From Candidatus Hermodarchaeota archaeon (GTDB lineage Archaea; Asgardarchaeota; Lokiarchaeia; Sigyniarchaeales; SOKP01), in NCBI GenBank assembly GCA_048885535.1, contig JBHLLO010000013.1, positions 1-60,459 of the forward strand: a DNA stretch of 60,459 nucleotides, written 5' to 3'. This document shows positions 1 through 60,459 of this stretch, piece after piece. The translations under genes and the position numbers were made by a program. The notes under the pieces are model-generated. The model did not search any database. It was not told the DNA's origin and worked only from the letters and a program-made list of their open reading frames with translations. Positions within the stretch are counted from its first letter, which is position 1. Every line of letters begins with the position of its first letter.

Positions 1-2
1 GT

Positions 3-152
3 TTTAATCCATTGTTCCCTTGAACCTTTAAAGTGATAAAATTGACAATAACAAGACGACCAATCAGGATTATCGGCAAAACCCACTTCATCAAAAAAAT
101 ATAAAAAATCATCAATTAAGTCTGGTATAAGAACTTTTATTTTCACTTCCAA
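3..152 (-). CDS. GNAT-family acetyltransferase, N-terminal part (runs off the window)
   Basis: Not in the ORF track. Manual translation from TTG at 150-152: MEVKIKVLIPDLIDDFLYFFDEVGFADNPDWSSCYCQFYH...; the 'F.DNP.W..CYC' start is typical of a GNAT subfamily. Confidence 0.6.
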   Translation of the reverse strand, partial: MEVKIKVLIPDLIDDFLYFFDEVGFADNPDWSSCYCQFYHFKGSREQWIK

Positions 153-223
153 TAGATTTTACCCTTTTTCAATTTTATGAATTTAATAAGTTTAATACTT
201 TGAAAAAGTAATTAGGTTGAGGT

Positions 224-1789
224 TTATTTCATACCTCTTGTGTTTACAATAGCATTTAACATTACTTTTAGATTATCATATATAGTTTCTCTATAATCAG
301 GACCAATTTTAAGAAATAGTATTGAAACTAATTTTTCCTCTAAATCTTCTTCTATAGCAAATTCCTCCATCAGATGAGAAATATTACTATCCCCATCCAC
401 TCGTAATCCCACAATTATTACTCTTTTTTTGCGAATTTTTTTAATTATTTCAATTAGAATATCTTTCCACTTCGGGTCGATATGTTCCTTATTCCTCGCA
501 TCGAAAATTACAAAAGCACCATCTGTATTAGCCAAATTAAAGTTGTTATAAAGAAAATTATTTACAATCAACCCACTTTTATAAGCATATAACTTTTCTT
601 GAATACTTTCTTTAATCTTTGAATATTCACCTAATTTTTCTAATTCAACAACTGTTTGGAAACCTGGACTCCAATTTACATTCTCTGAGATAAAAGATAA
701 TTCTAAAATAACCAGCTTCTTTAATGCAGATTGTATAGCATCTGCTAAGTCAGTTTTAATTAAATCTTTTTCTTTTTGCTTTATTCTCAAAATGTAGTGA
801 TATGCTATTAATTTAAATGCATCTGATATATTAGTACCATTTAAAGCACTTGTTTCTGTATAAGATAACCCTCCTTCTGATAATGAATTTGCTAATTCTT
901 GGCCTTCATTAAAAGAAACTACCCTCTGGACATCTAAATCCGTCTTATTCCCTACTATTATCATTGGAATCTCTTGTTCTTCAATATATTCTGTTACCTC
1001 TTTATACCAGTCTTCAAGATTTTTAAAACTGGAGCGATTTGTTATATCAAAAACGAGAAACGCAGCTTCAGCTCCAGAATAATATAACTTTCTGAAACGC
1101 TTAAAATATTGTTGTGCCCCAATATCCCAAAGTGTCAGATTAATTTCATTTCCTTGAAACTCAAACTTATGAGCTAGAATATTGAGCCCAATAGTGGCAC
1201 GATAATCGGCAGAGAACTTCCTTTCGACAAATCTTCGAATTATAGAGGTTTTGCCTACTTCGTGGTCCCCTACAATTACAAACTTAAAGGTATAAGCCTC
1301 TTTTTCTCCAAGACCGCCAACTTGGTAGATTTTTTGTATAGTCCTTTCGTGTCTATCTATTTCTTCTTCAAAATTGGGAATAGTTAATTGAATTAGATCA
1401 TCTTCCTGAGCGTGAAGAATCTGTGCACTTTTTTCGGCAAGATAATAAGCATAAGGAGAGATTTGATCCATTGAAGCCATACTTGTTAAAATCAGACTCA
1501 GAATCCTTTCTTGATCAATAGATACAAATAAAAGTCGATATTCATCAGTATCAAAACTAGCAGTACCAAATTTTTGAAATGAAAATTCATTTCGTATTCT
1601 TTCGAGTACCGGATTGATTAAAGTAGTTAGGACTGAAACTATTTCAAGTTCACTACCTACATCCTTTCTTTTTTCCCCGGCAATGATTAATCCTTCAATA
1701 TCAGAAATAATTATTGCCTCTACTTTACTAAATCTTTCAAGAAATTTTCCAAGAAGCTCACGAAAGAGCTTATTTCTCTTTATTACCAC
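224..1789 (-). CDS. Roadblock/LC7 + Rab-like small GTPase + degenerate GTPase-like domain fusion
   Basis: N-terminal 'VEAIIISDIEGLIIA' roadblock pattern; G1 GDHEVGKTS, G2 ATIG, G3 WDIGAQ, G4 NKTD, G5 ETSAL; C-terminal 'DGAFVIFDAR...IIVGLR' Rossmann-like strands without a P-loop. Confidence 0.85.
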   Translation of the reverse strand: MVIKRNKLFRELLGKFLERFSKVEAIIISDIEGLIIAGEKRKDVGSELEIVSVLTTLINPVLERIRNEFSFQKFGTASFDTDEYRLLFVSIDQERILSLILTSMASMDQISPYAYYLAEKSAQILHAQEDDLIQLTIPNFEEEIDRHERTIQKIYQVGGLGEKEAYTFKFVIVGDHEVGKTSIIRRFVERKFSADYRATIGLNILAHKFEFQGNEINLTLWDIGAQQYFKRFRKLYYSGAEAAFLVFDITNRSSFKNLEDWYKEVTEYIEEQEIPMIIVGNKTDLDVQRVVSFNEGQELANSLSEGGLSYTETSALNGTNISDAFKLIAYHYILRIKQKEKDLIKTDLADAIQSALKKLVILELSFISENVNWSPGFQTVVELEKLGEYSKIKESIQEKLYAYKSGLIVNNFLYNNFNLANTDGAFVIFDARNKEHIDPKWKDILIEIIKKIRKKRVIIVGLRVDGDSNISHLMEEFAIEEDLEEKLVSILFLKIGPDYRETIYDNLKVMLNAIVNTRGMK

Positions 1790-2003
1790 TTGAATCGCCT
1801 CTACGAATATTATTGAAGCTAACTTGATCCTTTATACAAATAATATAACAACTCTTATTTTTAAAATAGTCGTTTATGATATTATTCATAATGTTTGAAA
1901 ACTGAACCTAAAAGTTTTAAAATATACTTAAAAATGTTTTTAATAGTAATGATAATACATATGTATACAGCATAAATATATGTTAGTAGGTGAAATGTGA
2001 AAG

Positions 2004-2249
2004 TTGATTAAAAATTTAACTCAATTTTATAAAATTGGGAAAGAATTAGGATTAAAAAAAACTGAAATTAGTCGAACATTTTTGTTTTTAAAAAATCGAT
2101 CTTTGATAATCAAGATTTTACTGATACTTGTTCTATCTTTAATAACTATAGTTGTTGTTGTAATTATTGTGGTTGGGTCTCGATCTGTTTATCCAAGTGG
2201 AACATTATATTCAACGATTAAATTAAATGATTTTAAGAATAAAAAATGA
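2004..2249 (+). CDS. Small single-TM protein A (candidate precursor peptide), paralog of 4834..5121
   Basis: TTG start after AGGTGA; motifs YKIGKELGLxKxEI, hydrophobic helix and YPSGxxYSTxKLxDF shared with 4834..5121; ATGA overlap with the next gene. Confidence 0.8.
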   Translation: MIKNLTQFYKIGKELGLKKTEISRTFLFLKNRSLIIKILLILVLSLITIVVVVIIVVGSRSVYPSGTLYSTIKLNDFKNKK

Positions 2250-3580
2250 AGTTAAATGTTGGTTCTGGAAGAAGATATGAACCAGATTATTATAACATCG
2301 ATTTATATGAAGATATATTAGCAGATCAACAAATGTCTGCTATAAATCTCTCCTTCGCAGATAACTCTTGTGAAGAAGTTAAAGCAATTCAGTTGATTGA
2401 ACATATAAGTTTTTTTGAAACTTTCTATGTGTTAAGTGAGTTTTTTAGAGTCTTACAATCTGGCGGAGTTTTAATAATAGAAACTCCTGATATTGAAAAA
2501 GCGTTTCAATCATATTTAAATGGAAACCAAGAAAAGCAAAAAGAAGTCTTAGGATGGATATTTGGAATCCCCCATGAGGGTCTTCAGCATAAGATATGTT
2601 ATCCACTGGAATTGTTAGCAGAAATGTTATATAAAATCGGATTTACAGATTTAAAAGATAAAAAATATTATAATGCTGAATCAATACCTACTTTACGAAT
2701 TGAGTGTAAAAAAACTTCAAAAGAAAGTGTCTTTCAGTTTATTACTCATATTCGAAAACAAATGTTATTAGAAAACATAGTAGATTTTAAAGACTGCTTC
2801 CTATCAAAAGAGTATGAGGATCTGATAACATTCGTTTTATTAAAGTTAAAAAAATTTGAGGAAAGAAAAGATAAAAGGATTATCATTGAAATCTTTTCCA
2901 TACTTCTTTTAAGGGTACCACAAGTAGCTAAAATTTTTCTTAAAGCCATAGAGGATATTAATGTTCTTTCAAATTTGGAGATAAAATACTTCAATGAAAT
3001 AATTGAAAATATCATAAAATATGATCTTCCTAATATCTTACTTAATTCTCTTAAGAAAATGCCAACTAATCCAGGATCTCAAATGTTCGCATTTGCATCA
3101 ATAGAAGCATTAGGGAAAGGAATTATAGAGAAATTATTATATTTTAAAAGTGAAAAACAAGAACAACTAACTCGACTTAAAGAACTCTCAACAAAAAATG
3201 AACCAAATAATTTATTCTTTTTTTCTTCAAACATAATTCAAAGGAAATCTCAAGAATTTTTTTATCAAGGAATTAAGGAATTTTACAACCAAAATTATGG
3301 AATTGCTAAAGAGAAAATACAAAATTCAATTCAATTATTTAGGGATGATTTTCTTTATTACTGGAATTTAGCTAAAATATTTGTTAAATTGGACTTGAAA
3401 TCAAGCGCCTTAAAAAATTATAGGAGAACTTTAAGATTGTTAAATTTAAGTAAAATAGAGAATAAGAAGATGATTAAAAAAGATATCAATTCAGAAATGA
3501 AACGTGTAAAGAACTCAACAGAATCCTTGGCAAATCTTAATCCCATCATTAACCTTGATAAATATTTTTCTATAAATTAA
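2246..3580 (+). CDS. Class I SAM-dependent methyltransferase domain + C-terminal TPR-like helices
   Basis: LNVGSG motif I, NID, 'FADNSCEEV...LIEH', 'RVLQSGGVLIIETPD'; TPR-like 'YYWNLAKIFVKL...ALKNYRRTL'. Confidence 0.8.
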   Translation: MKLNVGSGRRYEPDYYNIDLYEDILADQQMSAINLSFADNSCEEVKAIQLIEHISFFETFYVLSEFFRVLQSGGVLIIETPDIEKAFQSYLNGNQEKQKEVLGWIFGIPHEGLQHKICYPLELLAEMLYKIGFTDLKDKKYYNAESIPTLRIECKKTSKESVFQFITHIRKQMLLENIVDFKDCFLSKEYEDLITFVLLKLKKFEERKDKRIIIEIFSILLLRVPQVAKIFLKAIEDINVLSNLEIKYFNEIIENIIKYDLPNILLNSLKKMPTNPGSQMFAFASIEALGKGIIEKLLYFKSEKQEQLTRLKELSTKNEPNNLFFFSSNIIQRKSQEFFYQGIKEFYNQNYGIAKEKIQNSIQLFRDDFLYYWNLAKIFVKLDLKSSALKNYRRTLRLLNLSKIENKKMIKKDINSEMKRVKNSTESLANLNPIINLDKYFSIN

Positions 3581-3632
3581 AAAATTATTTTATTGTTCAT
3601 AAGTATGAAATCATGAAATATCAGATTATTAT

Positions 3633-3650
3633 GAGAAAAGCTTTTAAATA
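3633..3650 (+). promoter_or_regulatory. Putative archaeal BRE-TATA promoter of the radical SAM gene
   Basis: GAGAAAAG followed by CTTTTAAATA, ~45 nt upstream of the ATG at 3694. Confidence 0.4.
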
Positions 3651-3693
3651 AATTTAATAAATTTGTATCTCAGAAAAAGAATCCAAAATTGTC

Positions 3694-4818
3694 ATGCCAA
3701 GTTTAATATCGCTTTTAACTCGTAGAATAAAGAATTCTTGCGCAGTCTGGGAGATTACTCTAAAATGTAACAGTAAATGCATTCATTGTGGGTCAAGGGC
3801 TGGTAGTGCGCGTTCTGATGAGTTAGATACAGAAGAGGCATTAACACTGGTAAAAGATTTGCACTCATGTGGTTATAAAGGCGTGGCATTAATGGGGGGA
3901 GAGCCTTTAATTAGGGAAGACTGGTTTGAAATTGCAAAAGAAGTCAAAAAACATAAAATGGAATTATCGATTGTTACTAACGGATTAAATGTCGTTAATC
4001 ATATTCATGATTTAAAAAGCTTAAGTATAGATTGTGTATCTTTAAGCCTAGATGGAGGAATTCCAGAAACACATGACTATCTTAGAGGGATTAAAGGAGC
4101 ATTTAATACTACTATAAATGCAATAAAGACATTAAGAAAAGAAAAACTTCCGGTGTCAATAATTACAACTATTAATAAAAGAAATTTAAAGGAAGTAGAT
4201 CTAATCAAACAGTATATTTTAGATCGAAATATTTCTTGGCAAATTCAATTAGCAGTCCCTATTGGGCGATTCCCTAAAGAGTTAATGATTTCTAAAGAAG
4301 AATATTATGCATTAGCGATGTATATTGCAATTAATGTAAAAAGATACTCCTATCGAAGGCTTCCTGTAATAGGAGCACATTGTTTTGGTTACTTTTCCAG
4401 ATTTATACCAAATTTAGGGTTAACACCTTGGATTGGATGCCAAGCTGGGTACTCTGTATTAGGTATTCAAAGCAATGGAAATATAAAAGGATGTTTAACT
4501 CTTTCAGATAGATTTATTGAAGGAAATGTAAGGACTCAAAGTTTGAAGGAAATTATATCAAGACCTCATGCTTTTAGCTATAATCGAAACTTTGAAAAGA
4601 AAAACCTCTACGGATCTTGTAGGAACTGTGACGTAGTAAAGGAATGTAAAGGAGGTTGTTTAGGGACAAGAAATGCTTTAAACTCCCTAAATGCACCCTT
4701 CTGTTTACGAGCAATAGAAAAACTTCATTTTAATTCCCAGATTTTTAAAATAAAAGGAAAATTGGATTCGTTTCTAGCAAAATATAAAAACCTATACTCG
4801 AAAATATTAAATATATAA
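3694..4818 (+). CDS. Radical SAM/SPASM-domain protein (peptide-maturase-like)
   Basis: CNSKCIHC radical SAM motif, GGEP; SPASM cysteines CQAG...GNIKGC and CRNCDVVKECKGGC...C. Confidence 0.9.
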   Translation: MPSLISLLTRRIKNSCAVWEITLKCNSKCIHCGSRAGSARSDELDTEEALTLVKDLHSCGYKGVALMGGEPLIREDWFEIAKEVKKHKMELSIVTNGLNVVNHIHDLKSLSIDCVSLSLDGGIPETHDYLRGIKGAFNTTINAIKTLRKEKLPVSIITTINKRNLKEVDLIKQYILDRNISWQIQLAVPIGRFPKELMISKEEYYALAMYIAINVKRYSYRRLPVIGAHCFGYFSRFIPNLGLTPWIGCQAGYSVLGIQSNGNIKGCLTLSDRFIEGNVRTQSLKEIISRPHAFSYNRNFEKKNLYGSCRNCDVVKECKGGCLGTRNALNSLNAPFCLRAIEKLHFNSQIFKIKGKLDSFLAKYKNLYSKILNI

Positions 4819-4833
4819 AATTTGTAATCAAAA

Positions 4834-5121
4834 ATGATTGATAATATCATTAGGATATATAAGATTGGGAAGGAATTAGGATTAACAAAAAGAGAGATTA
4901 CAACACAATTCTTTGTTAAAAAAACTAAATATCAGATATTATCTATGGTGATTCTTATACTTTTAATAATTATATCAGTTATCAGTGTATCTGTTCTTAT
5001 TGGATATGCTTATTTAGACATAGAAAGAAATACTTACCCATCTGGGGCAAGATATTCAACAGTCAAACTTAAAGATTTTCGTTTGAGAGGAAAAAAACTT
5101 AGTATTAAACGGAAAAGTTAA
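4834..5121 (+). CDS. Small single-TM protein B (candidate precursor peptide), paralog of 2004..2249
   Basis: YKIGKELGLTKREI, TM helix, YPSGARYSTVKLKDF; 15 nt downstream of the rSAM stop. Confidence 0.8.
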   Translation: MIDNIIRIYKIGKELGLTKREITTQFFVKKTKYQILSMVILILLIIISVISVSVLIGYAYLDIERNTYPSGARYSTVKLKDFRLRGKKLSIKRKS

Positions 5122-5182
5122 TTAAACAAGTTAAGGAACAAGAAAGATTGATTGTTAAGCAAAAAACGATTGTATTATGTTT

Positions 5183-6751
5183 TCAATTTAAATCTTTAAT
5201 TGTGTTGAACATTATGTCGAGTTGATCATAAATTTCTAGGTGATATTCTACTCCTATTTTGAAAAAGAGTAAAGAAACCTTTTTTTTCTCTAAATATTTG
5301 TTTAGGTTAAATTCTTCCATTATTTGGGACCAATTAGTGTCTTCTGACACTCTAATACCTATTAAAACAACTCTATTTTCTTTTAGGTTGGTTATGATTT
5401 TTACTACAATTTTTTTCCATTGAGGGTCAATATGTTTTTTATCTCTAGCATCAAAAATTATAAAAATCCCATCAGAATCCGATATTTCAAAATCATCAAA
5501 AAGAAAATTTTTTATAACTAAACCATTTGAAAATTCATAGACTTTTTTTTCTTTATCGTCTTCAATTTTCTCACAATCACATAATTTATTAATTTCCGTT
5601 AAGATCTGCAAACCAGGACTCCAGAAAGGATTTTCAGTAATAAATGAAATAACTAATCTTTCTTTTATATCCAAAATAGCATTAATAATATCCATTAAAT
5701 CGACTCTTAATCGCTGTTCCTCTAAATCTTTAGCTCTCATAATGTAATGATATGCAATTAAGTTAAAAGCGTCAGGGATATTTTCACCTGTTAATGCACT
5801 AGTCTCAATATAGGATATCCCTCCTTCATAATGACTTCCGCTTAATTCATTAGCCAGTCTTACGCCCTCTTCATAGTTCACGAGTCTCTCGTTTTCTAAA
5901 TCGATTTTATTTCCTACAATCATAATTGGTATTTGCTTTGCTACTAGATACTTTTTGACTTCATCGTACCAACTTTTAACATTCAAAAATGATTCTTTAT
6001 TAGTTACATCAAAAACAATGAAGGTCGCTTGAGTGCCTGAATAATACGTTTTCCTTAATCTCTTAAAGAATTCTTGAGCACCAATATCATATAAAACAAA
6101 AATTACTTGATTTTCATATAATTCAATCGAGTGAGACATTACATCAATACCAATAGTAGAACGATAATCATTAGAAAATTTTCGTTCTACAAATTGTCGT
6201 ATTATTGATGTTTTACCAACTTCATGATCACCTATCAGCACACATTTGAATTTATACTTTCCACCTGAATCTAGTCGCATCTGGTAAATCTGTTCTTTAA
6301 TTCTTCCCAAATCCACAGAAAGGTTTGTTTCAACTTCAAAATTAGGTATAGTCAGTTGAATAAGGTCACCCTCTTTTGCTGTTAATATTTGAGCCGTTTT
6401 TTCCGCAAGAAAAAATGCGTAAGGAGAAATCCTATCAATTGAACCTAAGGTATTTAGGACTATAGTTAGGGTTGTATTTTCATCAATAGATATAAATAAT
6501 AAGCGGTATTTCTCCGTATCAAAACTTGAACTTCCAAATCTCTTGAATGCAAATTCATTTCGAATTCTCTCTAAAATTGGATTGATAAGTGCCGTTAAAA
6601 CAGACACTAATTCCATGTCAACAGTAATTTTCTTCTCTCCAGCAATTACAAAACCTTCATGGTCAGATATAATAACAGCTTCAATATCAGCATCAATCTC
6701 CAAAAATTTTGTCAATATTTCCTTAAAGAGAGGATCAATATTTATTGCCAT
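5183..6751 (-). CDS. Roadblock/LC7 + Rab-like small GTPase + degenerate GTPase-like domain fusion (paralog of 224..1789)
   Basis: IEAVIISDHEGFVIAGEK; GDHEVGKTS, STIG, YDIGAQ, NKID, ETSAL; WSPG and DGIFIIFDAR shared with the paralog over the full length. Confidence 0.85.
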   Translation of the reverse strand: MAINIDPLFKEILTKFLEIDADIEAVIISDHEGFVIAGEKKITVDMELVSVLTALINPILERIRNEFAFKRFGSSSFDTEKYRLLFISIDENTTLTIVLNTLGSIDRISPYAFFLAEKTAQILTAKEGDLIQLTIPNFEVETNLSVDLGRIKEQIYQMRLDSGGKYKFKCVLIGDHEVGKTSIIRQFVERKFSNDYRSTIGIDVMSHSIELYENQVIFVLYDIGAQEFFKRLRKTYYSGTQATFIVFDVTNKESFLNVKSWYDEVKKYLVAKQIPIMIVGNKIDLENERLVNYEEGVRLANELSGSHYEGGISYIETSALTGENIPDAFNLIAYHYIMRAKDLEEQRLRVDLMDIINAILDIKERLVISFITENPFWSPGLQILTEINKLCDCEKIEDDKEKKVYEFSNGLVIKNFLFDDFEISDSDGIFIIFDARDKKHIDPQWKKIVVKIITNLKENRVVLIGIRVSEDTNWSQIMEEFNLNKYLEKKKVSLLFFKIGVEYHLEIYDQLDIMFNTIKDLN

Positions 6752-6875
6752 AGTAATCTATCAGCTGTGTTGATGTTATAAATAAATTAGAACTTGTTAA
6801 AAGTTTTAATAATACAAAAGAACATAAACTTAAAAGTAGTAATTTTATATTTTATTAAAGAATTTTCTGATTGAA

Positions 6876-7454
6876 ATGGCTAACTGTATAATTTGTCACT
6901 TGGGAATTAGTGAAAAAGAAGAAAATACCTCTCAAGAATGTCCAAATGGGCATCCAACTCATGGAGATTGTTTAAAAGAATGGTTAACTCATGCTTCCAA
7001 TTGCCCTCTATGTAATGAACCATACCCCCAAGAAGTAATTGACCAATTTCAAGAATACATAGAGGAGAAAGAATTAGAAAAGAAGAAAGCTATTGAGGAA
7101 GAAGCTAAAAGGGAAAATGAAGAAAAAGTAAAGAAGGCTACAGATAAAATTGCTTTAATGAAATTTATTGAATCGATTGAATCATTAATTGAACAAAAAG
7201 AGTATGAGTATGCATTATCCAGATTAGAGATGCATGATGAAGAACACATTTCCACAGAAAGAGGAAGAAAAATTCTTTTTCTTAAAGGGAAAGTTAATTA
7301 TCTTAAGGGAAGATATGATTTAGCAATAAATTATTTGTTCAAACTTGTTAAGGAGAAATTTGATTATCCAGATGGTTTTTTGTATCTTGGAAAGTCATAT
7401 GAAGCACTTGGTTTAACGGATAAGGCAAAATGGGCTTACGATAGAATTAATTAA
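6876..7454 (+). CDS. RING-H2 zinc finger + coiled coil + TPR protein (putative E3 ligase-like)
   Basis: CIIC...CPNGHPTHGDCLKEW...CPLC; TPR-like 'LFLKGKVNYLKGRYDLAINYL' and 'FLYLGKSYEALGLTDKA'. Confidence 0.8.
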   Translation: MANCIICHLGISEKEENTSQECPNGHPTHGDCLKEWLTHASNCPLCNEPYPQEVIDQFQEYIEEKELEKKKAIEEEAKRENEEKVKKATDKIALMKFIESIESLIEQKEYEYALSRLEMHDEEHISTERGRKILFLKGKVNYLKGRYDLAINYLFKLVKEKFDYPDGFLYLGKSYEALGLTDKAKWAYDRIN

Positions 7455-7480
7455 AGCTCTCGTTTTATTATATTTAGATT

Positions 7481-8884
7481 ATGAAAAATTTTTGTTTAAC
7501 AATAGCAGGTTCAGATCCTACTTCAGGAGCGGGAATTCAAGCAGATATCCGAACATTCGATAGATGCGGAGTTCACCCTTTTTCTGTAATTACCGCTATT
7601 ACATATCAAACAACTACGCAATTCTTTGGGTATAAATCTCTAACGGATAATTTAGAGAAGCAATTAAACGCTATATTTGCTGAATATCCAGTTAAGTTTG
7701 TTAAAGTTGGCATGATTCCTGATATAAAAGCACTTGAAATTATTATTGATTATATAAAAAAATATGATTTATTTGTTGTTTATGACCCTGTTACTGTCTC
7801 AAGTGCAGGAAAAAGACTTTCAATAGAGGGCCTTGAACTAGAGATAGAAAAGAAGTTATTTCCGAATGTAAAGATTATTACTCCCAATCTCTCTGAGGCT
7901 TTGCTTTACTCAAACATGAATTATGAGGAATACAATTTAGATAATTATAAAAAAATTGGTAAATTATTACTTGAAAAACTTTATAGTAAATCTTCAGATA
8001 TTAATGAAGAAAAAGCAGTTGTAATTAAAAGCTTGGGGCTGAATGCTAAAAAACTATTAGATTTGGCCGTTTTAAATAGAAAAGCTAAAGGGCAATTTAA
8101 CCTAGAGTTTGATTTCTATGAAAAATTAAGAATAGACATACAGGGTAATATTCATGGTTCGGGTTGTGTCTTTTCTTCTGCGATTACTGCCTTTTTAACT
8201 AAAAATTATAATATAAAAGAGTCAATTGGATTAGCAGAGAAATTTTTTAATGATAAATTTCAAGATTATATAAATTTGCCTTATCAAGGTAAAGTTATAG
8301 ACTTAACTATCCCTGAAGAGAAATTGAAGGTTATAAATCAAATTAAAGAAATATACAATTTCATCTCTAATATAAAAAAGTTTACGAAATTAATACCCGA
8401 AGTAAGATTGAATATTTCATGTTCTCTACCTAATGCTACAGAAAAAAATGAGATCGCAGGAATAGATGGTCGAGTGACAATAGTGAACGGTTTTCCAAAA
8501 GCATCTGGCGAAATTAAATTTGGAGCCTCAGATCATACTGCCAGACTTATATTATCTGCTAAAAAGTTTGATAATTCAATAAATTTAGTTACAAATCTTA
8601 GGTATAGCGAAGATTTAATTAAAAAACTTAAAGAGATATCAAGTTTAAAACTTTATGAATTTGTAAGGGATACAGAATCCTTTCAAACTAGAATAAAGGA
8701 AGATTCTACTATGCAATGGCTAATTGAAAAAACTATAGAAGATACAAATTGTATTCCTGACATAATTTGGGATAAAGGAGAAATAGGAAAAGAACCTATA
8801 GTAAGAGTTTTTGCTAAAAATTCAAAAGATATGATTAATAAACTTCAAAATATTATAAAATTGATTGAGGATTTTAAAAATTAA
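7481..8884 (+). CDS. thiDN: Bifunctional HMP/HMP-P kinase and thiamine-phosphate synthase (ThiD-ThiN fusion)
   Basis: TIAGSDPTSGAGIQAD, HGSGC ribokinase-type motif; C-terminal ThiN motifs LIPEVRLN, FGASDHTAR, PDIIWDKGEIGKEP. Confidence 0.9.
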   Translation: MKNFCLTIAGSDPTSGAGIQADIRTFDRCGVHPFSVITAITYQTTTQFFGYKSLTDNLEKQLNAIFAEYPVKFVKVGMIPDIKALEIIIDYIKKYDLFVVYDPVTVSSAGKRLSIEGLELEIEKKLFPNVKIITPNLSEALLYSNMNYEEYNLDNYKKIGKLLLEKLYSKSSDINEEKAVVIKSLGLNAKKLLDLAVLNRKAKGQFNLEFDFYEKLRIDIQGNIHGSGCVFSSAITAFLTKNYNIKESIGLAEKFFNDKFQDYINLPYQGKVIDLTIPEEKLKVINQIKEIYNFISNIKKFTKLIPEVRLNISCSLPNATEKNEIAGIDGRVTIVNGFPKASGEIKFGASDHTARLILSAKKFDNSINLVTNLRYSEDLIKKLKEISSLKLYEFVRDTESFQTRIKEDSTMQWLIEKTIEDTNCIPDIIWDKGEIGKEPIVRVFAKNSKDMINKLQNIIKLIEDFKN

Positions 8885-8908
8885 AAAAAAAAGAGAATTA
8901 AATATTAA

Positions 8909-9169
8909 TTACAATCCTGCACCTACTACTCCTGCAGTTGTTAAGAACCAAACAGTGATAACTGTTGCTAAAATTGATCTAAGATATATCTTTCCCGTTT
9001 TACGGAAAAAATAAACCATCAAGAAATAGATTAAAGCCGATAAAGGTATCACTCCCATCAGTTGTAAAGGTATTATAGGATTAAAGTCCCAACCTTGAAA
9101 TACGTAATTTGCTCCGAATACAGGCCCTAGATATTGAATTAGAAACACAACCAAGAGCCCGGTCAACAT
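8909..9169 (-). pseudogene. Probable 3' remnant of a multi-pass membrane protein
   Basis: Hydrophobic 86-aa ORF ending 'YFFRKTGKIYLRSILATVITVWF', resembling the C-terminus of larger membrane hydrolases; only AT-rich, stop-containing sequence upstream. Confidence 0.45.
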
Positions 9170-9363
9170 TGCAAAACATGCTTTAAAAGAAAACCTTTCA
9201 AATTTTAATTTTTAATTAGATTACTTCTTTTTCTTAATAAAAAAGAAATCAATTTGTAATTTGAGATTCATATATATAATAGTTTTGTTTATAATTGCTA
9301 AAAATTGATAATTTTGTTAAAAAATGGTTAAACAACTGAGGTTTGATTGAAGAATGAGTATTT

Positions 9364-10677
9364 TTATAACAAATTTTTAGAAGTCTTTTTTTCTAATGCA
9401 TCTTTCAATATTTTAATAGCGCAGAATTCACCACACATACTACAAACATCATTTTCAATATAGCCATTTCTATAGTGCTTTTCTCTAGATAAATTGGGAT
9501 CGATCGAATTTTTTATCATTTCTTCCCAATTTAAATTCTTCCGAGCCATATCCATTCTATAATCCCAATCTGAAACCTTTTTACCATATTTTGCAATATT
9601 TACTGCATGGGCCGCAATTTTGGAAGCGATCACCCCTTGTTTCACTTCTTCTTTATCAGGTAAAGCTAAATGTTCAGAGGGAGTAACATAACATAAATAA
9701 TCAGCCCCTGCTAGTCCAGCAAGGACTCCTCCAATTGCACTTACAAGGTGGTCATAGCCAGGAGCTATATCAGTGACTAATGGTCCAAGCACGTAGAACG
9801 GAGCTCCATTACATAAAGATTTCATTAGTTTAATATTTCTTTCAATTTCATGGGCAGGAATATGCCCCGGACCTTCAACCATAACTTGGATGTTTTTATC
9901 CCAAGCTCGTTTAACTAGTTTAGATATCTCAATTAATTCTTGAATTTGAGCATAGTCTGTTGAATCAAAAATACATCCTGGTCGCATTCCATCTCCGAGT
10001 GAAAGTGTAAAATCATATTCTGCTGCCAATTCAAGTAGATAATCATAATCAGTATTGAAGGGATTTTCTAAATCATTTTCAAGTATCCAAGCCGCTAAGA
10101 AAGTCCCACCCCGGGATACTATACCCATATGTCTTGGATGTTCCTTTAGATAATTAACAATTTCTTTAGTTACTCCAACATGAATAGTAAAAAAATCTAC
10201 TCCCTCTTTAGCTTGTTCTTCAACTATTTTAAACAAATCATCTTCATCAAAATTAATTATGGCTCCTTTTTCTTCGATAGCTCGAAGAGCAGATTGATAA
10301 ATAGGTACAGTACCTATTGGTACGTTCAATTCATTTAGGATGAGGCTTCGAATCTTTATTACATCTTGCTCAGTTATCCCTGTACTTAAATCCATAACTG
10401 TATCTGCGCCATATTTTACAGCTATTTTTGCTTTTTCTACTTCACCTTGAATATTGCATACTTTTTTACTGGAACCAACGTTTGCATTAATTTTAACTAG
10501 TAAGCCTTCTCCAATCCCCAATGGATTAGTATCTCGTTTGTTAGATTTAGGAATAATAATACGCCCATTTGCAATGCCACGACGTATGAATTCAACTTCG
10601 ACTTGTTCTTTTTTTGCAACAATCTCCATTTCTTCTGTTATTTCGCTATTTTTAGCAGATTTCATTAAAGTAGACAA
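9364..10677 (-). CDS. thiC: Phosphomethylpyrimidine synthase
   Basis: KINANVGSS, DTVMDLSTG, GIVSRGG, SLGDGMRPG, EGPGH, YVTPSEHL, C-terminal CSMCGEFC. Confidence 0.97.
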   Translation of the reverse strand: MSTLMKSAKNSEITEEMEIVAKKEQVEVEFIRRGIANGRIIIPKSNKRDTNPLGIGEGLLVKINANVGSSKKVCNIQGEVEKAKIAVKYGADTVMDLSTGITEQDVIKIRSLILNELNVPIGTVPIYQSALRAIEEKGAIINFDEDDLFKIVEEQAKEGVDFFTIHVGVTKEIVNYLKEHPRHMGIVSRGGTFLAAWILENDLENPFNTDYDYLLELAAEYDFTLSLGDGMRPGCIFDSTDYAQIQELIEISKLVKRAWDKNIQVMVEGPGHIPAHEIERNIKLMKSLCNGAPFYVLGPLVTDIAPGYDHLVSAIGGVLAGLAGADYLCYVTPSEHLALPDKEEVKQGVIASKIAAHAVNIAKYGKKVSDWDYRMDMARKNLNWEEMIKNSIDPNLSREKHYRNGYIENDVCSMCGEFCAIKILKDALEKKTSKNLL

Positions 10678-10786
10678 TTCTTTAGACCTTTAACAAGTTT
10701 ATTGATTTTATCTTATCTAAGACAAAATAATAATCGTAGAATTAAATTATTTTGTTTATTAAAAATAATTTTTAAGAATTCAAAAT

Positions 10787-10800
10787 AAAAAAAAAAAAAA
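10787..10800 (-). terminator. Oligo-T terminator of 10820..11131
   Basis: A14 on + (T14 on -), ~20 nt after the stop codon. Confidence 0.55.
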
Positions 10801-10819
10801 GGATTTTATTGGATTTTAT

Positions 10820-11131
10820 TTATTCTATTCCTGCTAATCCTACTGCTTCTTCAAATGTCATCCAAACATCTATTGAATATTCAAGGCCTTCCACGTTACC
10901 AAATTCAAAATAAAATTTTGAAATTCGATTCAGTGCCTTTTCAAACTTACCTTCTTTGATAAGCCAAATTGTCATCAATTTCGCTCCTTTTTCAGTTGTT
11001 TTGACAGGAGTGCCCAGATTTTCAAAAAGGGTTTCATCTGGGGGATATTTATCTCTAATTTTAAGCCATGTTTTTGCTGCTTCACCTTGCATATGGGTTG
11101 GATACCAAATAGTTCCAATTATATATGGCAT
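10820..11131 (-). CDS. Conserved hypothetical small protein
   Basis: 103-aa ORF with GAGGA upstream, globular alpha/beta pattern and its own T-tract terminator. Confidence 0.75.
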   Translation of the reverse strand: MPYIIGTIWYPTHMQGEAAKTWLKIRDKYPPDETLFENLGTPVKTTEKGAKLMTIWLIKEGKFEKALNRISKFYFEFGNVEGLEYSIDVWMTFEEAVGLAGIE

Positions 11132-11291
11132 GTTATTTTCCTCATTTTTATTTATTTCTTATAAAATTAGATTTCGCGGTATGTAAATATGTGATTTGTT
11201 GGTATATATATTTAACACTATTGTCTAAGTCTTAGAATAAAATAAATCTACTGTAAAAACCTAAATTCACCAATATGAACCTAGTTCTTCT

Positions 11292-11759
11292 TTAATATCC
11301 TATTTTTAATTGCTTTAGAAGCTCAATTAATGATTCAGTTAATTTATAACTCTTCAATTCATCAAAGTTTACAAATTTAGCTTCTAAAGCATCTGAATCG
11401 GGTATTGGCTGTTGATTATGATCTCCTTCGACCTGTTCTACAAAATAATTAATTAGAACATAGTGATATTCAATCTGTCCTTGTTTATCATGCATTATTT
11501 TATCAATGATACCTGCTAATTGGGTTACTTTTACTTTAAAACCAGTTTCTTCAAATCCTTCCCTTTCAGCAGCATCAATAACTTTTTCTCCTAATTCAAT
11601 ATGCCCTCCAGGTATAGACCAATAACCAGCATCCGGATTATATTTCCTTTTTACAAGCAATAATTTATTATCTCGTATTAACAAAATCCCCACCCCTAAA
11701 TGTGGTCGTATAGGGTATCTTCTCTTGTCATAATCAGGTTTGTCTTTCCGATTTAGCAT
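11292..11759 (-). CDS. NUDIX hydrolase (ADP-ribose pyrophosphatase-like)
   Basis: Nudix box GGHIELGEKVIDAAEREGFEETG; 'YHYVLINY'. Confidence 0.92.
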   Translation of the reverse strand: MLNRKDKPDYDKRRYPIRPHLGVGILLIRDNKLLLVKRKYNPDAGYWSIPGGHIELGEKVIDAAEREGFEETGFKVKVTQLAGIIDKIMHDKQGQIEYHYVLINYFVEQVEGDHNQQPIPDSDALEAKFVNFDELKSYKLTESLIELLKQLKIGY

Positions 11760-11841
11760 TATCTATCAGCTTTACTGTGCTTTATATGAATGTAAAACAT
11801 ATATTATAATAAATTAAAAAATCTTAATTATTAATTATTAA

Positions 11842-11997
11842 TTATTTATTCTTAATTATTACTTATTAAGAACAAATGCACTATTCCAATATGTTACACT
11901 AGACGCTATTCCAGGTTTTAATATCGTTGTGTTAATTGCGATATTTGGCGTATTATCAGTGGTAGTAATTATAAAAAAAAAGAAAATAATTAACTAA
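11842..11997 (+). pseudogene. Orphan Loki-CTERM-type sorting signal (3' gene remnant)
   Basis: Manual translation ...RTNALFQYVTLDAIPGFNIVVLIAIFGVLSVVVIIKKKKIIN*; no ATG, in-frame TAA at 11839-11841; followed by a T-tract. Confidence 0.7.
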
Positions 11998-12143
11998 TTT
12001 TTTTTTTTGATAAAAATGTAAGAAATTTCTTAGCCTATTATAAAAAAGTAAATCCTGTGTACAAAAAAGTATATATACTTAACTGACAATCTTATAATAT
12101 CTCTAAGAAGTTAATTTAAAAATTAACATTAGGCGAATTTTTT

Positions 12144-15100
12144 ATGAAAAATTTAAAGAGGTATAAATTGAAAGCTTTGTTTTTGAGCTGTTGTATTTTA
12201 TTAGGTATAATTTTCCCTGTACTTTTCAATTTTCTAGATATAAGTGATTATAATTCTATTAATGACTCTAGTAATACATTTATCTATTCTTTAAAAGGAA
12301 GAGAATACCGAGCAAAATATATCACTAGTAAAGATGTAGAAGAGATGAAACAGAGAATCGATACCCAACCAAAAAGTTCTAGATCTAGGTCTAATGTTAT
12401 CATTGATGGGCATGGAACCGGATATGCTGTAAATCCTGAGGATTTAGATGCACTTGTTGGTAAAATTTCGCTCTTAGAAGTTATTCCTAAAGATAGTCAG
12501 AAATATCGGGCTACTGCAGATCTTTCAACCGAGATTTACTTTCCAACAGTGGGAGATCAAGGTTCTCAAGGCTCTTGTTCGGCTTGGGCAAATGCTTATT
12601 ATGCATATGGATATTTAGAAGCTAAGGATTATGGTTGGGATGCAAGTTCCGGAAACCCTAATTATCTATTGAGTCCCGCATGGGCATATAACATTGTTGC
12701 AGCTTATGATTATGGTTCAATTCCTTATGAAGTCGCTCAGGTTTTATTAGACTGGGGAGTACCAACACTCAGTGCAATGCCCTATGATGATAGTGATGTC
12801 GACAGTTGGGGTAATGAAACTGCTTGGCGACAAGCTCCATATCACAGACCGTTTAATTATACCCTCATCACATACACAGGACCTGCAACAATCGATCTAA
12901 TGAAGAGTTTGATTACTGCGGGAATACCTGTCACTATTGGTATTGATGCATATCAATTTTCAAATGGATTAGATGAAGGAACAATGGACTTCATTTTATC
13001 CTCAGATGAATATGACTCTACTTCGCTTAATCACGCTCAATGCCTTGTAGGGTTTGACGATGCTATTACAGAGGGAAGTGATGTTGGTGCTTTCCGAGTT
13101 GTGAATTCATGGGGTGATATTTGGATGGATAACGGCTATTATTGGCTAACATATGATGCCTTTGCAGAATTTGCAGGTCTCGGTGGGCAAGTGATTATGT
13201 ATATAGAAGATAGAATCGATTACAATCCAGATATAATAGCTACTTGGGAATTTAGTTCTGCTCCTACTAGAATGGATGATATTATAACTTTAGGTGTAGG
13301 ACCTCATGATAGTCCTTTTAATACAACGATACCTTTTTATGATGGTGATACCAATAACCTCTTTCCTGACTTTATGGCACTCGATATTTCAGATTTTTAC
13401 TCTTATTATACTATTGATAATGATGTCTTCTTTTTCTTAGAAATTGGTCCTTCTGATACAACTGGAACAATCTCATCATTTAAACTCGAAAGATATCTAG
13501 GAGGAGTACTCCAAGAAATATCAAAAGAGTCACCAAATGTTCCAAAAGATACTCCAGGATATGTTAATGCGACATTTAAAATTTTCCTTCATGAGTTAAG
13601 AGTTACGTTAGATGTACCAACTAATCCTACAATCCATAATTCTTATGAAGTTAAAGCAATGGTCATTAATAATGGTGCTTCTGATGAAATTGATGTAGAT
13701 TTTGAACTCTTATTAAATGGTCTATCTGTTGATTCAATGACTATCTCAAGTTTACTATCGGGTGCAAATGCAACCATTAATTATAGCTGGACACCAACAG
13801 AATATGAAGTGTATAATTTTACCGCGCAAGCACCACCAATTTCAGGTGAAACTTTTAAATCAAACAATTATGCAACTGAAATTCTATACATATTAGGTCC
13901 AATTTTCTTTGATGACTTCGAAAGCGGTTTGTCTAAATGGGTATCTATTACAGGTTTATGGCATTTAACAAATACTAGCAGTTTTTGGCCCGATTCCTAT
14001 CATTCCCCCATACATTCCATGTGGTTTGGAAATGAATCTACTGGAAACTATGATACAGGTCTCCGTGAAGTAGGTGATATGACATCTATTCCTATTAATT
14101 TAACGGATGTTGACGTCGCCTTCCTAGAATTTTACCATTGGCGAGCAGGAGAAGGATATGGATGGGATATCTCTTCCGTATATATCTCTATTAACGGTAT
14201 TGATTGGGATCTAATTTATCAAGTTGATGATTCCTATATCCCGCCATGGGAAAAAGTATCTGTGGACATTTCTGCTTATGTTGGAAATCCATCAGTACAA
14301 GTAAGGTTTGAGTTTGATACAATTGATGAAATAGCTAATAATTATCGAGGATGGTTAATAGATGATGTAAGTGTTAAAGGGACAGGAATACAAATTCCTC
14401 ATGATTTACGTGTTTCATTAGAAGTTCCTGAAGATCCTGAGATTTTTACCACTTATACGATTAATGCAACAGTTACTAATATAGGGACGAACAGTGAATC
14501 AGATGTAGAATTATTCCTTTATCTTAATGGTGTTGAGGTGTATTCATCATATTATCCAAGTTTTCCTATATATTCAAGTCAAGGTTTTTCCTACATATGG
14601 ACACCTACTACCTATGGTGAATATAATTTTACTGCATATGCACCTCCAGTGCCCAGTGAAGAATTTACACATGATAATTTGGTGACTGAATTTATTCACC
14701 TTCATGAGATTAATTTGTTTGATGGGATGTTCCTTGATTATTCATTTGAAATATTTGGTACTACTTATTCTTGGAACTCCTTATATTCAGAACTCTCAGA
14801 TGGAATCTTTCATCATGATTATTCAATATATCAAGGCGGCTCTCTTGCTACTGCGGGTGATTGGGATGTAGATAGTCAGACAAGAATTATGTCTGATTCG
14901 ACAGGAGGCTTTTCTTTTGGCTCAGGTACCCACACACCCATGTGGATCTTTACAGACATTTCAATCGGGGACTCAATCCCAATAGCAATTGATGCTGAAG
15001 GAGATCATATATTTAATGTAACAGGAGATTTTCTTTATGATTTACCCGGTTTTGATCTTGTTGATGTATGGATTTTAGAGGATTTAACTCTACCTGGAGG

Positions 15101-16415
15101 GATTGCATGGTATGAAAAAAGTACTGGTATTCTATTGTACGGTGATTTTCTCTATATGGGTGGAACAAATAATTATATTTTTGATTTGATAGATACTAAC
15201 GCTCCATTCGAATACATAATTTTTGATCATGAACTAAAAGTTTACTTAGAGACACCAATATCACATAAAATTGATGAGACTTATCTTATTAATGCAACTG
15301 TTAAAAACAACGGTCTAAATGATGAAACTAACGTGGAACTATTCCTTTATCTCGATGAGTTACTAGTTGCATCAATTACAATCCCTACTCTCAGTGTTGG
15401 AATGGAACAAACAATTCAATATATTTGGACACCAACCGAATATGGAACATACAATTTTACAGCATATGCTCCTGCTGTTCCGCTTGAATCATATATAGAA
15501 AATAATAAAAAAACGACATTTGTGTATTTATTCGAAACTGCATTGTTTGATGGGTTGTATATAGAGCATATTTTTTCACAAGGAGGATTTGATTACAATA
15601 CAAAATTTATATACACATATCTTACTGCTAGTTTATATCAAGTGACTTTTGAAGTCAAATATGGGGGAACCACAGTGATCTATACTTGGATGGTTGATGC
15701 TTTGACAAGGATAATGTCAGGAGGTTCAGTATTTGGGGATGGAGCTCATACAAATGCATGGATATTTACTAATACATCATTATTTGATACGATCCCTATC
15801 GCAGTTGACGGAGAAGGAGACCATGATTTTTATGTGGCACGAGAACTAATATACGATCTTCCTGGCTTTGGTCAGGTTGAAGTTTGGGAACTTGAAGATT
15901 TAGATGTATCAGGAGGGATAGCATGGTATGAAAAGAGCACAGGAATTCTCTTAAAGGGCACTTTCTTATATTCTGGAGGGCTATTTAATTATACTTTTGA
16001 GTTTGTAGATACTAATGCAGAATTAAATATTATTGAAGCACCAGGTCCTTTTACATTATCATCGAATGCTGAAAATCCTGACAAAAATGGAATCTTCGAT
16101 CTTATATGGACAGCAGCTTCTAGAGCAAACAATTACTCAGTATATCGTAGTTCCAGTTTCATTACGCATATTGATGGAAGTCTTACCTTGTTAGCAGATG
16201 AAATCACTGATTTAACTCTAGCATTAAGTGGATATGAAGATGGAACCTATTACTTCATTATAGTTGCGCATAATGATTATGGTGATAGGCTTTCAAATTG
16301 TATTTCAGTTATAGTATTATTAGAAGGAATTCCAGGTTATAATTTGTTCTTAATTATTGCTACCTTGGGAATTGTTACCATTCTAATAGTTAAAAAGAAG
16401 TACAAAACAAAATAA
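12144..16415 (+). CDS. Surface-anchored papain-like (C1) cysteine peptidase with CARDB/Ig-like repeats and Loki-CTERM anchor
   Basis: N-terminal signal/TM; QGSQGSCSAW (Cys), NHAQCLVGFDD (His), VVNSWG (Asn); three 'H[ED]L.V.L..P...WTPT.Y..YNFTA' repeats; C-terminal GIPGY-TM-KKK. Confidence 0.9.
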   Translation: MKNLKRYKLKALFLSCCILLGIIFPVLFNFLDISDYNSINDSSNTFIYSLKGREYRAKYITSKDVEEMKQRIDTQPKSSRSRSNVIIDGHGTGYAVNPEDLDALVGKISLLEVIPKDSQKYRATADLSTEIYFPTVGDQGSQGSCSAWANAYYAYGYLEAKDYGWDASSGNPNYLLSPAWAYNIVAAYDYGSIPYEVAQVLLDWGVPTLSAMPYDDSDVDSWGNETAWRQAPYHRPFNYTLITYTGPATIDLMKSLITAGIPVTIGIDAYQFSNGLDEGTMDFILSSDEYDSTSLNHAQCLVGFDDAITEGSDVGAFRVVNSWGDIWMDNGYYWLTYDAFAEFAGLGGQVIMYIEDRIDYNPDIIATWEFSSAPTRMDDIITLGVGPHDSPFNTTIPFYDGDTNNLFPDFMALDISDFYSYYTIDNDVFFFLEIGPSDTTGTISSFKLERYLGGVLQEISKESPNVPKDTPGYVNATFKIFLHELRVTLDVPTNPTIHNSYEVKAMVINNGASDEIDVDFELLLNGLSVDSMTISSLLSGANATINYSWTPTEYEVYNFTAQAPPISGETFKSNNYATEILYILGPIFFDDFESGLSKWVSITGLWHLTNTSSFWPDSYHSPIHSMWFGNESTGNYDTGLREVGDMTSIPINLTDVDVAFLEFYHWRAGEGYGWDISSVYISINGIDWDLIYQVDDSYIPPWEKVSVDISAYVGNPSVQVRFEFDTIDEIANNYRGWLIDDVSVKGTGIQIPHDLRVSLEVPEDPEIFTTYTINATVTNIGTNSESDVELFLYLNGVEVYSSYYPSFPIYSSQGFSYIWTPTTYGEYNFTAYAPPVPSEEFTHDNLVTEFIHLHEINLFDGMFLDYSFEIFGTTYSWNSLYSELSDGIFHHDYSIYQGGSLATAGDWDVDSQTRIMSDSTGGFSFGSGTHTPMWIFTDISIGDSIPIAIDAEGDHIFNVTGDFLYDLPGFDLVDVWILEDLTLPGGIAWYEKSTGILLYGDFLYMGGTNNYIFDLIDTNAPFEYIIFDHELKVYLETPISHKIDETYLINATVKNNGLNDETNVELFLYLDELLVASITIPTLSVGMEQTIQYIWTPTEYGTYNFTAYAPAVPLESYIENNKKTTFVYLFETALFDGLYIEHIFSQGGFDYNTKFIYTYLTASLYQVTFEVKYGGTTVIYTWMVDALTRIMSGGSVFGDGAHTNAWIFTNTSLFDTIPIAVDGEGDHDFYVARELIYDLPGFGQVEVWELEDLDVSGGIAWYEKSTGILLKGTFLYSGGLFNYTFEFVDTNAELNIIEAPGPFTLSSNAENPDKNGIFDLIWTAASRANNYSVYRSSSFITHIDGSLTLLADEITDLTLALSGYEDGTYYFIIVAHNDYGDRLSNCISVIVLLEGIPGYNLFLIIATLGIVTILIVKKKYKTK

Positions 16416-16427
16416 TAATCTTCAATC

Positions 16428-16439
16428 TTTTTTTTTTTT
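16428..16439 (+). terminator. Oligo-T terminator of the peptidase gene
   Basis: T12, 12 nt after the stop codon. Confidence 0.55.
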
Positions 16440-16509
16440 AATTAAATAGACTTTAGTTCTATTTTTCAACTTAAATTTAGAAGAATATTTCTTAAATGAA
16501 TAATTAATT

Positions 16510-17034
16510 TTGCATATTTTCGATATATATACAAGAGTTAGAATAACTTTGGATAAAGTTTGGCCATGGTATTGGCCTAAAAAGGGGATGCCTGAAAAAA
16601 CTGAACCATTTAACTGGATTATCAAAGGAAAATTAGCTGCTAGCTGGTGGCCAGATGATACATTATTTAAGAAGTATCAAGAAGAGAATATAACTGTGAT
16701 AATTAATTGCTCTGAATTTGATAATCAGAATAATGTCCCCTATGGTTTTAAATATTATCATATTAATGTTCCTGATTATGGAATACCCTCTACGACTCAA
16801 ATTGAGCAATTTATCCAGATAACAAATAATTATAAAAACGAAGCAATAGTAGTTCACTGTGTTGCTGGATGTGGTAGAACTGCTCAATTCATTGTAGTTT
16901 GGGCAGCATATAATGGATATATTCCAAAAAGTATGGACCCTGTCAAGTGGATACGAAAGATCAGACCTTGCAGCTTAGAAACGAAGGATCAAATGGAATA
17001 TGCAAGAAATTTAAATAGAAAATATCAAAAATAA
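16510..17034 (+). CDS. Dual-specificity/protein-tyrosine phosphatase
   Basis: HCVAGCGRT CX5R P-loop; VPDYGIP general-acid loop. Confidence 0.9.
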   Translation: MHIFDIYTRVRITLDKVWPWYWPKKGMPEKTEPFNWIIKGKLAASWWPDDTLFKKYQEENITVIINCSEFDNQNNVPYGFKYYHINVPDYGIPSTTQIEQFIQITNNYKNEAIVVHCVAGCGRTAQFIVVWAAYNGYIPKSMDPVKWIRKIRPCSLETKDQMEYARNLNRKYQK

Positions 17035-17144
17035 CGATAATGTAAAGCTTATATTATATTATTATTATATGTTAATTAAATTCTTAATTTAATTTTAGGC
17101 ATAAGAATAGTATTTCATAAAAACAAAAAAATAAACATCCTTGT

Positions 17145-18299
17145 ATGAATAAAACTGATTATCTTTATATGATTCTAGACAATGTACTTGTCTTTCACGT
17201 AAATCTTCCCTCAGAATTTCGAGGTAATGGATTAAGTGATCATCTAAATAAATTTAATGAATATGGTTTAAAAGTGATTGCTGGCTTTAACAAAGATTTC
17301 TTGGAACACTTCTTTAGGATATCTAGTGGCAAGAGTCAAAAAGATATTGAAGATACATTGAAAAAGATGGAAAAGATTTCCTATTTAGTTGGACCCATAG
17401 GTAGCTTAAGCTATTTGACTCCAGAACAAGTAGATCACATTCTTAAGAAAATGGATTCACTCAAATTAGAAGAAATCAGTGAGGAAAAAATAAGTTTAAT
17501 GGCTGACGATTTATTGAGGGAACAATTTGGTGGTTCAGCTAATTATAGTGCATCTGATGCTTTGGAAAATCAACTTGCAAGCGCAGCTTTTTATCTAATG
17601 AATATGGGATATTCACGTGAAGAAATTCAAGAAAGATTTAATGAAGTACGACAGGATCATTCAAAATTAGGCGATTTATTTACACTTCCTCAAAAGGAAA
17701 TTTATAGTATGCCAATCGAAATAGGAGAATCGCCCTCAGTTTCACCTCCAGCTAATTTAGAGTCCAGTATTGATGAAAATCAGAGTATTAATGAAGCTAT
17801 TGCACGACATGTTCAGGCAATTCATCAAGATATAACTGAAGAGAGAGCACAAAAAGTAGATGAAATTCTTCAAGAAATAAAAGCTCATGTTAGGGATAGT
17901 ATGTCAGAACTCCAAGAAAAAATATTTAGACAAATGCATCCAGATAGGCTAAATCGCGCTCTAAAACTATTAAAGACTACAAAAAGAAAATCAAAAAGAA
18001 TGGATCTTTATCTTGAATGGTTTAGTGTAAGCTTCCTTCTTTCCAAAATAGAACTAAAAGTTGAGCATTGGCAGGTGTCAAGCTCAGCAGGTCATGGGAA
18101 TGCAGGAGTTTATACCGCGGGTATTGATTTTTCTAGATATGATAATATCGTACGAGAGTTTCCAGATGCTAAACTAACTAAAGTAATCAATATAGCACGA
18201 CGAATAGTACAAAATCCTACCAAAAAAGCTATTCAAAAGTTAGGTCAGGATCTTATCGCTGAAACAGGCTTCGATGAGCATCTTTACTTTACTGATTGA
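17145..18299 (+). CDS. Hypothetical protein (mostly helical; possible UBA-like segment)
   Basis: 384-aa ORF; internal 'YLMNMGYSREEIQ'. Confidence 0.75.
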   Translation: MNKTDYLYMILDNVLVFHVNLPSEFRGNGLSDHLNKFNEYGLKVIAGFNKDFLEHFFRISSGKSQKDIEDTLKKMEKISYLVGPIGSLSYLTPEQVDHILKKMDSLKLEEISEEKISLMADDLLREQFGGSANYSASDALENQLASAAFYLMNMGYSREEIQERFNEVRQDHSKLGDLFTLPQKEIYSMPIEIGESPSVSPPANLESSIDENQSINEAIARHVQAIHQDITEERAQKVDEILQEIKAHVRDSMSELQEKIFRQMHPDRLNRALKLLKTTKRKSKRMDLYLEWFSVSFLLSKIELKVEHWQVSSSAGHGNAGVYTAGIDFSRYDNIVREFPDAKLTKVINIARRIVQNPTKKAIQKLGQDLIAETGFDEHLYFTD

Positions 18300-18401
18300 T
18301 TCAACCCCTTGACAAAGATAAGTTTTATTTCATCTCTTTTATTTCTTCTTCTTGTTTTGGTTTAGAAAGCAGTAACATTAAGAGTCACAATTACTTTTCT
18401 C

Positions 18402-20015
18402 TTAAGCTTTAAAAACAGACTTACCTCTAATAATAGTCTCTAATACTTTAATCTCTTTAATTTTATTTGTTTCAACTGTAAGAGGATTTTGATCTAATAT
18501 AACAAAATCTGCTAATTTTCCTACTTCAATGCTACCTTTTATTTTTTCTTCAAAAGCAGCATATGCAGCATTTAGAGTGTATGTTTTCAAAGCTTCTTCT
18601 ACTGAAATACATTGTTCTGGAATAAATCCGTTTCGGGTCACTAATGCATGTATCCCTAAAATTGGACTTGGATCTTCGACTGGGCAATCCGAGCCTGAGA
18701 CCAATATAACTTTAGAGTCTAAAATTGATTTGAAAGGATAAGTATATTTACAGCGTTCTTTACCTAACCGCTTTTCGAGCCAAATATATTCAGAATTTAT
18801 AAATGGTGGTTGGCATGAAGCGATAATACTATATTTTTTCATGTCCGCTATAACATCCTTAGTCAACATTGAAGCATGTTCAATCCTATATCTATGATCT
18901 TTTCTTGGATACTCCTGTAATAACTTTTTATATAAATTCATTGCAATTCTATTCCCTTTATCTCCTATAGCATGAAGTATAATTTGAATCCCATTCTGAT
19001 GTGCTTTCAGCATTCTATTATATATCGTATCTTCTTCAATCACACAAAATCCACACATATTAGGAGCATCAGTAAAAGGTTCATACATATAAGCAGTTTT
19101 TGCTCCAAAAGAGCCATCTAAAAAAAGTTTCAACCCACCAAATTTGAATCTATCCTCAATTTGTTGATTATAAAAATAAGAATCCTGAATTCTAAACAAT
19201 TTTCTTATTTTTTCCATATTAATGAAAGTATAGCAGTTTTGAAGTATCTTATCTTGTAAAAACCTAAATAAAGGTAATTCAATAGCACCCACCTCTCCAA
19301 ATTCACCACTTTTATCACCACTAACTATAGCATGAAATGAAGTTAGTCCCTTACTAGCTAAGCTTGTAAATACTTTAAAAGCTGCTTGTTCTATTTTACT
19401 TGCTTCAGGAAACTTCATCTTTGATAGAATTAAATTTATTGCTTTTTCGCAGATTACTCCATTAAGTTTTCCACTCTCATCTCTCCGAAATTCACCGCCT
19501 TTTGGAACGATTGTTTCTTCTGTTATGCCTGCTAATTCTAAAGCTTTTGAGTTTGCAATACCGATGTGACTATCATATCTTAGAATGAACACTGGATGGT
19601 TAGGACAAGCATCATCCAAATCTTGGCGTGTAGGTAATTTGGGCACTTTAAATTTCTCTTCACTTAAATTAAAAGCTAATAACAGTTCAGAGGTATTCTT
19701 TTCTTTAATTGATTTTTTTAAAAGTAGTTTTAATTCCTCAAGACTCCTTATATCAGTTAAATCTGGAAATAAATGATATAATACATACGAAATAGGATGA
19801 AGATGACAATCAATAAACCCTGGTAGTAGCGTATTTCCATCTAAATTGATTAATTTATATCCCGAATTTAATATACTTATAACGTGGTCCATTGACCCAA
19901 CTGTTAATATTTTTTCGCCATCAATACCAATAGCCTCTACTATTGGTTGATTTTCATTTAAAGTTATAATAGGTCCGCCAAAAAAGAGTTTTTTTTCGAA
20001 ATCTTGATGATCCAT
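18402..20015 (-). CDS. Amidohydrolase family 3 (YtcJ-like)
   Basis: LLPGFIDCHLH, KLFLDGS, HAIGD, RIEHAS, GSDCPV, GSIEVGKLADFVIL. Confidence 0.92.
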   Translation of the reverse strand: MDHQDFEKKLFFGGPIITLNENQPIVEAIGIDGEKILTVGSMDHVISILNSGYKLINLDGNTLLPGFIDCHLHPISYVLYHLFPDLTDIRSLEELKLLLKKSIKEKNTSELLLAFNLSEEKFKVPKLPTRQDLDDACPNHPVFILRYDSHIGIANSKALELAGITEETIVPKGGEFRRDESGKLNGVICEKAINLILSKMKFPEASKIEQAAFKVFTSLASKGLTSFHAIVSGDKSGEFGEVGAIELPLFRFLQDKILQNCYTFINMEKIRKLFRIQDSYFYNQQIEDRFKFGGLKLFLDGSFGAKTAYMYEPFTDAPNMCGFCVIEEDTIYNRMLKAHQNGIQIILHAIGDKGNRIAMNLYKKLLQEYPRKDHRYRIEHASMLTKDVIADMKKYSIIASCQPPFINSEYIWLEKRLGKERCKYTYPFKSILDSKVILVSGSDCPVEDPSPILGIHALVTRNGFIPEQCISVEEALKTYTLNAAYAAFEEKIKGSIEVGKLADFVILDQNPLTVETNKIKEIKVLETIIRGKSVFKA

Positions 20016-20191
20016 TGTTCTAAAAGCTATTTAATAGAGAATTAATATTAAATTTGTATCAAAATAATTAAAGATTTTAATTAAATTTTAATTTTTCAAT
20101 TACCCTTAGAAAAGTTTAAAAAATTAATTTTAATTCATAGGATTAATACAGAATAATATCAAATCCCAGCTTTTAAATAAGTGAATTTAAT

Positions 20192-22549
20192 ATGGTTAAG
20201 AAGTCAGATTTGAAAAAATTGAATTCTATGATGGAACAAGCCGAGAAGCTTAAAACGGAAAAGAAATATAATAAGGCAGTCGAGTCTTACTTAGAAGCAA
20301 TAGATTTTGTTGAAGATAAAATAAAGGAAGAGGAGAATAAAAAAGATGAAATTGATAATATCAAATCCCAAATAGATCAAATATATTCAGTTGAAATAAT
20401 TGATATACTTGAGAAAGCTTATGTACATGTCAAAAACAATAATTTTAATGATGCCTTTATCACTTTTGATGAGGCCATAAGAATTGCAGAAAAGATTGAA
20501 GACATTGATTTGAAAGAAGCTGAGTTAAGTGAAATTACAGCACATATTGAGCATAATCGATTAGAAGAGTCAATATATCAAGGAGAAAAATTAATATTAG
20601 AGGAGAAATACGAAAATGCAATTGGATATTTAAAAAATACTTTAGAAAAAGCGGCTCAAATTTATAAAAACCAACCTAACCATGAAATAATTGCCAGAAT
20701 AAAAAGCAAGATCAATCAAACATATTCTAAAAGAATAGAGATATTAGTTCAACAAGGTAATCAATCAAAAGTGCTTGGTAGTTCAGAATCAGCTATAAAA
20801 TCTTATGAAAATGCACTAATGATAACAGAAGAGTTATTTGAATCGGAGTTAAAAAATACAGAAATAATAATAGTCAGAAACTTGATAAATCAGATCTATA
20901 GTAATGATATTAAACCTTTAGTTGATAAGGGTAAACATTTCATTGAACAGAAATATTTTGAAGATGCTGTAAAAGAATTTGAAAGAGCAATAGACTTAGC
21001 ATATAAAATGTTTGATTCTGAACAAAAGAAAAGTGAGATTGACAAGATTAATGAAGTTGCTGCTGATGTTTTAAATCCTGTCTATGAAGAGAGATTAAAG
21101 CCAATTCTAGGTAAAGGAAAGGAAATAATAATTAAAGAGAATTATGCTGACGATATAGTAATTGTCAATGAAGCGTTAGGGTATTTTGAAAAGGCATTAG
21201 ATATTGCAATTAGAATGGCAGATTCGAGAGAACGCGATTTAAAAGTCAAAGATATTGAGGATTTAATTAATAAAATATGCAAGAAGAGAATTGAATTATT
21301 AAATGACAATTCTCTAAGAATGATTGCTCAACGAGATTTTGATGGGGCAGTGAGCGAATTGTACGGTGCCATAAGTATAGCAAAGAGAATGACAATACCT
21401 GAAGATGATAACCAAGAGCTTGAAAAATTGAAAAACTCTGTTAATAAAGCTTATTCTTCTCAAATTGAAGATATTCTTCGAGAGGGAAAAGGTTTATTGG
21501 AACAGAAAGAATATGATAAAGCTCTTGTTATCTTTAATAGAGCTTTGGAGATCACTAATAAAATGTACCTTAATGAACAAATGGAACAAGAAGTTAATAT
21601 GATTAAAAGCTTAATCTACCAGGCGGAATTGAAACATTTAGTTGGTAGAGGAGATTTAGTTGAGGAACAGAAGAGATTTAAGAGAGAATTAGAAAAATTA
21701 AGCAAAAAAGTGGAATATGCAAAGACTATCGATGATCCAGAAAGAAGATTTGACGAAATGAATAAGATTAAAAAAGATATTGATAAAGTACACCACTCTG
21801 AAATCAAATTATTTATTGAACAAGCTGAGCAATTATCTGAAGAGCATAATTTCAATGAAGCATTCGAATATTTCGAAAAAGCAATTTCTATTAATCAGTT
21901 AATCGAAGATTCTGAATATAAAGATAAAATACCGATTAAAACAAAATACAAAAATACATTGATAGAAAAAGCAAAGTTGGCGATAGCGGATAAGAGTTTT
22001 GATAAGGCAATAGAAGATTGTAAAAAAGCTCTTGGTTTAGATAGTGCGTTTATAGACGCTTTCTTTTATATGGGAGTGACCAATACTGAAAAACAGGACT
22101 ATGATACGGCAATTCAAAATTTCAAAAAGGCTTTGGACTTAAACAAAAACCATTCTAAATCATGGAATTCTTTAGGATTAGTTTATGAAAGGAAAAGGGA
22201 TTTTGATAATGCTATCGAATCTTATAGTAAAGCTGTTGAAATAGAACCTTTCTATGCTAAAGCATTCTATAATATGGCAAATTCTTTCAGATTAAAACGT
22301 GATTATGGTAGAGCGATAGATAATTATAAAAAGGCAATTGAGATAGAATCTGATTTTGCATTAGCATGGTTATTCTTAGGTTTTACCTACATGGATAGAA
22401 AAGATTATAATACAGCTATTGAACATATAAGTAAAGCAGTAAATTTAGCTCCAAAATTAGCTTCAGATCTGTCTTCTCTAATTAAAAGCTTCAATGACAC
22501 AATTCTTAAGATTGAAGAGAAGTTATCAGATAAGTTTGATAATCGATAA
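20192..22549 (+). CDS. Large TPR-repeat protein
   Basis: Repeated helical hairpins; canonical TPRs at the C-terminus (SWNSLGLVYERKRDFDNAIESYSKAVEIEP). Confidence 0.9.
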   Translation: MVKKSDLKKLNSMMEQAEKLKTEKKYNKAVESYLEAIDFVEDKIKEEENKKDEIDNIKSQIDQIYSVEIIDILEKAYVHVKNNNFNDAFITFDEAIRIAEKIEDIDLKEAELSEITAHIEHNRLEESIYQGEKLILEEKYENAIGYLKNTLEKAAQIYKNQPNHEIIARIKSKINQTYSKRIEILVQQGNQSKVLGSSESAIKSYENALMITEELFESELKNTEIIIVRNLINQIYSNDIKPLVDKGKHFIEQKYFEDAVKEFERAIDLAYKMFDSEQKKSEIDKINEVAADVLNPVYEERLKPILGKGKEIIIKENYADDIVIVNEALGYFEKALDIAIRMADSRERDLKVKDIEDLINKICKKRIELLNDNSLRMIAQRDFDGAVSELYGAISIAKRMTIPEDDNQELEKLKNSVNKAYSSQIEDILREGKGLLEQKEYDKALVIFNRALEITNKMYLNEQMEQEVNMIKSLIYQAELKHLVGRGDLVEEQKRFKRELEKLSKKVEYAKTIDDPERRFDEMNKIKKDIDKVHHSEIKLFIEQAEQLSEEHNFNEAFEYFEKAISINQLIEDSEYKDKIPIKTKYKNTLIEKAKLAIADKSFDKAIEDCKKALGLDSAFIDAFFYMGVTNTEKQDYDTAIQNFKKALDLNKNHSKSWNSLGLVYERKRDFDNAIESYSKAVEIEPFYAKAFYNMANSFRLKRDYGRAIDNYKKAIEIESDFALAWLFLGFTYMDRKDYNTAIEHISKAVNLAPKLASDLSSLIKSFNDTILKIEEKLSDKFDNR

Positions 22550-22575
22550 ATTCGTAAAAAAAAGAAAGAGAAAAT

Positions 22576-23472
22576 TTATAATAGATTAGATGCGTATTGT
22601 TCAACAAGGTATTCAATTTTCGATTGATCTAGCACTTCTTCATCGAGTTCAGGACACATATGTTCTAAATGGCATAGTAATTCGTATAAACCTTCTTCAG
22701 CTTGCTTGAGATTTACATTATCACTTTCGTGTATGACGATAGAGCCTAAAAGGTGTTTAGAGCGTTTAAAAATTATTAGATTTTCACCCATCTTTAATTG
22801 ATTTAATTCAGAATTGAATGATTCTTTCACAAAGCTATTAATGGCTGAAAACAATCCCCCTTGTAAAATTTGTTGGCTATCAGAAGAAGTTAAAGGAATA
22901 CCTCCTTGGTCAAATACGGTGACAGCCTTTATATTAAGTTTCTTAGTTAATTGCTTACCAGTAAGTCTATAGTAGATTTTCATAAAGGCAGGTACAATTC
23001 CATAACCAGTTTTGCAAGAAATAGGTATAATTTCAAAAGAGGCAATTTTAGATAAATCAAGAGCGTCGATTATTTCACCAACTTGAGCTGTTGGTCTTAA
23101 ATCGTACTTATTTGCTAGAACAATCAATGCTTTTTTCTTGAAAACCGATGATAACTTCCACAGCTCATCCTTTGCTTCATTAAATCGTTCTCGAGCATAG
23201 GCATCAATCATAAAGATTATACATTCTGCATCTGACATCTCATGGAGCCATAATTCACGAAAATCTTTCTGACCTCCCATATCCATAATATTTATACGAA
23301 TCCCTTGGACTTCCATTTGAGTTAGCTGCTTTCCCATAGTTGGAGTGTGTTCAATAAAAGTTCCATTTTGTAAAAATGATACAAGAGTGGTTTTACCTGC
23401 TGAATCTAATCCACAAATAACTACTTTTTTTTCTTTAGTAAATATTCGTTTTAATATGTCTTTAACTCCCAT
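22576..23472 (-). CDS. Arf-like small GTPase fused to a C-terminal longin-like domain
   Basis: Basic amphipathic N-terminus MGVKDILKRIF; GLDSAGKTT, PTMG, DMGGQ, NKYD, SCK; longin pattern 'VTVFDQGGIPL...LQGGLFSAINSFVKESF...QLKMG'. Confidence 0.88.
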   Translation of the reverse strand: MGVKDILKRIFTKEKKVVICGLDSAGKTTLVSFLQNGTFIEHTPTMGKQLTQMEVQGIRINIMDMGGQKDFRELWLHEMSDAECIIFMIDAYARERFNEAKDELWKLSSVFKKKALIVLANKYDLRPTAQVGEIIDALDLSKIASFEIIPISCKTGYGIVPAFMKIYYRLTGKQLTKKLNIKAVTVFDQGGIPLTSSDSQQILQGGLFSAINSFVKESFNSELNQLKMGENLIIFKRSKHLLGSIVIHESDNVNLKQAEEGLYELLCHLEHMCPELDEEVLDQSKIEYLVEQYASNLL

Positions 23473-23740
23473 TTTTTTCGAACTTTTTCAATATTTTGAT
23501 TCTTATACAGGAAATCTTACTTTAAAAAATGATAATAATATTTGAATAAAAATGCATATATTCTTCCAAATTTTTGTTATACTGCGACAAAAGAAGATTA
23601 TTTCAAATTGAGAGGAAATTCCTAAATTTCACTGGAAAATTATGAAACTTAACTGTTCCTTAATAGCAAACTACCCGTACCCCGACCGATATTTCATAAA
23701 AAAAGATTATTAAGAAAAAAGTTAGGAAAAAATTATTGAT

Positions 23741-24400
23741 TTATTCTTTAGTTACGAATTTAGCTATCCAAGTACCCAAAATCTTTTGTTCTTCTTCCTG
23801 ATTCACAAAAATATATTTCTCATAAAATCCACGAGTTCCAAGAAAGAACATAACAATCGCTATTGCTCTGAATATCCCCATTATTAATGCAACTGGAATT
23901 GCTTGCCCTATTCCCCAAATTAGAAAAAACATTCCCATTCCGAATGCTAAACCATTCCTTTTCTTTTTGCCATCTCTCAGTAAAAAATATGCGGGAGTAT
24001 AACTAACAATCATAGCATATATTACAAAAGTCATTGGGGTAGTATTTAATATATGCCCTAAAATAAGATAAAAAGCAATAACAAATGGTAAGGTGTAGAA
24101 CTTAGTTAAACCTCGTAAGTACAACATAAATTCAAATTGGATGGTAAATAGCATATACCCTAATACATAACCAAATCTTAAGCCTCCAAATAGATATACA
24201 TTTGTGTCTATTTCTAATAAATAGGTGAGTAGGTTAATTGTTGAATATGCTATAACTCCAACTGTGTAAGCACTTATTGCAATATACATTCTGTTTTTAC
24301 TTTCCTTCCAGTTCTTAAAAACGGGGATAATGGCTAAAACACCGAAAACTATTATGAAAATTTCAAATAACATATATTCTAAATTCAACATTTTAAGCAA
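23741..24400 (-). CDS. Seven-transmembrane protein
   Basis: Seven hydrophobic segments by eye; 'KKRNGLAFGMG' before TM6; overlaps the upstream gene. Confidence 0.8.
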   Translation of the reverse strand: MLKMLNLEYMLFEIFIIVFGVLAIIPVFKNWKESKNRMYIAISAYTVGVIAYSTINLLTYLLEIDTNVYLFGGLRFGYVLGYMLFTIQFEFMLYLRGLTKFYTLPFVIAFYLILGHILNTTPMTFVIYAMIVSYTPAYFLLRDGKKKRNGLAFGMGMFFLIWGIGQAIPVALIMGIFRAIAIVMFFLGTRGFYEKYIFVNQEEEQKILGTWIAKFVTKE

Positions 24401-25034
24401 CTACCTCCTCTTTAAACACTTTAAAATACCCAAGCGAGAGTATTACAATGAAAACATCGTATATAAGAATAATAATCTGAGTTACAAATGAAATTTCGAT
24501 CACTAATGTACTAAATGCTAATGTGAAAAGTATGCCTAAGCCAAGTGCCCCGTTATCCTTTACACGAAAACCAGTGAAGTAAATAAACACTAGACTAATA
24601 ATAGCTGCAATTTGAATATAGATTTCAACCCATGCATCAAATCCAGTTAAGAAGTAAAATATTACCATGCCTCCAAAGAAAAAGAATGAGAAAAAGTACA
24701 GGGATTCCCATCTATTTGCATAAAAAACTAAGCAAAGCCCTAATGAAACCATGGTTCCAATTAAAATAGAGTAGAGATTTATCGTTTCAATATTGAATCC
24801 AAAGATACTACTTAAGAATGGAATAACCGAAAACTCAACGAGAATTTCGAAAACACTCATCAATGCGAAACAGAAGAATATCCCAAAAGTTAATAACCGG
24901 ACAATATTGTACCTTCCTGTGGTTCTCTTTTCTTTAATAATTTTCCTTCCAATGATTAGCGTAGCCACTGGAATTAGAATAGCGCTGAGAATATATCCTG
25001 TAAATCTTAAACCTTCAAGTATTATATCAACCAT
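24393..25034 (-). CDS. Seven-transmembrane protein (distant paralog of 23741..24400)
   Basis: Seven hydrophobic segments; 'RVKDNGALGLG' before TM6; TAATG coupling to the upstream gene. Confidence 0.8.
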   Translation of the reverse strand: MVDIILEGLRFTGYILSAILIPVATLIIGRKIIKEKRTTGRYNIVRLLTFGIFFCFALMSVFEILVEFSVIPFLSSIFGFNIETINLYSILIGTMVSLGLCLVFYANRWESLYFFSFFFFGGMVIFYFLTGFDAWVEIYIQIAAIISLVFIYFTGFRVKDNGALGLGILFTLAFSTLVIEISFVTQIIILIYDVFIVILSLGYFKVFKEEVVA

Positions 25035-25531
25035 TATAAAAAACTCCCTTTTAACTGTGGTTTTTCTTTTAATATCTTAGATTTAATTTCCTTAAATATT
25101 TTTGAAAATTCTATTAATATATTTTCAATTATGACATCTTTCTCTTCATTAATACCTTCATATATAATCTGCTGATTATCTAAGAGAGTTTTTTCACTTA
25201 ATGCATCATTACAACTCAAAATTCTTATTAACTCCATCAAAGCAGGTTTATAGATTTCAACTTTATCTCTTTTACCTAGTAATACTGCCAATGAGAAGAG
25301 ATCGTCTCGATTTTGAATCTGACTTACTGAAAAGACATATGATAAAACATTATATTTTTTATACTTATCAACTATAAAGTCTCCCGGTTTTGCTCCTATT
25401 GGAAAGCATTTAGATAAAATTTCATTGGATTCTCTAAGAGGAATTTCAAGTGAAGGATATGTACTAAGTAACTCAGGATTGCTATTTACAAAACCCCCTA
25501 ATTTACATAGAATAGACCACTCTGATGTCAT
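25034..25531 (-). CDS. uDENN/longin-like domain protein
   Basis: 'PELLSTYP...ILSKCFPIG...VLSYVFSV...RDDLFSLAVLL...YKPALMELI' fits the uDENN pattern. Confidence 0.55.
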   Translation of the reverse strand: MTSEWSILCKLGGFVNSNPELLSTYPSLEIPLRESNEILSKCFPIGAKPGDFIVDKYKKYNVLSYVFSVSQIQNRDDLFSLAVLLGKRDKVEIYKPALMELIRILSCNDALSEKTLLDNQQIIYEGINEEKDVIIENILIEFSKIFKEIKSKILKEKPQLKGSFL

Positions 25532-25725
25532 TATGAAAACCTCATTTAAATTAGCATGTGAGTCAGAATTTCAATAACCCTGTTATTGACTCTTTTATCT
25601 AATTTAAATTGAATGTAGTAATTTTCAAATTTAAATAAACAGCTTTTTTTATCTTTTTGTGATCACGTACCGTATAAGTTTTGTACAAAAGATTAATATT
25701 TCATGAGTTTGTGGTAAAAAAAGTT

Positions 25726-26991
25726 TTATTTTAACATTACTTTGAAAAATCTAGGTCCTAATGTTATTTTTGAAAGAGTGGGAAGTGCACTAAATAACTG
25801 CTCCCCCACATATCTATCATTATCAGTATCGTATTTCGAAAGATCCTGAATAGTATGTGCCTCATAAACATATTTTCTAACAGTCTTGTTTGTAAGAAGG
25901 AGATTTGTATATGTACTCCAAAGGGATTTTACATAAGACCCTCCGCCATAAAATAAATATTCACAAGCATCTCCATTTCTAAAATACCCTTTTAGAAGAA
26001 TCCGAGAGATTTCTTGTTCATAACTAGTTAATTCTGCTTTTGTAAAATTACTATTATGCTCCAACAATGTTTTAATTAGGTTATTTGCTACATCTGCACA
26101 TACTAAACCGCACAGGATTCCCTCGTAGAAATAAGCAGTAACTATTCCTGCTGCTTCTCCAAGAATAATGATTCTATCTTTTGTAAATGACTTTATAGGG
26201 TGTTTTGAAATTGAACCACTAACAAATTCATTCTTATTCCAGGAAAGCCCTCTTATAAATTTTTGTATCTTTTCATAATTACGCAGAATACGATCTAATT
26301 TATTAGATAATTCGCTATGAGATTCCGTATTTCCTAAATATCCAGTAGAAATTCTTCCCTTTCCAACATTAAAAAAGAATGGTCCATTTGGACTTATATT
26401 AGGATTTAAATGAAACATATATTGAAAATTAAAATTTTCATCTAATATTTCCTCATCGGCAAAAATATTTGTATATACTCCCATATAGGAATCTGGGATT
26501 TCAAATCCTAATGATCTTTGAATGTTAAATCCCCGCGAGCCAGTAGCTAAAACTAACAGTTTACATTTATATGATTCTCCTTTATCATTAATAATTTCGA
26601 TGTAATCCTTATGTTTATTTACTTTAATAATTCTTTCATTATAATGTGCTGTACCACCTTGATTTTTAAAACTATCCAGAAGTTTTTTAATAAAAACCTC
26701 GGTATGAGAAATTTTTCCTAAGGGCGCTCCGAATTCTTCTGAATTTAAAAGCCCATCATGTTTATCACTCTTATAATTCAATTGTAGAAATGGCCGTGGA
26801 AAAGTGGATTGGTCATTCCAAAATTTTTCTTCTATATAGGGCTTGTTATGCTCTGCAAATATATTTGTTCTGACTGGAATTTCTTTATTATAATCCTGAG
26901 CTTCTATAAGTAGAGTCTCTGCGAATCCAGAGATTTTACTTGCAAAGGATGCACCGGCTACCCCAGCTCCTATAATAATTACATCATACAT
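25726..26991 (-). CDS. FAD-dependent oxidoreductase, geranylgeranyl-reductase-like
   Basis: YDVIIIGAGVAG, LVLATG, ILGEAAG...YEGI. Confidence 0.8.
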   Translation of the reverse strand: MYDVIIIGAGVAGASFASKISGFAETLLIEAQDYNKEIPVRTNIFAEHNKPYIEEKFWNDQSTFPRPFLQLNYKSDKHDGLLNSEEFGAPLGKISHTEVFIKKLLDSFKNQGGTAHYNERIIKVNKHKDYIEIINDKGESYKCKLLVLATGSRGFNIQRSLGFEIPDSYMGVYTNIFADEEILDENFNFQYMFHLNPNISPNGPFFFNVGKGRISTGYLGNTESHSELSNKLDRILRNYEKIQKFIRGLSWNKNEFVSGSISKHPIKSFTKDRIIILGEAAGIVTAYFYEGILCGLVCADVANNLIKTLLEHNSNFTKAELTSYEQEISRILLKGYFRNGDACEYLFYGGGSYVKSLWSTYTNLLLTNKTVRKYVYEAHTIQDLSKYDTDNDRYVGEQLFSALPTLSKITLGPRFFKVMLK

Positions 26992-27048
26992 ATTAAGAGT
27001 TTTAATCCTTAACCATAAAAAAAGATTATTTTTCTAATAAAATCAAAC

Positions 27049-27801
27049 CTAAATAATGTTTTCAATTGTCTTTGACATTTTATTTAGATTCACTTCTGCC
27101 ATACCAAGGGGTACAGATGATTCAAATAGAATTACTATTAATAAAGGGTCTAATTTCCAGGGAATTTTCACAATTTTAGAAAATACTTTTTGTTCATTGT
27201 CTAAACTATAAAATGTTGTATTAAATTCGCTAGCAACCATGTACCGAATTTCTAATTCTTTTAATGACGATAATAATATCTCTTGAGGTAAGGACGAGTA
27301 AATAACTTTTCCATTAATCGCAAAAAGGGCAGCTCCGAGAATTTCATTTTCAAATATGAGAGTTTTTATCATCTCAACTATTTTTCGATAAAGAGCTTGA
27401 CTTGATGTAATTTCTTCTTCCCCTGTAATCATTAAATCTATTTTTGAATCAAAATCCTCATTATCAATTTGTTCATATTCTTCAATATCATTTTCGGCTA
27501 AGAACGAATCAAATACCTTAGCTATACCATTTAATCTTGAATTTATGAATAATAGACTTGCACTTGAATCTGCGAGGATTGCAAATATATAATCTATTTC
27601 AGTTTTAAATACAAACCTAAAACCACCCATTTCAAGTACTTCTGGTGTTTTCTTTGAAATTACACTCTCCGAAAATGAAAAAATAGCAGAAAAAAAAGGA
27701 GTAATTAAATTGGCTTCAATATTCTCAAAATTATCTGTGAAATTCCGACTATAGATGCAAACTCCACTTTTCGTTAATATGAATAATGAATGAATTTTCA
27801 T
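27049..27801 (-). CDS. Longin + roadblock-like two-domain protein
   Basis: N-terminal 'HSLFILTKSGVCIYSRNF...LITPFFSAIFSFS...LEMGG'; C-terminal 'ILGAALFAINGKVIYSSLP...VPLGMAEVNL'. Confidence 0.7.
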   Translation of the reverse strand: MKIHSLFILTKSGVCIYSRNFTDNFENIEANLITPFFSAIFSFSESVISKKTPEVLEMGGFRFVFKTEIDYIFAILADSSASLLFINSRLNGIAKVFDSFLAENDIEEYEQIDNEDFDSKIDLMITGEEEITSSQALYRKIVEMIKTLIFENEILGAALFAINGKVIYSSLPQEILLSSLKELEIRYMVASEFNTTFYSLDNEQKVFSKIVKIPWKLDPLLIVILFESSVPLGMAEVNLNKMSKTIENII

Positions 27802-27895
27802 TTAACCTTAACACTCCTATAAATGCTTTAAAGAAATATAGGTTTATAAGTATTTTTAGAATAAACTCTCCATAGATTATCTTTTTATGTTGATT

Positions 27896-28777
27896 CTATT
27901 GTTTTCCTAATTCCTTAATAGTTCTCTCAATTTGTGTTTTAATTTCGCTCCATGATGCCATTCTTTTAATTATAGGCCTCCCATTCATAGCTATACCTCG
28001 AGAAATCCCAAACTTCTTAATTATTTCTTTATTGTTTGTGTCCATGAGCTTCAAATTGACATCTGGGAATTTTTTTATATTTTTTTTAATATCTTCGATC
28101 ATAAAACATTTCCAAGGGCATTGACTATTTACAAAAACCTTAAGGTCCCATGGATTTGAATCCATTTCGATTTGATTTTTAATAAGATAAGGAACCTTAT
28201 TTGAACCTTGATCTAAATAAAGAAGAACTCTCTTATCATCACGATCTACTTCTTTAAATCCAAATTTCTGAAAAAATTGCATTGGCATATATTTTATTGT
28301 AGTTCCAAACCATTTCTCTTTATCATATGTTAAAACACTAGCACCTCCAAATTGTTTTGCACGTCCAAGAAAAGTGTCCATTAATGCTTTTCCTACTCCT
28401 GTATTCCAAAAAACTGGTAAAATCCAGATACAATTTATAAATAAGGAATACTCACCTTCAATGGGCTCCAAAGCAAATTCGATGGGGATACTTTCAAGTA
28501 ATCCCATAGGTACTTGGTTCTTTATTGCTAAATCCGAATGACGCATTTTACCAGCCCACTTATAATGAATTATTTCATCTTTAGGCGTATCAAGAGCTAC
28601 TAAGATTTCTAATCCCCTTTTCATCATTTTCTTTATCCAAAGTATTCTTTCTTCCATGCATTTTTCCATTACTTTTTTCAATTTACTCCCTACGCTCGGA
28701 TCCAAACAAATAGCAGGAATATAATCCAATTCTTCTTCAGAGATGTTTTTTATTTCCAAGATTGCCCCCTTGATCAT
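27896..28777 (-). CDS. GNAT acetyltransferase with C-terminal thioredoxin-like (YoaP-like) domain
   Basis: FINCIWI...WNTGVGKALM acetyl-CoA motif, FFQKFGF, SQCPW. Confidence 0.75.
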   Translation of the reverse strand: MIKGAILEIKNISEEELDYIPAICLDPSVGSKLKKVMEKCMEERILWIKKMMKRGLEILVALDTPKDEIIHYKWAGKMRHSDLAIKNQVPMGLLESIPIEFALEPIEGEYSLFINCIWILPVFWNTGVGKALMDTFLGRAKQFGGASVLTYDKEKWFGTTIKYMPMQFFQKFGFKEVDRDDKRVLLYLDQGSNKVPYLIKNQIEMDSNPWDLKVFVNSQCPWKCFMIEDIKKNIKKFPDVNLKLMDTNNKEIIKKFGISRGIAMNGRPIIKRMASWSEIKTQIERTIKELGKQ

Positions 28778-29013
28778 TTGTACTATTTAAATTAATTTTT
28801 TATAAAATTTCAAGTTTAAAAAATTATTAAATATAACGTTATAAAAAGATCTTAATTTCGCTTCTTTACTAGAAATCTTGATGAAATTTCAACTTTATGC
28901 TTGTAAGTTATGATTTTTTTTTCACAATAAAGACATTTAAATAGGGGAGATTATTATCTTCAATTAAGAGAAGGTTATGCGTTAATCACGCACAACCTTT
29001 AAAAAACATAGAA

Positions 29014-29436
29014 TTGATGAAGAGAATGTCTAACGACGATATAGAAAAAATTCGTTTAAAAAAAGCTGAAATGCTGATAAAGTCGCAGATCATGCCAAAA
29101 GAAATTGTGAAAGTCCATTCAATTGCAGAATATGATAAGTTATTAAAAGATTATCCGGAAAAAGTAATAATCATAGATTTTTGGGCAATTTGGTGTGGTC
29201 CATGTATGATGTTTGCTCCCATTTTTGAAAAATTACAGCAAGAACATGCTAAAGAATTCGTATTTGTAAAAGTAAACGTGGATGAAAATCCTTCTATTGC
29301 ACAGAGATATAGGATAACCGGTATTCCAACCACACTCTTTATAAAAAATGAGAAAGTGGTACATAAAATAGTAGGGGCAGTAAATCAAGAATATATGGAA
29401 AGAGTCCTTGAGAAACTTAAGTCATTTTCCAAATAA
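29014..29436 (+). CDS. trxA: Thioredoxin
   Basis: IDFWAIWCGPC active site; GIPT cis-Pro motif. Confidence 0.93.
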   Translation: MMKRMSNDDIEKIRLKKAEMLIKSQIMPKEIVKVHSIAEYDKLLKDYPEKVIIIDFWAIWCGPCMMFAPIFEKLQQEHAKEFVFVKVNVDENPSIAQRYRITGIPTTLFIKNEKVVHKIVGAVNQEYMERVLEKLKSFSK

Positions 29437-29480
29437 TTTCATTTTTTTATTTTTTATTATTAATTATTTCTTTTCGAGGA

Positions 29481-29933
29481 TTGAAAATCATGGAAAGTAT
29501 TATTGAACAGTTAGAAGAAAAAGATGTATTTAAGAGTGAAAAGTTATTTAAATGTATACTTGGACTGAATGAAATACAAGCTAATGTTTTTTCATATATC
29601 CTCAAACATGAAAATGTTAGCACAATGGAACTAACAGAGGTTCTGGATAAGGATAGAAGCTCAATACAAAGAGCTTTAGGAGAATTAATTAAGCTAAAAA
29701 TAATCAGTAGAGATTCAACATCATTGAAAGACTATTTTGAATTTAAGGGGATTGATAATGATACTAACGATAATAAAAGAGGATATGTCTATGTATATAG
29801 TGCAAAAGATATAGATGAAATAAAAAACGAATTTAGAGACTTATTAGATAAATGGTATTATTCCATGGTCAATTATATTGATAACTTAGATAGTTTATTC
29901 GATTGTTATGAAGTGGATGGTAAACTCTGTTAA
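29481..29933 (+). CDS. Winged-HTH transcriptional regulator (TrmB/MarR-like)
   Basis: KCILGL...STMELTEVLDKDRSSIQRALGEL...GYVYVY. Confidence 0.82.
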   Translation: MKIMESIIEQLEEKDVFKSEKLFKCILGLNEIQANVFSYILKHENVSTMELTEVLDKDRSSIQRALGELIKLKIISRDSTSLKDYFEFKGIDNDTNDNKRGYVYVYSAKDIDEIKNEFRDLLDKWYYSMVNYIDNLDSLFDCYEVDGKLC

Positions 29934-29977
29934 TATATTCTCTTTTTAGAAGTACTTTTTAAATATCTGAATTGAAT

Positions 29978-30337
29978 TTATAGGTATATATTTAATTTGT
30001 CGATATCATCTCTTATTTTAGATATTCGTTTCAACTGTTCTTCTTGACTGTCTATACCTTGTAAATCCTCATCTAAATGCAATTTTTCATCCATATAAGC
30101 CCTTTGCACTAACATTCCATACCTGATTGCATAAGCTACTAACTCAGGTATTAAAGAGATCATACTTTTAAAAGTAAAAATCCCGCTTAATGTACTTAAG
30201 ATACTTACCATTTCTCTAAAAGGATCTACATCAATTTCAGGCTTTTTCATTAATTCCATTATCTTTCTAAAGAGAATTTCATAAAATACTTCAAGCTCTG
30301 CTTTATTAAGTTTAAATTCTTCCTCTTCTTCACCCAT
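29978..30337 (-). CDS. Hypothetical protein
   Basis: 119-aa helical ORF with AGGTG upstream. Confidence 0.7.
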   Translation of the reverse strand: MGEEEEEFKLNKAELEVFYEILFRKIMELMKKPEIDVDPFREMVSILSTLSGIFTFKSMISLIPELVAYAIRYGMLVQRAYMDEKLHLDEDLQGIDSQEEQLKRISKIRDDIDKLNIYL

Positions 30338-30509
30338 TACTTACACCTTAATACAATCCTAATTTTAGTTTCTAGTGAAAAATCAAATTAAAAAATGCAT
30401 ATATTTCTTTTGTATTATTTTAAATAAATTTAAAAATTTTCTAGATTAAGCCTTTATATAGTTATTATATAATTTCATAATTTACTTTTTTAATCAATGG
30501 ATTAGACCA

Positions 30510-31322
30510 ATGTCTTTTAATCCAGAAAAAACAGAACAGCGAATAATAAAGACATTACTATATAATGTAATAATTTTTATGATCGTTTTATTTTGGTTTT
30601 TTCGCTCTGCTTATGACAACATCTTTGTTTCATACTTCTTATCCATTTTAATTATTATCTTTATTATTTTATCATTTTTTTATAACATCAGAAAAAACAA
30701 CAAAACCTCTGTTAAGATCTTTCATATAATTCTTCTATTGATCCCAATTTCTTTTATAATTGAAATTATCTATGTTTATGAGCCATTTACATCAGCGGTC
30801 TTTTTTTCATTTTATAACTTAATTGGAATTACATTAAATCATGATCTAGTCTTAATCCTTTTTTATTTTACTTTAACCATTCTAAAAGTGCTTCCTATTA
30901 GATTCTTTTACAATAGAATTATCAAAATGTTTGAAAAAAGGAGATTTGATGACTTCTTTGAATACTTCATTAATAACATCAGTAAGAAAAAATTAATTAT
31001 GCTAACTCTTTTGCTTCCTCTCTCAGCATTTATTGAGGAGTTTATTTTTCGAAGTTTATTGTTGACAGTATTAGTAAATTACCTTAACTGGAATATGATT
31101 ATTGCTATTATATTTATTTCTCTGGTTTTTGGATTTAGTCATTATTCTGCTTCGAAAAATTGGTTGCATTTTCTTTCAACAACATTTTCTTCTATAATAT
31201 ATTTTCTAGCTTTAATTCAATTAGGTTTATTATACCCTTGGTTATTACATTTAACAACAAATAGCCTTGCGTTATTGTTTTTCTATCAACACAAAAAATT
31301 AAAAAATAAAATGGTCATTTAA
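30510..31322 (+). CDS. CPBP (Abi/CAAX-protease-like) intramembrane metalloprotease
   Basis: EEFIFR, FGFSH and HLTTN motifs in a multi-TM protein. Confidence 0.88.
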   Translation: MSFNPEKTEQRIIKTLLYNVIIFMIVLFWFFRSAYDNIFVSYFLSILIIIFIILSFFYNIRKNNKTSVKIFHIILLLIPISFIIEIIYVYEPFTSAVFFSFYNLIGITLNHDLVLILFYFTLTILKVLPIRFFYNRIIKMFEKRRFDDFFEYFINNISKKKLIMLTLLLPLSAFIEEFIFRSLLLTVLVNYLNWNMIIAIIFISLVFGFSHYSASKNWLHFLSTTFSSIIYFLALIQLGLLYPWLLHLTTNSLALLFFYQHKKLKNKMVI

Positions 31323-31329
31323 GATTTTT

Positions 31330-33108
31330 TTAGTGATAGAGAAAAAGAAATCGCTCCATATAATAGAGGAAAATTTGAGTGTAATATCCTGGATAATAGT
31401 AATCGCACCCATGACCACCTAATGGCATCCATAGAATCGCGCATTTCTCATTTCCATGGGATAAATAGACATTCTTAATATTTGATGCTATGCTGAAATA
31501 ATTTAAAATGTCATGAGTTCCTTGGAAAATTAAACAAGGGGGGCTATCATTTTTAATTAGGGCTTCTGGATTTTTGAATTCCTCTTTCCCATCTATTCCA
31601 AACCACTTCATTGCCCCATTAGCGGGATAATAAGGCACCATACCCTTTATTATAATACTTGGACTAAAAATTTCAGTATAATTTCCGCTTGTTATTGCTA
31701 AGGCAACTGCGCACGTAAGATGACCTCCCGAGGATCCTCCGGTTACAAATACAGAATTTGTATTAGCACCATATTCTAGGGCATGATCAGTTAGATAGTA
31801 AGTGAAATTACCTATATGACGAACCATGTCATCAATATTGAAATCTCCTTTCGTATATTTTGGGGTCATTGGATCTATTGGAGTTAAAAAGGTATCAAAT
31901 AAGCCATACTGAATATCAAACACAATATATCCTTGTGCTGCTAAATATTTATTAAGTGGTATTATGTCTGATCCCCCTTTATCTCCTAAAATCCAACCGC
32001 CGCCATGGATACGTATAATAGTCGAATTTTGTCCAGGAAGACCCCTCCCGTTATTTAATGGCATGTAAGCGTCAAAATAAAGATTCAAACCTTCATTACT
32101 ATAAAATAATATGTGTTCTTTTACTATGCAATCTTTTGCTGGGATTCCCAAAAAATATCCTGATGTTGAAAATGGTGTTTTTAAGAAAAATTCATTCACA
32201 TCCACTGGGATTTTATTTCGCCAGTCATTACCAAAAGCAGTTGAGAAGTGAGTATAAGCGGTAGAAGACGTAATATGAGTTAATAGTAACGGCAAAAGCA
32301 TAATGAAAGAAACAACTAGACCGGTAATTGTCTTTCGCTTAAACTTTTTTGGTTTCCATTTATGCTTTTTTAGCTTAATTAATATAAGGGTATTTATAAG
32401 GAAAATTATTGAAAAAAAAGCTCCAAACTGAGCTGAAAATATGGCAAAAATAGTTGTAACGATTTCAAATGAACCAAATACAGTAACAAAAGCACAAATG
32501 ATTCCAAAAAAGAAAGTAATATTACATAGCATACTAAGTATTTTTTTCAGAATTTTTTTAATAAGCGAGTTCTTTTTAGTGTGATGATTTGTATTATTCC
32601 TATTTGAATTCCAAAGCTGTTCATTCTTAATGTTTATAATATCATATAAGGCAATTAAGAAATTAAAGCCAAATATACTGAAATAACAAAAATAGACTAA
32701 AAAGTAGCCAATTCCACTGTAGACAGTTAAAGTACTATAGTTTGAATAAATGAGTAAATTTCCTCCCATTATACCCATTAAGGCGAGAATCATAAAACCC
32801 AAATAGATATAGCAAATTAAGTTTAGCTTTTTCCCTATTTTAATTGTCTTGTTTACCTTAATTGAATTAATATATACAAGTAATCCATTGACAAATAAAG
32901 TAATAATAATCAAAATGCCAAAAAGATCCCAAAATATGTTATATTGTGGAAAGAATAAGTAAAAAATTCCAGAAATAATACAAATAGGATTTAAAATGAT
33001 AGAGAAATAACTCACTCTTTTAATTGTTAGAAAAGCCACAAGATTTTCTACTAATATTCTTGTGCTTTTTAATTTGAAATCTAACTGGATGATTGATGGT
33101 CGTTCCAT
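31330..33108 (-). CDS. Membrane-bound alpha/beta hydrolase (HSL-type esterase/lipase)
   Basis: Several N-terminal TM helices; HGGGW, GGSSGG nucleophile elbow, QGTHD, GGHGCD. Confidence 0.88.
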   Translation of the reverse strand: MERPSIIQLDFKLKSTRILVENLVAFLTIKRVSYFSIILNPICIISGIFYLFFPQYNIFWDLFGILIIITLFVNGLLVYINSIKVNKTIKIGKKLNLICYIYLGFMILALMGIMGGNLLIYSNYSTLTVYSGIGYFLVYFCYFSIFGFNFLIALYDIINIKNEQLWNSNRNNTNHHTKKNSLIKKILKKILSMLCNITFFFGIICAFVTVFGSFEIVTTIFAIFSAQFGAFFSIIFLINTLILIKLKKHKWKPKKFKRKTITGLVVSFIMLLPLLLTHITSSTAYTHFSTAFGNDWRNKIPVDVNEFFLKTPFSTSGYFLGIPAKDCIVKEHILFYSNEGLNLYFDAYMPLNNGRGLPGQNSTIIRIHGGGWILGDKGGSDIIPLNKYLAAQGYIVFDIQYGLFDTFLTPIDPMTPKYTKGDFNIDDMVRHIGNFTYYLTDHALEYGANTNSVFVTGGSSGGHLTCAVALAITSGNYTEIFSPSIIIKGMVPYYPANGAMKWFGIDGKEEFKNPEALIKNDSPPCLIFQGTHDILNYFSIASNIKNVYLSHGNEKCAILWMPLGGHGCDYYYPGYYTQIFLYYMERFLFLYH

Positions 33109-33130
33109 TAAAATACCCTGTTATTAACAT

Positions 33131-33152
33131 TAGACATTATCCAAAATGTCTA
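33131..33152. promoter_or_regulatory. Palindromic operator-like site
   Basis: TAGACATT-N6-AATGTCTA perfect inverted repeat, 23 nt upstream of the hydrolase start codon. Confidence 0.4.
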
Positions 33153-33502
33153 GACTAAATATTTTAAACCCTCCTAAATTCTATTATGGGGCTTTATAGG
33201 AGGATATTTTGATAACTTTATTTATATCAATATTTTTATTACTAATGAAATTACAGGAATTTAATTTTACGTAAATGCTAAAATTAAAAAAAATCTTAAA
33301 ACATGTCAAAATAACTTATCTAAGTTATTTTTAACGTGAAGTAATAAGATTATGATAATTTAATCTTAAGTTAAATATTTTAGTTGCTGTTCATTAACTA
33401 AGAATGAGAAGTTAAGGGTAACACCCTAGAAAAGAAAAAACTTTCATTTTTAAATAAGTGATATCATAATTTAAAAGAAATAACTATTGTAAATGTGTAA
33501 CT

Positions 33503-34348
33503 ATGATTATTTGGATTCTTGAAAGTGATTCTGGCTCAAAATTACTGTATAAATCTTTTTTAAAAACTGATGCTGATGAAGATATAGTATCTGGTTTTTT
33601 AACAGCATTTCACCATTTTTCTATGGTAGAATTCCATCAGTCTCTTGAATCAATAGAAATGGGAGGATTAAAGTGGATATATATTTTAGAATCAAGTTAC
33701 AATCTGCTTTTTGTCGCAGCTGGCACAAAAAACATTCGAACTGAAATATTAATGGGAAGATTAAATGTGATAAAAGAAGCTTTCATAAAGCAATTTGAAC
33801 CAACATGGAAAAAAAGGGGTGAAAGTTGGGATGGGAGTATTACCATCTTCTCAAGTTTCTTAAAAACTATTGAAGACTATTATGATCAATGGGAAGAAGT
33901 AGAAACTTTAACTCAAGTTGCTGACTTTTTTGATATACTGGGAATATTTCAACAAATCTTTATCATACTTAGAAACATTATTGAAAACAGGATGTATACG
34001 AAATCTAAGATTGGTATCATAGATAAAGTCGAAGAAAGGTATAAAGATTTAATTGATCAGGAATCTTTTAAGGATCAACAAGAATTAGCAAATATCACAT
34101 TCTCTAAAGACGCATGGTTTAATATAATTGATGAAAAATTAATAAAGTGTGAAAAAGAGCTAGTTATAAAGTTTCTCAAATTGTTACTTTCTGAAATCGT
34201 TTATGCTATAAGAGAAGTTAAAGGAAATCAGCTATGTTTGAAATATTTCAGTGAAGATAATGTCTACACTTATATTTTTAACAACATGAAGTTGCTGAAA
34301 GATTTAAATTTAGATACTTTCATGTTAGAACTTTTTTTGCTATTATAG
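33503..34348 (+). CDS. Longin-domain protein
   Basis: 'IIWILESDSGSKLLYKSF...DIVSGFLTAFHHFS...SIEMGGLKWIY' longin pattern plus helical C-terminus. Confidence 0.72.
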   Translation: MIIWILESDSGSKLLYKSFLKTDADEDIVSGFLTAFHHFSMVEFHQSLESIEMGGLKWIYILESSYNLLFVAAGTKNIRTEILMGRLNVIKEAFIKQFEPTWKKRGESWDGSITIFSSFLKTIEDYYDQWEEVETLTQVADFFDILGIFQQIFIILRNIIENRMYTKSKIGIIDKVEERYKDLIDQESFKDQQELANITFSKDAWFNIIDEKLIKCEKELVIKFLKLLLSEIVYAIREVKGNQLCLKYFSEDNVYTYIFNNMKLLKDLNLDTFMLELFLLL

Positions 34349-34415
34349 ATTTTGACTTAAGTGTAATTATTAATAATATTTTTATGAATTAATTGAATTA
34401 TCTTAAACTATTGAT

Positions 34416-35516
34416 ATGAAGAGATTCAAATCGATAGACTTTTTAAGAGGAATACATGTCTTTTTGATGATTGTTCTGCATTACTGTGAATGGTGGTTAG
34501 TAGCAGACGCCCGTGAGTTAAAGGAGTTAATGTTTCATATTTTTGAACCTATTGGTGCTACAGGTTTTTTATTTATTTCCGGAGTTAGTGCGTCTTTATC
34601 ATATAAGAGTAGAAAAAGTAAGTTTAAAACTTTAGATAGCTTGAACTGGCTTAAAGTAAAAAAAATACATTTTTTAAGAGCTTTTCTACTTTTATTAATC
34701 GCATTAATTTATAATTTAATATTATCATTTAGATTTGGTGATCTTTCAGATGTTTGGAGTTGGAATGTACTACAAACTATTGCTGTTTCTCTCATTGTAG
34801 TGTGGCCACTTTTAAAGCAATCTAGAGTTGTGAGAATAATTATTGGAGTTTTCTTTTTACTCATTAATCAACTACTCTTAATTTTATTATCTCCTTTCGA
34901 GAATCAATTAAATTTTTTTGGCATAGTGTTTCATATCTTATATAATCCTTTACAACAATTTACTATCTTATCTTTTCTCCCTTTCTTTATCTTTGGAACG
35001 GTTATTGGAGATTACATATTTGAAATCAGTGCTCTAAAGGATGAGAAGGATACTAAATATGCGATAAAGAATCTCTTTCTTAAAAAAATTTTAATATTGG
35101 GGAGCGTTTTAATAGTAATTGGAGTATTATATCAGTTCCCTTATTTTGTGGTACGCAATACCTTCCCTTCATTCATTTACTCAATAGGAGTGATTTTAGT
35201 GTTATTTTCATTGTTGATCTCAATTGAAGAATTTAAATTAATTAAGGTCAAGAAAAATTATGACTTTTTCTTCTTTTACTCATATTATTCCTTTACGGTA
35301 TATCTGGGACATAATATACTATTTTTCCTTTTTTTTGAACAATTAGATGCAATAAGTTTTTGGATTCCTATTATTCTTACAATGACTATTATTACCATTT
35401 TACTTAGAATAATGTATAAAAAATTAGGACCAAAAGCTTCTTTAAAAACTGGAATCACAGCATTAAGTTATGTATTGGTAACTAAACTTAATAAAAAGAA
35501 ACACAATAATTTATAA
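34416..35516 (+). CDS. Membrane acyltransferase, HGSNAT-catalytic/DUF1624-like
   Basis: RFKSIDFLRG...MIVLH, GFLFISGVS, VLQTI; multi-TM. Confidence 0.8.
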   Translation: MKRFKSIDFLRGIHVFLMIVLHYCEWWLVADARELKELMFHIFEPIGATGFLFISGVSASLSYKSRKSKFKTLDSLNWLKVKKIHFLRAFLLLLIALIYNLILSFRFGDLSDVWSWNVLQTIAVSLIVVWPLLKQSRVVRIIIGVFFLLINQLLLILLSPFENQLNFFGIVFHILYNPLQQFTILSFLPFFIFGTVIGDYIFEISALKDEKDTKYAIKNLFLKKILILGSVLIVIGVLYQFPYFVVRNTFPSFIYSIGVILVLFSLLISIEEFKLIKVKKNYDFFFFYSYYSFTVYLGHNILFFLFFEQLDAISFWIPIILTMTIITILLRIMYKKLGPKASLKTGITALSYVLVTKLNKKKHNNL

Positions 35517-35660
35517 CATTTTTATCAATTTGGCATGATTTTCCATATTTGTAAATTTGGTATAATTTCTTAAAACTTTAAAAACTTGGAAACTATTTGT
35601 AATTAATTGTTCCTAGAATTTCATGATATTACTATAATATTCCAAAACTTGATTAATAAA

Positions 35661-36767
35661 ATGAAGAGAATAACTGGACTTGATACCATTCGGGGTGCGT
35701 GCATGTGGATTATGATATACGGACATATGATCGATTGGTGGTTAAGACCAGAAGATGATTGGCTTCGTCAGTGGTTATTTGCCTTTTTAGAGTCAATTGG
35801 TGCTACAGGATTTTTGTTTATTTCGGGAGTAAGCGCTGCATTGGCTTTTAGAAGTAATAGAATGAAGCTTCAAAATTTAAACCTTTATAATCCTTCAATG
35901 GTAAGAAATGTATATTTCATAAGGGCATTCTTAATTTTATTAATCGGAGTCCTCTATAATTTCTTTGTAGCAGTACTATGGAGTGGAAATATTGCAAACC
36001 TATGGAGTTGGTTAGTCTTACAAACAATAGGTTTCTCTTTAATCCTATCTTGGCCTTTTCTAGGAGTCTCAAGAACCTTTAGAATAATTTTTGGAATTTT
36101 AATTATGCTCCTAAATCAATTCTTTCTAACATTATTATGGCCATATGAAGATCAAGCTAATTTATTTGGTTTTACTTTTTACCTGCTTTTTAATCCATTA
36201 AGTCAATATCCCATTTTAGCTTACTTTAGCATATTCCTTATAGGAACAGCTTTAGGAGATAAAATTTTTGAAATAAATATTGAGAAAAATCGCCAAGAAA
36301 GAAAACTCTTATTTAAAAACAAATTAATAATCCCGATGTTTTTGATCGGATGCTTATTATTAATCTATGGTATTGCCCATTTATTCCCAGAATTCTTCCG
36401 TTTTAACACAATTCAAGCTTTTGCTTATTCATTGGGCATAATTTTAATTGTTCTTTCACTTTTTATAACCAAACAAACATTCCAACTTTTTAAAACTAAG
36501 AAGAGTTATAGATATTTATTCTTTTACTCCTATTATTCATTTACTATTTATTTAGGACATAATATCCTATTTTTTCTTTTTCCTGAGCGATTAAATTTTA
36601 TTACAATATGGATTGCTGTAATTATCGGGAATTTTATCTTTGGGTATTTATTTAGAACCATGTATATTAAATTAGGTGCAAAAGCATCATTAAAAACAGG
36701 AATAAGTGTAGCTAGTTTTGCTATAGTGAAAAAATTTGGGAAACTTGATGAAAAACTTAAAGTTTAA
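35661..36767 (+). CDS. Membrane acyltransferase, HGSNAT-catalytic/DUF1624-like (tandem paralog)
   Basis: Start moved to ATG 35661 (MKRITGLDTIRG) to match the paralog; shared GATGFLFISGVSA and FFYSYYSFT.YLGHNILFFLF. Confidence 0.8.
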   Translation: MKRITGLDTIRGACMWIMIYGHMIDWWLRPEDDWLRQWLFAFLESIGATGFLFISGVSAALAFRSNRMKLQNLNLYNPSMVRNVYFIRAFLILLIGVLYNFFVAVLWSGNIANLWSWLVLQTIGFSLILSWPFLGVSRTFRIIFGILIMLLNQFFLTLLWPYEDQANLFGFTFYLLFNPLSQYPILAYFSIFLIGTALGDKIFEINIEKNRQERKLLFKNKLIIPMFLIGCLLLIYGIAHLFPEFFRFNTIQAFAYSLGIILIVLSLFITKQTFQLFKTKKSYRYLFFYSYYSFTIYLGHNILFFLFPERLNFITIWIAVIIGNFIFGYLFRTMYIKLGAKASLKTGISVASFAIVKKFGKLDEKLKV

Positions 36768-36912
36768 CTTGTTATTTATAAGCAATTTGAAGTAAATGTG
36801 GAGCTTCTTTATCCTTCTTTTAAAGATCCTTTGTTAAAAGGTAGGTTCTAATTATGCGTAATATATAATTTATATAGGTAATAGATAAATTAGTTTAAAT
36901 AAAAGAATAAAT

Positions 36913-37626
36913 ATGATAGAAGCCATAACTTTTGATCTTTGGAATACTATATTTGAAAATAAATCATATTCTAAATTTAGAGTAGATTTCATTATGAAGT
37001 TCTTAGAAGCTAAAAATTATGATTACACATTTGAAACTATTAAGCTAGCTTTTGATAATAGTTTCAAATTTTTAGATTATCAAGAAAATGGTTTTGATTT
37101 CCATCATAGATATACTGAAGGAAGAATCTCTAAGATATTTGATACTTTAAAAACTGAAATAACTGATCCTGAAATAAGAGCGATTAAGGAAAATATGGAG
37201 AAAGCTATGTTAAAGGATCCTCCATCACTGAAAAAGGGTGTTAAAAGAACTTTAGAAATACTTTCAAAAAACTATAACATTGGTCTTATTTCAAATACGG
37301 GAATCACTCCTGGTCATATAATAATTGATGTATTTCAAAAATATGATATTCTGAAATATTTTCAAGTTACCATTTTCTCCGATGAAATTGGTTATTATAA
37401 ACCACATTCATTACTATTTGAGAGTGCTCTTAAAAACCTTCAGTGTAAACCGAATTATGCTGCTCACGTAGGAGACTTGTTGCTTACAGATGTTAAAGGA
37501 GCAAAAGATTATGGTATGCGAGCTATTTGGTTTAATGATACCAATCAATCAAAATTACCAGACATCCAACCAGATTATGAAGTAAAAGAGATGTTAGAAG
37601 TTGTGGATATAATTAAAAATTTTTAG
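36913..37626 (+). CDS. HAD-superfamily hydrolase
   Basis: ITFDLWNT, ISNT, KP, HVGDLLLTDVKGA. Confidence 0.92.
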   Translation: MIEAITFDLWNTIFENKSYSKFRVDFIMKFLEAKNYDYTFETIKLAFDNSFKFLDYQENGFDFHHRYTEGRISKIFDTLKTEITDPEIRAIKENMEKAMLKDPPSLKKGVKRTLEILSKNYNIGLISNTGITPGHIIIDVFQKYDILKYFQVTIFSDEIGYYKPHSLLFESALKNLQCKPNYAAHVGDLLLTDVKGAKDYGMRAIWFNDTNQSKLPDIQPDYEVKEMLEVVDIIKNF

Positions 37627-37651
37627 TTGAATTATACATAGTTTAACAGTA

Positions 37652-38674
37652 GTGAAACTAATGAAAGAAATCAAGAGAAGAAAGGAAGCAATCGCTTACA
37701 TTCTTTTAATCATTACCGGTCTAATATGGGGAGGAACTTGGCCTATCGGAAGATGGATTGTATCTCCTCAATTTGGACCAACCATCCCTCCATTAATGAT
37801 TGCTACAATCCGATACTTTCTAGCGGTTATTTGCTTTTTTCCTATTCTTAAGCTTCAAGATGGAAAAATAAATTGGCAGTTCGCGAAAAAAAACTGGAAA
37901 ATATTATTGCTTATGGGATTAACTTCGGTTACTATTTATCAAATTGGGTACCTTTTTGGGGAGATGTTTACAATTGCAAGCGATGCAAGTATAGTGATTG
38001 CTACACATGCTATCTGGGTGGTGATCCTTTCTAGTATTTTCCTAAAAACTGAATTTTTTAGTTGGAAAAAGCTTATCGGAACCCTTTTAGCATTCTTCGC
38101 AGTAATATTAGTTGTAGGATTTTCTCCGAATTTAGAGCCAAATAGGATTTTTGGAGATGTTTTAATTTTAATTGCTGCCTTTTCCTATGCCACTTATACT
38201 ATAACCTCCAGCTATTTCTTAAATAGAACCCAAAATGCCCTTGAGACATTCCAACCAAGCTCTTTATGGATAATAACATGGGTTTCATTTTTTGGACTTT
38301 TAGTAACTGCTCCAATAACTCTATTTATTAATCCTGAATTCCTTAATCCAGTAGAATATTTAACTATTCATCCTCGTATATGGATTGGGATCATATACTT
38401 GGCATTTTTTTCTACTATTGGAGCATACACATTTTATTTAGAAGGTGTTAAGCGTTTAAATGCAAGTAGAGCAGCAATATTTCAAACTCTTGTACCTCTA
38501 TTTGGAGTCGTTTTCTCAGCTATATTTCTAAAAGAACCATTCGATGTTTTCATTTACCCCTTCGCCTTATTTTTAGTAATTCTAGGCATAACACTTGTAA
38601 ATATTTCCCAAAAGAAAACTCAAAGCCTTGATAAGGTTGAAGAAAACCCTCCGCATTCAAAAAAAGAAAATTGA
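37652..38674 (+). CDS. DMT/EamA family transporter
   Basis: Two EamA repeats, ~10 TM; IWGGTW, GDVLILIAAFSYATY. Confidence 0.9.
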   Translation: MKLMKEIKRRKEAIAYILLIITGLIWGGTWPIGRWIVSPQFGPTIPPLMIATIRYFLAVICFFPILKLQDGKINWQFAKKNWKILLLMGLTSVTIYQIGYLFGEMFTIASDASIVIATHAIWVVILSSIFLKTEFFSWKKLIGTLLAFFAVILVVGFSPNLEPNRIFGDVLILIAAFSYATYTITSSYFLNRTQNALETFQPSSLWIITWVSFFGLLVTAPITLFINPEFLNPVEYLTIHPRIWIGIIYLAFFSTIGAYTFYLEGVKRLNASRAAIFQTLVPLFGVVFSAIFLKEPFDVFIYPFALFLVILGITLVNISQKKTQSLDKVEENPPHSKKEN

Positions 38675-38727
38675 AAGTTGGCTATAAATTAATTGTTTTA
38701 AAATAACAATAATAAAAAAAAGTTAAA

Positions 38728-40875
38728 TTATAATTTTCTTTTCTTCTTACGCCAAATTAACACTAGGGTTGTTATACCTATAACTGCCCCTCCACTAATC
38801 GTTGAAATCAAAATAATGAATTCAATAGGAATATCTTCATCTTTGGGAATAACCTCAACATTAACAATATCATATACTAATTTATAAGTATTTGAAGCGT
38901 AGATCTCGTATTTATATGTACCAACAGAAAGATCATCTAAATAAATAATTATGGGAACATTATTTTGCCAAGTACCTGTTTCATTGGGAGGGGGAGGAGG
39001 AGTAGGAGGATTAGTAGGAGAACGATTAATATAGATATCATATGATGGATTTGCAAGCTCTTCAGCAGTTAATAACCAAGTTATATTATTTCCCGTAGAA
39101 CCCTTTACAAATGACGTATCTCCTGAACTAATTATATTTATACTATATGAATCCTTCCATTTATAATAGTAGAAATAAGTCCTTTGTAAGACATTTTGAT
39201 TAAAGCCAGTGAAATCAATGTGATGAACGTCGTACATCTTGCTGACATCAAGCCAAGCCATTGGCATAAGTTCTTCAACAAGATATCTCTGAATTTCATT
39301 ATAAATTCCATTCCTTAGAATTGGATCAACTTCTTCTGTCCCTAATTCGATGAAATTTTGAAGATAAGAATCACTGCTAAATCCAAACATCCAACGAAAT
39401 ATTGAAGTATTTGAGAACATTGAGTTAATATAATTGTAAGGATCATTGTAATCCGCAAGCCAACCTCCTGTCCAGATATCAGTCCAATTAGGATTTAACT
39501 GCAGAGTATCTATCCATGTAATCCAATCAGTTTCTTTTTTGCTAAGGTTAACGCCTATTTTTCTGAGACTTACATTAAGTGAATTGAAAAGATCAATGTG
39601 AAATTGACTTGTAGTTAATACCCACATAGAAACATTAAATTTTCCAGTATCCGCTAAAGCATTCCAATTTGAATCATCTGGTCCTGGATAACTTGGATTT
39701 AGACTATTCCCATGCCCTATACTCTGGATAATTTCTCTTGCTTTAGTTATATTAAAATAAGGATAATTTAAAGTTGTATTAGAATATAAGATCCCGGGGG
39801 GAATGGGAGATTTTAATCTAATTGAGGTCCCTTCATGTAATTTATCAATAATATCTGAGTAATTTACAGCATAAGAGAACGCTTTACGAAGCGTTTTGTT
39901 TAATGTGTTGTCATTAAACACTAAATATCTTGCTAGACTATTTGTTTTTCCATCATCAATGACCACTAAATCTGAATCAGCTTTAAACATATCAATGTAT
40001 GAGGGAAGGGGGTTATCCATAAAATCGATATCATGAACTAACATTGCCATATTCAAAGTTATGGAATCAGTGAAGTATGCGAATATCATTCGTTCAATAT
40101 TGGCTTTTTCTCTCCAATAACTTTCAAATGCATGAAATCTAGCCTCTAAACCCGAAAAATAATGTTCAAAGACAAAAGGACCAGTACCAATAATTTGATC
40201 TGTTCCTAAATTTAACTTATTAAAAAATGGCGTCGAGTTCATGGACAGCATAGCAAATGCTGAATGTGTCAATAAGTTAAACACACCAGCATTAGGCTTG
40301 GTTAACACTAATTTAATTGCATACTGATTAACAATTTCAACTTTATTGAAAATTGGGGTTATTCCATCTTCCCAATAACCAAGGTAATTTGCATATCCCA
40401 GAATCTCATAAGAAGGCAATAATCCAGAAATGTTCCACCAATAACTCATTCTATCAAAATTCCACTTTACTACTGTTGAATTGAACTCAGATCCATCATG
40501 AAAAGTGACTCCTTGCCGTAAATATACGGTAATATTAAGTTCTTCAACTGGTTCTAAATCGTAACTTGTCGCTAATAGTGGTATTAACGGTAATGATGGA
40601 TTAGAATAATTATAAGTAAATAATGTCTCAACTACTTGATCTATAATGATGCTTGAACTACGGTCTACGCAATCAACAGGATCTAAAGCGTTTGGAGCTG
40701 AGGATGAGCCGTACAAAAAGGTATTACTAATGGGAGGAAGATTACTATTTAAAGTGTTATTAAATTCTCCTTCTGATTTATTATAGGCTATTTTTATTGT
40801 ACTATCAAATGTAGAGATTAAAAGAAATAAAAATATTACAAATAAAATCGTTCTTTTTTTCATTATGATCTTCAA
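38728..40875 (-). CDS. ABC-type peptide-binding protein (SBP family 5) with C-terminal membrane anchor
   Basis: LRQGVTFHDGSEFN, IGTGPF, GWLADYNDP; Pro-rich linker, Ig-like tail, C-terminal TM + RKKKRK. Confidence 0.9.
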   Translation of the reverse strand: MKIIMKKRTILFVIFLFLLISTFDSTIKIAYNKSEGEFNNTLNSNLPPISNTFLYGSSSAPNALDPVDCVDRSSSIIIDQVVETLFTYNYSNPSLPLIPLLATSYDLEPVEELNITVYLRQGVTFHDGSEFNSTVVKWNFDRMSYWWNISGLLPSYEILGYANYLGYWEDGITPIFNKVEIVNQYAIKLVLTKPNAGVFNLLTHSAFAMLSMNSTPFFNKLNLGTDQIIGTGPFVFEHYFSGLEARFHAFESYWREKANIERMIFAYFTDSITLNMAMLVHDIDFMDNPLPSYIDMFKADSDLVVIDDGKTNSLARYLVFNDNTLNKTLRKAFSYAVNYSDIIDKLHEGTSIRLKSPIPPGILYSNTTLNYPYFNITKAREIIQSIGHGNSLNPSYPGPDDSNWNALADTGKFNVSMWVLTTSQFHIDLFNSLNVSLRKIGVNLSKKETDWITWIDTLQLNPNWTDIWTGGWLADYNDPYNYINSMFSNTSIFRWMFGFSSDSYLQNFIELGTEEVDPILRNGIYNEIQRYLVEELMPMAWLDVSKMYDVHHIDFTGFNQNVLQRTYFYYYKWKDSYSINIISSGDTSFVKGSTGNNITWLLTAEELANPSYDIYINRSPTNPPTPPPPPNETGTWQNNVPIIIYLDDLSVGTYKYEIYASNTYKLVYDIVNVEVIPKDEDIPIEFIILISTISGGAVIGITTLVLIWRKKKRKL

Positions 40876-41070
40876 TTATCGATTATTTTATTTTAGATTA
40901 TAAATAAAACTAGATGAACATATATATAACCATACGCGTTATACATTTTTGTAATTGGTTCTGTAAAAATCCTCAGCTTGTAAACACTTTCCAAAAGAAG
41001 AAAAATTCCAGTAGAAGGGAAAAAAAAGTTTATCTGTAATTGAAATTTACCCGTCAATTTTAACAATCGG

Positions 41071-42051
41071 TTAAATCTCAACTATGATTTTAAGAAAATT
41101 CCTCTCCTCAGGGTTGAGATATCTTTCGAATGTTTCTGGCAAATCCTTTAATTTTACAACTTCAGAAATGAATTCATTAGCGGCTACTTCATTTTTTGCA
41201 AATAAATCAATAGCGGCTAAAATGTCATCTCGATCGTGACCTAAACTTCCTTTCAATGTTACTTCTTTTGAATTTAACATAAATAAAGGAAATGTTATAC
41301 TTCCTTTATGAATTCCTTCTAATATTATTGTACCTCCTTTTTTGATAAAATTTACACCATTTGATATTGTCTCCTCATTTCCTACACAATCAAAAATAAA
41401 AGTAGGAGCTCCAAGTTTTTTAATAACTCTTTTTACTTTACCTCTACTTGTACCAGTAGCATCTGTTGCGCCCATTTCAATTGCTTTATCTCGTAAAAAT
41501 TCATGTGGTTCAACGACAACCACATAATTAGGATTTTTTTTGATTAATAAAGATTTCAATGTGGTTAATCCTACATTTCCTCCTCCTATAATAAGAATAT
41601 TCTCATTATTTTCAATTCCTGATAATTTAAAAGCACGCATTATTAGCGCGAAAGTCTCAATCATAACTGCATCTTTAATTGCCACATTTTTAGGAATAGG
41701 GAATAATGATATTTTAGGGACCTTTACATATTCCGCAAAACCTCCATCTTGAAACATCCCCATCCCTATTAATTCTCCTTGGCTAACATCTAGTGAAACA
41801 TTTACACATAGAACTCTATCTCCTACGGCTACATCCTTAATATTTTCACCGATTTCTGCGACTTCTCCTGTAATCTCATGACCCATAATTAACGGCATAT
41901 TATACATTTTGTATTTAAAATTTGTTATATCGCTTCCACAAATTCCACAATAATGAACTTTAACTAAGGCTTCATCTGGATCAGGAACTGGTTTAGGATA
42001 ATCTTCTTTATACACTATTTTTTGGATATCTTCAATAACAGCAGCTTTAAT
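41071..42051 (-). CDS. Zn-dependent medium-chain dehydrogenase (probable ATT start)
   Basis: CGICGSD, GHE, GGGNVG; the frame extends 12 codons above the GTG to ATT-AAA-GCT-GCT-GTT (xKAAV...), 6 nt after GGAGTTGA. Confidence 0.88.
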   Translation of the reverse strand: MKAAVIEDIQKIVYKEDYPKPVPDPDEALVKVHYCGICGSDITNFKYKMYNMPLIMGHEITGEVAEIGENIKDVAVGDRVLCVNVSLDVSQGELIGMGMFQDGGFAEYVKVPKISLFPIPKNVAIKDAVMIETFALIMRAFKLSGIENNENILIIGGGNVGLTTLKSLLIKKNPNYVVVVEPHEFLRDKAIEMGATDATGTSRGKVKRVIKKLGAPTFIFDCVGNEETISNGVNFIKKGGTIILEGIHKGSITFPLFMLNSKEVTLKGSLGHDRDDILAAIDLFAKNEVAANEFISEVVKLKDLPETFERYLNPEERNFLKIIVEI

Positions 42052-42234
42052 AGAAGATCAACTCCAATTAATTTACCTTTTATTTCAAATATTTAAGAAA
42101 AATAATATATTTTATGTAATTTTGAGATAAAAATGTATAAAAAATAGTTGTCTTACTCACTGGATTGATTAATGTTATTCAAATCACATTTATATTAAAA
42201 AAAACATATAACTAAATTAGGACAAATTTTCTAG

Positions 42235-43245
42235 GTGAGATTTAGTATTCTAGATTATAAGACATGTATTCAAGAGGGGGATAATTTATTAGAGAAGGGC
42301 GAACATATCAAAGCTGCTGAGGCGTATAGAAAAGCAATAGACATTCTGGATATGTCCATTAAATTAAATCCAAGGGATTTATTGGCTCGTGGAATTAAAT
42401 TTCGATTACTTGATCTACTCGATTCAAATAAATCACTTTCTAACTTAATAATCCCGTCCCTCATTTTACAAAAAATAGCTTATCTAAAGAAGATTAACCC
42501 TAAAGCTGAAGGTATTCTTAAAAGTTGTATTTACTGTAGCTCTTCCCTAAAAAAAAAGAAGACTAAACTCTGCCCTAAATGTGGTAAGGATTTAAGATCA
42601 GATGAAGCGATAATTTGGAACGAATTTAAACATGATGTTTACAAAAACATTTTAAATTTCGAATATCTGGCAAAATTTTTTGACCAAGATCTAGGAAATT
42701 CAGAAAAAAAACTAATTTATGAAAAGAAATTCGAAAATCTTCATCCAGATTTCGTATTTCCCAATATACATCAGGAACTCCTAATAATAGCAATTATTGG
42801 AATTCTTCAACTAACAAAAGTGATCCAAAGAATTTGGCAACCTGATCTATTAACTATTTATAGCATCCGTCAAATCTTTAATACCCTCTATCAAAGAGAA
42901 AACTTAATGGGAAAAAAATTGAATCTCCCTTGGGGTTTATTGAAAATTGAAGAAACCAACTTTACAGAAGAGTTTGAGGAAGAAGCTATTGAATCGAGAA
43001 GAGATTTAATAATCTCCTATAAAGATGCGTCACCAGTTTTTGATTATGAAACATATTTTTTCATACCATCTAGCGATCTTGATTATTCGCAACTCAATGT
43101 AGATAGGCCAGAAATTAATACAATTGGGTACACAAAGACTATTGAGAATAAAATCTCTGCTTTCGCCACGAAACTCAAAGATGGGGCATATATATATAAG
43201 ATTTATCTTCTTGAATCGAAAACAATTGAATTATTTAAACGATAA
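42235..43245 (+). CDS. Hypothetical protein with TPR-like N-terminus and zinc ribbon
   Basis: 'EGDNLLEKGEHIKAAEAYRKAI'; CIYC...CPKCG. Confidence 0.7.
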   Translation: MRFSILDYKTCIQEGDNLLEKGEHIKAAEAYRKAIDILDMSIKLNPRDLLARGIKFRLLDLLDSNKSLSNLIIPSLILQKIAYLKKINPKAEGILKSCIYCSSSLKKKKTKLCPKCGKDLRSDEAIIWNEFKHDVYKNILNFEYLAKFFDQDLGNSEKKLIYEKKFENLHPDFVFPNIHQELLIIAIIGILQLTKVIQRIWQPDLLTIYSIRQIFNTLYQRENLMGKKLNLPWGLLKIEETNFTEEFEEEAIESRRDLIISYKDASPVFDYETYFFIPSSDLDYSQLNVDRPEINTIGYTKTIENKISAFATKLKDGAYIYKIYLLESKTIELFKR

Positions 43246-43453
43246 TAAGTAAGAGTTCTGAAAAAAGGCATAAGAAAATTGAAGAAGCTATTATTAAAAA
43301 TGAAGTCTTTAATCAAGTTTGAGGTTAAATGTTAATAAGACGCTATTCAGGTATGATTATTGATGTATCTTCCTAGAAAGAAACTTAAATATATAAGAAG
43401 TGAACATATTAAAAAGCTAAAGAACTTATAAATTACCTTCTTGAAAGAGCATC

Positions 43454-43954
43454 TTAAACCAATTCTTTCTTCTCTGGAATAATTACAGATGGATCTTCCT
43501 TTATTTTATCCAATACGATCTGAGTTTTGATTTCCTCCACTCCGGGAAGATTCCTTAAATTCTCAATAAGTTCCATAGAATCACTATGGTCAAGACACTT
43601 AGCCATAACAAAAATTGGGTAATCTCCTGTTATAACATAAGCATATTTTACTTTTTCCATTGTCTCAATTTGACTTTTAACCTTTTCGAGGGGATGTGAG
43701 GAATTTACTCTAAGAGATGCAAGCACCATTTCTCGATATCCTAAATGTCTACAATCTATTAGTGTAATATATTGTTTAATCACTTGATCTTTTATAAGGC
43801 GGTCAATTCTTTTTTTAATTGAAGTAGCACTCATATCAACTTTCTCTTCGATATCACGAAGTGATGTTTTTGCGTTTAGTTGTAACATACGCAAAATTTC
43901 TTTGTCCGTTTCATCTAATTCAACTATTTTTGGCATGCTTGCCATGGTTAACAA
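43454..43954 (-). CDS. Lrp/AsnC family transcriptional regulator
   Basis: LDETDKEILRMLQLNAKTS HTH; ITGDYPI RAM domain; divergent from the hdr operon. The start may be a downstream ATG. Confidence 0.93.
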   Translation of the reverse strand: MLTMASMPKIVELDETDKEILRMLQLNAKTSLRDIEEKVDMSATSIKKRIDRLIKDQVIKQYITLIDCRHLGYREMVLASLRVNSSHPLEKVKSQIETMEKVKYAYVITGDYPIFVMAKCLDHSDSMELIENLRNLPGVEEIKTQIVLDKIKEDPSVIIPEKKELV

Positions 43955-43970
43955 TTTTTTTTTCTTAATT

Positions 43971-44020
43971 AAGAATCTATTGTGAAAAGATATGCTTTTT
44001 CACAACTATAATAGATTCTT
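43971..44020. promoter_or_regulatory. Imperfect long inverted repeat (putative operator)
   Basis: AAGAATCTAT...ATAGATTCTT outer arms and TTGTGAAAA...TTTTCACAA inner arms. Confidence 0.5.
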
Positions 44021-44040
44021 TAAATTTAAATCTTTACCCT

Positions 44041-44098
44041 TCTTTATAAATGCATGTTAACATTTCGTAACCGTCTTTATAAATGAAGGTTAAAATTT
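44041..44098. repeat. 25-bp direct repeat containing TTTATAAA (tandem promoter/operator)
   Basis: TCTTTATAAATGCATGTTAACATTT (44041) and TCTTTATAAATGAAGGTTAAAATTT (44074); 22/25 identical, 33-bp period. Confidence 0.65.
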
Positions 44099-44182
44099 AA
44101 ATAGAAGATATAATTTTGCAAAAATAGAGATATCAGTATTGTTGAAGTGATATCGAAAAAAACAGAAAAAAAATGCTAAGAA

Positions 44183-44416
44183 GTGAAAAAATTGGCAGAT
44201 ATGACACTAAACGCTTTAGGAAAGAAATGTCCGATGCCTGTCCTCATGACCAAAAAAGAACTAAAGAACATGAGTTCAGGTCAAACACTTGAGCTTGTAG
44301 TTGACGATAAGGGTGCATTAAAAGATGTTCCTGCCTTGCTATCCAAAACTGGTGATGAATTGGTAGAAACAAAACAAGATGATGGTAGAATTACATTTGT
44401 GATTAAGAAAGCGTAG
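44183..44416 (+). CDS. tusA: Sulfur carrier protein TusA family
   Basis: LNALGKKCPMP motif. Confidence 0.92.
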   Translation: MKKLADMTLNALGKKCPMPVLMTKKELKNMSSGQTLELVVDDKGALKDVPALLSKTGDELVETKQDDGRITFVIKKA

Positions 44417-44439
44417 AAATTTTGAAGGAGAAAATTAGA

Positions 44440-44808
44440 ATGTCAACATATACTTTCATGATAGCTACTGAACCCTATAAGTTTGAAGCAGTTGACAGTT
44501 TGCTTAACTTATGTAAAGCAGTGTTACAAAAAGGCCATACTATTAAGGGAATATTTTTTTATGGTAGTGGAGTCTATAATATCAAGAAAGATATTGAAAC
44601 TGGTATTACAGTTCGTAATTTACCTGCACGTTTGGAAGAATTCATTAAAAAGAATCAGATTCCGGTAACGGGATGCACGACATGGATAGGATTGTGTGGA
44701 TTAAAAGAACAGTGTTTTATTGATGGGGCAAAAGAAGAAGGGTTGGGTGAACTATCTAATTGGACAGCAGAATCAGATAAATTAATAATGTTTGGAACAG
44801 GGGGATAA
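44440..44808 (+). CDS. dsrE: DsrE/TusD-like sulfurtransferase subunit
   Basis: GHTIKGIFFYGSGV, active-site-position Cys (VTGCTTW), GLGELS; ATG 44440 follows GGAG. Confidence 0.85.
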   Translation: MSTYTFMIATEPYKFEAVDSLLNLCKAVLQKGHTIKGIFFYGSGVYNIKKDIETGITVRNLPARLEEFIKKNQIPVTGCTTWIGLCGLKEQCFIDGAKEEGLGELSNWTAESDKLIMFGTGG

Positions 44809-44813
44809 AGAAA

Positions 44814-45182
44814 ATGATCAACTCGGTCGTAATAATAAGTGACCAATCTCCAGTCGGAAAGAACTCTGCCATTGAGGCCCTAAGGTTGGGGTCTGGATTT
44901 AGGGGATTAGGGGAAGAGATTGACTGCCAGGTGGTACTTATGGGTGATGCGGTTTACTTATTAAGTAAACGCGCAGATCCCTCTAAAGTTGGAGTCGATT
45001 CTTTTGATGAACCAATGGAAATGGCAGAATTGTCAGATTTAGAAATACTGGTACTTGATAGTGCAGTAGAGGATGCTGGACTAACTAAAGAAGATCTTAT
45101 AGAATACGAGGGATTAAAGATTATTAATCTCGAGGCTCTTACAGAAATAATAGATAATGCTGATACTATATTTAGGTTTTAA
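44814..45182 (+). CDS. dsrF: DsrF/TusC-like subunit
   Basis: SPVGKNSAIEALR, VLMGDAVY; lies between dsrE and dsrH. Confidence 0.8.
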   Translation: MINSVVIISDQSPVGKNSAIEALRLGSGFRGLGEEIDCQVVLMGDAVYLLSKRADPSKVGVDSFDEPMEMAELSDLEILVLDSAVEDAGLTKEDLIEYEGLKIINLEALTEIIDNADTIFRF

Positions 45183-45196
45183 GGTGGTGAACAAAG

Positions 45197-45538
45197 GTGG
45201 AGGAGGTTTTTGATATAGTTTATCTTTTCGGATTTAGCCCTAGATACGGGAATGAGTTAAGCCGATTAATACCGATTCTTAAAAATCAATCACAAAATGG
45301 AAAACAGATAGGTATAATATTCATTCATGATGGAGTTATAGGTGCTAATTCGAAAGGAAAAATGACTGATTCAATGAGTGAGATTAAGAGCTTAAAACTT
45401 AAGAGATATGTTATGATTCCTGATTTAACTGCAAGAGGTATTCCACTAGAGCATGTTCAAGAAGATGTACACCCCATAGAATATATGGAGCTTGTTGACA
45501 TAATAGAGAATAGCCATAAGGTTATCTCATGGATGTAA
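45197..45538 (+). CDS. dsrH: DsrH/TusB-like subunit
   Basis: FIHDGV, DLTARGI, Y.ELVD....KVISW. Confidence 0.85.
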   Translation: MEEVFDIVYLFGFSPRYGNELSRLIPILKNQSQNGKQIGIIFIHDGVIGANSKGKMTDSMSEIKSLKLKRYVMIPDLTARGIPLEHVQEDVHPIEYMELVDIIENSHKVISWM

Positions 45539-45672
45539 TCTGAAAAGAAGAGGAAATTATTAGAATTAATTTAAAAATATTTTGAAAAAACAAACAAATC
45601 ACGGTTAACAAATAGTTAACTCAAATATTAAGAAAATCAAAACAAACAAATCTAAAAAAAAAGGTGTAAAAT

Positions 45673-46089
45673 TTGGTAGAAAAAATGAATTTTATTGTAA
45701 AAGATAAATCTTTTGAAAAATTTATGATGATGACAATCTTGGGAACCACTGGGAGTGCTATGGATGTTGAGATGAATTTCTTTTTCACTTTTTGGGGATT
45801 AAACCTCTTAAAGAAAAAATTTAAGCCTAAGGTTGCTGGGATGCCAGCACCCATGAAAGGAATGGCAGCTGGGATGTTCAGGAAAAAATTAAAGAAATTT
45901 GGTATGGAAGATCCATGGGCCTTGATCAAAGAAGCTATTGACGAGGGAAAAATGAAACTATATCCATGTCAAATGACAATGGATTTAATGAACATTAAAA
46001 GAGAAGAAATGTGGGATTTTGTAGAAGATCCCATTGGTGCTGCTGGATTTATAGAAATGTCTGATGGTGGCCAAGTAATTTCATTATAA
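45673..46089 (+). CDS. DsrE2-like (DsrE/DsrF family) sulfur carrier
   Basis: FFFTFWGLNLLKK, YPCQMTMDLM, GAAGF. Confidence 0.85.
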   Translation: MVEKMNFIVKDKSFEKFMMMTILGTTGSAMDVEMNFFFTFWGLNLLKKKFKPKVAGMPAPMKGMAAGMFRKKLKKFGMEDPWALIKEAIDEGKMKLYPCQMTMDLMNIKREEMWDFVEDPIGAAGFIEMSDGGQVISL

Positions 46090-46127
46090 ATTTTTTTTTT
46101 ATTTTATATTTAAGAGAGGATGATAAT

Positions 46128-46688
46128 ATGTCTGATGTGGAAGAAGAACAACATCGGGAATTTATGATTGATGAGGATTTTGACTCAGAATTTTTTAGAA
46201 ATATTGAACGCAGATCAAATATTTTTAAATGTATCCAATGTGGTACTTGTACTGCAAGTTGTGAAAGTGGAAGATGGACCGCATTAAAAACACGTTCAAT
46301 TATAAGAAAAGTTGTCTTAGGAGATTTATCGGTATTGAAAGATCCTGATATATGGTTGTGCACAACATGTTATCAGTGTTATGAACGATGTCCGCGAGAT
46401 GTAAGACCTACAGATGTTATTATGGAATTAAGAAACTATGCTACTAAATTAGGGAATATTTCTCCTAATCATAGAGCTGTCGTAGGGTATTTGAAGCAAT
46501 TTGGTCATGCTGTACCGATAAATGATGAAATTAGAAAGAGAAGAGTCGAGTTAGGTTTAGAAGAATTACCCCCTACAGCATTTAAGTTTAAGCAAGAGGG
46601 GGATGATAAAGATTTAAAAAAAATAGAAGAAAAAATGTTTGATTTACCTCCAGTTAAGGAGGAAGAAAAGAAAAAAGAGGAGGCATAA
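46128..46688 (+). CDS. hdrC: Heterodisulfide reductase subunit C
   Basis: CIQCGTCTASC and WLCTTCYQCYERCPR; GHAVP. Confidence 0.93.
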   Translation: MSDVEEEQHREFMIDEDFDSEFFRNIERRSNIFKCIQCGTCTASCESGRWTALKTRSIIRKVVLGDLSVLKDPDIWLCTTCYQCYERCPRDVRPTDVIMELRNYATKLGNISPNHRAVVGYLKQFGHAVPINDEIRKRRVELGLEELPPTAFKFKQEGDDKDLKKIEEKMFDLPPVKEEEKKKEEA

Positions 46689-46691
46689 AAG

Positions 46692-47606
46692 ATGGCAAAA
46701 GAAAAAACATTTGCTTTCTTCCTTGGTTGTATTATGCCCAACCGTTATCCTGCGATTGAAAAGTCAACGAAATTTGTTATGGAAAAGTTAGGATATGAGA
46801 TTTTGGACATGGAAAGAGCGACATGTTGTCCTGCACCTGGTGTATTTCGCTCATTTAACAAATTTGATTGGATGGTAGCAGCAGCGAGAAATCTTTGCAT
46901 TGCTGAAAAGATGGATGCAGATATTTTAACAGTATGCAATGGATGCTTTGGTACACTACAGGAAGTAAACAAACATCTTAAAGAAAATGAAGAACATCGA
47001 GAACAGGTAAATGAAAAGTTGAAAGAAATCGGAGACTATGAGTTTCAAGGTAAAATCAACGTTCGACATGTCGCTGAAGTTTTAGGATATGAGGTTGGAC
47101 CTTGGGGGATTGAAGATCATATTGTAAGGAAATTGAATGCTAAGGCGGCTGTTCATTATGGTTGTCATTTCTTGAAACCAACAAGAATACGAGAAATTGA
47201 AAATTCTGAAGGACCAACAATCATCGAAGAATTTGTGGAAGTGTTAGGTATACAATCAGTTAGGTTTAAGGAACAACTTACCTGCTGTGGTGCGGGAGGT
47301 GGTGTTAAAGCATATTCAGGGGATGCAAGTATGACGATTTTTGCCGAAAAAATGAAAAATATCAATGAGGTAAACCCAGATTTTATTTTGGATATTTGTC
47401 CTTTTTGCCACCTACAATTTGAGACAGGACAGGATTATTTAAACAAAAATAAAGCATGTAATTATGATTATCCTGTAATTCACCTTTCTCAGTTAGTTGC
47501 GTATTGTTTGGGTATGAACCATGAATTTGTAGGATTACAATATCAGTTAATGGGGAGGGAATACATTTTTGGTCAAGCAAAAACTAAGAAAGAAGAGGTA
47601 ATTTAA
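46692..47606 (+). CDS. hdrB: Heterodisulfide reductase subunit B
   Basis: FLGC, TCCPAPG, CNGC, HYGCH, CCGAGGG, CPFC (two intact CCG domains). Confidence 0.95.
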   Translation: MAKEKTFAFFLGCIMPNRYPAIEKSTKFVMEKLGYEILDMERATCCPAPGVFRSFNKFDWMVAAARNLCIAEKMDADILTVCNGCFGTLQEVNKHLKENEEHREQVNEKLKEIGDYEFQGKINVRHVAEVLGYEVGPWGIEDHIVRKLNAKAAVHYGCHFLKPTRIREIENSEGPTIIEEFVEVLGIQSVRFKEQLTCCGAGGGVKAYSGDASMTIFAEKMKNINEVNPDFILDICPFCHLQFETGQDYLNKNKACNYDYPVIHLSQLVAYCLGMNHEFVGLQYQLMGREYIFGQAKTKKEEVI

Positions 47607-49637
47607 ATGACAGTAAAAGAAGAAAAAGCAAAGGATACAGAAGAGGCTCAAAACATGTTAGAGACTGAAGAAAATGAACCTCGAATTGGAGTATTTGTAT
47701 GTCATTGTGGTCATAATATAGCTGGGACTGTGGATGTTGCTGAAGTAGCAGAATATGCAAAAGGACTGCCTAATGTTGTAAAAGCAGAGCACTATATGTT
47801 TATGTGCAGTAAACCTGGTGTTCAAATGGTTAAAGATTCAATTAAGGAATTAGGTGTGAATAGAACTGTAGTCGCATCCTGTTCAAAAAATCAACATGGA
47901 AGAACTTTTGCAAATGCCATCCAAGAGATGGGTTTAAACAAGCATCGTCATCAACAAGTCAATATTAGAGAATTCAATAGTTGGGTTCATCAAAAAGAGA
48001 AAGAGAAAGCAACTAAAAAGGCAGAACGCCTAATTGAGGCTGGAGTTAATAGAGCACGAAAGTTAGAAGATGTTGAAACTCGTAGAATTCCTACCACTAA
48101 AGCTGCGTTGGTAATTGGTGCTGGAATTGCAGGTCTTCGAGCAGCTTATGATCTAGCGGAATTAGGAATTCCAGTTTATTTAGTTGAACGAAACTCAACC
48201 ATAGGAGGACATATGACTCAATTGAATAAAACATTTCCAACCTTAGAATGTCCGCAATGTTCGATATCTCCACTTACTAATGGAGTTGCGAATCACCCCT
48301 TAATAGAACTTTATACTAATGCTCAAATTAAAGAAGTGGAAGGTTCAATGGGTAATTTTGAGGTGGAAGTTGAAATAAAACCTCGTTATGTTAAAGATAA
48401 TTGTACTTCATGTGGGGAATGTGCAATTTATTGTCCTGTAGAAGTTCCGAGTGAATGGGATAAAGGAATGTCTATAAGAAAAGCAATATATAAAGCGTAT
48501 CCTCAAGCAATTCCTGCTACATATGTTAGAGACAAGAAAAATTGTATTGAATGTAATGCATGTATTAATATATGCCCAGTTCAAGCAGTTGATTTTTCAA
48601 TGGAATCAGAGATAAAGAGATTTAAAGTGGGTTCTATAATAGTAGCAGCAGGATATGATGAATATGATCCTTCTGAAATTGAAGCTTATCATTATAAACA
48701 AGAGGGTTATGAAAACGTCATAACGCAATTACAAGTTGAACGAATGCTTGCTCCTGGTTCATTAACTAATAGTCAAGTACTAAGACCTTCTGATGGTAAA
48801 ATACCAAAGAATATAGTTATGATTCAATGTGTTGGAAGTAGAAACGACCAAGTGGGGAATGAATATTGTACAGGAGTTTGTTGTAAATTTGCGATTAAGA
48901 ATGCCCGGATTATAAAAGAAATGTATCCTGATTCAAATGTTACTATATGTTATATAGACGTAAGGACTCCTGGATTAAATTTTGAGGAACTCTATAAGTC
49001 AGCTCAAGAAGTTGGAGTACGCTTTATACGAGGAAGACCCTCTGAGATCCTTCGAGATCCTATCTCTGGAGAATTAAGGGTCATAGTTGAAGATACATTA
49101 AGTCAAACCCCCTTAAAGTTAAAAGCAGATTTAGTGGTATTATCTGCTGCTATGGTTCCACCGGAAGGAATTGGTCCTTTAGGTTCAAAATTACATGTTC
49201 TTCGATCAAAGGAAGGATTTTTAAAAGAATTTCATATAAAAATGAATCCTACTCTAAGTAGTAAAGGGGGTATATTTTTAGCTGGGGCAATTCAAGGTCC
49301 AAAAGACATTTCAGAGTCTGTAGCTCATGCTGGAAATGCAGCAGCAATAGCAGCTGCTCCTTTAGTAAAAGGATATATTGAAAAGGAGATGTTAATCCCA
49401 TACATAGATTTAGATTTATGTGTAAAATGTGGACTCTGTAAAACTGTATGTGCTCCTGCTGCGATTGATATAAATGAGGATGGAATCCCAATGATTAATG
49501 AGATAGCGTGTAAATCATGTGGTATGTGTATGCCCGCGTGTCCAACAGGAGCTATTCAATTATTAAATTTTAGTGATGAGCAGCTATTTGATGAAATTGT
49601 TGCTGTATCTGGAGGTGTTGTGTGCGAAAATGACTGA
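47607..49637 (+). CDS. hdrA: Heterodisulfide reductase subunit A (flavin-bifurcating type)
   Basis: GVFVCHCG, GAGIAG, KTFPTLEC, inserted ferredoxin domain, QCVGSR, CTGVCC, C-terminal ferredoxin. Confidence 0.96.
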   Translation: MTVKEEKAKDTEEAQNMLETEENEPRIGVFVCHCGHNIAGTVDVAEVAEYAKGLPNVVKAEHYMFMCSKPGVQMVKDSIKELGVNRTVVASCSKNQHGRTFANAIQEMGLNKHRHQQVNIREFNSWVHQKEKEKATKKAERLIEAGVNRARKLEDVETRRIPTTKAALVIGAGIAGLRAAYDLAELGIPVYLVERNSTIGGHMTQLNKTFPTLECPQCSISPLTNGVANHPLIELYTNAQIKEVEGSMGNFEVEVEIKPRYVKDNCTSCGECAIYCPVEVPSEWDKGMSIRKAIYKAYPQAIPATYVRDKKNCIECNACINICPVQAVDFSMESEIKRFKVGSIIVAAGYDEYDPSEIEAYHYKQEGYENVITQLQVERMLAPGSLTNSQVLRPSDGKIPKNIVMIQCVGSRNDQVGNEYCTGVCCKFAIKNARIIKEMYPDSNVTICYIDVRTPGLNFEELYKSAQEVGVRFIRGRPSEILRDPISGELRVIVEDTLSQTPLKLKADLVVLSAAMVPPEGIGPLGSKLHVLRSKEGFLKEFHIKMNPTLSSKGGIFLAGAIQGPKDISESVAHAGNAAAIAAAPLVKGYIEKEMLIPYIDLDLCVKCGLCKTVCAPAAIDINEDGIPMINEIACKSCGMCMPACPTGAIQLLNFSDEQLFDEIVAVSGGVVCEND

Positions 49638-50082
49638 ATGTGAATATATCGAGCCTGAAGTGCTCGAGAAGGTGGAAAATGTTGTAGTATTTATGTGTAA
49701 TGAGTGCGGCCAAGGTTCTGCAAATACAGCTGGTGTAGCTCGAATGGCTTATAATCCAGCTATACGCATAATTCGGGTTCAATGTACAGGTCAAGTAGGA
49801 CCAATCCAAATTATGGACGCATTGAGTAATGGTGCTGATGCAGTTGCATGTGTGGGATGTTGTTTAGGAGCATGTCATTTCTTTAATGGTAATATTCTAT
49901 CAATGCATAGAATTAAGCTTATGAAGAAGTTATTCAAGGAGTTAGGCTATAGTGACCAGTTTATTAACCAGTATACTTCACGAGCTGCAGAAGGTGAAAC
50001 TGCCGTCGGTGATTTTGAAGATATTGTAGAGAGACTAGCAACAGCAATTAGAGAGGAGGCGACATTCAAAGATGGATGTTAA
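49630..50082 (+). CDS. mvhD: MvhD/FlpD [2Fe-2S] subunit
   Basis: FMCNEC, IRVQCTG, GADAV, GCCLGACHF..GN; likely start is ATG 49630, overlapping the hdrA end. Confidence 0.85.
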   Translation: MTECEYIEPEVLEKVENVVVFMCNECGQGSANTAGVARMAYNPAIRIIRVQCTGQVGPIQIMDALSNGADAVACVGCCLGACHFFNGNILSMHRIKLMKKLFKELGYSDQFINQYTSRAAEGETAVGDFEDIVERLATAIREEATFKDGC

Positions 50083-51307
50083 AGTTTTTCAATTCAATGG
50101 ATGTAATAAATGTTTTAATGAGACAATTTTATTAAAATCAGATTCAAGCTATAAAATTGGGTTTATATCCAATCCTAGTAATTGGAAAGAAGAGAAAACT
50201 GATATCTCTATAATTACGGGCTATTTGATGCCAGAGGATAAAGATACTTTAGATAAAATCATAAGAAACTCAACGAAGGTAATTGCTTATGGAGATTGTA
50301 CTACCACAGGAGGCGTTTTTGCCTTATCAAATCAACGGGGCCATAATGTAACGCCTTTAAGAAAGTTTAATGAAGGAGTTATGAATGTGTTTGGCTGTTT
50401 AGGTGAAATAGAAGAACTTGAAGCATTACTTAAGGGCAAAGATTTACCAAAATTAAATAATTTATGTATTGTATGCGGAAGAAAGAAAACTTGTGACTAT
50501 TTAGAAGAAGTAAAACGTCAAATAGAATTAGATGACAAAGAGAAGTGTTTTAACGATCTTGGATTCCTTTGTAATGGGTTTATAGCAAAAGAATGTAAAG
50601 AACGCTGTATTGATTACAATGCACCTTGTCGTGGCTGTAAACCAATCGTCGATCGTTCAGGAACTAGAATGCTCGGAATGTTTGGAACATTAATGGGAAA
50701 TATTGAAGTCGCTACAGAGCATTCAGAAAAAGGAGCAACAGATAAACTAGCAGATAATGAAGACGATGTGACTGCAAGTTTACCAGATATTGTTGGTAAC
50801 TTCTTTCGATTTACATTATCCACCTCTGGATTACCTAAAGGTAGAATTAATTCTTCAGGAAGTTTATTGGAAGATGTGTTTACAGGCAGATTAATAGAGG
50901 AATTACCTTTAATTACAGGTTTATTAGGAGGAGATCATTCAATTTCTTTAACTCTTAAAGTCTTAGAGACATATGAACAAGCCAATAATATAGAAGTAAG
51001 TGAGACTACAAAACAATATCGAAAAGAATTATTAGATTTGGAAACCGAATCAATAGAAATAATCGCATCTAGAGACCCCAAAAGGTATAAAGAGGTAACT
51101 GACAAAATACGGAAAATTGCAGGTAATATGAATTTATCTAATCTCTATTATGGTGGATTTAAAGCAAAGATCAATGAGAATGATAATTTTGAAGAATACA
51201 AAACCCATGTTTTTGATGTGGTTGAAGGAACCTATAAAAATGGTTCAATTGAATTCACGATTGATTCAATAGGAATTGTAAAAGAAATAAAAATTAAAGA
51301 GGGATAA
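50072..51307 (+). CDS. Divergent MvhG-like Fe-S protein with C-terminal extension
   Basis: GCNKC, AYGDCTTTGG, FGC, CIVC, CFNDLGFLCNG...C...C....PCRGC. Confidence 0.7.
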   Translation: MDVKVFQFNGCNKCFNETILLKSDSSYKIGFISNPSNWKEEKTDISIITGYLMPEDKDTLDKIIRNSTKVIAYGDCTTTGGVFALSNQRGHNVTPLRKFNEGVMNVFGCLGEIEELEALLKGKDLPKLNNLCIVCGRKKTCDYLEEVKRQIELDDKEKCFNDLGFLCNGFIAKECKERCIDYNAPCRGCKPIVDRSGTRMLGMFGTLMGNIEVATEHSEKGATDKLADNEDDVTASLPDIVGNFFRFTLSTSGLPKGRINSSGSLLEDVFTGRLIEELPLITGLLGGDHSISLTLKVLETYEQANNIEVSETTKQYRKELLDLETESIEIIASRDPKRYKEVTDKIRKIAGNMNLSNLYYGGFKAKINENDNFEEYKTHVFDVVEGTYKNGSIEFTIDSIGIVKEIKIKEG

Positions 51308-51309
51308 AT

Positions 51310-53778
51310 GTGAGTTTTGAATTATTAAGAGCTGAAATTATAGATGCTGGTCTTTGTCAAGGTTGTGGTTTATGTGCGGGATCATGCAAACATATTGAGA
51401 TGGAAGTAAAGCGCCCATCCCTTAAAGATTATTGTATTTTAGAAAGAGATGGTCAAGACTGTGGAAAATGTTATCAAATTTGCCCTCAGGTTATTCAGAA
51501 AAACTTTGAAGAAAGGGAACCATTAGCAATATATTCATTAAGGAGTAAAAATCCTGAAATTCTTTCTAAAGCTGCGAGTGGAGGTTTTATCACCACTTTC
51601 GTTAAGGAACTTCTAGAGGATCAGATGCTAAAAGAGATTGTAATGGTCCAAGAGGAAGAGGAAAAACCTATTGCAGAAGTTGTTTCAAATCCTGATGAAG
51701 TAGTTGAGAAAGCAGGAGTAGTTTATGGTAGATCTGGAGTTTTAGAAAGATTAGTAGAAATTACCGGTGAAACTTTTGATCAAATAGGTATTGTTGGTGT
51801 ACCCTGTGAAATGCGTGGAGCGGCTGAAATCGAAGAGGGAATGAAACGAGATATCCTAAAAATTGGATTATTCTGTAATTCACAAATTCGTACTGAGGAA
51901 ACAGATAAAGGTTTGGTATGTTCTCCATGCTGTAATGGATGTCCTTCGGGAGTTAATGCCCAAGGATATATTTCATTAATACGACAAGGTAAGTATCAAG
52001 ATGCTGTTAATTTAATTAGAGAAAACAATCCATTACCTTCAATATGTGGTCGTATTTGCACTAACGAATGTGAGCATGGATGTACATTGATCGGAGATGA
52101 TCATCCCGTCGCTATTCGAGAATTAAAAAAGTTTGTAACAGAATGGGAGATCGAACAAGCAAAAAAAGATGTAAAAAACATACCAAAATTGAAGAAGAAT
52201 ACCAAAAAAGTGGCAATTATTGGATCTGGTCCCGCAGGTTTGACAGCTGCTTATTATTTGAGAAGAATGGGATACGCACCAACTATTTTTGAAAAAACCG
52301 AACAGACAGGGGGTATGTTACGATTTGGAGTTCCCCAATTTAGATTACCGAACTATGTCTTGGATTACGATGTTGAACGGATAATAGAATCTGGTATTAA
52401 ACTCGAACTGAATAAACCATTAGGACCTGAAATGACCATCGAAGATTTAAAAAATAGTGGTTTTAAGGCAATTTTTATTGCAACAGGTCAATATAAACCT
52501 CGAACGCTACATTTAGAAGGAGAGGAGCTTCCAAATGTATTTGTTGCGATCACTTTTTTAATGGATAGAAAATATCGTTATTGGCAAAATGAAGAAGAAT
52601 TTAAGGGAAAAACTATAGGGATAATTGGAGGTGGCCCTGTTGCTGTTGATGTTGCTCAAACAGCATTAAGGTTAGGTGCAGAAAAAATTCATTTAGTGGA
52701 TATCATGTCAGAAGAACAATTAGAATTAGTTCTAAAGGATATTCCTGAAAATGAAATGCCTTTTATGCTTTATCACTTCAAAACATCTACTTCAAAAATT
52801 ACGCAAAATGATGATGGAAAATTAGTTTTGAATTGTTATAACATAGAATGGGGAAGCCCTGATGAAAATGGCAGGAGACCATTAAATAAAGTTGAACAAT
52901 CGGAATTTGAAATTACTGTTGATGATATCGTAATAGCAGTTGGTCAAGCTGTCGATTTTGACCAGATTGATATTGCTACTAATAATGAATTAGAAAAAGA
53001 ACACAATAAAATCAAGGTAAATGAAATTACTTTTGAGACGAATATCACTGGTGTTTTTGCTGGGGGAGATATTATTAACAACTCCAAAGCAGTGGCTATC
53101 GCCGCAATAGCACATGGAAAAGAAACGGCTATCTCAATTGATAGATATTTAAAAGGAGAGAATTTAATAGATGGAAGATATAAAAAAGCAAATTCATTCT
53201 TCACTGGACCTAAAAAACCTCCAAAAGATTATTCTTTAAAACCAGAATCATTAGAGGAAGCAACTGAAGAAGTAAGTTGGTCTTTTGAAGAAATTGATAA
53301 GATATTTAATGAAGATATGGCTTTACAAGAAGCACGTAGATGTTTAAGTTGTAATCATTTCTGTTCTCACTGTCAAGATTTTCCAGCGATTTACTCAGAT
53401 ATCACTGCGGGGGATGTTGGTTCACAAAAGGGATATACTACAGTTGTAATTTGGACTGAGCGTGGAAAGAATCTTGTCGAAAAAGCTATTGAAAAAGGAT
53501 TATTTGAACAAGGTAAAGTGAATGAAGAAGAACTGAAAACCGCAATCAAATTAAAGTCAAAGAGAGAGCTTATGACTTTTGAAAAGACCCCCAGACAACA
53601 AGTATTAGATTATATCTCGCTACAAGGACCTAGTAGAATAAGTGATATAGCAAAAAAGACTGGAATCGATACAAAGAAGGTTAGATATGAAGCCCTTCGT
53701 CTAGTCCAGTTGATGGAACTAGAAATGAAAGCAGATCCAGAGATGGATGAACCACTATTTTCAATTATATGTGAATAA
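51310..53778 (+). CDS. FrhB/FdhB-like protein with inserted GltD/NfnB-like flavoprotein module and C-terminal winged helix
   Basis: N-terminal ferredoxin, ASGG, GVPC, GLFC (FrhB N); CPSGVN...NPLPSICGRIC, GSGPAG, GGGPVAVD, EARRCLSC (GltD); CSHCQDF...SDITAG...TERG (FrhB C); HTH tail. Confidence 0.85.
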   Translation: MSFELLRAEIIDAGLCQGCGLCAGSCKHIEMEVKRPSLKDYCILERDGQDCGKCYQICPQVIQKNFEEREPLAIYSLRSKNPEILSKAASGGFITTFVKELLEDQMLKEIVMVQEEEEKPIAEVVSNPDEVVEKAGVVYGRSGVLERLVEITGETFDQIGIVGVPCEMRGAAEIEEGMKRDILKIGLFCNSQIRTEETDKGLVCSPCCNGCPSGVNAQGYISLIRQGKYQDAVNLIRENNPLPSICGRICTNECEHGCTLIGDDHPVAIRELKKFVTEWEIEQAKKDVKNIPKLKKNTKKVAIIGSGPAGLTAAYYLRRMGYAPTIFEKTEQTGGMLRFGVPQFRLPNYVLDYDVERIIESGIKLELNKPLGPEMTIEDLKNSGFKAIFIATGQYKPRTLHLEGEELPNVFVAITFLMDRKYRYWQNEEEFKGKTIGIIGGGPVAVDVAQTALRLGAEKIHLVDIMSEEQLELVLKDIPENEMPFMLYHFKTSTSKITQNDDGKLVLNCYNIEWGSPDENGRRPLNKVEQSEFEITVDDIVIAVGQAVDFDQIDIATNNELEKEHNKIKVNEITFETNITGVFAGGDIINNSKAVAIAAIAHGKETAISIDRYLKGENLIDGRYKKANSFFTGPKKPPKDYSLKPESLEEATEEVSWSFEEIDKIFNEDMALQEARRCLSCNHFCSHCQDFPAIYSDITAGDVGSQKGYTTVVIWTERGKNLVEKAIEKGLFEQGKVNEEELKTAIKLKSKRELMTFEKTPRQQVLDYISLQGPSRISDIAKKTGIDTKKVRYEALRLVQLMELEMKADPEMDEPLFSIICE

Positions 53779-53822
53779 ATAGAATTTTATTAAAAATTAA
53801 GAATAAGTTAAGGAGAAAGACC

Positions 53823-54062
53823 ATGAAATTTGATCAAGAATTAAATGTATGTGGATTAGTCTGCCCCGTTCCAGCGCTTAAAACAAAGAAGGAATTAATG
53901 AAAATGCGCCCTGGAACTGTTTTAAAGGTTATTACTGACTATAAACCTGCATCTGAGAGTGTTCCTAGAGATTTAGCGAAACAAACCAAACATAAACATT
54001 TAGGAACAGAATTCATTGATGACGATGAGCTATGGTATATATATTTTGAGGTAGTAAAATAA
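53823..54062 (+). CDS. tusA: Second TusA-family sulfur carrier
   Basis: LNVCGLVCPVP motif. Confidence 0.9.
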   Translation: MKFDQELNVCGLVCPVPALKTKKELMKMRPGTVLKVITDYKPASESVPRDLAKQTKHKHLGTEFIDDDELWYIYFEVVK

Positions 54063-54161
54063 ATATATATACCATAAAATTACTTTTTTTATTTTACTAC
54101 TTTTAAGTTCTAATAATGAAAGAGATTCTTTGAATCAGAAAAAGTCTAATTTAATAAGATT

Positions 54162-54716
54162 TTAGAAAAAAGCATACCCGCAGAAAGTACAATACTGGAT
54201 TGTACCTCTTTCTACTCTAGCACCACAATCCGGGCAATACTTCGGAAGCTCGGAAGGTGAATCTACCGTTGTTTTGGTGTGAGTTGTTGCTGATGATACA
54301 GTCATTATGGGAACATTTTGCACTGGATTAACATTTAACAGATCACCATTCGGTATAATGGATAGATATCCCTTGGCTCTTAAATATAAGACAATATTTC
54401 TCACACTCTTCCATGATAACCAAGTAGTGTTGGCTATTTCCTCGAGAGTAACGTTCGGATCGCCTTGAAATTGCTCAAGAACCAAATTTCTTATCTTATG
54501 ATTAATCTTATTTCTTTTCAGCATGTCCCCGATTTGTCCAAATATAATTAAAAGTCCGAACCCTAACCAAATAAAACCCACGTAATCAGTTCCGAAATTC
54601 CAGAACATATCCATAAACGCAAATATACTCCATATGATGAATAATGTTGCGATGATAAACCCAAAAATGTGCCCTCCATTTGCTAATCTTCTATGATATT
54701 TCATCTTATATCTCAC
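54162..54716 (-). CDS. Two-TM protein with winged-helix-like domain and C-terminal zinc ribbon
   Basis: Two TM helices, 'VTLEEIANTT...VRNIVLYLRAKG', CPDCG...CTFCG. Confidence 0.72.
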   Translation of the reverse strand: MRYKMKYHRRLANGGHIFGFIIATLFIIWSIFAFMDMFWNFGTDYVGFIWLGFGLLIIFGQIGDMLKRNKINHKIRNLVLEQFQGDPNVTLEEIANTTWLSWKSVRNIVLYLRAKGYLSIIPNGDLLNVNPVQNVPIMTVSSATTHTKTTVDSPSELPKYCPDCGARVERGTIQYCTFCGYAFF

Positions 54717-54906
54717 TATTTAATTAATATTTTTCATTTCTTTTTGACTTCTAATTATTCAATTACTAATGGCATATATCAACCTACGTGTTAGAAATTA
54801 TAAAATTTTCAAGATATTCGCGAGAATAATATAAGAGTTTTATAAAATAAATGAAAATTGTAGAAGTATTCAATTAATTTCCGAAAGATATTCAATATTT
54901 CTATAC

Positions 54907-54926
54907 AAAAAAAAAAAAAAAAAAAA
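54907..54926 (-). terminator. Oligo-T terminator
   Basis: A20 on + (T20 on -), 10 nt after the stop of 54937..55338. Confidence 0.55.
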
Positions 54927-54936
54927 TTTGATTAAT

Positions 54937-55338
54937 TTATTGCCATAGTGCTAAAATGATTCCACCAACTAGTAATGCCACTAGATAAGCTCCATATTCT
55001 ATAAAAAATAACTTAATTCCCCTATCGTTAAAGATATTCTGGTTTACAGCAACCATTGCTATAAATCCGATCCACACGAGGAAGCTGAGCAGTAGTGCCG
55101 AGAGTATATCATTCATGCCAGTCAGATCCATAAGAATTTCAAGTATCAGTACTGACACAAAACTGGTAAATACCATTATTATGGTCTCTCTAATTATCTT
55201 TGACTTTTCTACACCTGTTTTTCCTACTAATTTAAGCCATGTATTCCCAAAAATAGGGGGATAATACCAGAAAAAGATAATAAAACAATATATTATAGCA
55301 ATAACAATCACAGCCAACCAATTTATAACTATTGCCAT
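54937..55338 (-). CDS. DUF1761-family membrane protein
   Basis: INWLAVIV...WY.PPIFGNTW, four TM helices, 'LFFIEYG'. Confidence 0.8.
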   Translation of the reverse strand: MAIVINWLAVIVIAIIYCFIIFFWYYPPIFGNTWLKLVGKTGVEKSKIIRETIIMVFTSFVSVLILEILMDLTGMNDILSALLLSFLVWIGFIAMVAVNQNIFNDRGIKLFFIEYGAYLVALLVGGIILALWQ

Positions 55339-55409
55339 TTTTCTTCACGAAAATCAAATTAAATTATCCAAAAATATAATATGAATAAATTAAAAAATAA
55401 AAAAGGAAT

Positions 55410-57233
55410 TTAGTTTTTAATTCTTTTTCTAATACTTATTAATGATATTAATCCAACCATTAGAAAAACGCTGCTGATAATTAAAAATGTATCAAATCCG
55501 GGTATTCCTCCAGGGGAGACTGCTGCAGAAACTAATCTATATTCGAAGATAACTATGCTTTCATCATTTAATAATTGAACTGTTTTTAAAATACCGAGAA
55601 TGGCATCATATGTATATTTTAATTGATAGTCTTCAACGGCAGTATTATTTTGAGTGACAACTAGTCCAGATAACTGACTTCCGGGAGCATAGGAACGTCC
55701 TACTAAATAATAATAAGGCGGAAACGGTGTAACCCACATCCAACCTCCCCAGAATCCATCTTCAGGATCACAATATAGACCAAAGCTCGTGGTATAATTT
55801 GGTTCTGATCCATAACTATGTGAAGTCCAATCCCATACATCAGTATATAAATACCATAGGTTTCCGGATAATAAAATGTCAGTAACATGTCTTTTCATTT
55901 TAACACCAACTTCAGTGCAACCTGGTCCAAAAAAGGATTCTATATCAGTTTCCCAAGTACCTCCTAGTACATTTTCTAACTCGACATCATTTAGTTTGGT
56001 TACTCTCCATTCGAATTCACTTCCAGCGGGAAAGCTAAACTCCATGAGAATTACTTCAAAGATAACTGTACCAAGCGAATTTTTAATTTGGAAAAGATCT
56101 GTCACGCCAAGATCTTCATCAAAAGTGTATATAGCTTCATAAGATTCTACATCAGAACTGGATACTGTTATTGTACTACCTGAAGCACTAGTTCCAGCAA
56201 AATATGAAAGTTCCTCTAAGTATGTCACGACAGGTGTAGGAATCATCCAAACAGATGGATTCCAGGTATTTCCAGTTGGATCCATAGGTAGATTATACCA
56301 AACATCATCTCGATCCGGAACACCACCATGCAATAATTCTTTATCCTTCCAATTCCATCCATCTACATATAATCGATACCAATCAGCAGTAGGATGATTA
56401 AGAACATCTTCTATTTCTATTTTTGACTTATTCCCAGCCTCAGATGGGCTATTTAGTGCCCACCAACAGTATGTATTCAAATCTGTATCCCAATTACCTC
56501 CAAATACATCTCCTAATTCCGCGACATTTAATTCAGTTACAATCCAGTTATAAGTTTCCGCGGTCCAAATTTTCAACTCAAAACCCCATAATTCGAAAAT
56601 AATTGTATCTGCATCGTTCTTAATCACAAAATTCTTGATGACACCTGTATTTACATCATAAATCCAATTTACTTCATAATCAGCTATATCTGTTCCAGTG
56701 TAATTAATAATATTATCATAGGCTGTGAATAATGACGCATAGGACAAATTTGCCAAATATAAATCTACGGGTATTGCTACCATCCATACACTAGGATTCC
56801 AGAGTTCTCCCGAGGAGCTCATAGGGAGGTTATATGTATAATCATCTCTTACAGGAGCTCCAAAAGAAGTGGTTTTATCAATCCAACCCCACCCATCATA
56901 AGTAAATTGCCACCAATCACTCAAGCTAGGATGAACTGTAATATTTTCAATTGCAAATTTGGACTTCTGACCAAGAGCAGCCGGTGCTACATATCCATTC
57001 CACCACATATAATCTCCTACATCAGTTACCCAGTCTCCTCCAAACACATTATTTAATTCAGTAGTATCAAATTCTGTACATACGAATTCAAAATAATCTG
57101 TAATTTCAAATCCAAGAGTATAATCACCCACTGCATTACTCTTAGGAGTATGCGATTCTACTCCTTGAAATATTGCACTTATTAGAAAAAGGTTTAAGAT
57201 TACTATGTAAACTAACCATTTTTTTGATTTCAT
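55410..57233 (-). CDS. Surface protein with three ~185-aa tandem repeats and Loki-CTERM anchor
   Basis: Signal peptide; three 'T.....EL..V[FL]GG.W.TD' repeats; GGIPGF-TM-RKRIK. Confidence 0.85.
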   Translation of the reverse strand: MKSKKWLVYIVILNLFLISAIFQGVESHTPKSNAVGDYTLGFEITDYFEFVCTEFDTTELNNVFGGDWVTDVGDYMWWNGYVAPAALGQKSKFAIENITVHPSLSDWWQFTYDGWGWIDKTTSFGAPVRDDYTYNLPMSSSGELWNPSVWMVAIPVDLYLANLSYASLFTAYDNIINYTGTDIADYEVNWIYDVNTGVIKNFVIKNDADTIIFELWGFELKIWTAETYNWIVTELNVAELGDVFGGNWDTDLNTYCWWALNSPSEAGNKSKIEIEDVLNHPTADWYRLYVDGWNWKDKELLHGGVPDRDDVWYNLPMDPTGNTWNPSVWMIPTPVVTYLEELSYFAGTSASGSTITVSSSDVESYEAIYTFDEDLGVTDLFQIKNSLGTVIFEVILMEFSFPAGSEFEWRVTKLNDVELENVLGGTWETDIESFFGPGCTEVGVKMKRHVTDILLSGNLWYLYTDVWDWTSHSYGSEPNYTTSFGLYCDPEDGFWGGWMWVTPFPPYYYLVGRSYAPGSQLSGLVVTQNNTAVEDYQLKYTYDAILGILKTVQLLNDESIVIFEYRLVSAAVSPGGIPGFDTFLIISSVFLMVGLISLISIRKRIKN

Positions 57234-57396
57234 ATTAAACCCTGTTTTTTATTAAATTGAATTTCTTTAAAAGATAAATAATTATTAAATCACCAGACGA
57301 ATATATAAATATTTATATTCGAATTATGGTTAATGAAATTCAATATTAAGATAAACAGATTAGGCAATTTTTCAAAATAATTATTTCACCTACTTA

Positions 57397-57747
57397 TTAG
57401 AGCCAAGAGATAATTCTTGAATTCGAAACTAGAAGATCAACAAGTTCTTCATATTCAATTTTGCTGATTTTATCCACTATATCATTTGGATTGATTCCAC
57501 GGGCTTTAAGATCGGGAAGAAGAATATAGAAAGAAATTGGTAAATCTAGAAGCGTAGATAATTGGGGATTTACTTCAGGCTTTTTAGTAAGACCTATAAC
57601 GCCATCATGCATAAAAACAAATGTGATCTCTGCTCCCAATTTTTTCTGCTGATATATGATATTGATAAGTTTGATAAAAGGTTTATAACTATTTATACTA
57701 TAGCCAAAAAGGTAAATTATATTTTTAAGGTCTTCCAATTCAATCAC
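57397..57747 (-). CDS. dsrH: DsrH/TusB-like subunit, second copy
   Basis: FMHDGV, DLKARGI, YEELVD...IISW. Confidence 0.85.
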   Translation of the reverse strand: MIELEDLKNIIYLFGYSINSYKPFIKLINIIYQQKKLGAEITFVFMHDGVIGLTKKPEVNPQLSTLLDLPISFYILLPDLKARGINPNDIVDKISKIEYEELVDLLVSNSRIISWL

Positions 57748-57753
57748 ATACTC

Positions 57754-58119
57754 TTAATATTTAAAACAAAAATCATTATCTAATAATAATTCAGAGATAG
57801 TCTTATAATCTATAACCTTTAAGTGTTGATAAGGAATTAAGTCATTTCTGTCAAGATCTAATGCTATAAGATCTTCATGTGCTACTAGAATGGGCAATTC
57901 CGATAATTCAATTAACCTAATCATATCATCAAGCGAATCCATGTTCAAGCCAGAAGGATTTACATTTTTATTAAGAAATAAAATTGCATCTCCTAAAAAT
58001 AATATTTGACAAGCCTCCACATCTCCCATACTTATAATTCCAGCAGCTAGTCTAATTGATTCAACAGCCGAATTTTTTCCAAAGGGAGAATCTTCACAAA
58101 TAATTAATATTGAAGTAAT
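57754..58119 (-). CDS. dsrF: DsrF/TusC-like subunit, second copy (probable ATT start)
   Basis: Frame extends 30 codons above the annotated ATG: ITSILIICEDSPFGKNSAVESIRL, aligning with the paralog INSVVIISDQSPVGKNSAIEALRL; GGAGGTGA 6 nt upstream. Confidence 0.8.
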   Translation of the reverse strand: MTSILIICEDSPFGKNSAVESIRLAAGIISMGDVEACQILFLGDAILFLNKNVNPSGLNMDSLDDMIRLIELSELPILVAHEDLIALDLDRNDLIPYQHLKVIDYKTISELLLDNDFCFKY

Positions 58120-58125
58120 ATTTCT

Positions 58126-58503
58126 TCACCTCCCTGGTCCAAAAAATATAACTCGATCAGAATTACCAATTAATTCTGAAAGACCACCTAATCCATCTAA
58201 ACATGCATTCTCGATAAAATCTGATTCTTTTAATCCTGTTATACTTACCCAGGTACTACATGCAGCTACATTAGCATTACTTTTCTCAATGAATTCTTGA
58301 AGCTTTTTCGGTAAATCTCGAATTGAACTAAATAGTTTCCTATTTTTGTGAATGTTATATACCCCACTCCCAATGAAGAAAATACCTAATACCTGATGTC
58401 CTTTTTTAATAATAGCTTCTCCTAGATTAATCACTGTATCCATTGCTTCATATTTATATGGTTCAGCAGCAATGATAAAACAAAACTTTAGCATATTAAA
58501 CAC
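58126..58503 (-). CDS. dsrE: DsrE/TusD-like subunit, second copy
   Basis: AEPYKYEA, GHQVLGIFFIGSGV, VAACSTW, GLGGLS. Confidence 0.85.
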   Translation of the reverse strand: MFNMLKFCFIIAAEPYKYEAMDTVINLGEAIIKKGHQVLGIFFIGSGVYNIHKNRKLFSSIRDLPKKLQEFIEKSNANVAACSTWVSITGLKESDFIENACLDGLGGLSELIGNSDRVIFFGPGR

Positions 58504-58630
58504 CTTGCTTTATAAAACAATTTCCGGCAATTGAATTATTCAAACTATCTTAGGAAAAATTCGAAAGATTTTTATTTCAAATTAATAATGTAACTTTTAA
58601 ATATTTTCAGATAACTATTTATTTAAAGTT

Positions 58631-58681
58631 ATGGCAGCTCTAAGAATTATATCTTGGCAGTGGCCTTGGCATTGGCAATAA
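58631..58681 (+). CDS. Putative Trp-rich leader peptide (trpL-like uORF) MAALRIISWQWPWHWQ
   Basis: ATG GCA GCT CTA AGA ATT ATA TCT TGG CAG TGG CCT TGG CAT TGG CAA TAA; four TGG in seven codons directly upstream of trpB2; TTTTAAATA at 58595-58603. Confidence 0.7.
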   Translation: MAALRIISWQWPWHWQ

Positions 58682-58825
58682 AGCCAATTGCATCAGTTAT
58701 TATTTCGATTTATTTTTTCTCTTTACTATTCTGCTTTTAAATATTAATCTTTCTTTCTAAGTGGGCATTAATTATATTGATTTCCAATTTTTTAATGATA
58801 CACATCTTAAGATGTGAAAAAGTAA

Positions 58826-60247
58826 ATGCAAAAGGTATATAAAATGTCAGACATCTTTAATGGAAGAATTTTATTGCAACCAAATGAGATTCCAGAATAT
58901 TGGGTAAATATTTTACCAGATTTGCCCTCCCCTATGACACCCTTACTAAATCCAATGGATAAGAAACCAATTCCTCAAGAAATGGCATTTGCTATTTTTC
59001 CGCAAGAATGTGTATTGCAAGAGCTTTCTTCTGATCCTTTTATTCCTATCCCTAAGGAATTGAGAGAAATTTTTGCTAGTACATATCGCCCTAGTCCACT
59101 TCATCGTGCTTTTAGATTAGAGAAAGATTTAGGTATTAAAGGAGATAAAATCAAAATTTTTTATAAAAATGAGTCATGTTCTCCTACTGGATCACATAAA
59201 CCTAATACAGCTATAGCCCAAGCATATTATGCAAAAAAGGAAGGATTAGAAGAATTAGTTACAGAAACAGGTGCGGGGCAGTGGGGTTCTGCGCTAGCAT
59301 ATGGGTGTCGTTTGTACAGTCTAAATTGTACGGTATATATGGTAAGAGCAAGCTTTTATCAGAAACCAGGGAGAAAAGTTTTGATGAGATCATTTAATGC
59401 TGAAATATATGCGAGCCCTTCTAATTTAACTGATTCTGGAAAAATCTTTTTGGAAAAAGATTTAGAACATCCAGGGAGTTTAGGAATAGCGATATCTGAA
59501 GCACTAGAGCACAGTATGAGGAGTGATAAAATAAAGTACTCACTTGGAAGTGTTGTAAATTTTGTATTATTACACCAGACTATCATAGGGCAAGAAGCAA
59601 AGATTCAACTCGCTAAAGCTGGTATTGAAAGCCCTGATATTATAATTGGTTGTATGGGAGGTGGTTCAAATTTTGCTGGTTTGATGATTCCATTTGTTAA
59701 AGATAAATTAAATGGGATTAATCAAAACATGGAATTAATCGGTGTGGAACCTCGAGCATGTCCAAGTGTATCTAAAGGAGAGTATAGATGGGATTACGGA
59801 GACTCTGCGATGAAAGGACCTATTGTAAAAATGCACACTTTAGGCCACACCTTTATCCCAAGCCCAATTCATGCAGGAGGATTAAGATACCATGGAATAG
59901 CTCCCATTATTTCAATTTTACATAATAATCGAATTATTGAGACCGTTATGCATCATCAAACGGAAGTAATTAGTGCCGGTCTTCAATTTGCTAAAACTGA
60001 AGGAATTCTACCTGCTCCTGAAAGTGCACATGCTATAAAAGAAACAATTAACCAAGCATTGAAAGCTAAAGAAAATAATGAAAAGAAGGTCATCCTTTTC
60101 AATCTTAGTGGACATGGTTTTTTTGATTTGCTAGCATACGAGGAATTCATGAACGGAAATTTAAAAGAATTTGAATTACCTGACGGCGAGATTCACTCAA
60201 ACTTAACCTCAAAAGAAATGCCAAAAATCGATGAATCACAACTTTAA
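58826..60247 (+). CDS. trpB2: Tryptophan synthase beta chain, TrpB2 type
   Basis: SPTGSHKPN (PLP Lys), TETGAGQWG, GGGSNFAG, IHAGGLRYHG, PAPESAHA, NLSGHG; the start may be ATG 58844. Confidence 0.95.
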   Translation: MQKVYKMSDIFNGRILLQPNEIPEYWVNILPDLPSPMTPLLNPMDKKPIPQEMAFAIFPQECVLQELSSDPFIPIPKELREIFASTYRPSPLHRAFRLEKDLGIKGDKIKIFYKNESCSPTGSHKPNTAIAQAYYAKKEGLEELVTETGAGQWGSALAYGCRLYSLNCTVYMVRASFYQKPGRKVLMRSFNAEIYASPSNLTDSGKIFLEKDLEHPGSLGIAISEALEHSMRSDKIKYSLGSVVNFVLLHQTIIGQEAKIQLAKAGIESPDIIIGCMGGGSNFAGLMIPFVKDKLNGINQNMELIGVEPRACPSVSKGEYRWDYGDSAMKGPIVKMHTLGHTFIPSPIHAGGLRYHGIAPIISILHNNRIIETVMHHQTEVISAGLQFAKTEGILPAPESAHAIKETINQALKAKENNEKKVILFNLSGHGFFDLLAYEEFMNGNLKEFELPDGEIHSNLTSKEMPKIDESQL

Positions 60248-60263
60248 TTTTTTTTTTTTTTTT
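60248..60263 (+). terminator. Oligo-T terminator of trpB2
   Basis: T16 immediately after the TAA. Confidence 0.6.
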
Positions 60264-60300
60264 ATTTTACTAACTTCTATGATTTTTCTAAGTAAAAATT

Positions 60301-60459
60301 CTATACAGAGTAATGCTCTTTTTCGGGGTGAATTTCATGTATAAATCGAAAATCAAAAATATCTTTAACACTGAGTTGCTTACTTATATACCCTAATTTA
60401 TGAAGAATTTGTATAAATCTCATTGTAGATTCTACGTATTCTTCAGAAAGTGCAATACA
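60301..60459 (-). CDS. C-terminal end of a protein entering from outside the window (resembles an ABC substrate-binding protein tail)
   Basis: Manual translation CIALSEEYVESTMRFIQILHKLGYISKQLSVKDIFDFRFIHEIHPEKEHYSV*. Confidence 0.5.
   Translation of the reverse strand, partial: CIALSEEYVESTMRFIQILHKLGYISKQLSVKDIFDFRFIHEIHPEKEHYSV

Follow-up and report, generated by a model that had tools for sequence, protein, structure and literature searches.

A mobile Asgard archaeal cassette of a radical SAM enzyme, a methyltransferase and two small membrane peptides, most likely a RiPP-like maturation system

Gene content of the locus and its insertion site

The stretch of DNA analyzed in this study (the window) comprises 60,459 nucleotides from a Candidatus Hermodarchaeota archaeon and has a G+C content of about 28-30%. 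Four genes lie on its forward strand close to the left end. They are pepA (2004-2249), which begins with TTG and encodes a precursor-like small protein of 81 residues; a gene for a methyltransferase with a helical tail (2246-3580; 444 residues); a gene for a radical SAM/SPASM enzyme (rSAM; 3694-4818; 374 residues); and pepB (4834-5121), which encodes a second precursor-like small protein, of 95 residues. The stop codon of pepA and the start codon of the methyltransferase gene overlap in the sequence ATGA (2246-2249), and 15 nt separate the rSAM stop codon (4816-4818) from the pepB ATG at 4834; all four reading frames, the overlap and the gap are located where a first-pass annotation of this DNA had placed them. 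AGGTGA can be read 11 nt ahead of the pepA TTG, and this start is supported by the orthologues in two loci of another genus (L091 and L092), whose first residues align with that of pepA. No further forward-strand ORF of at least 50 residues was found within 1878-5184, the cassette contains neither a PlpY-like ORF nor a gene for a protease or transporter, and an Rfam scan of the window gave no family at gathering score. This set of a radical SAM enzyme, a methyltransferase and two small membrane peptides is most likely a peptide-maturation (RiPP-like) cassette.

The whole cassette is contained in an inserted segment of 3307 nt (1878-5184) that replaces about 41 nt of spacer between tandem GTPase genes. 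The left border is formed by a 521-residue protein with a Ras-family GTPase domain (224-1789, reverse strand; Pfam Ras, 164.6 bits) and the right border by a paralogous 522-residue Ras-family GTPase protein (5183-6751, reverse strand), both of which serve here as context only. The empty site was mapped by blastn in two relatives of the same genus: window positions 1-1877 and 5185-7850 correspond to 4359-2706 and 2664-1 of L110 (genome G262), and to 899-2776 and 2818-5497 of L111 (genome G261). Of 41 further genomes in the genus, 30 have the two GTPase genes next to each other, 99-182 nt apart. Between 1883/1885 and 5097/5117, the window shares 78-82% DNA sequence identity with cassettes from three genomes (L090, L091 and L092) that belong to a different genus, and the flanks of those cassettes are not homologous to its own. 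At the cassette borders, no target-site duplication or terminal inverted repeat was found, the only similarity being the paralogy of the GTPase genes and of the peptide genes. These alignments indicate that the four-gene cassette is horizontally mobile and is inserted between the two GTPase genes. The region upstream of pepA (1883-2003, forward strand) lies inside the homologous block and travels with the cassette; it probably contains a promoter, as suggested by an A/T-rich TATA-like stretch near 1916-1925. New for the window is a 3.3-kb cassette between tandem GTPase genes that is kin to cassettes of another genus and, with its empty site mapped, represents a clean case of gene-cassette exchange between Asgard genera.

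Neighboring genes were considered as additional parts of the system and rejected. None of the other 40 loci contains the GTPase and RING-TPR neighbors, barring a 175-residue GTPase-like ORF in L107, and the GTPase genes adjoin each other in relatives that have no cassette.

Architecture and genomic linkage of the small peptides

The pepA and pepB products share 38 of 84 aligned residues (45%; BLASTP E value 2e-14 in this single comparison). Identical columns form two blocks, YKIGKELGL.K.EI near the N-terminus and YPSG..YST.KL.DF near the C-terminus, between which lies a poorly conserved hydrophobic stretch with best 19-residue Kyte-Doolittle means of 3.67 (pepA) and 3.32 (pepB). The alignment bears out the earlier description of two shared blocks around a poorly conserved transmembrane (TM) helix. 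Each protein can be divided into three parts, with the leader block on the N-terminal side, a single hydrophobic helix in the middle and, on the C-terminal side, a core that reads Y-P-S-G-T-L-Y-S-T-I-K-L-N-D-F in pepA and Y-P-S-G-A-R-Y-S-T-V-K-L-K-D-F, followed by a basic tail, in pepB. Neither Pfam nor NCBIfam gave a meaningful match to the two peptides, and the leader is of neither the Nif11 nor the nitrile-hydratase type. The genome itself has only these two copies; a third match (E 0.25) falls within a 369-residue frame.

A search of 5.8 billion sequences yielded 62 database relatives, with E values down to 1e-23. G12, Y68 and Y74 are invariant among 62 aligned peptides, and a TM-like segment is present in 121 of 123 family members; two tyrosines and one leader glycine thus do not change in these single-TM precursors. 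The fetched loci gave 141 distinct cores, in which the spacing is Y-x-x-G-x-x-Y, the glycine is kept in 130, and the downstream D (126) and F (129) are near-constant. The residue preceding the second tyrosine (Tyr2) is variable (L in 62, R in 23, K in 16 and F in 13), and that following it is Ser in 89 cores, Gly in 33 and Ala in 11. Among the database relatives, Gly follows Tyr2 in 47 of 62, and one cassette can combine Tyr-Gly cores with Tyr-Ser or Tyr-Ala cores.

Other relatives differ in their architecture. Loci of Thermoplasmatales and Methanobacteriota encode precursors of 55-65 residues that have the same leader and core and no TM helix, those of Thermoplasmatales carrying Tyr-Gly at the homologous position; no conserved transporter or protease was found beside such loci (L153, L154 and L156). 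In P0176 and P0180, the leader is followed by three tandem 15-residue cores. Relatives of about 150 residues have a C-terminal x-Y-[G/N/D/S]-V-[Y/F] and do not retain the first tyrosine. Because TM-less relatives exist, as well as one with three tandem cores, the leader-TM-core parse proposed in the first-pass annotation is supported.

We examined how these genes are distributed in 400 genomes of the phylum. Relatives were found by the pepA/pepB profile in 97 genomes (E<=0.01) and an rSAM orthologue in 112. The rSAM orthologue is present in 55 of the 56 genomes with strong peptide matches (E<1e-6), and in the single genome without it the peptide lies at a contig end; since the genomes are related, such co-occurrence counts overstate independence. 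The number of genomes with relatives and the near-constant presence of rSAM with the strong ones place the likeness of pepA and pepB beyond chance, and a separate existence of peptide homologues, which the earlier annotation had named as evidence against its proposal, was not found at this level of similarity. Methyltransferase orthologues of at least 400 residues adjoin rSAM in 37 of 40 fetched loci, and peptide-family ORFs are present in 39 of 40 fetched rSAM loci (34 strong matches and 5 weak ones, of the ~150-residue kind). Among 80 methyltransferase loci from species genomes of all prokaryotes, 70 have rSAM and 64 a peptide match within 4 kb.

With precursor genes occurring as tandem arrays of 1-5 copies per cassette, the rSAM, the methyltransferase and 1-5 precursor genes constitute a conserved triad. 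The family is large, occurring in about a quarter of the 400 sampled Asgard genomes, and the triad was found in Asgard archaea, Thermoplasmatota, DPANN groups and a few bacteria. The rSAM gene has the adjacent, co-occurring, small family-specific precursor genes that characterize a generic rSAM/SPASM maturase, and this linkage across archaea supports the earlier proposal of a RiPP-like peptide-maturation cassette. On these sequence patterns, the small proteins are probably substrates of the rSAM/methyltransferase pair.

Short ORFs are common in DNA of such low G+C content, and pepA requires a TTG start, so one could view the small ORFs as chance frames and the two enzymes as the only real genes. 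We judge this explanation to be refuted by the conservation data and give it next to no weight: the peptides are conserved at the protein level across phyla, with invariant residues; their position and orientation, and in many loci the start/stop overlap with the methyltransferase gene, are conserved; and the database relatives are too similar, at the E values given above.

The radical SAM enzyme and the methyltransferase

In Pfam, the rSAM protein matches Radical_SAM with 86.9 bits and SPASM with 35.7. It contains the CX3CX2C motif at C25/C29/C32 and a complete seven-cysteine SPASM motif (C249, C267, C309, C312, C318, C322 and C337), and all ten cysteines are invariant in 40 orthologues. No extra N-terminal domain or RRE domain was found in it. 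Its two best NCBIfam models are TIGR04103 (score 215.7, cut-off 725 bits) and TIGR03913 (score 184, cut-off 591.75 bits); AhbD scores 144 bits and PqqE 77 bits. All 40 orthologues match the same two models below cut-off, with the best E-values of all families. As these are the best-scoring families and yet the scores are under a third of the cut-offs, the window rSAM is a relative, not a member, of TIGR04103/TIGR03913. This ranking agrees with the resemblance to Nif11-class/splicease-type maturases that the first-pass annotation had noted, and the grouping with cofactor or lipid families that it had listed as contrary evidence was not seen. TIGR04103 is presumably identical to IPR026482, the PlpX subclass.

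NCBIfam was also used to scan 83 of the 150 nearest cluster representatives, among which P0308 (550 bits) and P0297 (532 bits) are near-members of TIGR04103/TIGR03913. In the bacterial relatives P0236, P0274 and P0306, the rSAM is joined to x-Tyr-Gly repeats in one protein. The TIGR04103/03913-like and XYG-fused relatives have 47-54 of the 61 positions that do not vary in the Asgard family, compared with 17-34 in the other SPASM proteins encoded by the genome of the window. The closest solved folds to the rSAM structure model (pLDDT 85.4) in Foldseek were PqqE, SuiB, SkfB, CteB and anSME (TMq 0.6-0.7, E down to 3e-16), with GDGT-MAS among the weaker matches; the best solved-structure sequence match to the rSAM family profile was SkfB (95.7 bits). 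We found no splicease structure in the PDB, and PMC11414181 states that none was available; solved structures therefore cannot separate splicing from cross-linking.

The AlphaFold2 model of the methyltransferase (pLDDT 91.9, pTM 0.87) shows a class I SAM-methyltransferase fold in residues 1-159 and an all-helical domain in residues 161-422. The former aligns with 3sm3 over 150 residues (VIA-align, Z 15.3, rmsd 2.8 A). Pfam Methyltransf_11 matches marginally (21.4 bits, cut-off 21.2) and over profile positions 47-95 only. In 38 orthologues, the motif-I glycines G6 and G8 do not vary, nor do N17, D19, E52 and H53, and the protein is a Rossmann-type class I methyltransferase with a glycine-rich SAM motif. 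In the model, the end of the helical tail appears TPR-like: residues 332-426 align with the idealised TPR 1na3 over 86 residues (VIA-align, Z 13.3, rmsd 2.1 A), a value that helical repeats approximately reach by arrangement alone. Pfam detected no TPR family in the protein at E<=0.1, and 15% of the proteins in its Atlas cluster carry TPR_2. Natural fusions of the methyltransferase-helical domain unit with rSAM are represented by P0194 (728 residues) and P0206 (834 residues, a cluster of 5). Assignment of a substrate class from the methyltransferase fold was dropped, as Foldseek and VIA-align returned generic class I methyltransferases only; the RiPP methyltransferases CgnL, CypM and LahSb match no better than others.

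If the small proteins were not substrates, they might be membrane adaptors holding an rSAM-methyltransferase pair that modifies a lipid, a cofactor or another protein. The nearly universal TM-like segment and the lack of a protease or transporter gene fit such a role, and archaeal lipid-modifying rSAM enzymes exist, GDGT-MAS being the weaker fold match noted above. However, TM-less members retain the leader and core beside the same enzymes, one of them with three tandem cores; conservation resides in the tail motif, not in the helix; the precursor genes form tandem arrays; and the rSAM, while below peptide-maturase models, scores well above lipid or cofactor models. We consider an adaptor role very improbable.

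Candidate chemistry and comparison with known systems

Our overall proposal is a mobile cassette in which pepA/pepB-type precursors, composed of leader, helix and a core of about 15 residues, would be processed by the rSAM and the methyltransferase-TPR protein acting as a pair; taken as a whole, we regard it as about evenly balanced. The N-terminal block, h-x-x-h-G-x-x-L-G-L-x-x-x-E/D-h, would be a recognition or activating element. Its binding partner would be the rSAM, by analogy with the leader helix of Y-protein-free spliceotide systems, the TPR-like tail, or the two together. The rSAM would act on the second invariant tyrosine, found in x-Tyr-Ser in the window and in x-Tyr-Gly in many relatives, and the methyltransferase would add a methyl group to the precursor. 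The hydrophobic segment may carry the tail across the membrane (an N-in, C-out orientation is weakly predicted), and the tail would then be displayed or cut free beyond it.

For the rSAM step, splicease-type tyramine excision is the leading guess, because TIGR04103 and TIGR03913 are the nearest curated families, the site is Tyr-Gly in many relatives, and single cassettes mix Gly, Ser and Ala; we propose it tentatively, at somewhat less than an even chance. PlpX, of SPASM subclass IPR026482, excises tyramine at Xaa-Tyr-Gly (PMC11002830); in place of this motif, the window cores carry L-Y-S in pepA and R-Y-S in pepB. The first-pass annotation had held the missing YG motif against a splicease. 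The absence stands for the window, and the argument drawn from it is weakened by Tyr-Gly in most database relatives and in TM-less precursors, and by the mixed cassettes. Tyr-Gly alone is no guarantee of splicing, as the DYG site of RcsA was unmodified (PMC11626197). Further points count against excision at this tyrosine: a simple excision model gives no role to the first of the invariant tyrosines or to the Y-x-x-G-x-x-Y spacing, and a cytoplasmic rSAM would have to work before the tail crosses the membrane.

The same cassette and substrates could support other tyrosine chemistry, i.e., a C-C or ether cross-link (cyclophane-type), hydroxylation or epimerisation, with the methyltransferase capping a phenol or carboxylate. 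Two invariant tyrosines and a near-invariant glycine at fixed spacing, unneeded for simple excision, suit a cross-link, as do the D and F conserved after the core, the Tyr-Ser site of the window and an rSAM far under the cut-offs of splicease-linked models. The nearest solved folds, SuiB, SkfB, CteB and PqqE, are also cross-linking or thioether-forming; these folds carry no discrimination, however, as splicease structures are lacking in the PDB. In sequence, the rSAM is closer to the relatives that are TIGR04103/03913-like or fused to x-Tyr-Gly repeats than to the model of any cross-linking enzyme, the residue preceding Tyr2 is free to vary, and in the ~150-residue relatives the first tyrosine is lost and only x-Tyr-[G/N/D/S] near the C-terminus stays. 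This alternative, close to the cross-linked or methylated core inferred in the first-pass annotation, is a serious rival, if on the unlikely side.

The tyramine excision reading can be extended, with a clearly lower likelihood. A relaxed-site archaeal splicease-like enzyme (Tyr, then Ser, Ala or Gly) and the fused or adjacent methyltransferase might install a methylated ketoamide (beta-amino acid) warhead in the short outer tail of the membrane-anchored peptide. The built-in helix would replace exporter and protease, and therefore the product would be displayed on or shed from the Asgard surface, e.g., as a protease blocker; the entire 3.3-kb unit would move between genera as a self-contained module without an integrase.

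Judged by homology, the cassette is most likely a widespread archaeal relative of bacterial backbone-splicing systems that rewrites an unchanging tail tyrosine. If the chemistry is splicing, ribosomal beta-amino-acid/ketoamide formation would extend to archaea, its site rule would be broadened past Tyr-Gly, and an unexplained methylation step would be added. The TM-less precursors of the family are easy test substrates. No published account of the cassette was found in the literature searched, which did not include the Scott et al. 2022 survey (of bacterial and archaeal genomes, per PMC11626197). In the same literature, the names TIGR04103 and TIGR03913 appear in no paper, and no RiPP-like precursor is described in which a membrane anchor separates the leader from the core.

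Among known systems, the solved SPASM maturases SuiB, SkfB, CteB, PqqE and anSME resemble the window rSAM in overall fold and in CX3CX2C and auxiliary clusters, and they act on neighboring small peptides, as is proposed for the window enzyme. They differ in that the sequence relation is weak (SkfB being the best) and the window enzyme has no RRE domain; their chemistries (cross-links, thioethers) represent the rival reading, not the leading one. In the type I systems of Pleurocapsa, PlpX/PlpY/PlpA and PcpXYA (PMC11002830, PMC5995677 and PMC10533398), the rSAM/SPASM enzyme belongs to the closest subclass that has been named, and their reaction, in which C8H9NO is lost at Xaa-Tyr-Gly, is the leading candidate for the window rSAM. 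Unlike them, the window has no PlpY-like ORF, its leader is not of the Nif11/nitrile-hydratase type, and its TIGR04103 score is 215.7 against 725.

The binary (Y-protein-free) spliceotide systems of Rheinheimera, RhaX/RhaA, RcsX/RcsA and RasX/RasA, are described in PMC11414181 and PMC11626197; in these systems the leader helix binds the splicease (PMC11414181). The window differs from them in its x-Tyr-Ser site, the additional invariant tyrosine six residues upstream of that site and the membrane helix between leader and core. Its family also differs in the archaeal hosts, in rSAM scores far below the cut-offs, and in an obligatory methyltransferase-TPR partner, at times fused to rSAM, which has no counterpart in the spliceotide papers compared. 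The likenesses are that both have an rSAM/SPASM enzyme without a separate small partner, and precursors that combine an element at the N-terminus with a core at the C-terminus, in which a tyrosine is preceded by a variable residue and followed by a small one. In addition, the best models of the window rSAM, TIGR04103/TIGR03913, are putatively splicease-linked, and many cores homologous to those of the window read x-Tyr-Gly.

Location and insertion of the cassette

ORF calls in the window confirmed the four genes proposed in the first-pass annotation: pepA (2004-2249, 81 aa, TTG start), a methyltransferase gene (2246-3580, 444 aa), a radical SAM (rSAM)/SPASM enzyme gene (3694-4818, 374 aa) and pepB (4834-5121, 95 aa). 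The ATGA overlap between pepA and the methyltransferase gene and the 15-nt gap between the rSAM gene and pepB were also seen in the sequence. The small precursor-like proteins PepA and PepB align with 38/84 identities (E 2e-14), and the identical columns cluster in the previously described N- and C-terminal blocks, around a variable hydrophobic stretch. No other copies of this peptide family occur in the genome.

The cassette is flanked by genes for two paralogous proteins of 521 and 522 aa (224-1789 and 5183-6751, both on the minus strand) that have a central Ras-family GTPase domain; Pfam searches of their N- and C-terminal thirds found nothing. This gene pair is present in 41/41 other genomes of the genus and adjoins at 99-182 nt in 30 of them. 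Compared with two empty sites in genus relatives, the window has 3307 nt (1878-5184) where the relatives have about 41 nt. The inserted segment shows 78-82% DNA identity to the cassettes of three genomes from one other genus, whose flanks are unmatched, and the enzymes of these three genomes form a fully supported clade with that of the window in a tree of 40 rSAMs. Monophyly of the eight rSAMs of the genus was rejected by an AU test (log-likelihood difference 353, p 1e-80), which was set up after the tree was viewed and for a group defined by taxonomy. Neither an integrase among the cassette ORFs nor terminal repeats in a comparison of the borders were seen.

Three genus relatives (loci L114, L115 and L116 in genomes G245, G268 and G256, respectively) have a different 3.3-kb insert between the same two GTPase genes, whose products are a small GTPase (180 aa) and a pair of membrane-like proteins (354-377 aa). 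The GTPase spacer thus looks like a recurrent insertion site. A 192-aa RING protein (6876-7454, plus strand; N-terminal zf-RING_2, 31.9 bits, and weak TPR matches) is kept beside the GTPase pair in relatives.

Other genes in the window include a phosphomethylpyrimidine kinase-ThiN fusion (7481-8884, plus strand) and ThiC (9364-10677, minus strand), both thiamine genes, as well as a 1423-aa protein that combines a papain-family (C1) peptidase domain with three CARDB domains (12144-16415, plus strand) and a 298-aa Arf-family small GTPase with a C-terminal extension (22576-23472, minus strand; 121.4 bits). Between 44000 and 54000, G+C content is raised (0.33-0.37), GC skew is strongly positive and all genes are on the plus strand, among them iron-sulfur/flavin oxidoreductases and a protein with an FrhB-like domain.

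Co-occurrence of peptides, methyltransferase and rSAM enzyme

Of the 400 phylum genomes searched, 112 contained an rSAM orthologue (E<=1e-40); a few of these, judged by 31-39% sequence identity, probably hold paralogues instead. A joint profile of the two peptides matched 97/400 genomes. At the genome level, 76 had both rSAM and peptide, 35 rSAM only, 20 peptide only (weak matches in all but one) and 268 neither. The proposed linkage of peptide and enzyme held in the Asgard profile search, with the rSAM present in 55 of the 56 genomes that had strong peptide matches.

We then considered 40 rSAM loci picked from the phylum search (20 distant and 20 close orthologues). Of these, 37 encoded a methyltransferase no shorter than 400 aa; two of the remaining three stop at a contig edge, and the third has the gene approximately 5 kb off. 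Peptide-family ORFs occurred in 39/40 loci (strong matches in 34 and weak matches, of a kind approximately 150 aa long, in 5). Most often the rSAM gene came first, followed by the peptide genes and then the methyltransferase gene, whose start overlapped the final peptide gene; in the window and its nearest relatives, the order is peptide, methyltransferase, rSAM, peptide. The flanking GTPase genes were not conserved with the cassette across these 40 loci. In one locus (L089, contig C101 of genome G003), an intact methyltransferase gene and two intact peptide genes accompany an rSAM orthologue broken into frames of 130 and 170 aa, which may represent a frameshift or a decaying copy.

Searching the methyltransferase alignment against all species genomes yielded 80 loci, many of which overlap genomes already counted and, where genomes are related, are not independent. 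Their archaeal hosts were Asgard, Thermoplasmatales/Thermoplasmata, Methanobacteriota, Aenigmatarchaeota, Nanohalarchaeota and Undinarchaeota, and the bacterial hosts were one Chloroflexia and one Patescibacteria. An rSAM gene was present in 70/80 loci and a peptide match within 4 kb in 64/80. Four loci from Methanobacteriota and Thermoplasmatales (L153, L154, L156 and L157) have two tandem family rSAM genes ahead of the methyltransferase, plus precursors of 55-65 aa that lack a TM helix.

Features of the two enzymes

In the cassette rSAM, Pfam identified Radical_SAM, SPASM and Fer4_12 domains. Its top NCBIfam models were TIGR04103 (215.7 bits, cut-off 725) and TIGR03913 (184 bits, cut-off 592), followed by TIGR04133 (150) and AhbD (144), with PqqE (77) well below these. 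Each of the 40 aligned orthologues matched both top models, whose E-values were better than those of all other families; no orthologue exceeded either cut-off. A profile of these orthologues, searched against 1.84 billion representatives, gave 3864 matches at E<=1e-30; in nearly all of the 83 relatives scanned from the best 150 of these, TIGR04103 or TIGR03913 was the sole strong family, and near-members were present (P0308, 550 bits; P0297, 532 bits). Of 61 positions invariant in Asgard rSAMs, 47-54 are common to the TIGR04103/TIGR03913-like relatives; 17-34 are found in the other SPASM proteins of the genome and 38 in an AhbD-like protein. Sequence and fold comparisons with solved structures found no splicease, and the nearest solved proteins were SkfB, PqqE, SuiB, CteB and anSME.

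Three rSAM relatives from bacterial metagenomes (P0236, P0274 and P0306, the first named as a Deltaproteobacteria MAG protein) are fused at the C-terminus to long regions in which a D/E/A-Tyr-Gly-Val motif recurs, preceded by a hydrophobic segment. These proteins appear to contain enzyme and substrate in one chain.

For the 444-aa protein, the Pfam match to Methyltransf_11 was marginal. In its confidently predicted structure (pLDDT 91.9), residues 1-159 are modeled as a class I fold followed by an all-helical domain, the last 95 residues of which look TPR-like in the model, with a Z-score borderline for helical repeats. In P0194 and P0206, the methyltransferase-helical protein and the rSAM are naturally fused into one chain.

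Precursor architectures and a candidate splicing reaction

The leader-TM-core organization suggested earlier is supported by three precursor architectures that have the leader and the tyrosine motif of the tail in common: (i) proteins that lack a membrane helix, 55-65 aa long in loci of Thermoplasmatales and Methanobacteriota, together with two 83-aa proteins of this kind that have three tandem 15-residue cores each; (ii) a leader, one helix and a core, as in PepA and PepB; and (iii) proteins approximately 150 aa long that have several hydrophobic segments and end in x-Y-[G/N/D/S]-V-[Y/F]. These shared features suggest that the second tyrosine is the target in all three. An alignment of 62 single-TM peptides shows two invariant tyrosines and an invariant glycine in the leader, with G16, L17, E21, G71, D81 and F82 nearly invariant; no Pfam domains or names were found among the peptide relatives.

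After the second tyrosine, 47 of the 62 database relatives have Gly, 9 have Ser and 4 have Ala. In 141 distinct cores of the locus set, a sample weighted toward the window's own family, Ser (89 cores) was more frequent at this position than Gly (33) and Ala (11). The residue before this tyrosine varied freely in the 141 cores. Some cassettes have one rSAM beside mixed cores, Tyr-Gly plus Tyr-Ser or Tyr-Ala.

PlpX-type rSAM enzymes splice by loss of C8H9NO at Xaa-Tyr-Gly (PMC11002830, PMC5995677, PMC10533398, PMC11626197). Because of the kinship of the rSAM and the core motif, the most likely reaction of the cassette enzyme would be excision of C8H9NO at x-Tyr-Ser; the main rival is a cross-link at the tyrosine instead of its excision. 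In Y-protein-free splicing systems, the activator site is taken by the leader helix (PMC11414181). With regard to topology, charge bias flanking the peptide helix weakly favors an N-in, C-out orientation, in which the core would be outside.

We found no published account of the cassette in the papers searched. According to PMC11626197, spliceotide clusters were detected in both bacterial and archaeal genomes by an earlier survey. We do not assign the cassette to the spliceotide family.

Follow-up and report, generated by a model that had tools for sequence, protein, structure and literature searches.

Within the analysed window, a 60,459 nt stretch of contig JBHLLO010000013.1 from a Candidatus Hermodarchaeota archaeon, twelve co-directional ORFs lie tightly packed on the plus strand at positions 44183–54062. 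The ORF list and profile searches placed each of them in its expected family, bearing out the twelve-gene run described in an earlier note on this DNA. The gene order is tusA-dsrE-dsrF-dsrH-dsrE2-like-hdrC-hdrB-hdrA-mvhD-mvhG-like-frhB::gltD-tusA, intergenic spacing is between -11 and 44 nt except for 134 nt ahead of dsrE2, and GC skew is positive throughout 44–54 kb. Divergent from the first tusA is a minus-strand gene for an Lrp/AsnC-family regulator (43454..43954; Pfam AsnC_trans_reg, HTH_24 and HTH_AsnC-type). Members of this family are typically amino-acid sensors, and almost every related locus has a homologue next to the operon, its position differing in MK-D1-type loci and in a distant Asgard family, f31. 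A second dsrE/F/H triplet occurs on the minus strand 3.3 kb downstream of the operon. Profile searches of the run detected neither an intact [NiFe] large subunit nor any Fdh, DsrAB, DsrC or GcvH/LbpA-type gene.

The carriers retain their expected cysteines almost without exception. TusA1 (44183..44416, 77 aa; PF01206 1.6e-24) carries Cys16 in a CPxP motif, kept in 50/50 aligned sequences. The DsrE/TusD-like subunit (44422..44808, 128 aa; PF02635 1.2e-13) has Cys85, present in 51/51 sequences and aligned with the active-site Cys78 of Allochromatium vinosum DsrE (2hy5_A), and the DsrF/TusC-like subunit (44814..45182, 122 aa; PF02635 7.9e-13) keeps Cys38 in 50/51 sequences and scores 31.4 bits against TIGR03010, under its cut-off. 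The DsrH/TusB-like subunit (45197..45538, 113 aa; PF04077 1.5e-11) passes the TIGR03011 cut-off (55 against 49.2 bits) and has no Cys at all; the TusD and TusC equivalog cut-offs are not reached by the operon's subunits. The DsrE2-like protein (45673..46089, 138 aa, or 134 aa from ATG 45685; DrsE_2, PF13686 4.4e-22) scores 58 bits against NF047629, under the cut-off of 210, and its sole cysteine, Cys99, is kept in 57/57 sequences. Sec read-through 5' of this gene was ruled out, the upstream frame being closed by TAA/TAG. At the far end of the operon, TusA2 (53823..54062, 79 aa; PF01206 1e-17) is the best-conserved carrier, with 54–61% identity to its f31 homologues, Cys14 in 49/49 sequences and Cys10 in 43/49.

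TusA1 also matches YedF selenium-metabolism models (46.1 and 38.3 bits), both times under the cut-off, and the genome has a SelD gene (186.4 bits, cut-off 125) with one in-frame TGA. Moreover, TusA and TusD transcripts of M. maripaludis rise 4.5–4.6 log2-fold under selenium depletion, according to the available part of PMC11097638. These points would fit carriers that move selenium in place of sulfur, for instance to supply selenophosphate or selenoproteins, while Hdr would reduce Se–S adducts. That is very improbable, given that profile searches of the window ORFs found neither selD nor selA/B nor any other gene of the Sec machinery, that HdrA and MvhD of the operon are both of the Cys form, their frames being open, and that no selenium-specific feature is in evidence.

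The central genes specify a heterodisulfide reductase core. HdrC (46128..46688, 186 aa) exceeds the TIGR03290 cut-off (176.9 against 160 bits) and keeps all eight cluster Cys in 63/63 sequences. HdrB (46692..47606, 304 aa, two CCG domains) exceeds that of TIGR03288 (375.9 against 345.15 bits), has ten Cys kept in 67/67 sequences, matches the methanogen HdrB 8rvv_B with E = 5e-93, and is 47–52% identical to HdrB of Methanobacteriaceae. HdrA (47607..49637, 676 aa) has the full five-domain methanogen architecture: residues 23–665 score 643.7 bits against 5odc_A but sHdrA (6tjr_A) gives only a partial match of 132 bits. In the alignment its K431 and E378 correspond to K409 and E356, and all cluster Cys are kept in 57–59 of 59 sequences; its 738.6 bits against the HdrA2 model stay short of the 1100-bit cut-off, since MvhD has a gene of its own here. 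MvhD (49630..50082, about 150 aa; MvhD/FlpD PF02662 7.2e-32) has seven Cys kept in 50–51 of 51 sequences. It most likely starts at ATG 49630 and not at GTG 49573, where the ORF opens; its relatives align from about residue 15–25 of the long ORF. Judged by these matches, HdrABC is methanogen-type and not sHdr, and the locus does join a methanogen-type HdrABC-MvhD with TusA/DsrEFH/DsrE2, as the earlier note had proposed.

The mvhG-like gene specifies a 411-aa protein of two parts. Residues 1 to about 262 (50072..50857, plus strand) form an MvhG-type small-subunit domain (Oxidored_q6 4.7e-11), with MvhG 5odi_E as best Foldseek match (E = 1.2e-11) and a VIA Z of 16.1 to 5odc_E; all 13 Cys of the protein lie within residues 11–189, are kept in 54/54 sequences, and none follows residue 189. 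When the remainder (residues about 263–411; 50858..51307, plus strand) was folded alone, all 15 rows with Z of at least 9 were [NiFe] large subunits or relatives of the NuoD type (6qgt_A, Z 12.5; MvhA 5odc_F, Z 11.2), and the next row dropped to Z 5.7. By these structural models the gene is an MvhG fused to a 150-residue, Cys-free [NiFe] large-subunit relic, and the operon, which had been described as hydrogenase-less, is hydrogenase-derived: the description holds in that no intact large subunit occurs in the run, but not for the fused relic.

Two [NiFe] large subunits are encoded elsewhere in the genome. One, on contig C57, scores 455.9 bits against the VhuA model within a cluster mvhG-mvhA-hdrC-hdrB that is without hdrA and mvhD; the other, on C11, lies beside hdrA::mvhD-mvhG. 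An MvhA acting in trans would turn the complex into an ordinary H2-dependent Mvh-Hdr. We regard this as highly unlikely: both hydrogenase loci encode their own small subunit, at least four other hdrA-mvhD pairs in the genome could serve C57, the fused relic should fill the large-subunit face of the window's MvhG, and the operon encodes a dedicated FrhB::GltD donor. The earlier note had named completion by an mvhA elsewhere as a refutation; two such genes exist, but, each having its own mvhG, they would not obviously complete this complex.

The donor candidate is an 822-aa protein (51310..53778, plus strand) with FrhB_N (2.6e-11), Fer4_20 (4.3e-24), Pyr_redox_2 (1e-25) and FrhB_C (2.3e-19) domains, an N-terminal 2x[4Fe-4S] ferredoxin and a C-terminal winged-helix-like tail. 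An NfnB/GltD cassette is nested cleanly in FrhB at residues about 208–687 (nt 51931–53370), and in the alignment the f31 homologues run directly from C207 to C688 without the insertion. The protein matches NfnA (9n5u_A, 9e-87) and NfnB (4ylf_B, 6.2e-71) in the PDB, and the cassette has GSGPAG as its FAD motif and GGGPVA as its dinucleotide motif. A donor module is proposed that combines FrhB with an NAD(P)H cassette of the NfnB/GltD type, with putative F420 binding by FrhB. Genes for F420 synthesis are present (CofH, 469 bits, cut-off 374; two CofE genes), which supports the earlier suggestion of NAD(P)H or F420H2 as donor.

Among the related Promethearchaeota loci, 36 span the operon, and 33 of these, with cultured MK-D1 and L. 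ossiferum among them, have all twelve genes in the same order; presence gene by gene ranges from 43/45 to 57/57; the arrangement is far from chance. In f31, where the MvhG-like protein is 32–38% identical, the order hdrCBA-mvhD-mvhG-like-frhB is kept, tusA2 follows frhB in four of six loci (L086–L088 and L090) and in L089 is found upstream on the other strand, dsrEFH follows tusA2 in two of six (L086, L087), and an additional DsrE-family gene adjoins hdrC in the three loci with ORFs listed, confirmed by Pfam in L086. Since this distant family keeps the linkage despite a different gene order, the linkage of hdr with tus/dsr is selected, and it holds in relatives, where unlinking would have spoken against the earlier note's reading. 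Of 41 other genomes of the genus, 17 do not have the operon, including four that are 99–100% complete, which makes it accessory. In MK-D1 the Hdr part is already catalogued in the supplements, and the orthologues (DSAG12_01139–01151) have RPKM values of 182–348 in the published culture, compared with 346 for mvhA.

The MK-D1 table gives the carriers the KEGG labels tRNA 2-thiouridine synthesizing proteins A, D and C, which raises the question of whether the two halves of the operon work separately, tusA-dsrEFH as a TusABCD-type tRNA or cofactor thiolation relay and Hdr on a low-molecular-weight heterodisulfide, the two being merely co-regulated. The lack of Cys in DsrH, as in TusB, and an HdrB above the CoB–CoM equivalog cut-off would agree with this, but we consider it improbable. 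The linkage survives a full reshuffling of gene order between Lokiarchaeia and f31, with tusA2 directly after frhB in most f31 loci; TusA2 is conserved as strongly as HdrB (mean column identity 82% against 77%); and the DsrE- and DsrF-like subunits fall under the TusD and TusC cut-offs. Searches of the genome, which is 91.6% complete, yielded no DsrC/TusE, NIR_SIR (sulfite reductase), YeeE or ComA, and the search for ComA also missed the M. acetivorans control. ComA represents one of two known CoM routes. Two GCV_H matches are both on other contigs.

A predicted contact between TusA2 and HdrB also argues against separate action. A complex model of HdrB, HdrC and TusA2 scored 0.64 (runs 0.64, 0.01 and 0.64), compared with 0.00 for the best of three controls; the score mark is reached by 116/157 solved complexes and 2/215 mismatched pairs, in a calibration set-up that differed from this job of custom alignments and three chains. 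Partner pLDDT is at least 84 and the runs share at least 80% of contacts. The predicted interface comprises HdrB residues 123–139 and 164–180 and TusA2 residues 15–30, 50–56 and 77–79, with TusA2 15–30, beside Cys14, meeting HdrB 164–180 directly past the cluster ligand C158. The model thus supports docking on HdrB by the downstream TusA through its Cys14 helix, in line with the HdrB–TusA pairing that the earlier note had in mind. Strictly clade-specific conserved positions are not enriched at the HdrB interface (2/19 vs 27/304, p = 0.52); with a looser cut-off, picked post hoc, the values are 8/19 vs 65/304 (p = 0.03).

Several known systems share parts of this design. The MvhAGD-HdrABC complex of hydrogenotrophic methanogens (5ODC/5ODI) has the same HdrA, HdrB, HdrC, MvhD and MvhG fold, together with every cluster ligand and the equivalents of K409/E356, but here MvhA is reduced to the fused relic, there is an additional FrhB::NfnB flavoprotein, the operon is flanked by sulfur-carrier genes, the search for ComA found none, and H2 is probably not the donor. 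In ElpABC-HdrABC of Methanothermobacter marburgensis (8RVU), as described in the accessible text of PMC12350162, a truncated, cofactor-less FdhA, an ex-catalytic subunit persisting only as scaffold, and the FrhB-like ElpB feed HdrA via the MvhD-type ElpC. The scaffold of the present operon, which is known from genes and models, is instead hydrogenase-derived (MvhG plus MvhA relic), its Lokiarchaeia FrhB protein has the nested NAD(P)H cassette, and the proposed substrate would be carrier-bound sulfur rather than CoM-S-S-CoB. The sHdr-LbpA sulfur-oxidising system with TusA/DsrE3 carriers, so far as the available part of PMC11094781 goes, likewise combines Hdr-type genes with TusA/DsrE-family transferases, but the host here is an anaerobe, HdrA is of the full bifurcating type, there is one hdrCB pair, LbpA is missing from the locus, and MvhD, MvhG and FrhB are present. 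TusA with a three-paralogue E/F/H set recalls the A. vinosum TusA-DsrEFH-DsrC and E. coli TusA-TusBCD-TusE relays (2HY5, 2D1P; PMC3397948, in part); those differ in their DsrC/TusE, in the Cys-free DsrH and sub-cut-off TusD/TusC matches here, and in that HdrB is proposed as acceptor. Finally, MBS of Pyrococcus furiosus, a sulfane sulfur reductase that is membrane-bound (6U8Y; PMC7684303, in part), has a [NiFe]-hydrogenase-derived small/large pair without the NiFe site in a sulfur context, but the present complex would be soluble and its relic is far smaller; MbsL (6u8y_l) matches the relic with Z 10.3, a value that does not exceed those of other large subunits and hence indicates no specific kinship. 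Catalysis at the MvhG proximal cluster would be pure speculation.

The likeliest reading, to which we give an even chance, is an NAD(P)H/F420H2-fed bifurcating Hdr that acts on sulfane sulfur, or on a di- or trisulfide, held by the co-encoded carriers, and we infer subunit assembly, donor, substrate and direction as follows. HdrABC, MvhD, MvhG with its dead MvhA stump and the FrhB-type flavoprotein would form a soluble, nickel-free, flavin-based electron-bifurcating complex. NAD(P)H and/or F420H2 would deliver hydride to the FrhB::GltD protein, and electrons would pass through Fe-S clusters to the MvhG-type clusters, the MvhD [2Fe-2S] and the HdrA FAD, where the pair would be split, one branch going to ferredoxin and the other, by way of HdrC, to the two non-cubane clusters of HdrB. 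Sulfur would be relayed from TusA1 to DsrE Cys85 in DsrEFH and on to DsrE2 and TusA2, which would dock on HdrB, where the carrier-held substrate would be reduced to thiol and sulfide. From the resemblance of HdrB to that of Methanobacteriaceae, a small CoM/CoB-like heterodisulfide is a possible substrate. With S0/H2S near -270 mV, against about -140 mV for CoM-S-S-CoB, sulfur is by far the poorer high-potential acceptor of the two, which would leave a tight thermodynamic margin for bifurcating electrons of NAD(P)H to ferredoxin and sulfur. The reverse, confurcating and persulfide-forming direction is chemically possible.

The same complex could alternatively serve sulfur assimilation or biosynthesis instead of an energy-metabolic electron sink, which we consider unlikely, though the least so of the alternatives. 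It might serve cofactor, tRNA or Fe-S synthesis by reductively releasing sulfide or thiol from carrier sulfane sulfur, which cysteine desulfurase, thiosulfate or polysulfide would supply; or, in a very reduced habitat, it might run backwards, confurcating electrons from reduced ferredoxin and sulfide or thiol to NAD(P)+ or F420 and making persulfides, a direction favoured by thermodynamics. The locus of one relative, G135 (L092), where the FrhB gene is shortened to 142 aa without the flavoprotein part, includes between dsrE2 and dsrEFH a ThiF-family E1 (PF00899 1.6e-71), a TusA and an Aminotran_5 cysteine-desulfurase-type gene (1.1e-77), which points towards biosynthesis, as do the Lrp/AsnC regulator travelling with the operon, the ordinary transcript levels in MK-D1 and the sulfite reductase not found in the genome. 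A Nerearchaeum preprint, in its available part, also frames Hdr-TusA/DsrE as reductive sulfur assimilation. On the other hand, a separate TusA-DsrE-like-IscS-like-NifU_N cluster on contig C44 already serves biosynthetic sulfur mobilisation, DsrC/TusE was not found and the locus is without a thiolation enzyme, and a 10-kb, 12-gene bifurcating machine would be a heavy investment for assimilation in sulfidic sediment. For the bifurcating Hdr with carrier-bound sulfur, the physiological role could equally be that of an electron sink or one in assimilation or biosynthesis.

The idea of coupling TusA/DsrE to Hdr is not wholly new, since the figure legend of a 2025 preprint, as available, proposes Hdr acting on TusA/DsrE-bound persulfides, and the earlier reading of this locus is, as a whole, partly supported. 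The constant co-encoding with sulfur-carrier proteins points to carrier-bound sulfur as the long-unknown substrate of this enzyme.

The operon at 44183-54062 consists of 12 ORFs, all on the plus strand of an AT-rich genome (about 30% GC), with intergenic spacers of -11 to 44 nt except for one of 134 nt before the fifth gene. Assignment by Pfam and NCBIfam showed the gene-by-gene description of the earlier note to be correct. A TusA gene (tusA1, position 1) is followed by genes for DsrE/TusD-like, DsrF/TusC-like and DsrH/TusB-like proteins (dsrE, dsrF and dsrH, positions 2, 3 and 4) and a DrsE_2 protein (dsrE2-like, position 5), then by hdrC (position 6; TIGR03290, 176.9 bits, cut-off 160), hdrB (position 7; TIGR03288, 375.9 bits, cut-off 345.15), hdrA (position 8, 676 aa), mvhD (position 9; PF02662, 7.2e-32), an mvhG-like gene for a 411-aa Oxidored_q6 protein (position 10), the 822-aa fusion frhB::gltD (position 11; FrhB_N, Fer4_20, Pyr_redox_2 and FrhB_C) and a second tusA (tusA2, position 12). 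An Lrp/AsnC regulator gene lies divergently upstream (43454-43954). Selenocysteine read-through upstream of dsrE2 was considered and rejected, the frame being shut by TAA/TAG. Two nearby genes, at 42235-43245 (336 aa) and 55410-57233 (607 aa), matched no family and are not syntenic in relatives. Elsewhere the window carries typical eukaryote-like Asgard genes, for Ras/Arf-family small GTPases (224-1789, 5183-6751 and 22576-23472, all on the minus strand) and a RING-finger protein (6876-7454).

Searching with HdrB retrieved 67 Asgard loci before the first Methanobacteriaceae (47-52% identity), and the 12 operon proteins were placed on these loci by tblastn. The complete set, in unchanged order, is present in 33 of the 36 loci whose length allows for the whole operon, and individual genes, where the locus reaches far enough, in between 43/45 (TusA2) and 57/57 (HdrB). 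Exceptions are a split MvhG-like gene (L011), a split HdrA (L020), the lack of TusA2 (L052 and L055), a cut FrhB::GltD (L070) and the absence of the upstream tus/dsr genes (L062). The mapped loci include those of P. syntrophicum MK-D1 (L065), L. ossiferum (L067) and a Sigynarchaeum (L061). A survey of 400 genomes of the phylum found full-length MvhG-like genes in 24 of the 41 other genomes of the genus, the gene being absent from the remaining 17, four of which are 99-100% complete. Beyond the genus it is found in two more families of the same order, in a single genome of another Asgard family (f16) and, at 32-38% identity, in seven genomes of f31, a distant family. The genes of the six f31 loci run hdrC-hdrB-hdrA-mvhD-mvhG-like-frhB, with tusA2 directly after frhB in four (L086-L088 and L090) and upstream on the opposite strand in another (L089); dsrEFH comes next after tusA2 in two (L086 and L087), an extra DsrE-family gene adjoins hdrC in all three loci with listed ORFs (L086-L088; Pfam-confirmed in L086), and an Lrp-type regulator is close to the Hdr set. 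The linkage between carrier and Hdr genes thus survives full rearrangement, and the concern of the earlier note that tus/dsr genes might be unlinked from hdr in relatives is not borne out.

The mvhG-like protein clarifies the origin of the operon. Its AlphaFold model, built from 32 sequences (pLDDT 79.9), has MvhG of the Mvh-Hdr complex as best match (Foldseek 1.2e-11; VIA Z of 16.1 against 5odc_E), and, consistent with a small subunit carrying three Fe-S clusters, all 13 of its cysteines are kept in 54/54 sequences. The C-terminal third (residues about 263-411) was also aligned by VIA to [NiFe] large subunits. When this part was folded alone (pLDDT 80.7) and searched with VIA-align against 48,161 chains, all 15 matches with Z >=9 were either [NiFe] large subunits or related proteins of complex I, Mbh and Mbs, from FrhA (12.5) and MvhA (5odc_F, 11.2) to HucL (9.0), the next match falling to 5.7; alignments to large subunits covered about 145-150 residues with an rmsd of 2.4-3.0. 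Foldseek gave nothing at E <=0.001 for this part alone, its top matches (E 0.4-0.9) still being large subunits, so that the assignment rests on VIA-align. The protein is free of cysteine after residue 189, and this third lacks the NiFe-binding Cys motifs. As modelled, the gene is an MvhG fused to the dead stump of an MvhA. The operon had been described as hydrogenase-less, which holds for NiFe large-subunit motifs, but the relic of roughly 150 large-subunit residues makes it hydrogenase-derived. It shares the small subunit and MvhD with group 3c MvhAGD hydrogenases, but not a large subunit with NiFe cysteines. In public records the family is named either 'hypothetical protein' or 'F420-reducing hydrogenase gamma subunit'.

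It had also been asked whether an mvhA elsewhere might complete a standard Mvh-Hdr complex. PF00374 (large subunit) has no match in the window and matches on two other contigs of the genome, where two true hydrogenase loci do exist, each with its own small subunit. On contig C57 (L004, 1125-10352), hypF-hypD-hypE precedes an mvhG (406 aa)-mvhA-hdrC-hdrB set that has neither hdrA nor mvhD, and on C11 (L005, 8083-13641) an hdrA::mvhD fusion (818 aa) is followed by mvhG (230 aa) and a large subunit, without hdrBC. The C57 MvhA found no match in the 88 loci searched, so in relatives no large subunit is hidden beside the operon. MK-D1 carries the same mvhA-hdrB-hdrC-mvhG set as C57 (DSAG12_03951-54).

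The Hdr proteins themselves are of the methanogen type. HdrB has two CCG domains with ten cluster cysteines, kept in 67/67 sequences, and matches the solved methanogen HdrB 8rvv_B at E = 5e-93; it and HdrC both exceed their curated equivalog cut-offs. HdrA aligns with 5odc_A over essentially its whole length (residues 23-665, 643.7 bits). It has an N-terminal and a TrxR-FAD domain plus two ferredoxin domains, one inserted and one C-terminal; its K431 and E378 are equivalent to K409 and E356, residues whose roles are treated in PMC12054007. In sHdr systems the sHdrA is short and has no ferredoxin domains, hdrCB occurs as two pairs and an LbpA is linked, whereas the operon has a full-length HdrA, of which only residues 342-586 match sHdrA (6tjr_A, 132 bits), and a single hdrC-hdrB pair; no GCV_H gene (LbpA/GcvH family) is present on its contig, the GcvH-family genes of the genome all lying on others. 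Since the nearest HdrB paralogues in the same genome are only 33-34% identical, the operon holds the most methanogen-like Hdr of this organism. The Fe-S ligand cysteines of HdrA, HdrB, HdrC and MvhD are all conserved among relatives, those of MvhD, a subunit with a [2Fe-2S] cluster in group 3c hydrogenases, in 50-51 of 51 sequences. ComA (PF02679), belonging to one route to CoM, was not found in the 91.6% complete genome. Two candidates for a DsrC-like swinging-arm cysteine, Cys821 of FrhB::GltD (43/48) and Cys169 of MvhD (48/51), were discarded, as they are absent in MK-D1-type and f31 homologues. In Promethearchaeum genomes (MK-D1, L065, 2421-6367, minus strand; and L068), tusA1 has as its divergent neighbour a second hdrC-hdrB-hdrA-mvhD set, 32-45% identical (DSAG12_01135-01138, followed by a 4Fe-4S ferredoxin). 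The genome under study contains at least eight paralogues of hdrA; those that are split in tblastn (on C50 and C10) may hide selenocysteine codons. Its SelD gene (C80, 11143-11997, minus strand) contains a single in-frame TGA, which makes the use of selenocysteine by the organism probable.

A candidate entry point for electrons is the FrhB::GltD protein. Alignment to the f31 FrhB homologues, which are plain proteins of about 350 aa, defines residues about 208-687 as a clean insertion between the adjacent cluster cysteines C207 and C688, and the insert matches NfnA/NfnB/GltD-type proteins (9n5u_A, 9e-87; 4ylf_B, 6.2e-71; 5jca_L, 1.5e-64), with a Fer4_20 two-cluster domain (PF14691, 4.3e-24), PF07992 (1e-25) and the FAD and NAD(P)H Rossmann motifs GSGPAG and GGGPVA visible in the alignment with homologues. 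By a rule quoted in PMC12054007, a GxGxxA motif leans towards NADPH; judged by sequence, the insert is best left as putatively NAD(P)H-type. A winged-helix-like tail is present in both the operon clade and f31. In one relative genome (L092, 15009-19821) the FrhB gene has shrunk to 142 aa, comprising the ferredoxin part and the winged-helix tail, and in the Sigynarchaeum (L061, 14608-17052) the orthologue has an in-frame stop, reflecting either a pseudogene or an assembly error; it is not TGA, and this sequence was left out of the alignment. F420 is probably made by the organism, which has two CofE genes and a CofH gene (469 bits, cut-off 374) next to a CofG-like one.

The sulfur carriers retain their reactive cysteines. 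In both TusA proteins helix 1 begins with the CPxP motif, C16-P-M-P in TusA1 and C14-P-V-P in TusA2, with the cysteine kept in 50/50 and 49/49 sequences, respectively. C85 of DsrE (51/51) aligns with the active Cys78 of A. vinosum DsrE (2hy5_A), and C99 of the DsrE2-like protein is kept in 57/57. The E-F-H order of three paralogous subunits is that of DsrEFH/TusBCD complexes. DsrH has no cysteine at all, whereas that of sulfur oxidisers has a conserved Cys20, and the TusD and TusC equivalog scores of the operon proteins are under the cut-offs. Neither a DsrC/TusE acceptor (PF04358) nor NIR_SIR sulfite reductases or YeeE/TsuA were found in the 91.6% complete genome. A second dsrE-dsrF-dsrH triplet (57397-58503, minus strand), 36-48% identical to the first, likewise has the DsrE active-site cysteine and a cysteine-free DsrH; it is divergent from a gene for a TrpB-like PLP enzyme (58826-60247, plus strand; NF009057, 630.7 bits, cut-off 366), and in L007 and L057, too, the triplet follows the operon on its downstream side. 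By tblastn all DsrE genes of the genome seemed to lie in the window, but Pfam revealed two more beside TusA paralogues, in a DsrE-like-TusA pair next to a LysR regulator (C36; L094, 1504-2113) and in a separate TusA-DsrE-like-cysteine desulfurase-NifU_N cluster (C44; L095, 5425-8095). Since these are single genes, only the E/F/H triplets are confined to the window.

A possible contact between carriers and Hdr was modelled for HdrB and HdrC with TusA2, chosen as partner because it is the most constantly linked and best-conserved carrier. The complex scored 0.64 (runs 0.64, 0.01 and 0.64) and the best of three controls 0.00. In calibration, 116 of 157 solved complexes reached this mark, as did 2 of 215 mismatched pairs; this job differed from the calibration in using custom alignments and three chains. 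Partner pLDDT was >=84 and contact agreement between runs >=80%. In the model, the TusA2 helix after Cys14 sits on HdrB residues 164-180, directly past the cluster ligand C158. A strict test for clade-specific conserved residues at the predicted HdrB interface was not significant, and a looser cut-off, chosen post hoc, was weakly positive. As a prediction, the model supports binding of TusA2 to HdrB.

In the literature searched, covering bioRxiv preprints by their texts without supplements, no description of the 12-gene operon was found, nor is it described in the accessible part of the 2025 Nerearchaeum preprint (10.1101/2025.07.22.663070). For MK-D1, Imachi et al. 2020 (PMC7015854) annotate the tus/dsr genes on the flanks solely as proteins of tRNA thiolation and list an RPKM of 182-348 for DSAG12_01139-01151. 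The nearest biochemical precedent is Elp-Hdr. There, according to Nomura et al. 2025 (PMC12350162), the place of Mvh is taken by an FdhA that is truncated and cofactor-less, together with an FrhB-type subunit that oxidises F420H2. The operon has the same type of set, namely an FrhB/FdhB-type protein, an MvhD-type protein, a truncated catalytic subunit without cofactor and HdrABC, but the relic derives from MvhA rather than FdhA.

The best-supported reading is of a bifurcating Hdr fed by NAD(P)H and/or F420H2, in which the HdrB site would act on carrier-held sulfur; the analysis establishes the architecture of the operon and its conservation, and from these we infer the assembly of the complex, its electron donor, its substrate and its direction. 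It may serve as a sulfur electron sink, as the earlier note proposed, or in sulfur assimilation and persulfide supply. Several observations lean towards assimilation: genes for a ThiF-family E1, a TusA and a cysteine-desulfurase-type (IscS) protein lie between dsrE2 and dsrEFH in one relative (L092), the operon is accompanied by an amino-acid-type Lrp/AsnC regulator, its distribution among genomes is accessory, and sulfur reduction gives a weak driving force for bifurcation. None of the four is decisive. It could also be speculated, as a long shot, that the complex is a soluble machine for making or breaking persulfides at two sulfur-reactive sites, physiologically run as confurcation. At one of them TusA2 would serve the two non-cubane clusters of HdrB, and the other would be a pocket between the conserved proximal cluster of MvhG and the nickel-free relic, by analogy with MBS, which is thought to use its equivalent site in this way. 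Reduced ferredoxin and electrons from sulfide or thiols would then reduce NAD(P)+ or F420, with sulfane sulfur passed onto TusA/DsrEFH. If true, this reading would explain why the four proximal-cluster cysteines are kept (54/54) without hydrogen chemistry, and would give these strict anaerobes an oxidant-free route to persulfides.

The role of HdrABC in non-methanogens, Asgard archaea included, is a long-standing question, and genome papers usually book such genes as parts of a hydrogenase-linked Mvh-Hdr complex. For the most methanogen-like Hdr of the Lokiarchaeia, the operon provides a concrete and testable candidate substrate, persulfidated TusA2 or DsrE-family carriers, and a concrete candidate donor, NAD(P)H and/or F420H2, and cultured strains have orthologues of its genes (MK-D1, DSAG12_01139-01151). 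The presence of an mvhG-type gene does not necessarily mean a hydrogenase, which matters for the surveys of hydrogen metabolism used in models of eukaryogenesis, and the operon is relevant to scenarios of hydrogen-sulfur syntrophy in Asgard archaea.

What the first reader, a model, noticed from the sequence alone, without database searches (positions are those of the whole stretch)
58595..58825. Trp-rich leader peptide and hairpin/U-tract upstream of trpB2: candidate ribosome-mediated attenuator in an Asgard archaeon
Seen: an unannotated uORF at 58631-58681, MAALRIISWQWPWHWQ*, with four Trp codons in a W-x-W-x-W-x-W pattern in very AT-rich DNA, 144 nt before a tryptophan synthase beta gene. 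A TATA-like TTTTAAATA ends ~27 nt before its ATG, implying a nearly leaderless transcript. A hairpin ATTGGC-AATAAA-GCCAAT (58671-58688) spans the last Trp codon and stop; its GCCAA arm could instead pair with TTGGC at 58654 or 58666. A U-rich tract (TTTATTTTTTCTCTTT, ~58708-58724) follows. Known: bacterial trpL attenuation works by stalling at Trp codons; archaea couple transcription and translation and terminate at U-tracts; characterised archaeal trp control is by repressors such as TrpY. Inference: Trp-tRNA-sensing attenuation or uORF control, which to my knowledge is not described in Asgard archaea. Caveat: a second TTTTAAATA at 58735-58743 could be an independent trpB2 promoter.
Basis: partly seen in the sequence, partly recalled or inferred. 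Interest (0 to 1): 0.88.

Follow-up and report, generated by a model that had tools for sequence, protein, structure and literature searches.

The report
Tryptophan-sensing leader peptide in Asgard archaea
A tiny upstream gene packed with tryptophan codons, followed by conserved RNA hairpins, sits in front of tryptophan-making genes in many Asgard archaea and most likely lets the ribosome itself sense tryptophan supply, a control so far known from bacteria.

Summary
The 16-codon uORF (58631-58681, four TGG codons) is far from chance. A Trp-rich uORF lies upstream of trpB2 in 58 of 90 related loci on the sense strand, against 3 of 89 on the antisense strand. This holds across many families of the phylum, whose relatives are named Promethearchaeota, an Asgard lineage.

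A covariance model of the leader hits 104 of 135 genomes of the family, usually once per genome. All 30 best hits precede a trp gene: 28 trpB2 and 2 trpD. Nineteen of 20 weaker hits fetched also precede trpB2, a trpD-C-F-B-A operon or trpA-E-G. One genome carries three such leaders.

A hairpin overlapping the last Trp codon and the stop is kept by compensatory changes. So is a second stem-loop (P3, 58766-58797) further downstream.

This genome shows no trpA, trpC or trpE, so trpB2 is probably an indole-salvage enzyme.

Best reading: a ribosome-mediated Trp sensor acting in cis, probably by premature termination at the T-rich tract. The mechanism is inferred; no RNA data were available. A second promoter is not excluded, and the "leaderless" detail is doubtful. 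I found no archaeal precedent in the papers searched.

The parts
58569..58577 (+). Candidate TATA box of the leader transcript (TTTTTATTT). It implies a 5' UTR of about 30 nt before the uORF.
   Evidence: It aligns with the conserved TTTATAA / TTTTTAT box of 12 related leaders and with the invariant TTTATAA block of the genus alignment. Its position, -62 from the ATG, fits the second genome-wide TATA hump at about -60 to -51. It is a promoter by consensus only.
58595..58603 (+).
   Evidence: It is present. It is conserved only in the four closest leaders of the alignment. It starts at -36, slightly upstream of the genome's leaderless TATA peak at -32 to -29.
58631..58681 (+). Leader uORF MAALRIISWQWPWHWQ*, with four Trp codons at 58655, 58661, 58667 and 58673.
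   Evidence: Homologous uORFs occur in frame before trpB2 in 58 of 90 loci and before trpD and trpA operons. In the regions with 3 or more TGG in 30 nt, 184 of 213 clustered TGG lie in one frame.
58671..58688 (+). Hairpin P2 (ATTGGC / GCCAAT, loop AATAAA) covering the last Trp codon, the Gln codon and the stop.
   Evidence: On alignment A3 the equivalent helix is 89.5% paired against 30-55% in slid registers. Three of its 5 pairs show compensatory changes, and 0 of 500 shuffles reach the observed score.
58640..58729 (+). Match to covariance model R1, which covers the end of the uORF, the hairpin and the T-rich tail.
   Evidence: 76.4 bits, E 1.9e-10. It is the only hit in the window below E 1 and the only one in genome G000 at E <= 0.01.
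58709..58724 (+). T-rich tract (T6 run at 58713-58718), the candidate archaeal termination signal.
   Evidence: TATTTTTTC is conserved in the window's clade. A T-run of 5 or more lies within 100 nt after the stop in 45 of 61 leaders, against 37 +/- 3.4 in shuffles; the A-run control gives 8 of 61. Termination itself is not shown.
58735..58743 (+). Second TATA-like box (TTTTAAATA), a possible separate trpB2 promoter whose start site would fall at the first base of P3.
   Evidence: A similar box lies about 27 nt before P3 in the trpB2 leaders of the genus, but not at that distance in the trp-operon leaders. It is neither shown nor excluded.
58766..58797 (+). RNA stem-loop P3. Outer stem CATTAA 58766-58771 with TTAATG 58792-58797; inner stem ATTG 58776-58779 with CAAT 58785-58788; apical loop ATTTC.
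   Evidence: On alignment A5 (46 leaders of trpB2, trpD and trpA units) 84.8% of cells are paired against 31-45% in slid registers. Seven of 10 pairs have changes on both sides. There are 27 such cells against 16.8 +/- 2.6 in shuffles, and 0 of 500 shuffles reach that.
58801..58816 (+). Hairpin P4 (CACATC / GATGTG, loop TTAA) just upstream of the ribosome-binding site.
   Evidence: It is present in the window and in the MFE fold. Equivalent hairpins with other arms and loop sizes are visible in relatives. They were not counted formally.
58832..58836 (+). Shine-Dalgarno-like AAGGT of trpB2.
   Evidence: It lies 8 nt before ATG 58844. The genome shows an SD-motif peak at -12 to -11. Relatives have AAGGA or AAGGT at the same place.
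58844..60247 (+). trpB2, a stand-alone TrpB-like PLP enzyme and the controlled gene. An alternative start is at 58826.
   Evidence: Pfam PALP and NCBIfam NF009057, E 1e-189. No TrpA, IGPS or Chorismate_bind hit was found in G000, which is 91.6% complete.

Best explanation
The uORF is a tryptophan-sensing leader peptide gene. It belongs to a leader RNA module of about 250 nt that controls, in cis, the tryptophan gene behind it.

In this genome that gene is the stand-alone indole-salvaging trpB2. In relatives the same module also controls trpD-C-F-B-A and trpA-E-G operons.

The proposed mechanism has three steps.
1. A ribosome translates the leader while the RNA is being made.
2. When charged tRNA-Trp is scarce, the ribosome stalls on the three to four UGG codons at the end of the uORF. 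Its footprint covers the 5' arm of hairpin P2, which overlaps the last UGG and the stop, so the compact leader fold cannot form. In most relatives that fold is P2 inside the long-range helix P1. The polymerase then runs through the T-rich tract into P3, P4 and trpB2.
3. When Trp is plentiful, the ribosome reaches the stop and leaves. The hairpin forms and transcription ends at the T-tract. The same outcome could follow if the naked leader becomes prey to a termination factor.

What is shown: the conservation of the uORF, its Trp codons and reading frame, its association with three kinds of trp transcription units, and the covariation of P2 and P3.

What is inferred: translation of the uORF, co-transcription with trpB2, stalling, and termination as the controlled step.

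My odds: a cis-acting Trp-sensing leader, about 0.85; premature termination as the regulated step, about 0.4-0.45.
For: 1. Conservation before trpB2.
- One search showed a Trp-rich uORF in nearly all 22 loci of the genus and in other families of the order.
- In 58 of 90 loci across the phylum there is a uORF of up to 70 codons with 2 or more Trp in its last 12 codons. In 42 of those 90 there are 3 or more.
- The sense strand scores 57 of 89, the antisense strand 3 of 89. For 3 or more Trp the figures are 42 of 89 against 0 of 89.

2. Reading frame. Fifty-nine of 89 upstream regions have 3 or more TGG within 30 nt, against 8 of 89 for the CCA control. Of those TGG, 184 of 213 share one frame. 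The N-terminal part of the peptide varies in sequence and length, yet the ATG, the frame and the stop are kept.

3. Regulon logic. Model R1 hits 104 of 135 family genomes, mostly once each.
- The 30 best hits precede trpB2 (28) or trpD (2).
- Of 20 further hits fetched, 10 precede trpD operons, 1 precedes trpA-trpE-trpG, 8 precede trpB2 and 1 is a remnant. Gene identities were confirmed with Pfam.
- Genome G309 has three different leaders.
- The five family loci whose trpB2 lacks the uORF belong to genomes that have TrpA. In four of them the leader sits before trpD instead. In the fifth it is a decayed copy with W-to-C changes.

4. Hairpin at the end of the uORF. It shows compensatory changes. 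In 37 of 56 leaders the fold energy at that spot is in the lowest tenth of the leader's own upstream region. In 50 of 56 the structure starts at or before the last Trp codon.

5. The T-rich sense strand after the stop.

6. P3 covaries across trpB2, trpD and trpA leaders, so the RNA downstream of the uORF is under selection as RNA.

7. The spacing from uORF stop to trpB2 start is constant, 156-170 nt in 28 loci.

8. G000 shows no trpA, trpC or trpE, so Trp-dependent control of its only Trp-forming enzyme makes physiological sense.
Against: - No expression data of any kind. Transcription start, transcript ends and uORF translation are unverified.
- A bacterial-type terminator scan found 0 sites. 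In the window the T-run lies about 25 nt after the hairpin, not directly behind it.
- From recall, archaeal polymerases terminate at oligo-T without a hairpin. It is therefore unclear how a hairpin would make termination conditional.
- No mutually exclusive antiterminator structure was found. RNAalifold gave only P1, P2 and a palindrome, with a weak consensus energy of -5.6 kcal/mol.
- T-run enrichment is modest: 45 against 37 +/- 3.4.
- A ribosome sitting at the stop codon would also cover the hairpin, so the model needs fast release.
- A TATA-like box 27 nt before P3 (58735-58743), and a palindrome between it and P3 in the genus, fit a separate regulated trpB2 promoter.
- P1 is absent from the window's own clade.
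- The uORF has no Shine-Dalgarno motif.
- The related genomes are kin, so the counts overstate independent support.
Confidence: 0.6

Rival explanations
1. Separate units. The leader is transcribed from its own promoter and always ends at the T-tract. trpB2 is expressed from a second promoter (TATA-like 58735-58743) under a DNA-binding regulator. The leader RNA or its peptide would then act in trans, or by transcriptional interference, rather than as an attenuator.
For: - A TATA-like box lies about 27 nt before the first base of P3 in the window and in the genus.
- In the genus a palindrome, AATTGCA-nn-TGCAATT, sits between that box and P3, the classical place for an archaeal operator.
- The T-tract lies just upstream of the box.
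- A bacterial trp leader RNA and its peptide do have trans functions (PMC7298713; I saw only the start of the abstract in the listing).
Against: - The box is not kept at that distance in the trp-operon leaders, and the palindrome is missing in the window's clade.
- One genome keeps three divergent leader copies, each directly before a different trp unit. That is what a cis element does, not a trans factor.
- The uORF-to-gene spacing is constant at 156-170 nt.
- The position -109 from the start codon fits neither genome-wide TATA peak.
Confidence: 0.17
2. Translational control. Ribosome stalling on the uORF changes the RNA fold so that the trpB2 ribosome-binding site is opened, as in the mycobacterial poly-Cys leaders. 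Alternatively, ribosomes that finish the uORF reinitiate downstream.
For: - The structured elements P3 and P4 lie between the uORF and the SD.
- In the window's MFE fold the T-tract 58708-58719 pairs with the A-rich 58816-58827 just before the SD.
- There is bacterial precedent (bioRxiv 10.1101/834739; abstract read).
Against: - I masked a ribosome footprint at the Trp codons, and separately at the stop, in 24 leaders. Predicted unpaired probability of the SD and start region hardly changed in 23 of them (L001: 0.12, 0.09, 0.10). In L016 it rose from 0.19 to 0.49 with the ribosome at the Trp codons. The P3 inner stem stayed put in 23; in L156 it fell from 0.92 to 0.48. The script stopped after 24 of 33 leaders.
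- The uORF ends 162 nt before the start codon.
- In some operon leaders the module lies 265-450 nt from trpD, so it travels with the uORF and not with the ribosome-binding site.
Confidence: 0.15
3. Not a coding element. The TGGCNN hexamer repeats would be binding sites for a DNA- or RNA-binding regulator, with the open frame incidental.
For: The four TGG codons form a perfect 6-nt tandem repeat, TGGCAG TGGCCT TGGCAT TGGCAA. From recall, TRAP of Bacillus binds triplet repeats in RNA.
Against: - Spacings between the TGG differ among lineages (adjacent, 3 nt or 6 nt apart) but stay in one frame: 184 of 213.
- The start codon, the open frame and a stop shortly after the last Trp codon are kept while the sequence in between changes.
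- The antisense control gives 3 of 89.
Confidence: 0.04

Closest known systems
trpL-type ribosome-mediated transcription attenuators of bacteria (E. coli trp operon; actinobacterial trp leaders, PMC1262725, passages read)
   Same: A short leader ORF with clustered Trp codons near its end lies in front of tryptophan biosynthesis genes. A hairpin overlaps the end of the ORF and a U-rich tract follows. Several trp transcription units of one genome each carry their own leader.
   Different: - The host is an archaeon with a eukaryote-like RNA polymerase.
- Trp codons alternate with other codons (W-x-W-x-W) instead of standing side by side.
- No alternative antiterminator helix was found.
- The U-run is not adjacent to the hairpin in the window.
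- There are extra conserved parts: a long-range helix P1 around the uORF in most relatives, and the stem-loops P3 and P4.
- No Rfam family matches at E up to 10, apart from chance-level snoRNA and sRNA hits.
Leaderless poly-cysteine short ORFs of mycobacteria (bioRxiv 10.1101/834739; abstract read)
   Same: Short upstream ORFs rich in one amino acid sit before several loci of that amino acid's metabolism. Ribosomes stalled in the codon tract block an RNA structure. The units are coordinated as a regulon through the ribosome (a 'ribulon').
   Different: [quoted passage not shown] Here footprint masking did not change predicted SD accessibility in 23 of the 24 leaders tested, and the uORF is 160 nt or more from the gene. 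The domain of life and the amino acid also differ.
TnaC leader peptide of the E. coli tna operon (recalled, not read here)
   Same: A short leader peptide with a critical Trp controls an enzyme of indole and tryptophan interconversion by governing factor-dependent termination just after its stop codon. Some Asgard leaders end in Pro-stop, for example ...RWLLWP* in L070 and L071.
   Different: TnaC senses free Trp through the nascent peptide and induces a catabolic operon. Here multiple Trp codons point to sensing of charged tRNA, and the targets are biosynthetic or salvage genes.
TrpY repression of the trp operon in Methanothermobacter (recalled; named as one of only two known archaeal trp regulatory systems in PMC1854888, passages read)
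   Same: It is Trp-dependent control of archaeal trp genes. Other Asgard families show TGTACA-N5-TGTACA repeats beside a TATA-like box before trpE-first operons. These resemble the TrpY boxes as I recall them.
   Different: TrpY is a DNA-binding repressor. The element here is a translated leader with RNA structure. No TGTACA boxes occur in the window's leader.

Membership tests
Ribosome-mediated (leader-peptide) transcription attenuator, trpL type | A short leader ORF enriched in codons of the amino acid made by the downstream genes | tested here: met
   Four Trp in 16 codons. The trait is conserved in 58 of 90 trpB2 loci and before trpD and trpA operons.
Ribosome-mediated (leader-peptide) transcription attenuator, trpL type | The leader ORF lies on the same transcript, upstream of the regulated genes | not testable with these tools
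   Position and strand fit, and the spacing is constant at 156-170 nt. P3 covaries as RNA. No RNA run was listed, and a second promoter is not excluded.
Ribosome-mediated (leader-peptide) transcription attenuator, trpL type | An intrinsic terminator (hairpin directly followed by a U-run) between the leader ORF and the first gene | tested here: inconclusive
   The hairpin is conserved by covariation. A T-run of 5 or more lies within 100 nt in 45 of 61 leaders. In several relatives it directly follows the hairpin (for example AACGCTTTTTC). In the window the T6 run lies about 25 nt downstream, and the bacterial-type scan found 0 sites.
Ribosome-mediated (leader-peptide) transcription attenuator, trpL type | A mutually exclusive antiterminator pairing that forms when the ribosome stalls on the regulatory codons | tested here: not met
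   RNAalifold on 20 leaders gave no alternative helix. Candidate cross-pairings are not kept across lineages on inspection: the P2 3' arm with the P3 5' strand, and CAUUGG with CCAAU. Footprint masking changed almost nothing downstream. The stalled ribosome itself may act as the antiterminator.
Ribosome-mediated (leader-peptide) transcription attenuator, trpL type | Regulatory codons placed so that a stalled ribosome overlaps the structure | tested here: met
   In 50 of 56 leaders the predicted structure starts at or before the first base of the last Trp codon.
Known RNA families (Rfam 15, including bacterial leaders and riboswitches) | A match to a curated covariance model | tested here: not met
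   There were no matches near any gathering score in 57500-60459. The best hit in the leader was 15-25 bits, at E 0.76 to 9.
Translational attenuator that unmasks the ribosome-binding site (mycobacterial Cys-sORF type) | An RNA duplex that hides the RBS of the downstream gene and is opened by the stalled ribosome | tested here: not met
   Predicted unpaired probability of the SD and start region was nearly the same with and without a masked footprint in 23 of 24 leaders. This is thermodynamic modelling only.

The most novel reading that the evidence does not exclude
Asgard archaea, the closest known prokaryotic relatives of eukaryotes, run a tryptophan regulon through leader peptides. Each trp transcription unit (trpB2, trpDCFBA, trpAEG) carries its own Trp-codon-rich uORF inside a composite leader RNA, which consists of helix P1 around the uORF, hairpin P2 over the stop, a U-tract, and stem-loops P3 and P4. 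The translating ribosome would decide whether the archaeal RNA polymerase terminates. That would be the first amino-acid-sensing, ribosome-mediated attenuator in the Archaea. It would also be direct evidence that transcription-translation coupling is used for regulation in this lineage.
Probability: 0.5. Interest if true: 0.92.

Novelty: new variant of a known kind. Interest (0 to 1): 0.88.

Why it matters
Leader-peptide attenuation is a textbook bacterial mechanism. It depends on ribosomes following the RNA polymerase closely. A review-type passage from 2007 lists only two archaeal trp regulatory systems, both acting on transcription of trp operons (PMC1854888). My searches found no archaeal amino-acid-sensing leader peptide.

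A conserved Trp leader family in Asgard archaea would have four consequences.
- Ribosome-based metabolite sensing would exist outside Bacteria, on a eukaryote-like transcription machinery.
- It would give a natural, sequence-defined system for testing transcription-translation coupling and conditional termination in the lineage closest to eukaryotes.
- It supplies an annotation rule and a working covariance model for finding unannotated regulatory uORFs in these genomes.
- It points to indole salvage by stand-alone TrpB2 as a regulated, and hence physiologically important, route to tryptophan in organisms in which no trpA, trpC or trpE was found here.

Tried and rejected
- Rfam scan of 57500-60459 at E up to 10: only chance-level hits.
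- Bacterial promoter and terminator scan: 0 terminators. The promoter consensus does not apply to archaea.
- Whole-leader fold: z-score only -1.7.
- Sequencing runs: no RNA holder was listed, only 5 DNA sediment runs. I therefore did not use read laying.
- Other W-rich frames in G000 turned out to be artefacts. C1:59978-60061 is the antisense of a small Pro-rich gene. The C16 frame lies inside a coding ORF. C71:14930-14971 has no downstream gene.
- 'MYWWWE' and 'LYWWWK' near trpA lie inside trpB1 coding sequence.
- Leaders for other amino acids (His, Cys, Met, Tyr and others) in G000: no convincing candidate among 5069 intergenic short ORFs.
- A simple link between 'uORF at trpB2' and 'no trpA' holds for the five uORF-less loci of the family. 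It is not absolute. G208 has both, and three genomes of the sister genus (G335, G230, G353) have leaders at both trpB2 and trpD.
- A classical four-segment switch, with the P2 3' arm pairing with the P3 5' strand, works for some leaders (L184, L016, L044) but not for others (L185, L003, L001) on inspection. I rejected it as a general feature.
- Pairing of the conserved CAUUGG after the hairpin with CCAAU of P3: the variable middle bases are not compensated. Rejected.
- The block 58760-58805 as a pure promoter and operator: I first favoured this, then downgraded it because its outer stem covaries as RNA.
- P1 covariation within the genus is weak (40 of 500 shuffles). Wider lineage-specific arms were only inspected by eye.
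- U-tract pairing with the A-tract before the SD: probably trivial A/U complementarity. It is not kept in L005.
- My shuffle control is a crude swap shuffle and gives a high null (about 16 and 5 loci). The antisense control is the cleaner one.
- Literature: searches found no archaeal or Asgard amino-acid-sensing leader peptide. One search (TrpY, TGTACA) gave nothing useful, and PMC1236654 is not held. The library lacks most subscription journals, and supplements were not consulted.
Full report
**1. The observation**

- The uORF runs from ATG 58631 to TAA 58679-58681 and reads MAALRIISWQWPWHWQ*. Its Trp codons are at 58655, 58661, 58667 and 58673.
- The hairpin ATTGGC/GCCAAT (58671-58688) covers the last Trp codon and the stop.
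- Extra TTGGC copies lie at 58654 and 58666.
- The T-rich tract is at 58709-58724.
- The two TTTTAAATA boxes are at 58595-58603 and 58735-58743.

The downstream ORF is a TrpB2 (Pfam PALP; NCBIfam NF009057, E 1e-189). Orthologues align from the second ATG at 58844 (MSDIF...), which is preceded by AAGGT. The spacer is therefore 162 nt rather than 144.

The upstream neighbour is divergent: a DsrE/DsrH-like cluster on the minus strand.

Such an ORF is rare in the genome.
- 13 of 30724 ATG ORFs of 8-30 codons have 4 or more Trp.
- 2 of 5069 intergenic short ORFs have 4 Trp within 8 residues. The other one has no gene behind it.

**2. Genomic setting**

The window is contig C13 of a 3.09-Mb assembly with 30% G+C and 91.6% completeness. 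Searches of that assembly with the Pfam models for TrpA, IGPS (TrpC) and Chorismate_bind (TrpE) found nothing, while all 14 control genomes were positive. The stand-alone trpB2 is therefore probably the only Trp-forming enzyme, and the likely route is indole salvage. This is an inference from the known activity of TrpB2 enzymes.

Close relatives of the protein in named records are titled Promethearchaeota archaeon, including Loki_b31 and Loki_b32. 'Asgard group' resolves to the kingdom Promethearchaeati, which contains that phylum.

**3. Conservation before trpB2**

I collected upstream regions of trpB2 orthologues from 90 loci.

In the genus, nearly all loci carry a uORF about 140-170 nt before trpB2. 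It ends in ...CWQWPWRS*...WRWQWPWRF*...WQWQWRS* and similar. The N-terminal part differs in sequence and length, while the start codon, frame and stop are kept.

Using a fixed criterion (ORF of up to 70 codons, at least 2 Trp in the last 12 codons, at most 3 residues apart), 58 of 90 loci are positive. Of these, 42 have at least 3 Trp. By family:

| Family | Positive loci | Note |
|---|---|---|
| f1 | 33 of 42 | four more have a homologous uORF, ...CWRGLWRF..., that misses the spacing rule; five have none |
| f2 | 5 of 7 | |
| f3 | 1 of 1 | |
| f4 | 3 of 3 | |
| f5 | 1 of 1 | |
| f7 | 2 of 2 | ...FWAWRWLLWP |
| f8 | 1 of 2 | |
| f11 | 5 of 11 | ...QWHWGPRGPV; one doubtful |
| f12 | 1 of 3 | doubtful |
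| f20 | 2 of 2 | ...SWHPWRSWRWQ |
| f22 | 1 of 1 | |
| f26 | 1 of 2 | |
| f31 | 2 of 2 | |
| f6, f13, f16, f19, f23, f25 | 0 | none found |

Controls:
- The antisense strand of the same regions gives 3 of 89 (sense 57 of 89). For at least 3 Trp it gives 0 of 89 (sense 42 of 89).
- Independently of any ORF call, 59 of 89 regions have at least 3 TGG in 30 nt, against 8 of 89 for CCA. Of those TGG, 184 of 213 lie in a single frame. This argues for a translated frame and against a protein-binding repeat.

These genomes are relatives, so the counts are not independent events.

**4. The same leader before other trp genes**

I built a covariance model, R1, from 32 leaders: the last 12 codons, the hairpin and 48 nt behind the stop. 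It was searched in 135 genomes of the family.
- 104 genomes have a hit at E <= 0.01, mostly one per genome of 2-5 Mb. G000 has exactly one, at 58640-58729.
- All 30 best hits lie before a trp gene: 28 trpB2 and 2 trpD. The uORF-to-trpB2 spacing is 156-170 nt.
- Of 20 lower or second hits that I fetched, 10 precede operons that begin with trpD. These are followed by trpC, trpF, trpB1 and, where the stretch reaches that far, trpA and trpE. One precedes trpA-trpE-trpG, 8 precede trpB2, and 1 is a remnant without a uORF. Gene identities come from Pfam.
- Further leaders before trpD were found in G208 and G172. G167 has a decayed one (Trp codons changed to Cys). Two other families have them as well: f20 with ...LPWWHWF and f14 with ...TTWFCWLFWYW.
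- G193 has a leader before trpA.
- G309 has three: one each before trpB2, trpA-E-G and trpD-C-F-B.

The five loci of the family whose trpB2 lacks the uORF belong to genomes that do have TrpA. In four of them the leader sits at the trp operon instead.

A short ORF whose only conserved property is a cluster of Trp codons, found repeatedly and in diverged copies directly before three kinds of tryptophan transcription units, is what a cis-acting Trp sensor looks like.

**5. RNA structure**

*P2.* The hairpin over the uORF end is kept with different arms in different lineages: TTGGC/GCCAA, GGCGTT/AACGC, GGCGT/ACGCC, GGTGC/GCAC, GGTCTT/AAGACC, GGGTCC/GGACCC and others.
- On alignment A3, 89.5% of cells are paired, against 30-55% in slid registers. 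Three of 5 pairs show changes on both sides. No shuffle of 500 reaches the observed covariation.
- In 37 of 56 leaders the 42-nt window at the last Trp codon is among the most stable tenth of its own upstream region. In 50 of 56 the structure begins at or before that codon.

*P1.* In most relatives, but not in the window's own clade, a segment just 5' of the uORF start pairs with a segment behind P2 (ATGGTTTA/TAAACCAT). Within the genus it is 89% paired against 24-46% in slid registers, but it varies little. Other lineages have other complementary arms: TGATTTAG/CTAAATCA, TTGGTTTA/TAAACCAA, AAATAGTCC/GGACTATTT. These were inspected by eye only.

*T-rich tract.* The 100 nt after the stop are 44% T and 29% A. 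A T-run of at least 5 occurs in 45 of 61 leaders, against 37 +/- 3.4 in shuffles. A-runs of that length occur in 8 of 61.

*P3.* The most conserved non-coding block (window 58760-58805) is an RNA stem-loop. The outer stem is CATTAA/TTAATG (58766-58771 with 58792-58797). The inner stem is ATTG/CAAT. The apical sequence is nearly invariant. Across 46 leaders of trpB2, trpD and trpA units, 84.8% of cells are paired against 31-45% in slid registers. Seven of 10 pairs have changes on both sides, for example A-U, G-C and G-U at one position. There are 27 such cells against 16.8 +/- 2.6 in shuffles, with 0 of 500 shuffles reaching that.

*P4.* A hairpin (58801-58816) follows P3, then the SD and the start codon.

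The whole module travels together before different genes.

**6. How it most likely works**

Shown: the conservation, the frame, the gene association and the two covarying helices.

Inferred: everything about expression.

The geometry is conserved. The last Trp codons lie inside the 5' arm of P2, and the stop lies in or next to its loop. This fits a sensor in which a ribosome stalled for lack of Trp-tRNA keeps P2, and the P1-closed domain, from forming. A ribosome that finishes and leaves lets them form.

The T-rich tract behind them is the obvious place for the polymerase to stop. I therefore favour conditional premature termination, at odds of about 0.4-0.45.

Against this:
- The T-run is not adjacent to the hairpin in the window, and the bacterial-type scan found none.
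- No antiterminator alternative was found.
- From recall, archaeal polymerase terminates at oligo-T without help from a hairpin.

A factor-dependent variant, in which the stalled ribosome masks an entry site for the termination factor, is possible. I did not test it.

An RBS-unmasking mechanism got no support from footprint-masking folds of 24 leaders.

A second promoter at 58735-58743 would start transcripts exactly at P3 and cannot be excluded. In the genus a palindrome lies between that box and P3. The box is not kept at that distance in the operon leaders.

Genome-wide TATA positions allow both.

**7. Comparison with what is known**

The closest system in function is the bacterial trpL-type attenuator. 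Four of its defining features were examined here.
- Met: a codon-rich leader ORF.
- Met: overlap of the stall site with a structure.
- Inconclusive: the terminator.
- Not found: the antiterminator.

I therefore describe the element as working like such an attenuator and do not file it as a member.

The mycobacterial poly-Cys leaders (bioRxiv 10.1101/834739; abstract read) share the regulon-through-the-ribosome logic but act on translation. TnaC and TrpY are compared from recall. Rfam has no matching family.

**8. Novelty**

Seven full-text searches found no description of an amino-acid-sensing leader peptide in any archaeon or in Asgard genomes.
- A tool paper states in general terms that uORFs regulate in bacteria, archaea and eukaryotes (PMC10219788, passage read).
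- A Methanosarcina Ribo-seq study notes that 10% of its unannotated small ORFs lie in 5' UTRs (PMC11456600, passage read).
- A 2007 paper names only two archaeal trp regulatory systems (PMC1854888).

The library lacks most subscription journals, so the claim is 'not found in these searches'.

**9. Limits**

- Genes in relatives were called by ORF length and a few Pfam checks.
- The related genomes are kin.
- Several structural statements (P1 in wider lineages, P4) rest on inspection and not on counts.

Noticed in passing
window 57397-58503 (-): A three-gene cluster on the minus strand, divergent from the leader: a DsrE-like gene (58126-58503), an ORF with no Pfam hit (57754-58029) and a DsrH-like gene (57397-57747). 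It looks like a TusBCD/DsrEFH-type sulfur-relay set.
   Followed up: no
window 55410-57233 (-): A 607-aa ORF with an N-terminal hydrophobic segment, a C-terminal membrane anchor and three internal repeats of about 180 aa that are rich in Trp, Asp and Tyr. It may be a surface protein.
   Followed up: no
L200, L201, L205, L208 (families f23, f12, f11), 100-200 nt upstream of trpE-first operons: TGTACA-N5-TGTACA repeats lie next to a TATA-like box. After an SD-like GGAGG comes a short ORF starting V/M-R-x-x-[LV]-W. The boxes resemble the TrpY operator boxes of Methanothermobacter as I recall them. Other Asgard lineages may therefore use a repressor instead of, or in addition to, a leader peptide.
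   Followed up: partly
L203 (f20) and L204 (f14), upstream of trpD: A conserved mini-ORF, MGYRVWI..., is followed by a Trp-rich frame (...LPWWHWF* or ...TTWFCWLFWYW*) about 50 and 115 nt respectively before trpD. This is a different design of Trp leader from that of the window's family.
   Followed up: partly
L210 (G167), upstream of trpD: The leader has lost Trp codons to Cys codons...STWFCICCWHA* against ...STWFVWCWHA* in the sister genome G172. The hairpin is kept. This may be a decaying or retuned sensor.
   Followed up: no
L181-L183 and L199, between the leader and trpD: An 80-90-aa ORF with no Pfam hit (for example L182:648-905) is inserted between the leader module and trpD in one genus and in G320.
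   Followed up: partly
L189, L192-L194, L197 (downstream of trpB2): In many relatives trpB2 is followed by a 344-370-aa multi-pass membrane protein with no Pfam hit, and then by a gene that looks like an aspartate carbamoyltransferase regulatory chain. The membrane protein could be an indole or Trp transporter. This was not tested. In G225 a leader remnant sits directly before such a membrane gene (L186).
   Followed up: partly
L101 and L107: Two contigs filed under bacterial MAG names (candidate division WOR-3; Nanopelagicaceae) encode a TrpB2 that is 72-75% identical to the window's protein, as similar as those of the Promethearchaeota records. They are probably mis-binned archaeal contigs.
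   Followed up: no
window 58708-58719 and 58816-58827: The T-rich tract ATTTATTTTTTC is complementary (12 bp, one G-U pair) to GAAAAAGTAAAT just before the trpB2 SD, and the two pair in the MFE fold. Similar A/U complementarity exists in the window's clade but not in all relatives. It may be trivial.
   Followed up: partly
genome G000, all gene starts: TATA-like hexamers peak at -32 to -29 and again at about -60 to -51 before start codons. SD-like motifs peak at -12 to -11. This suggests a mix of leaderless mRNAs and SD-led mRNAs in this Asgard genome.
   Followed up: no
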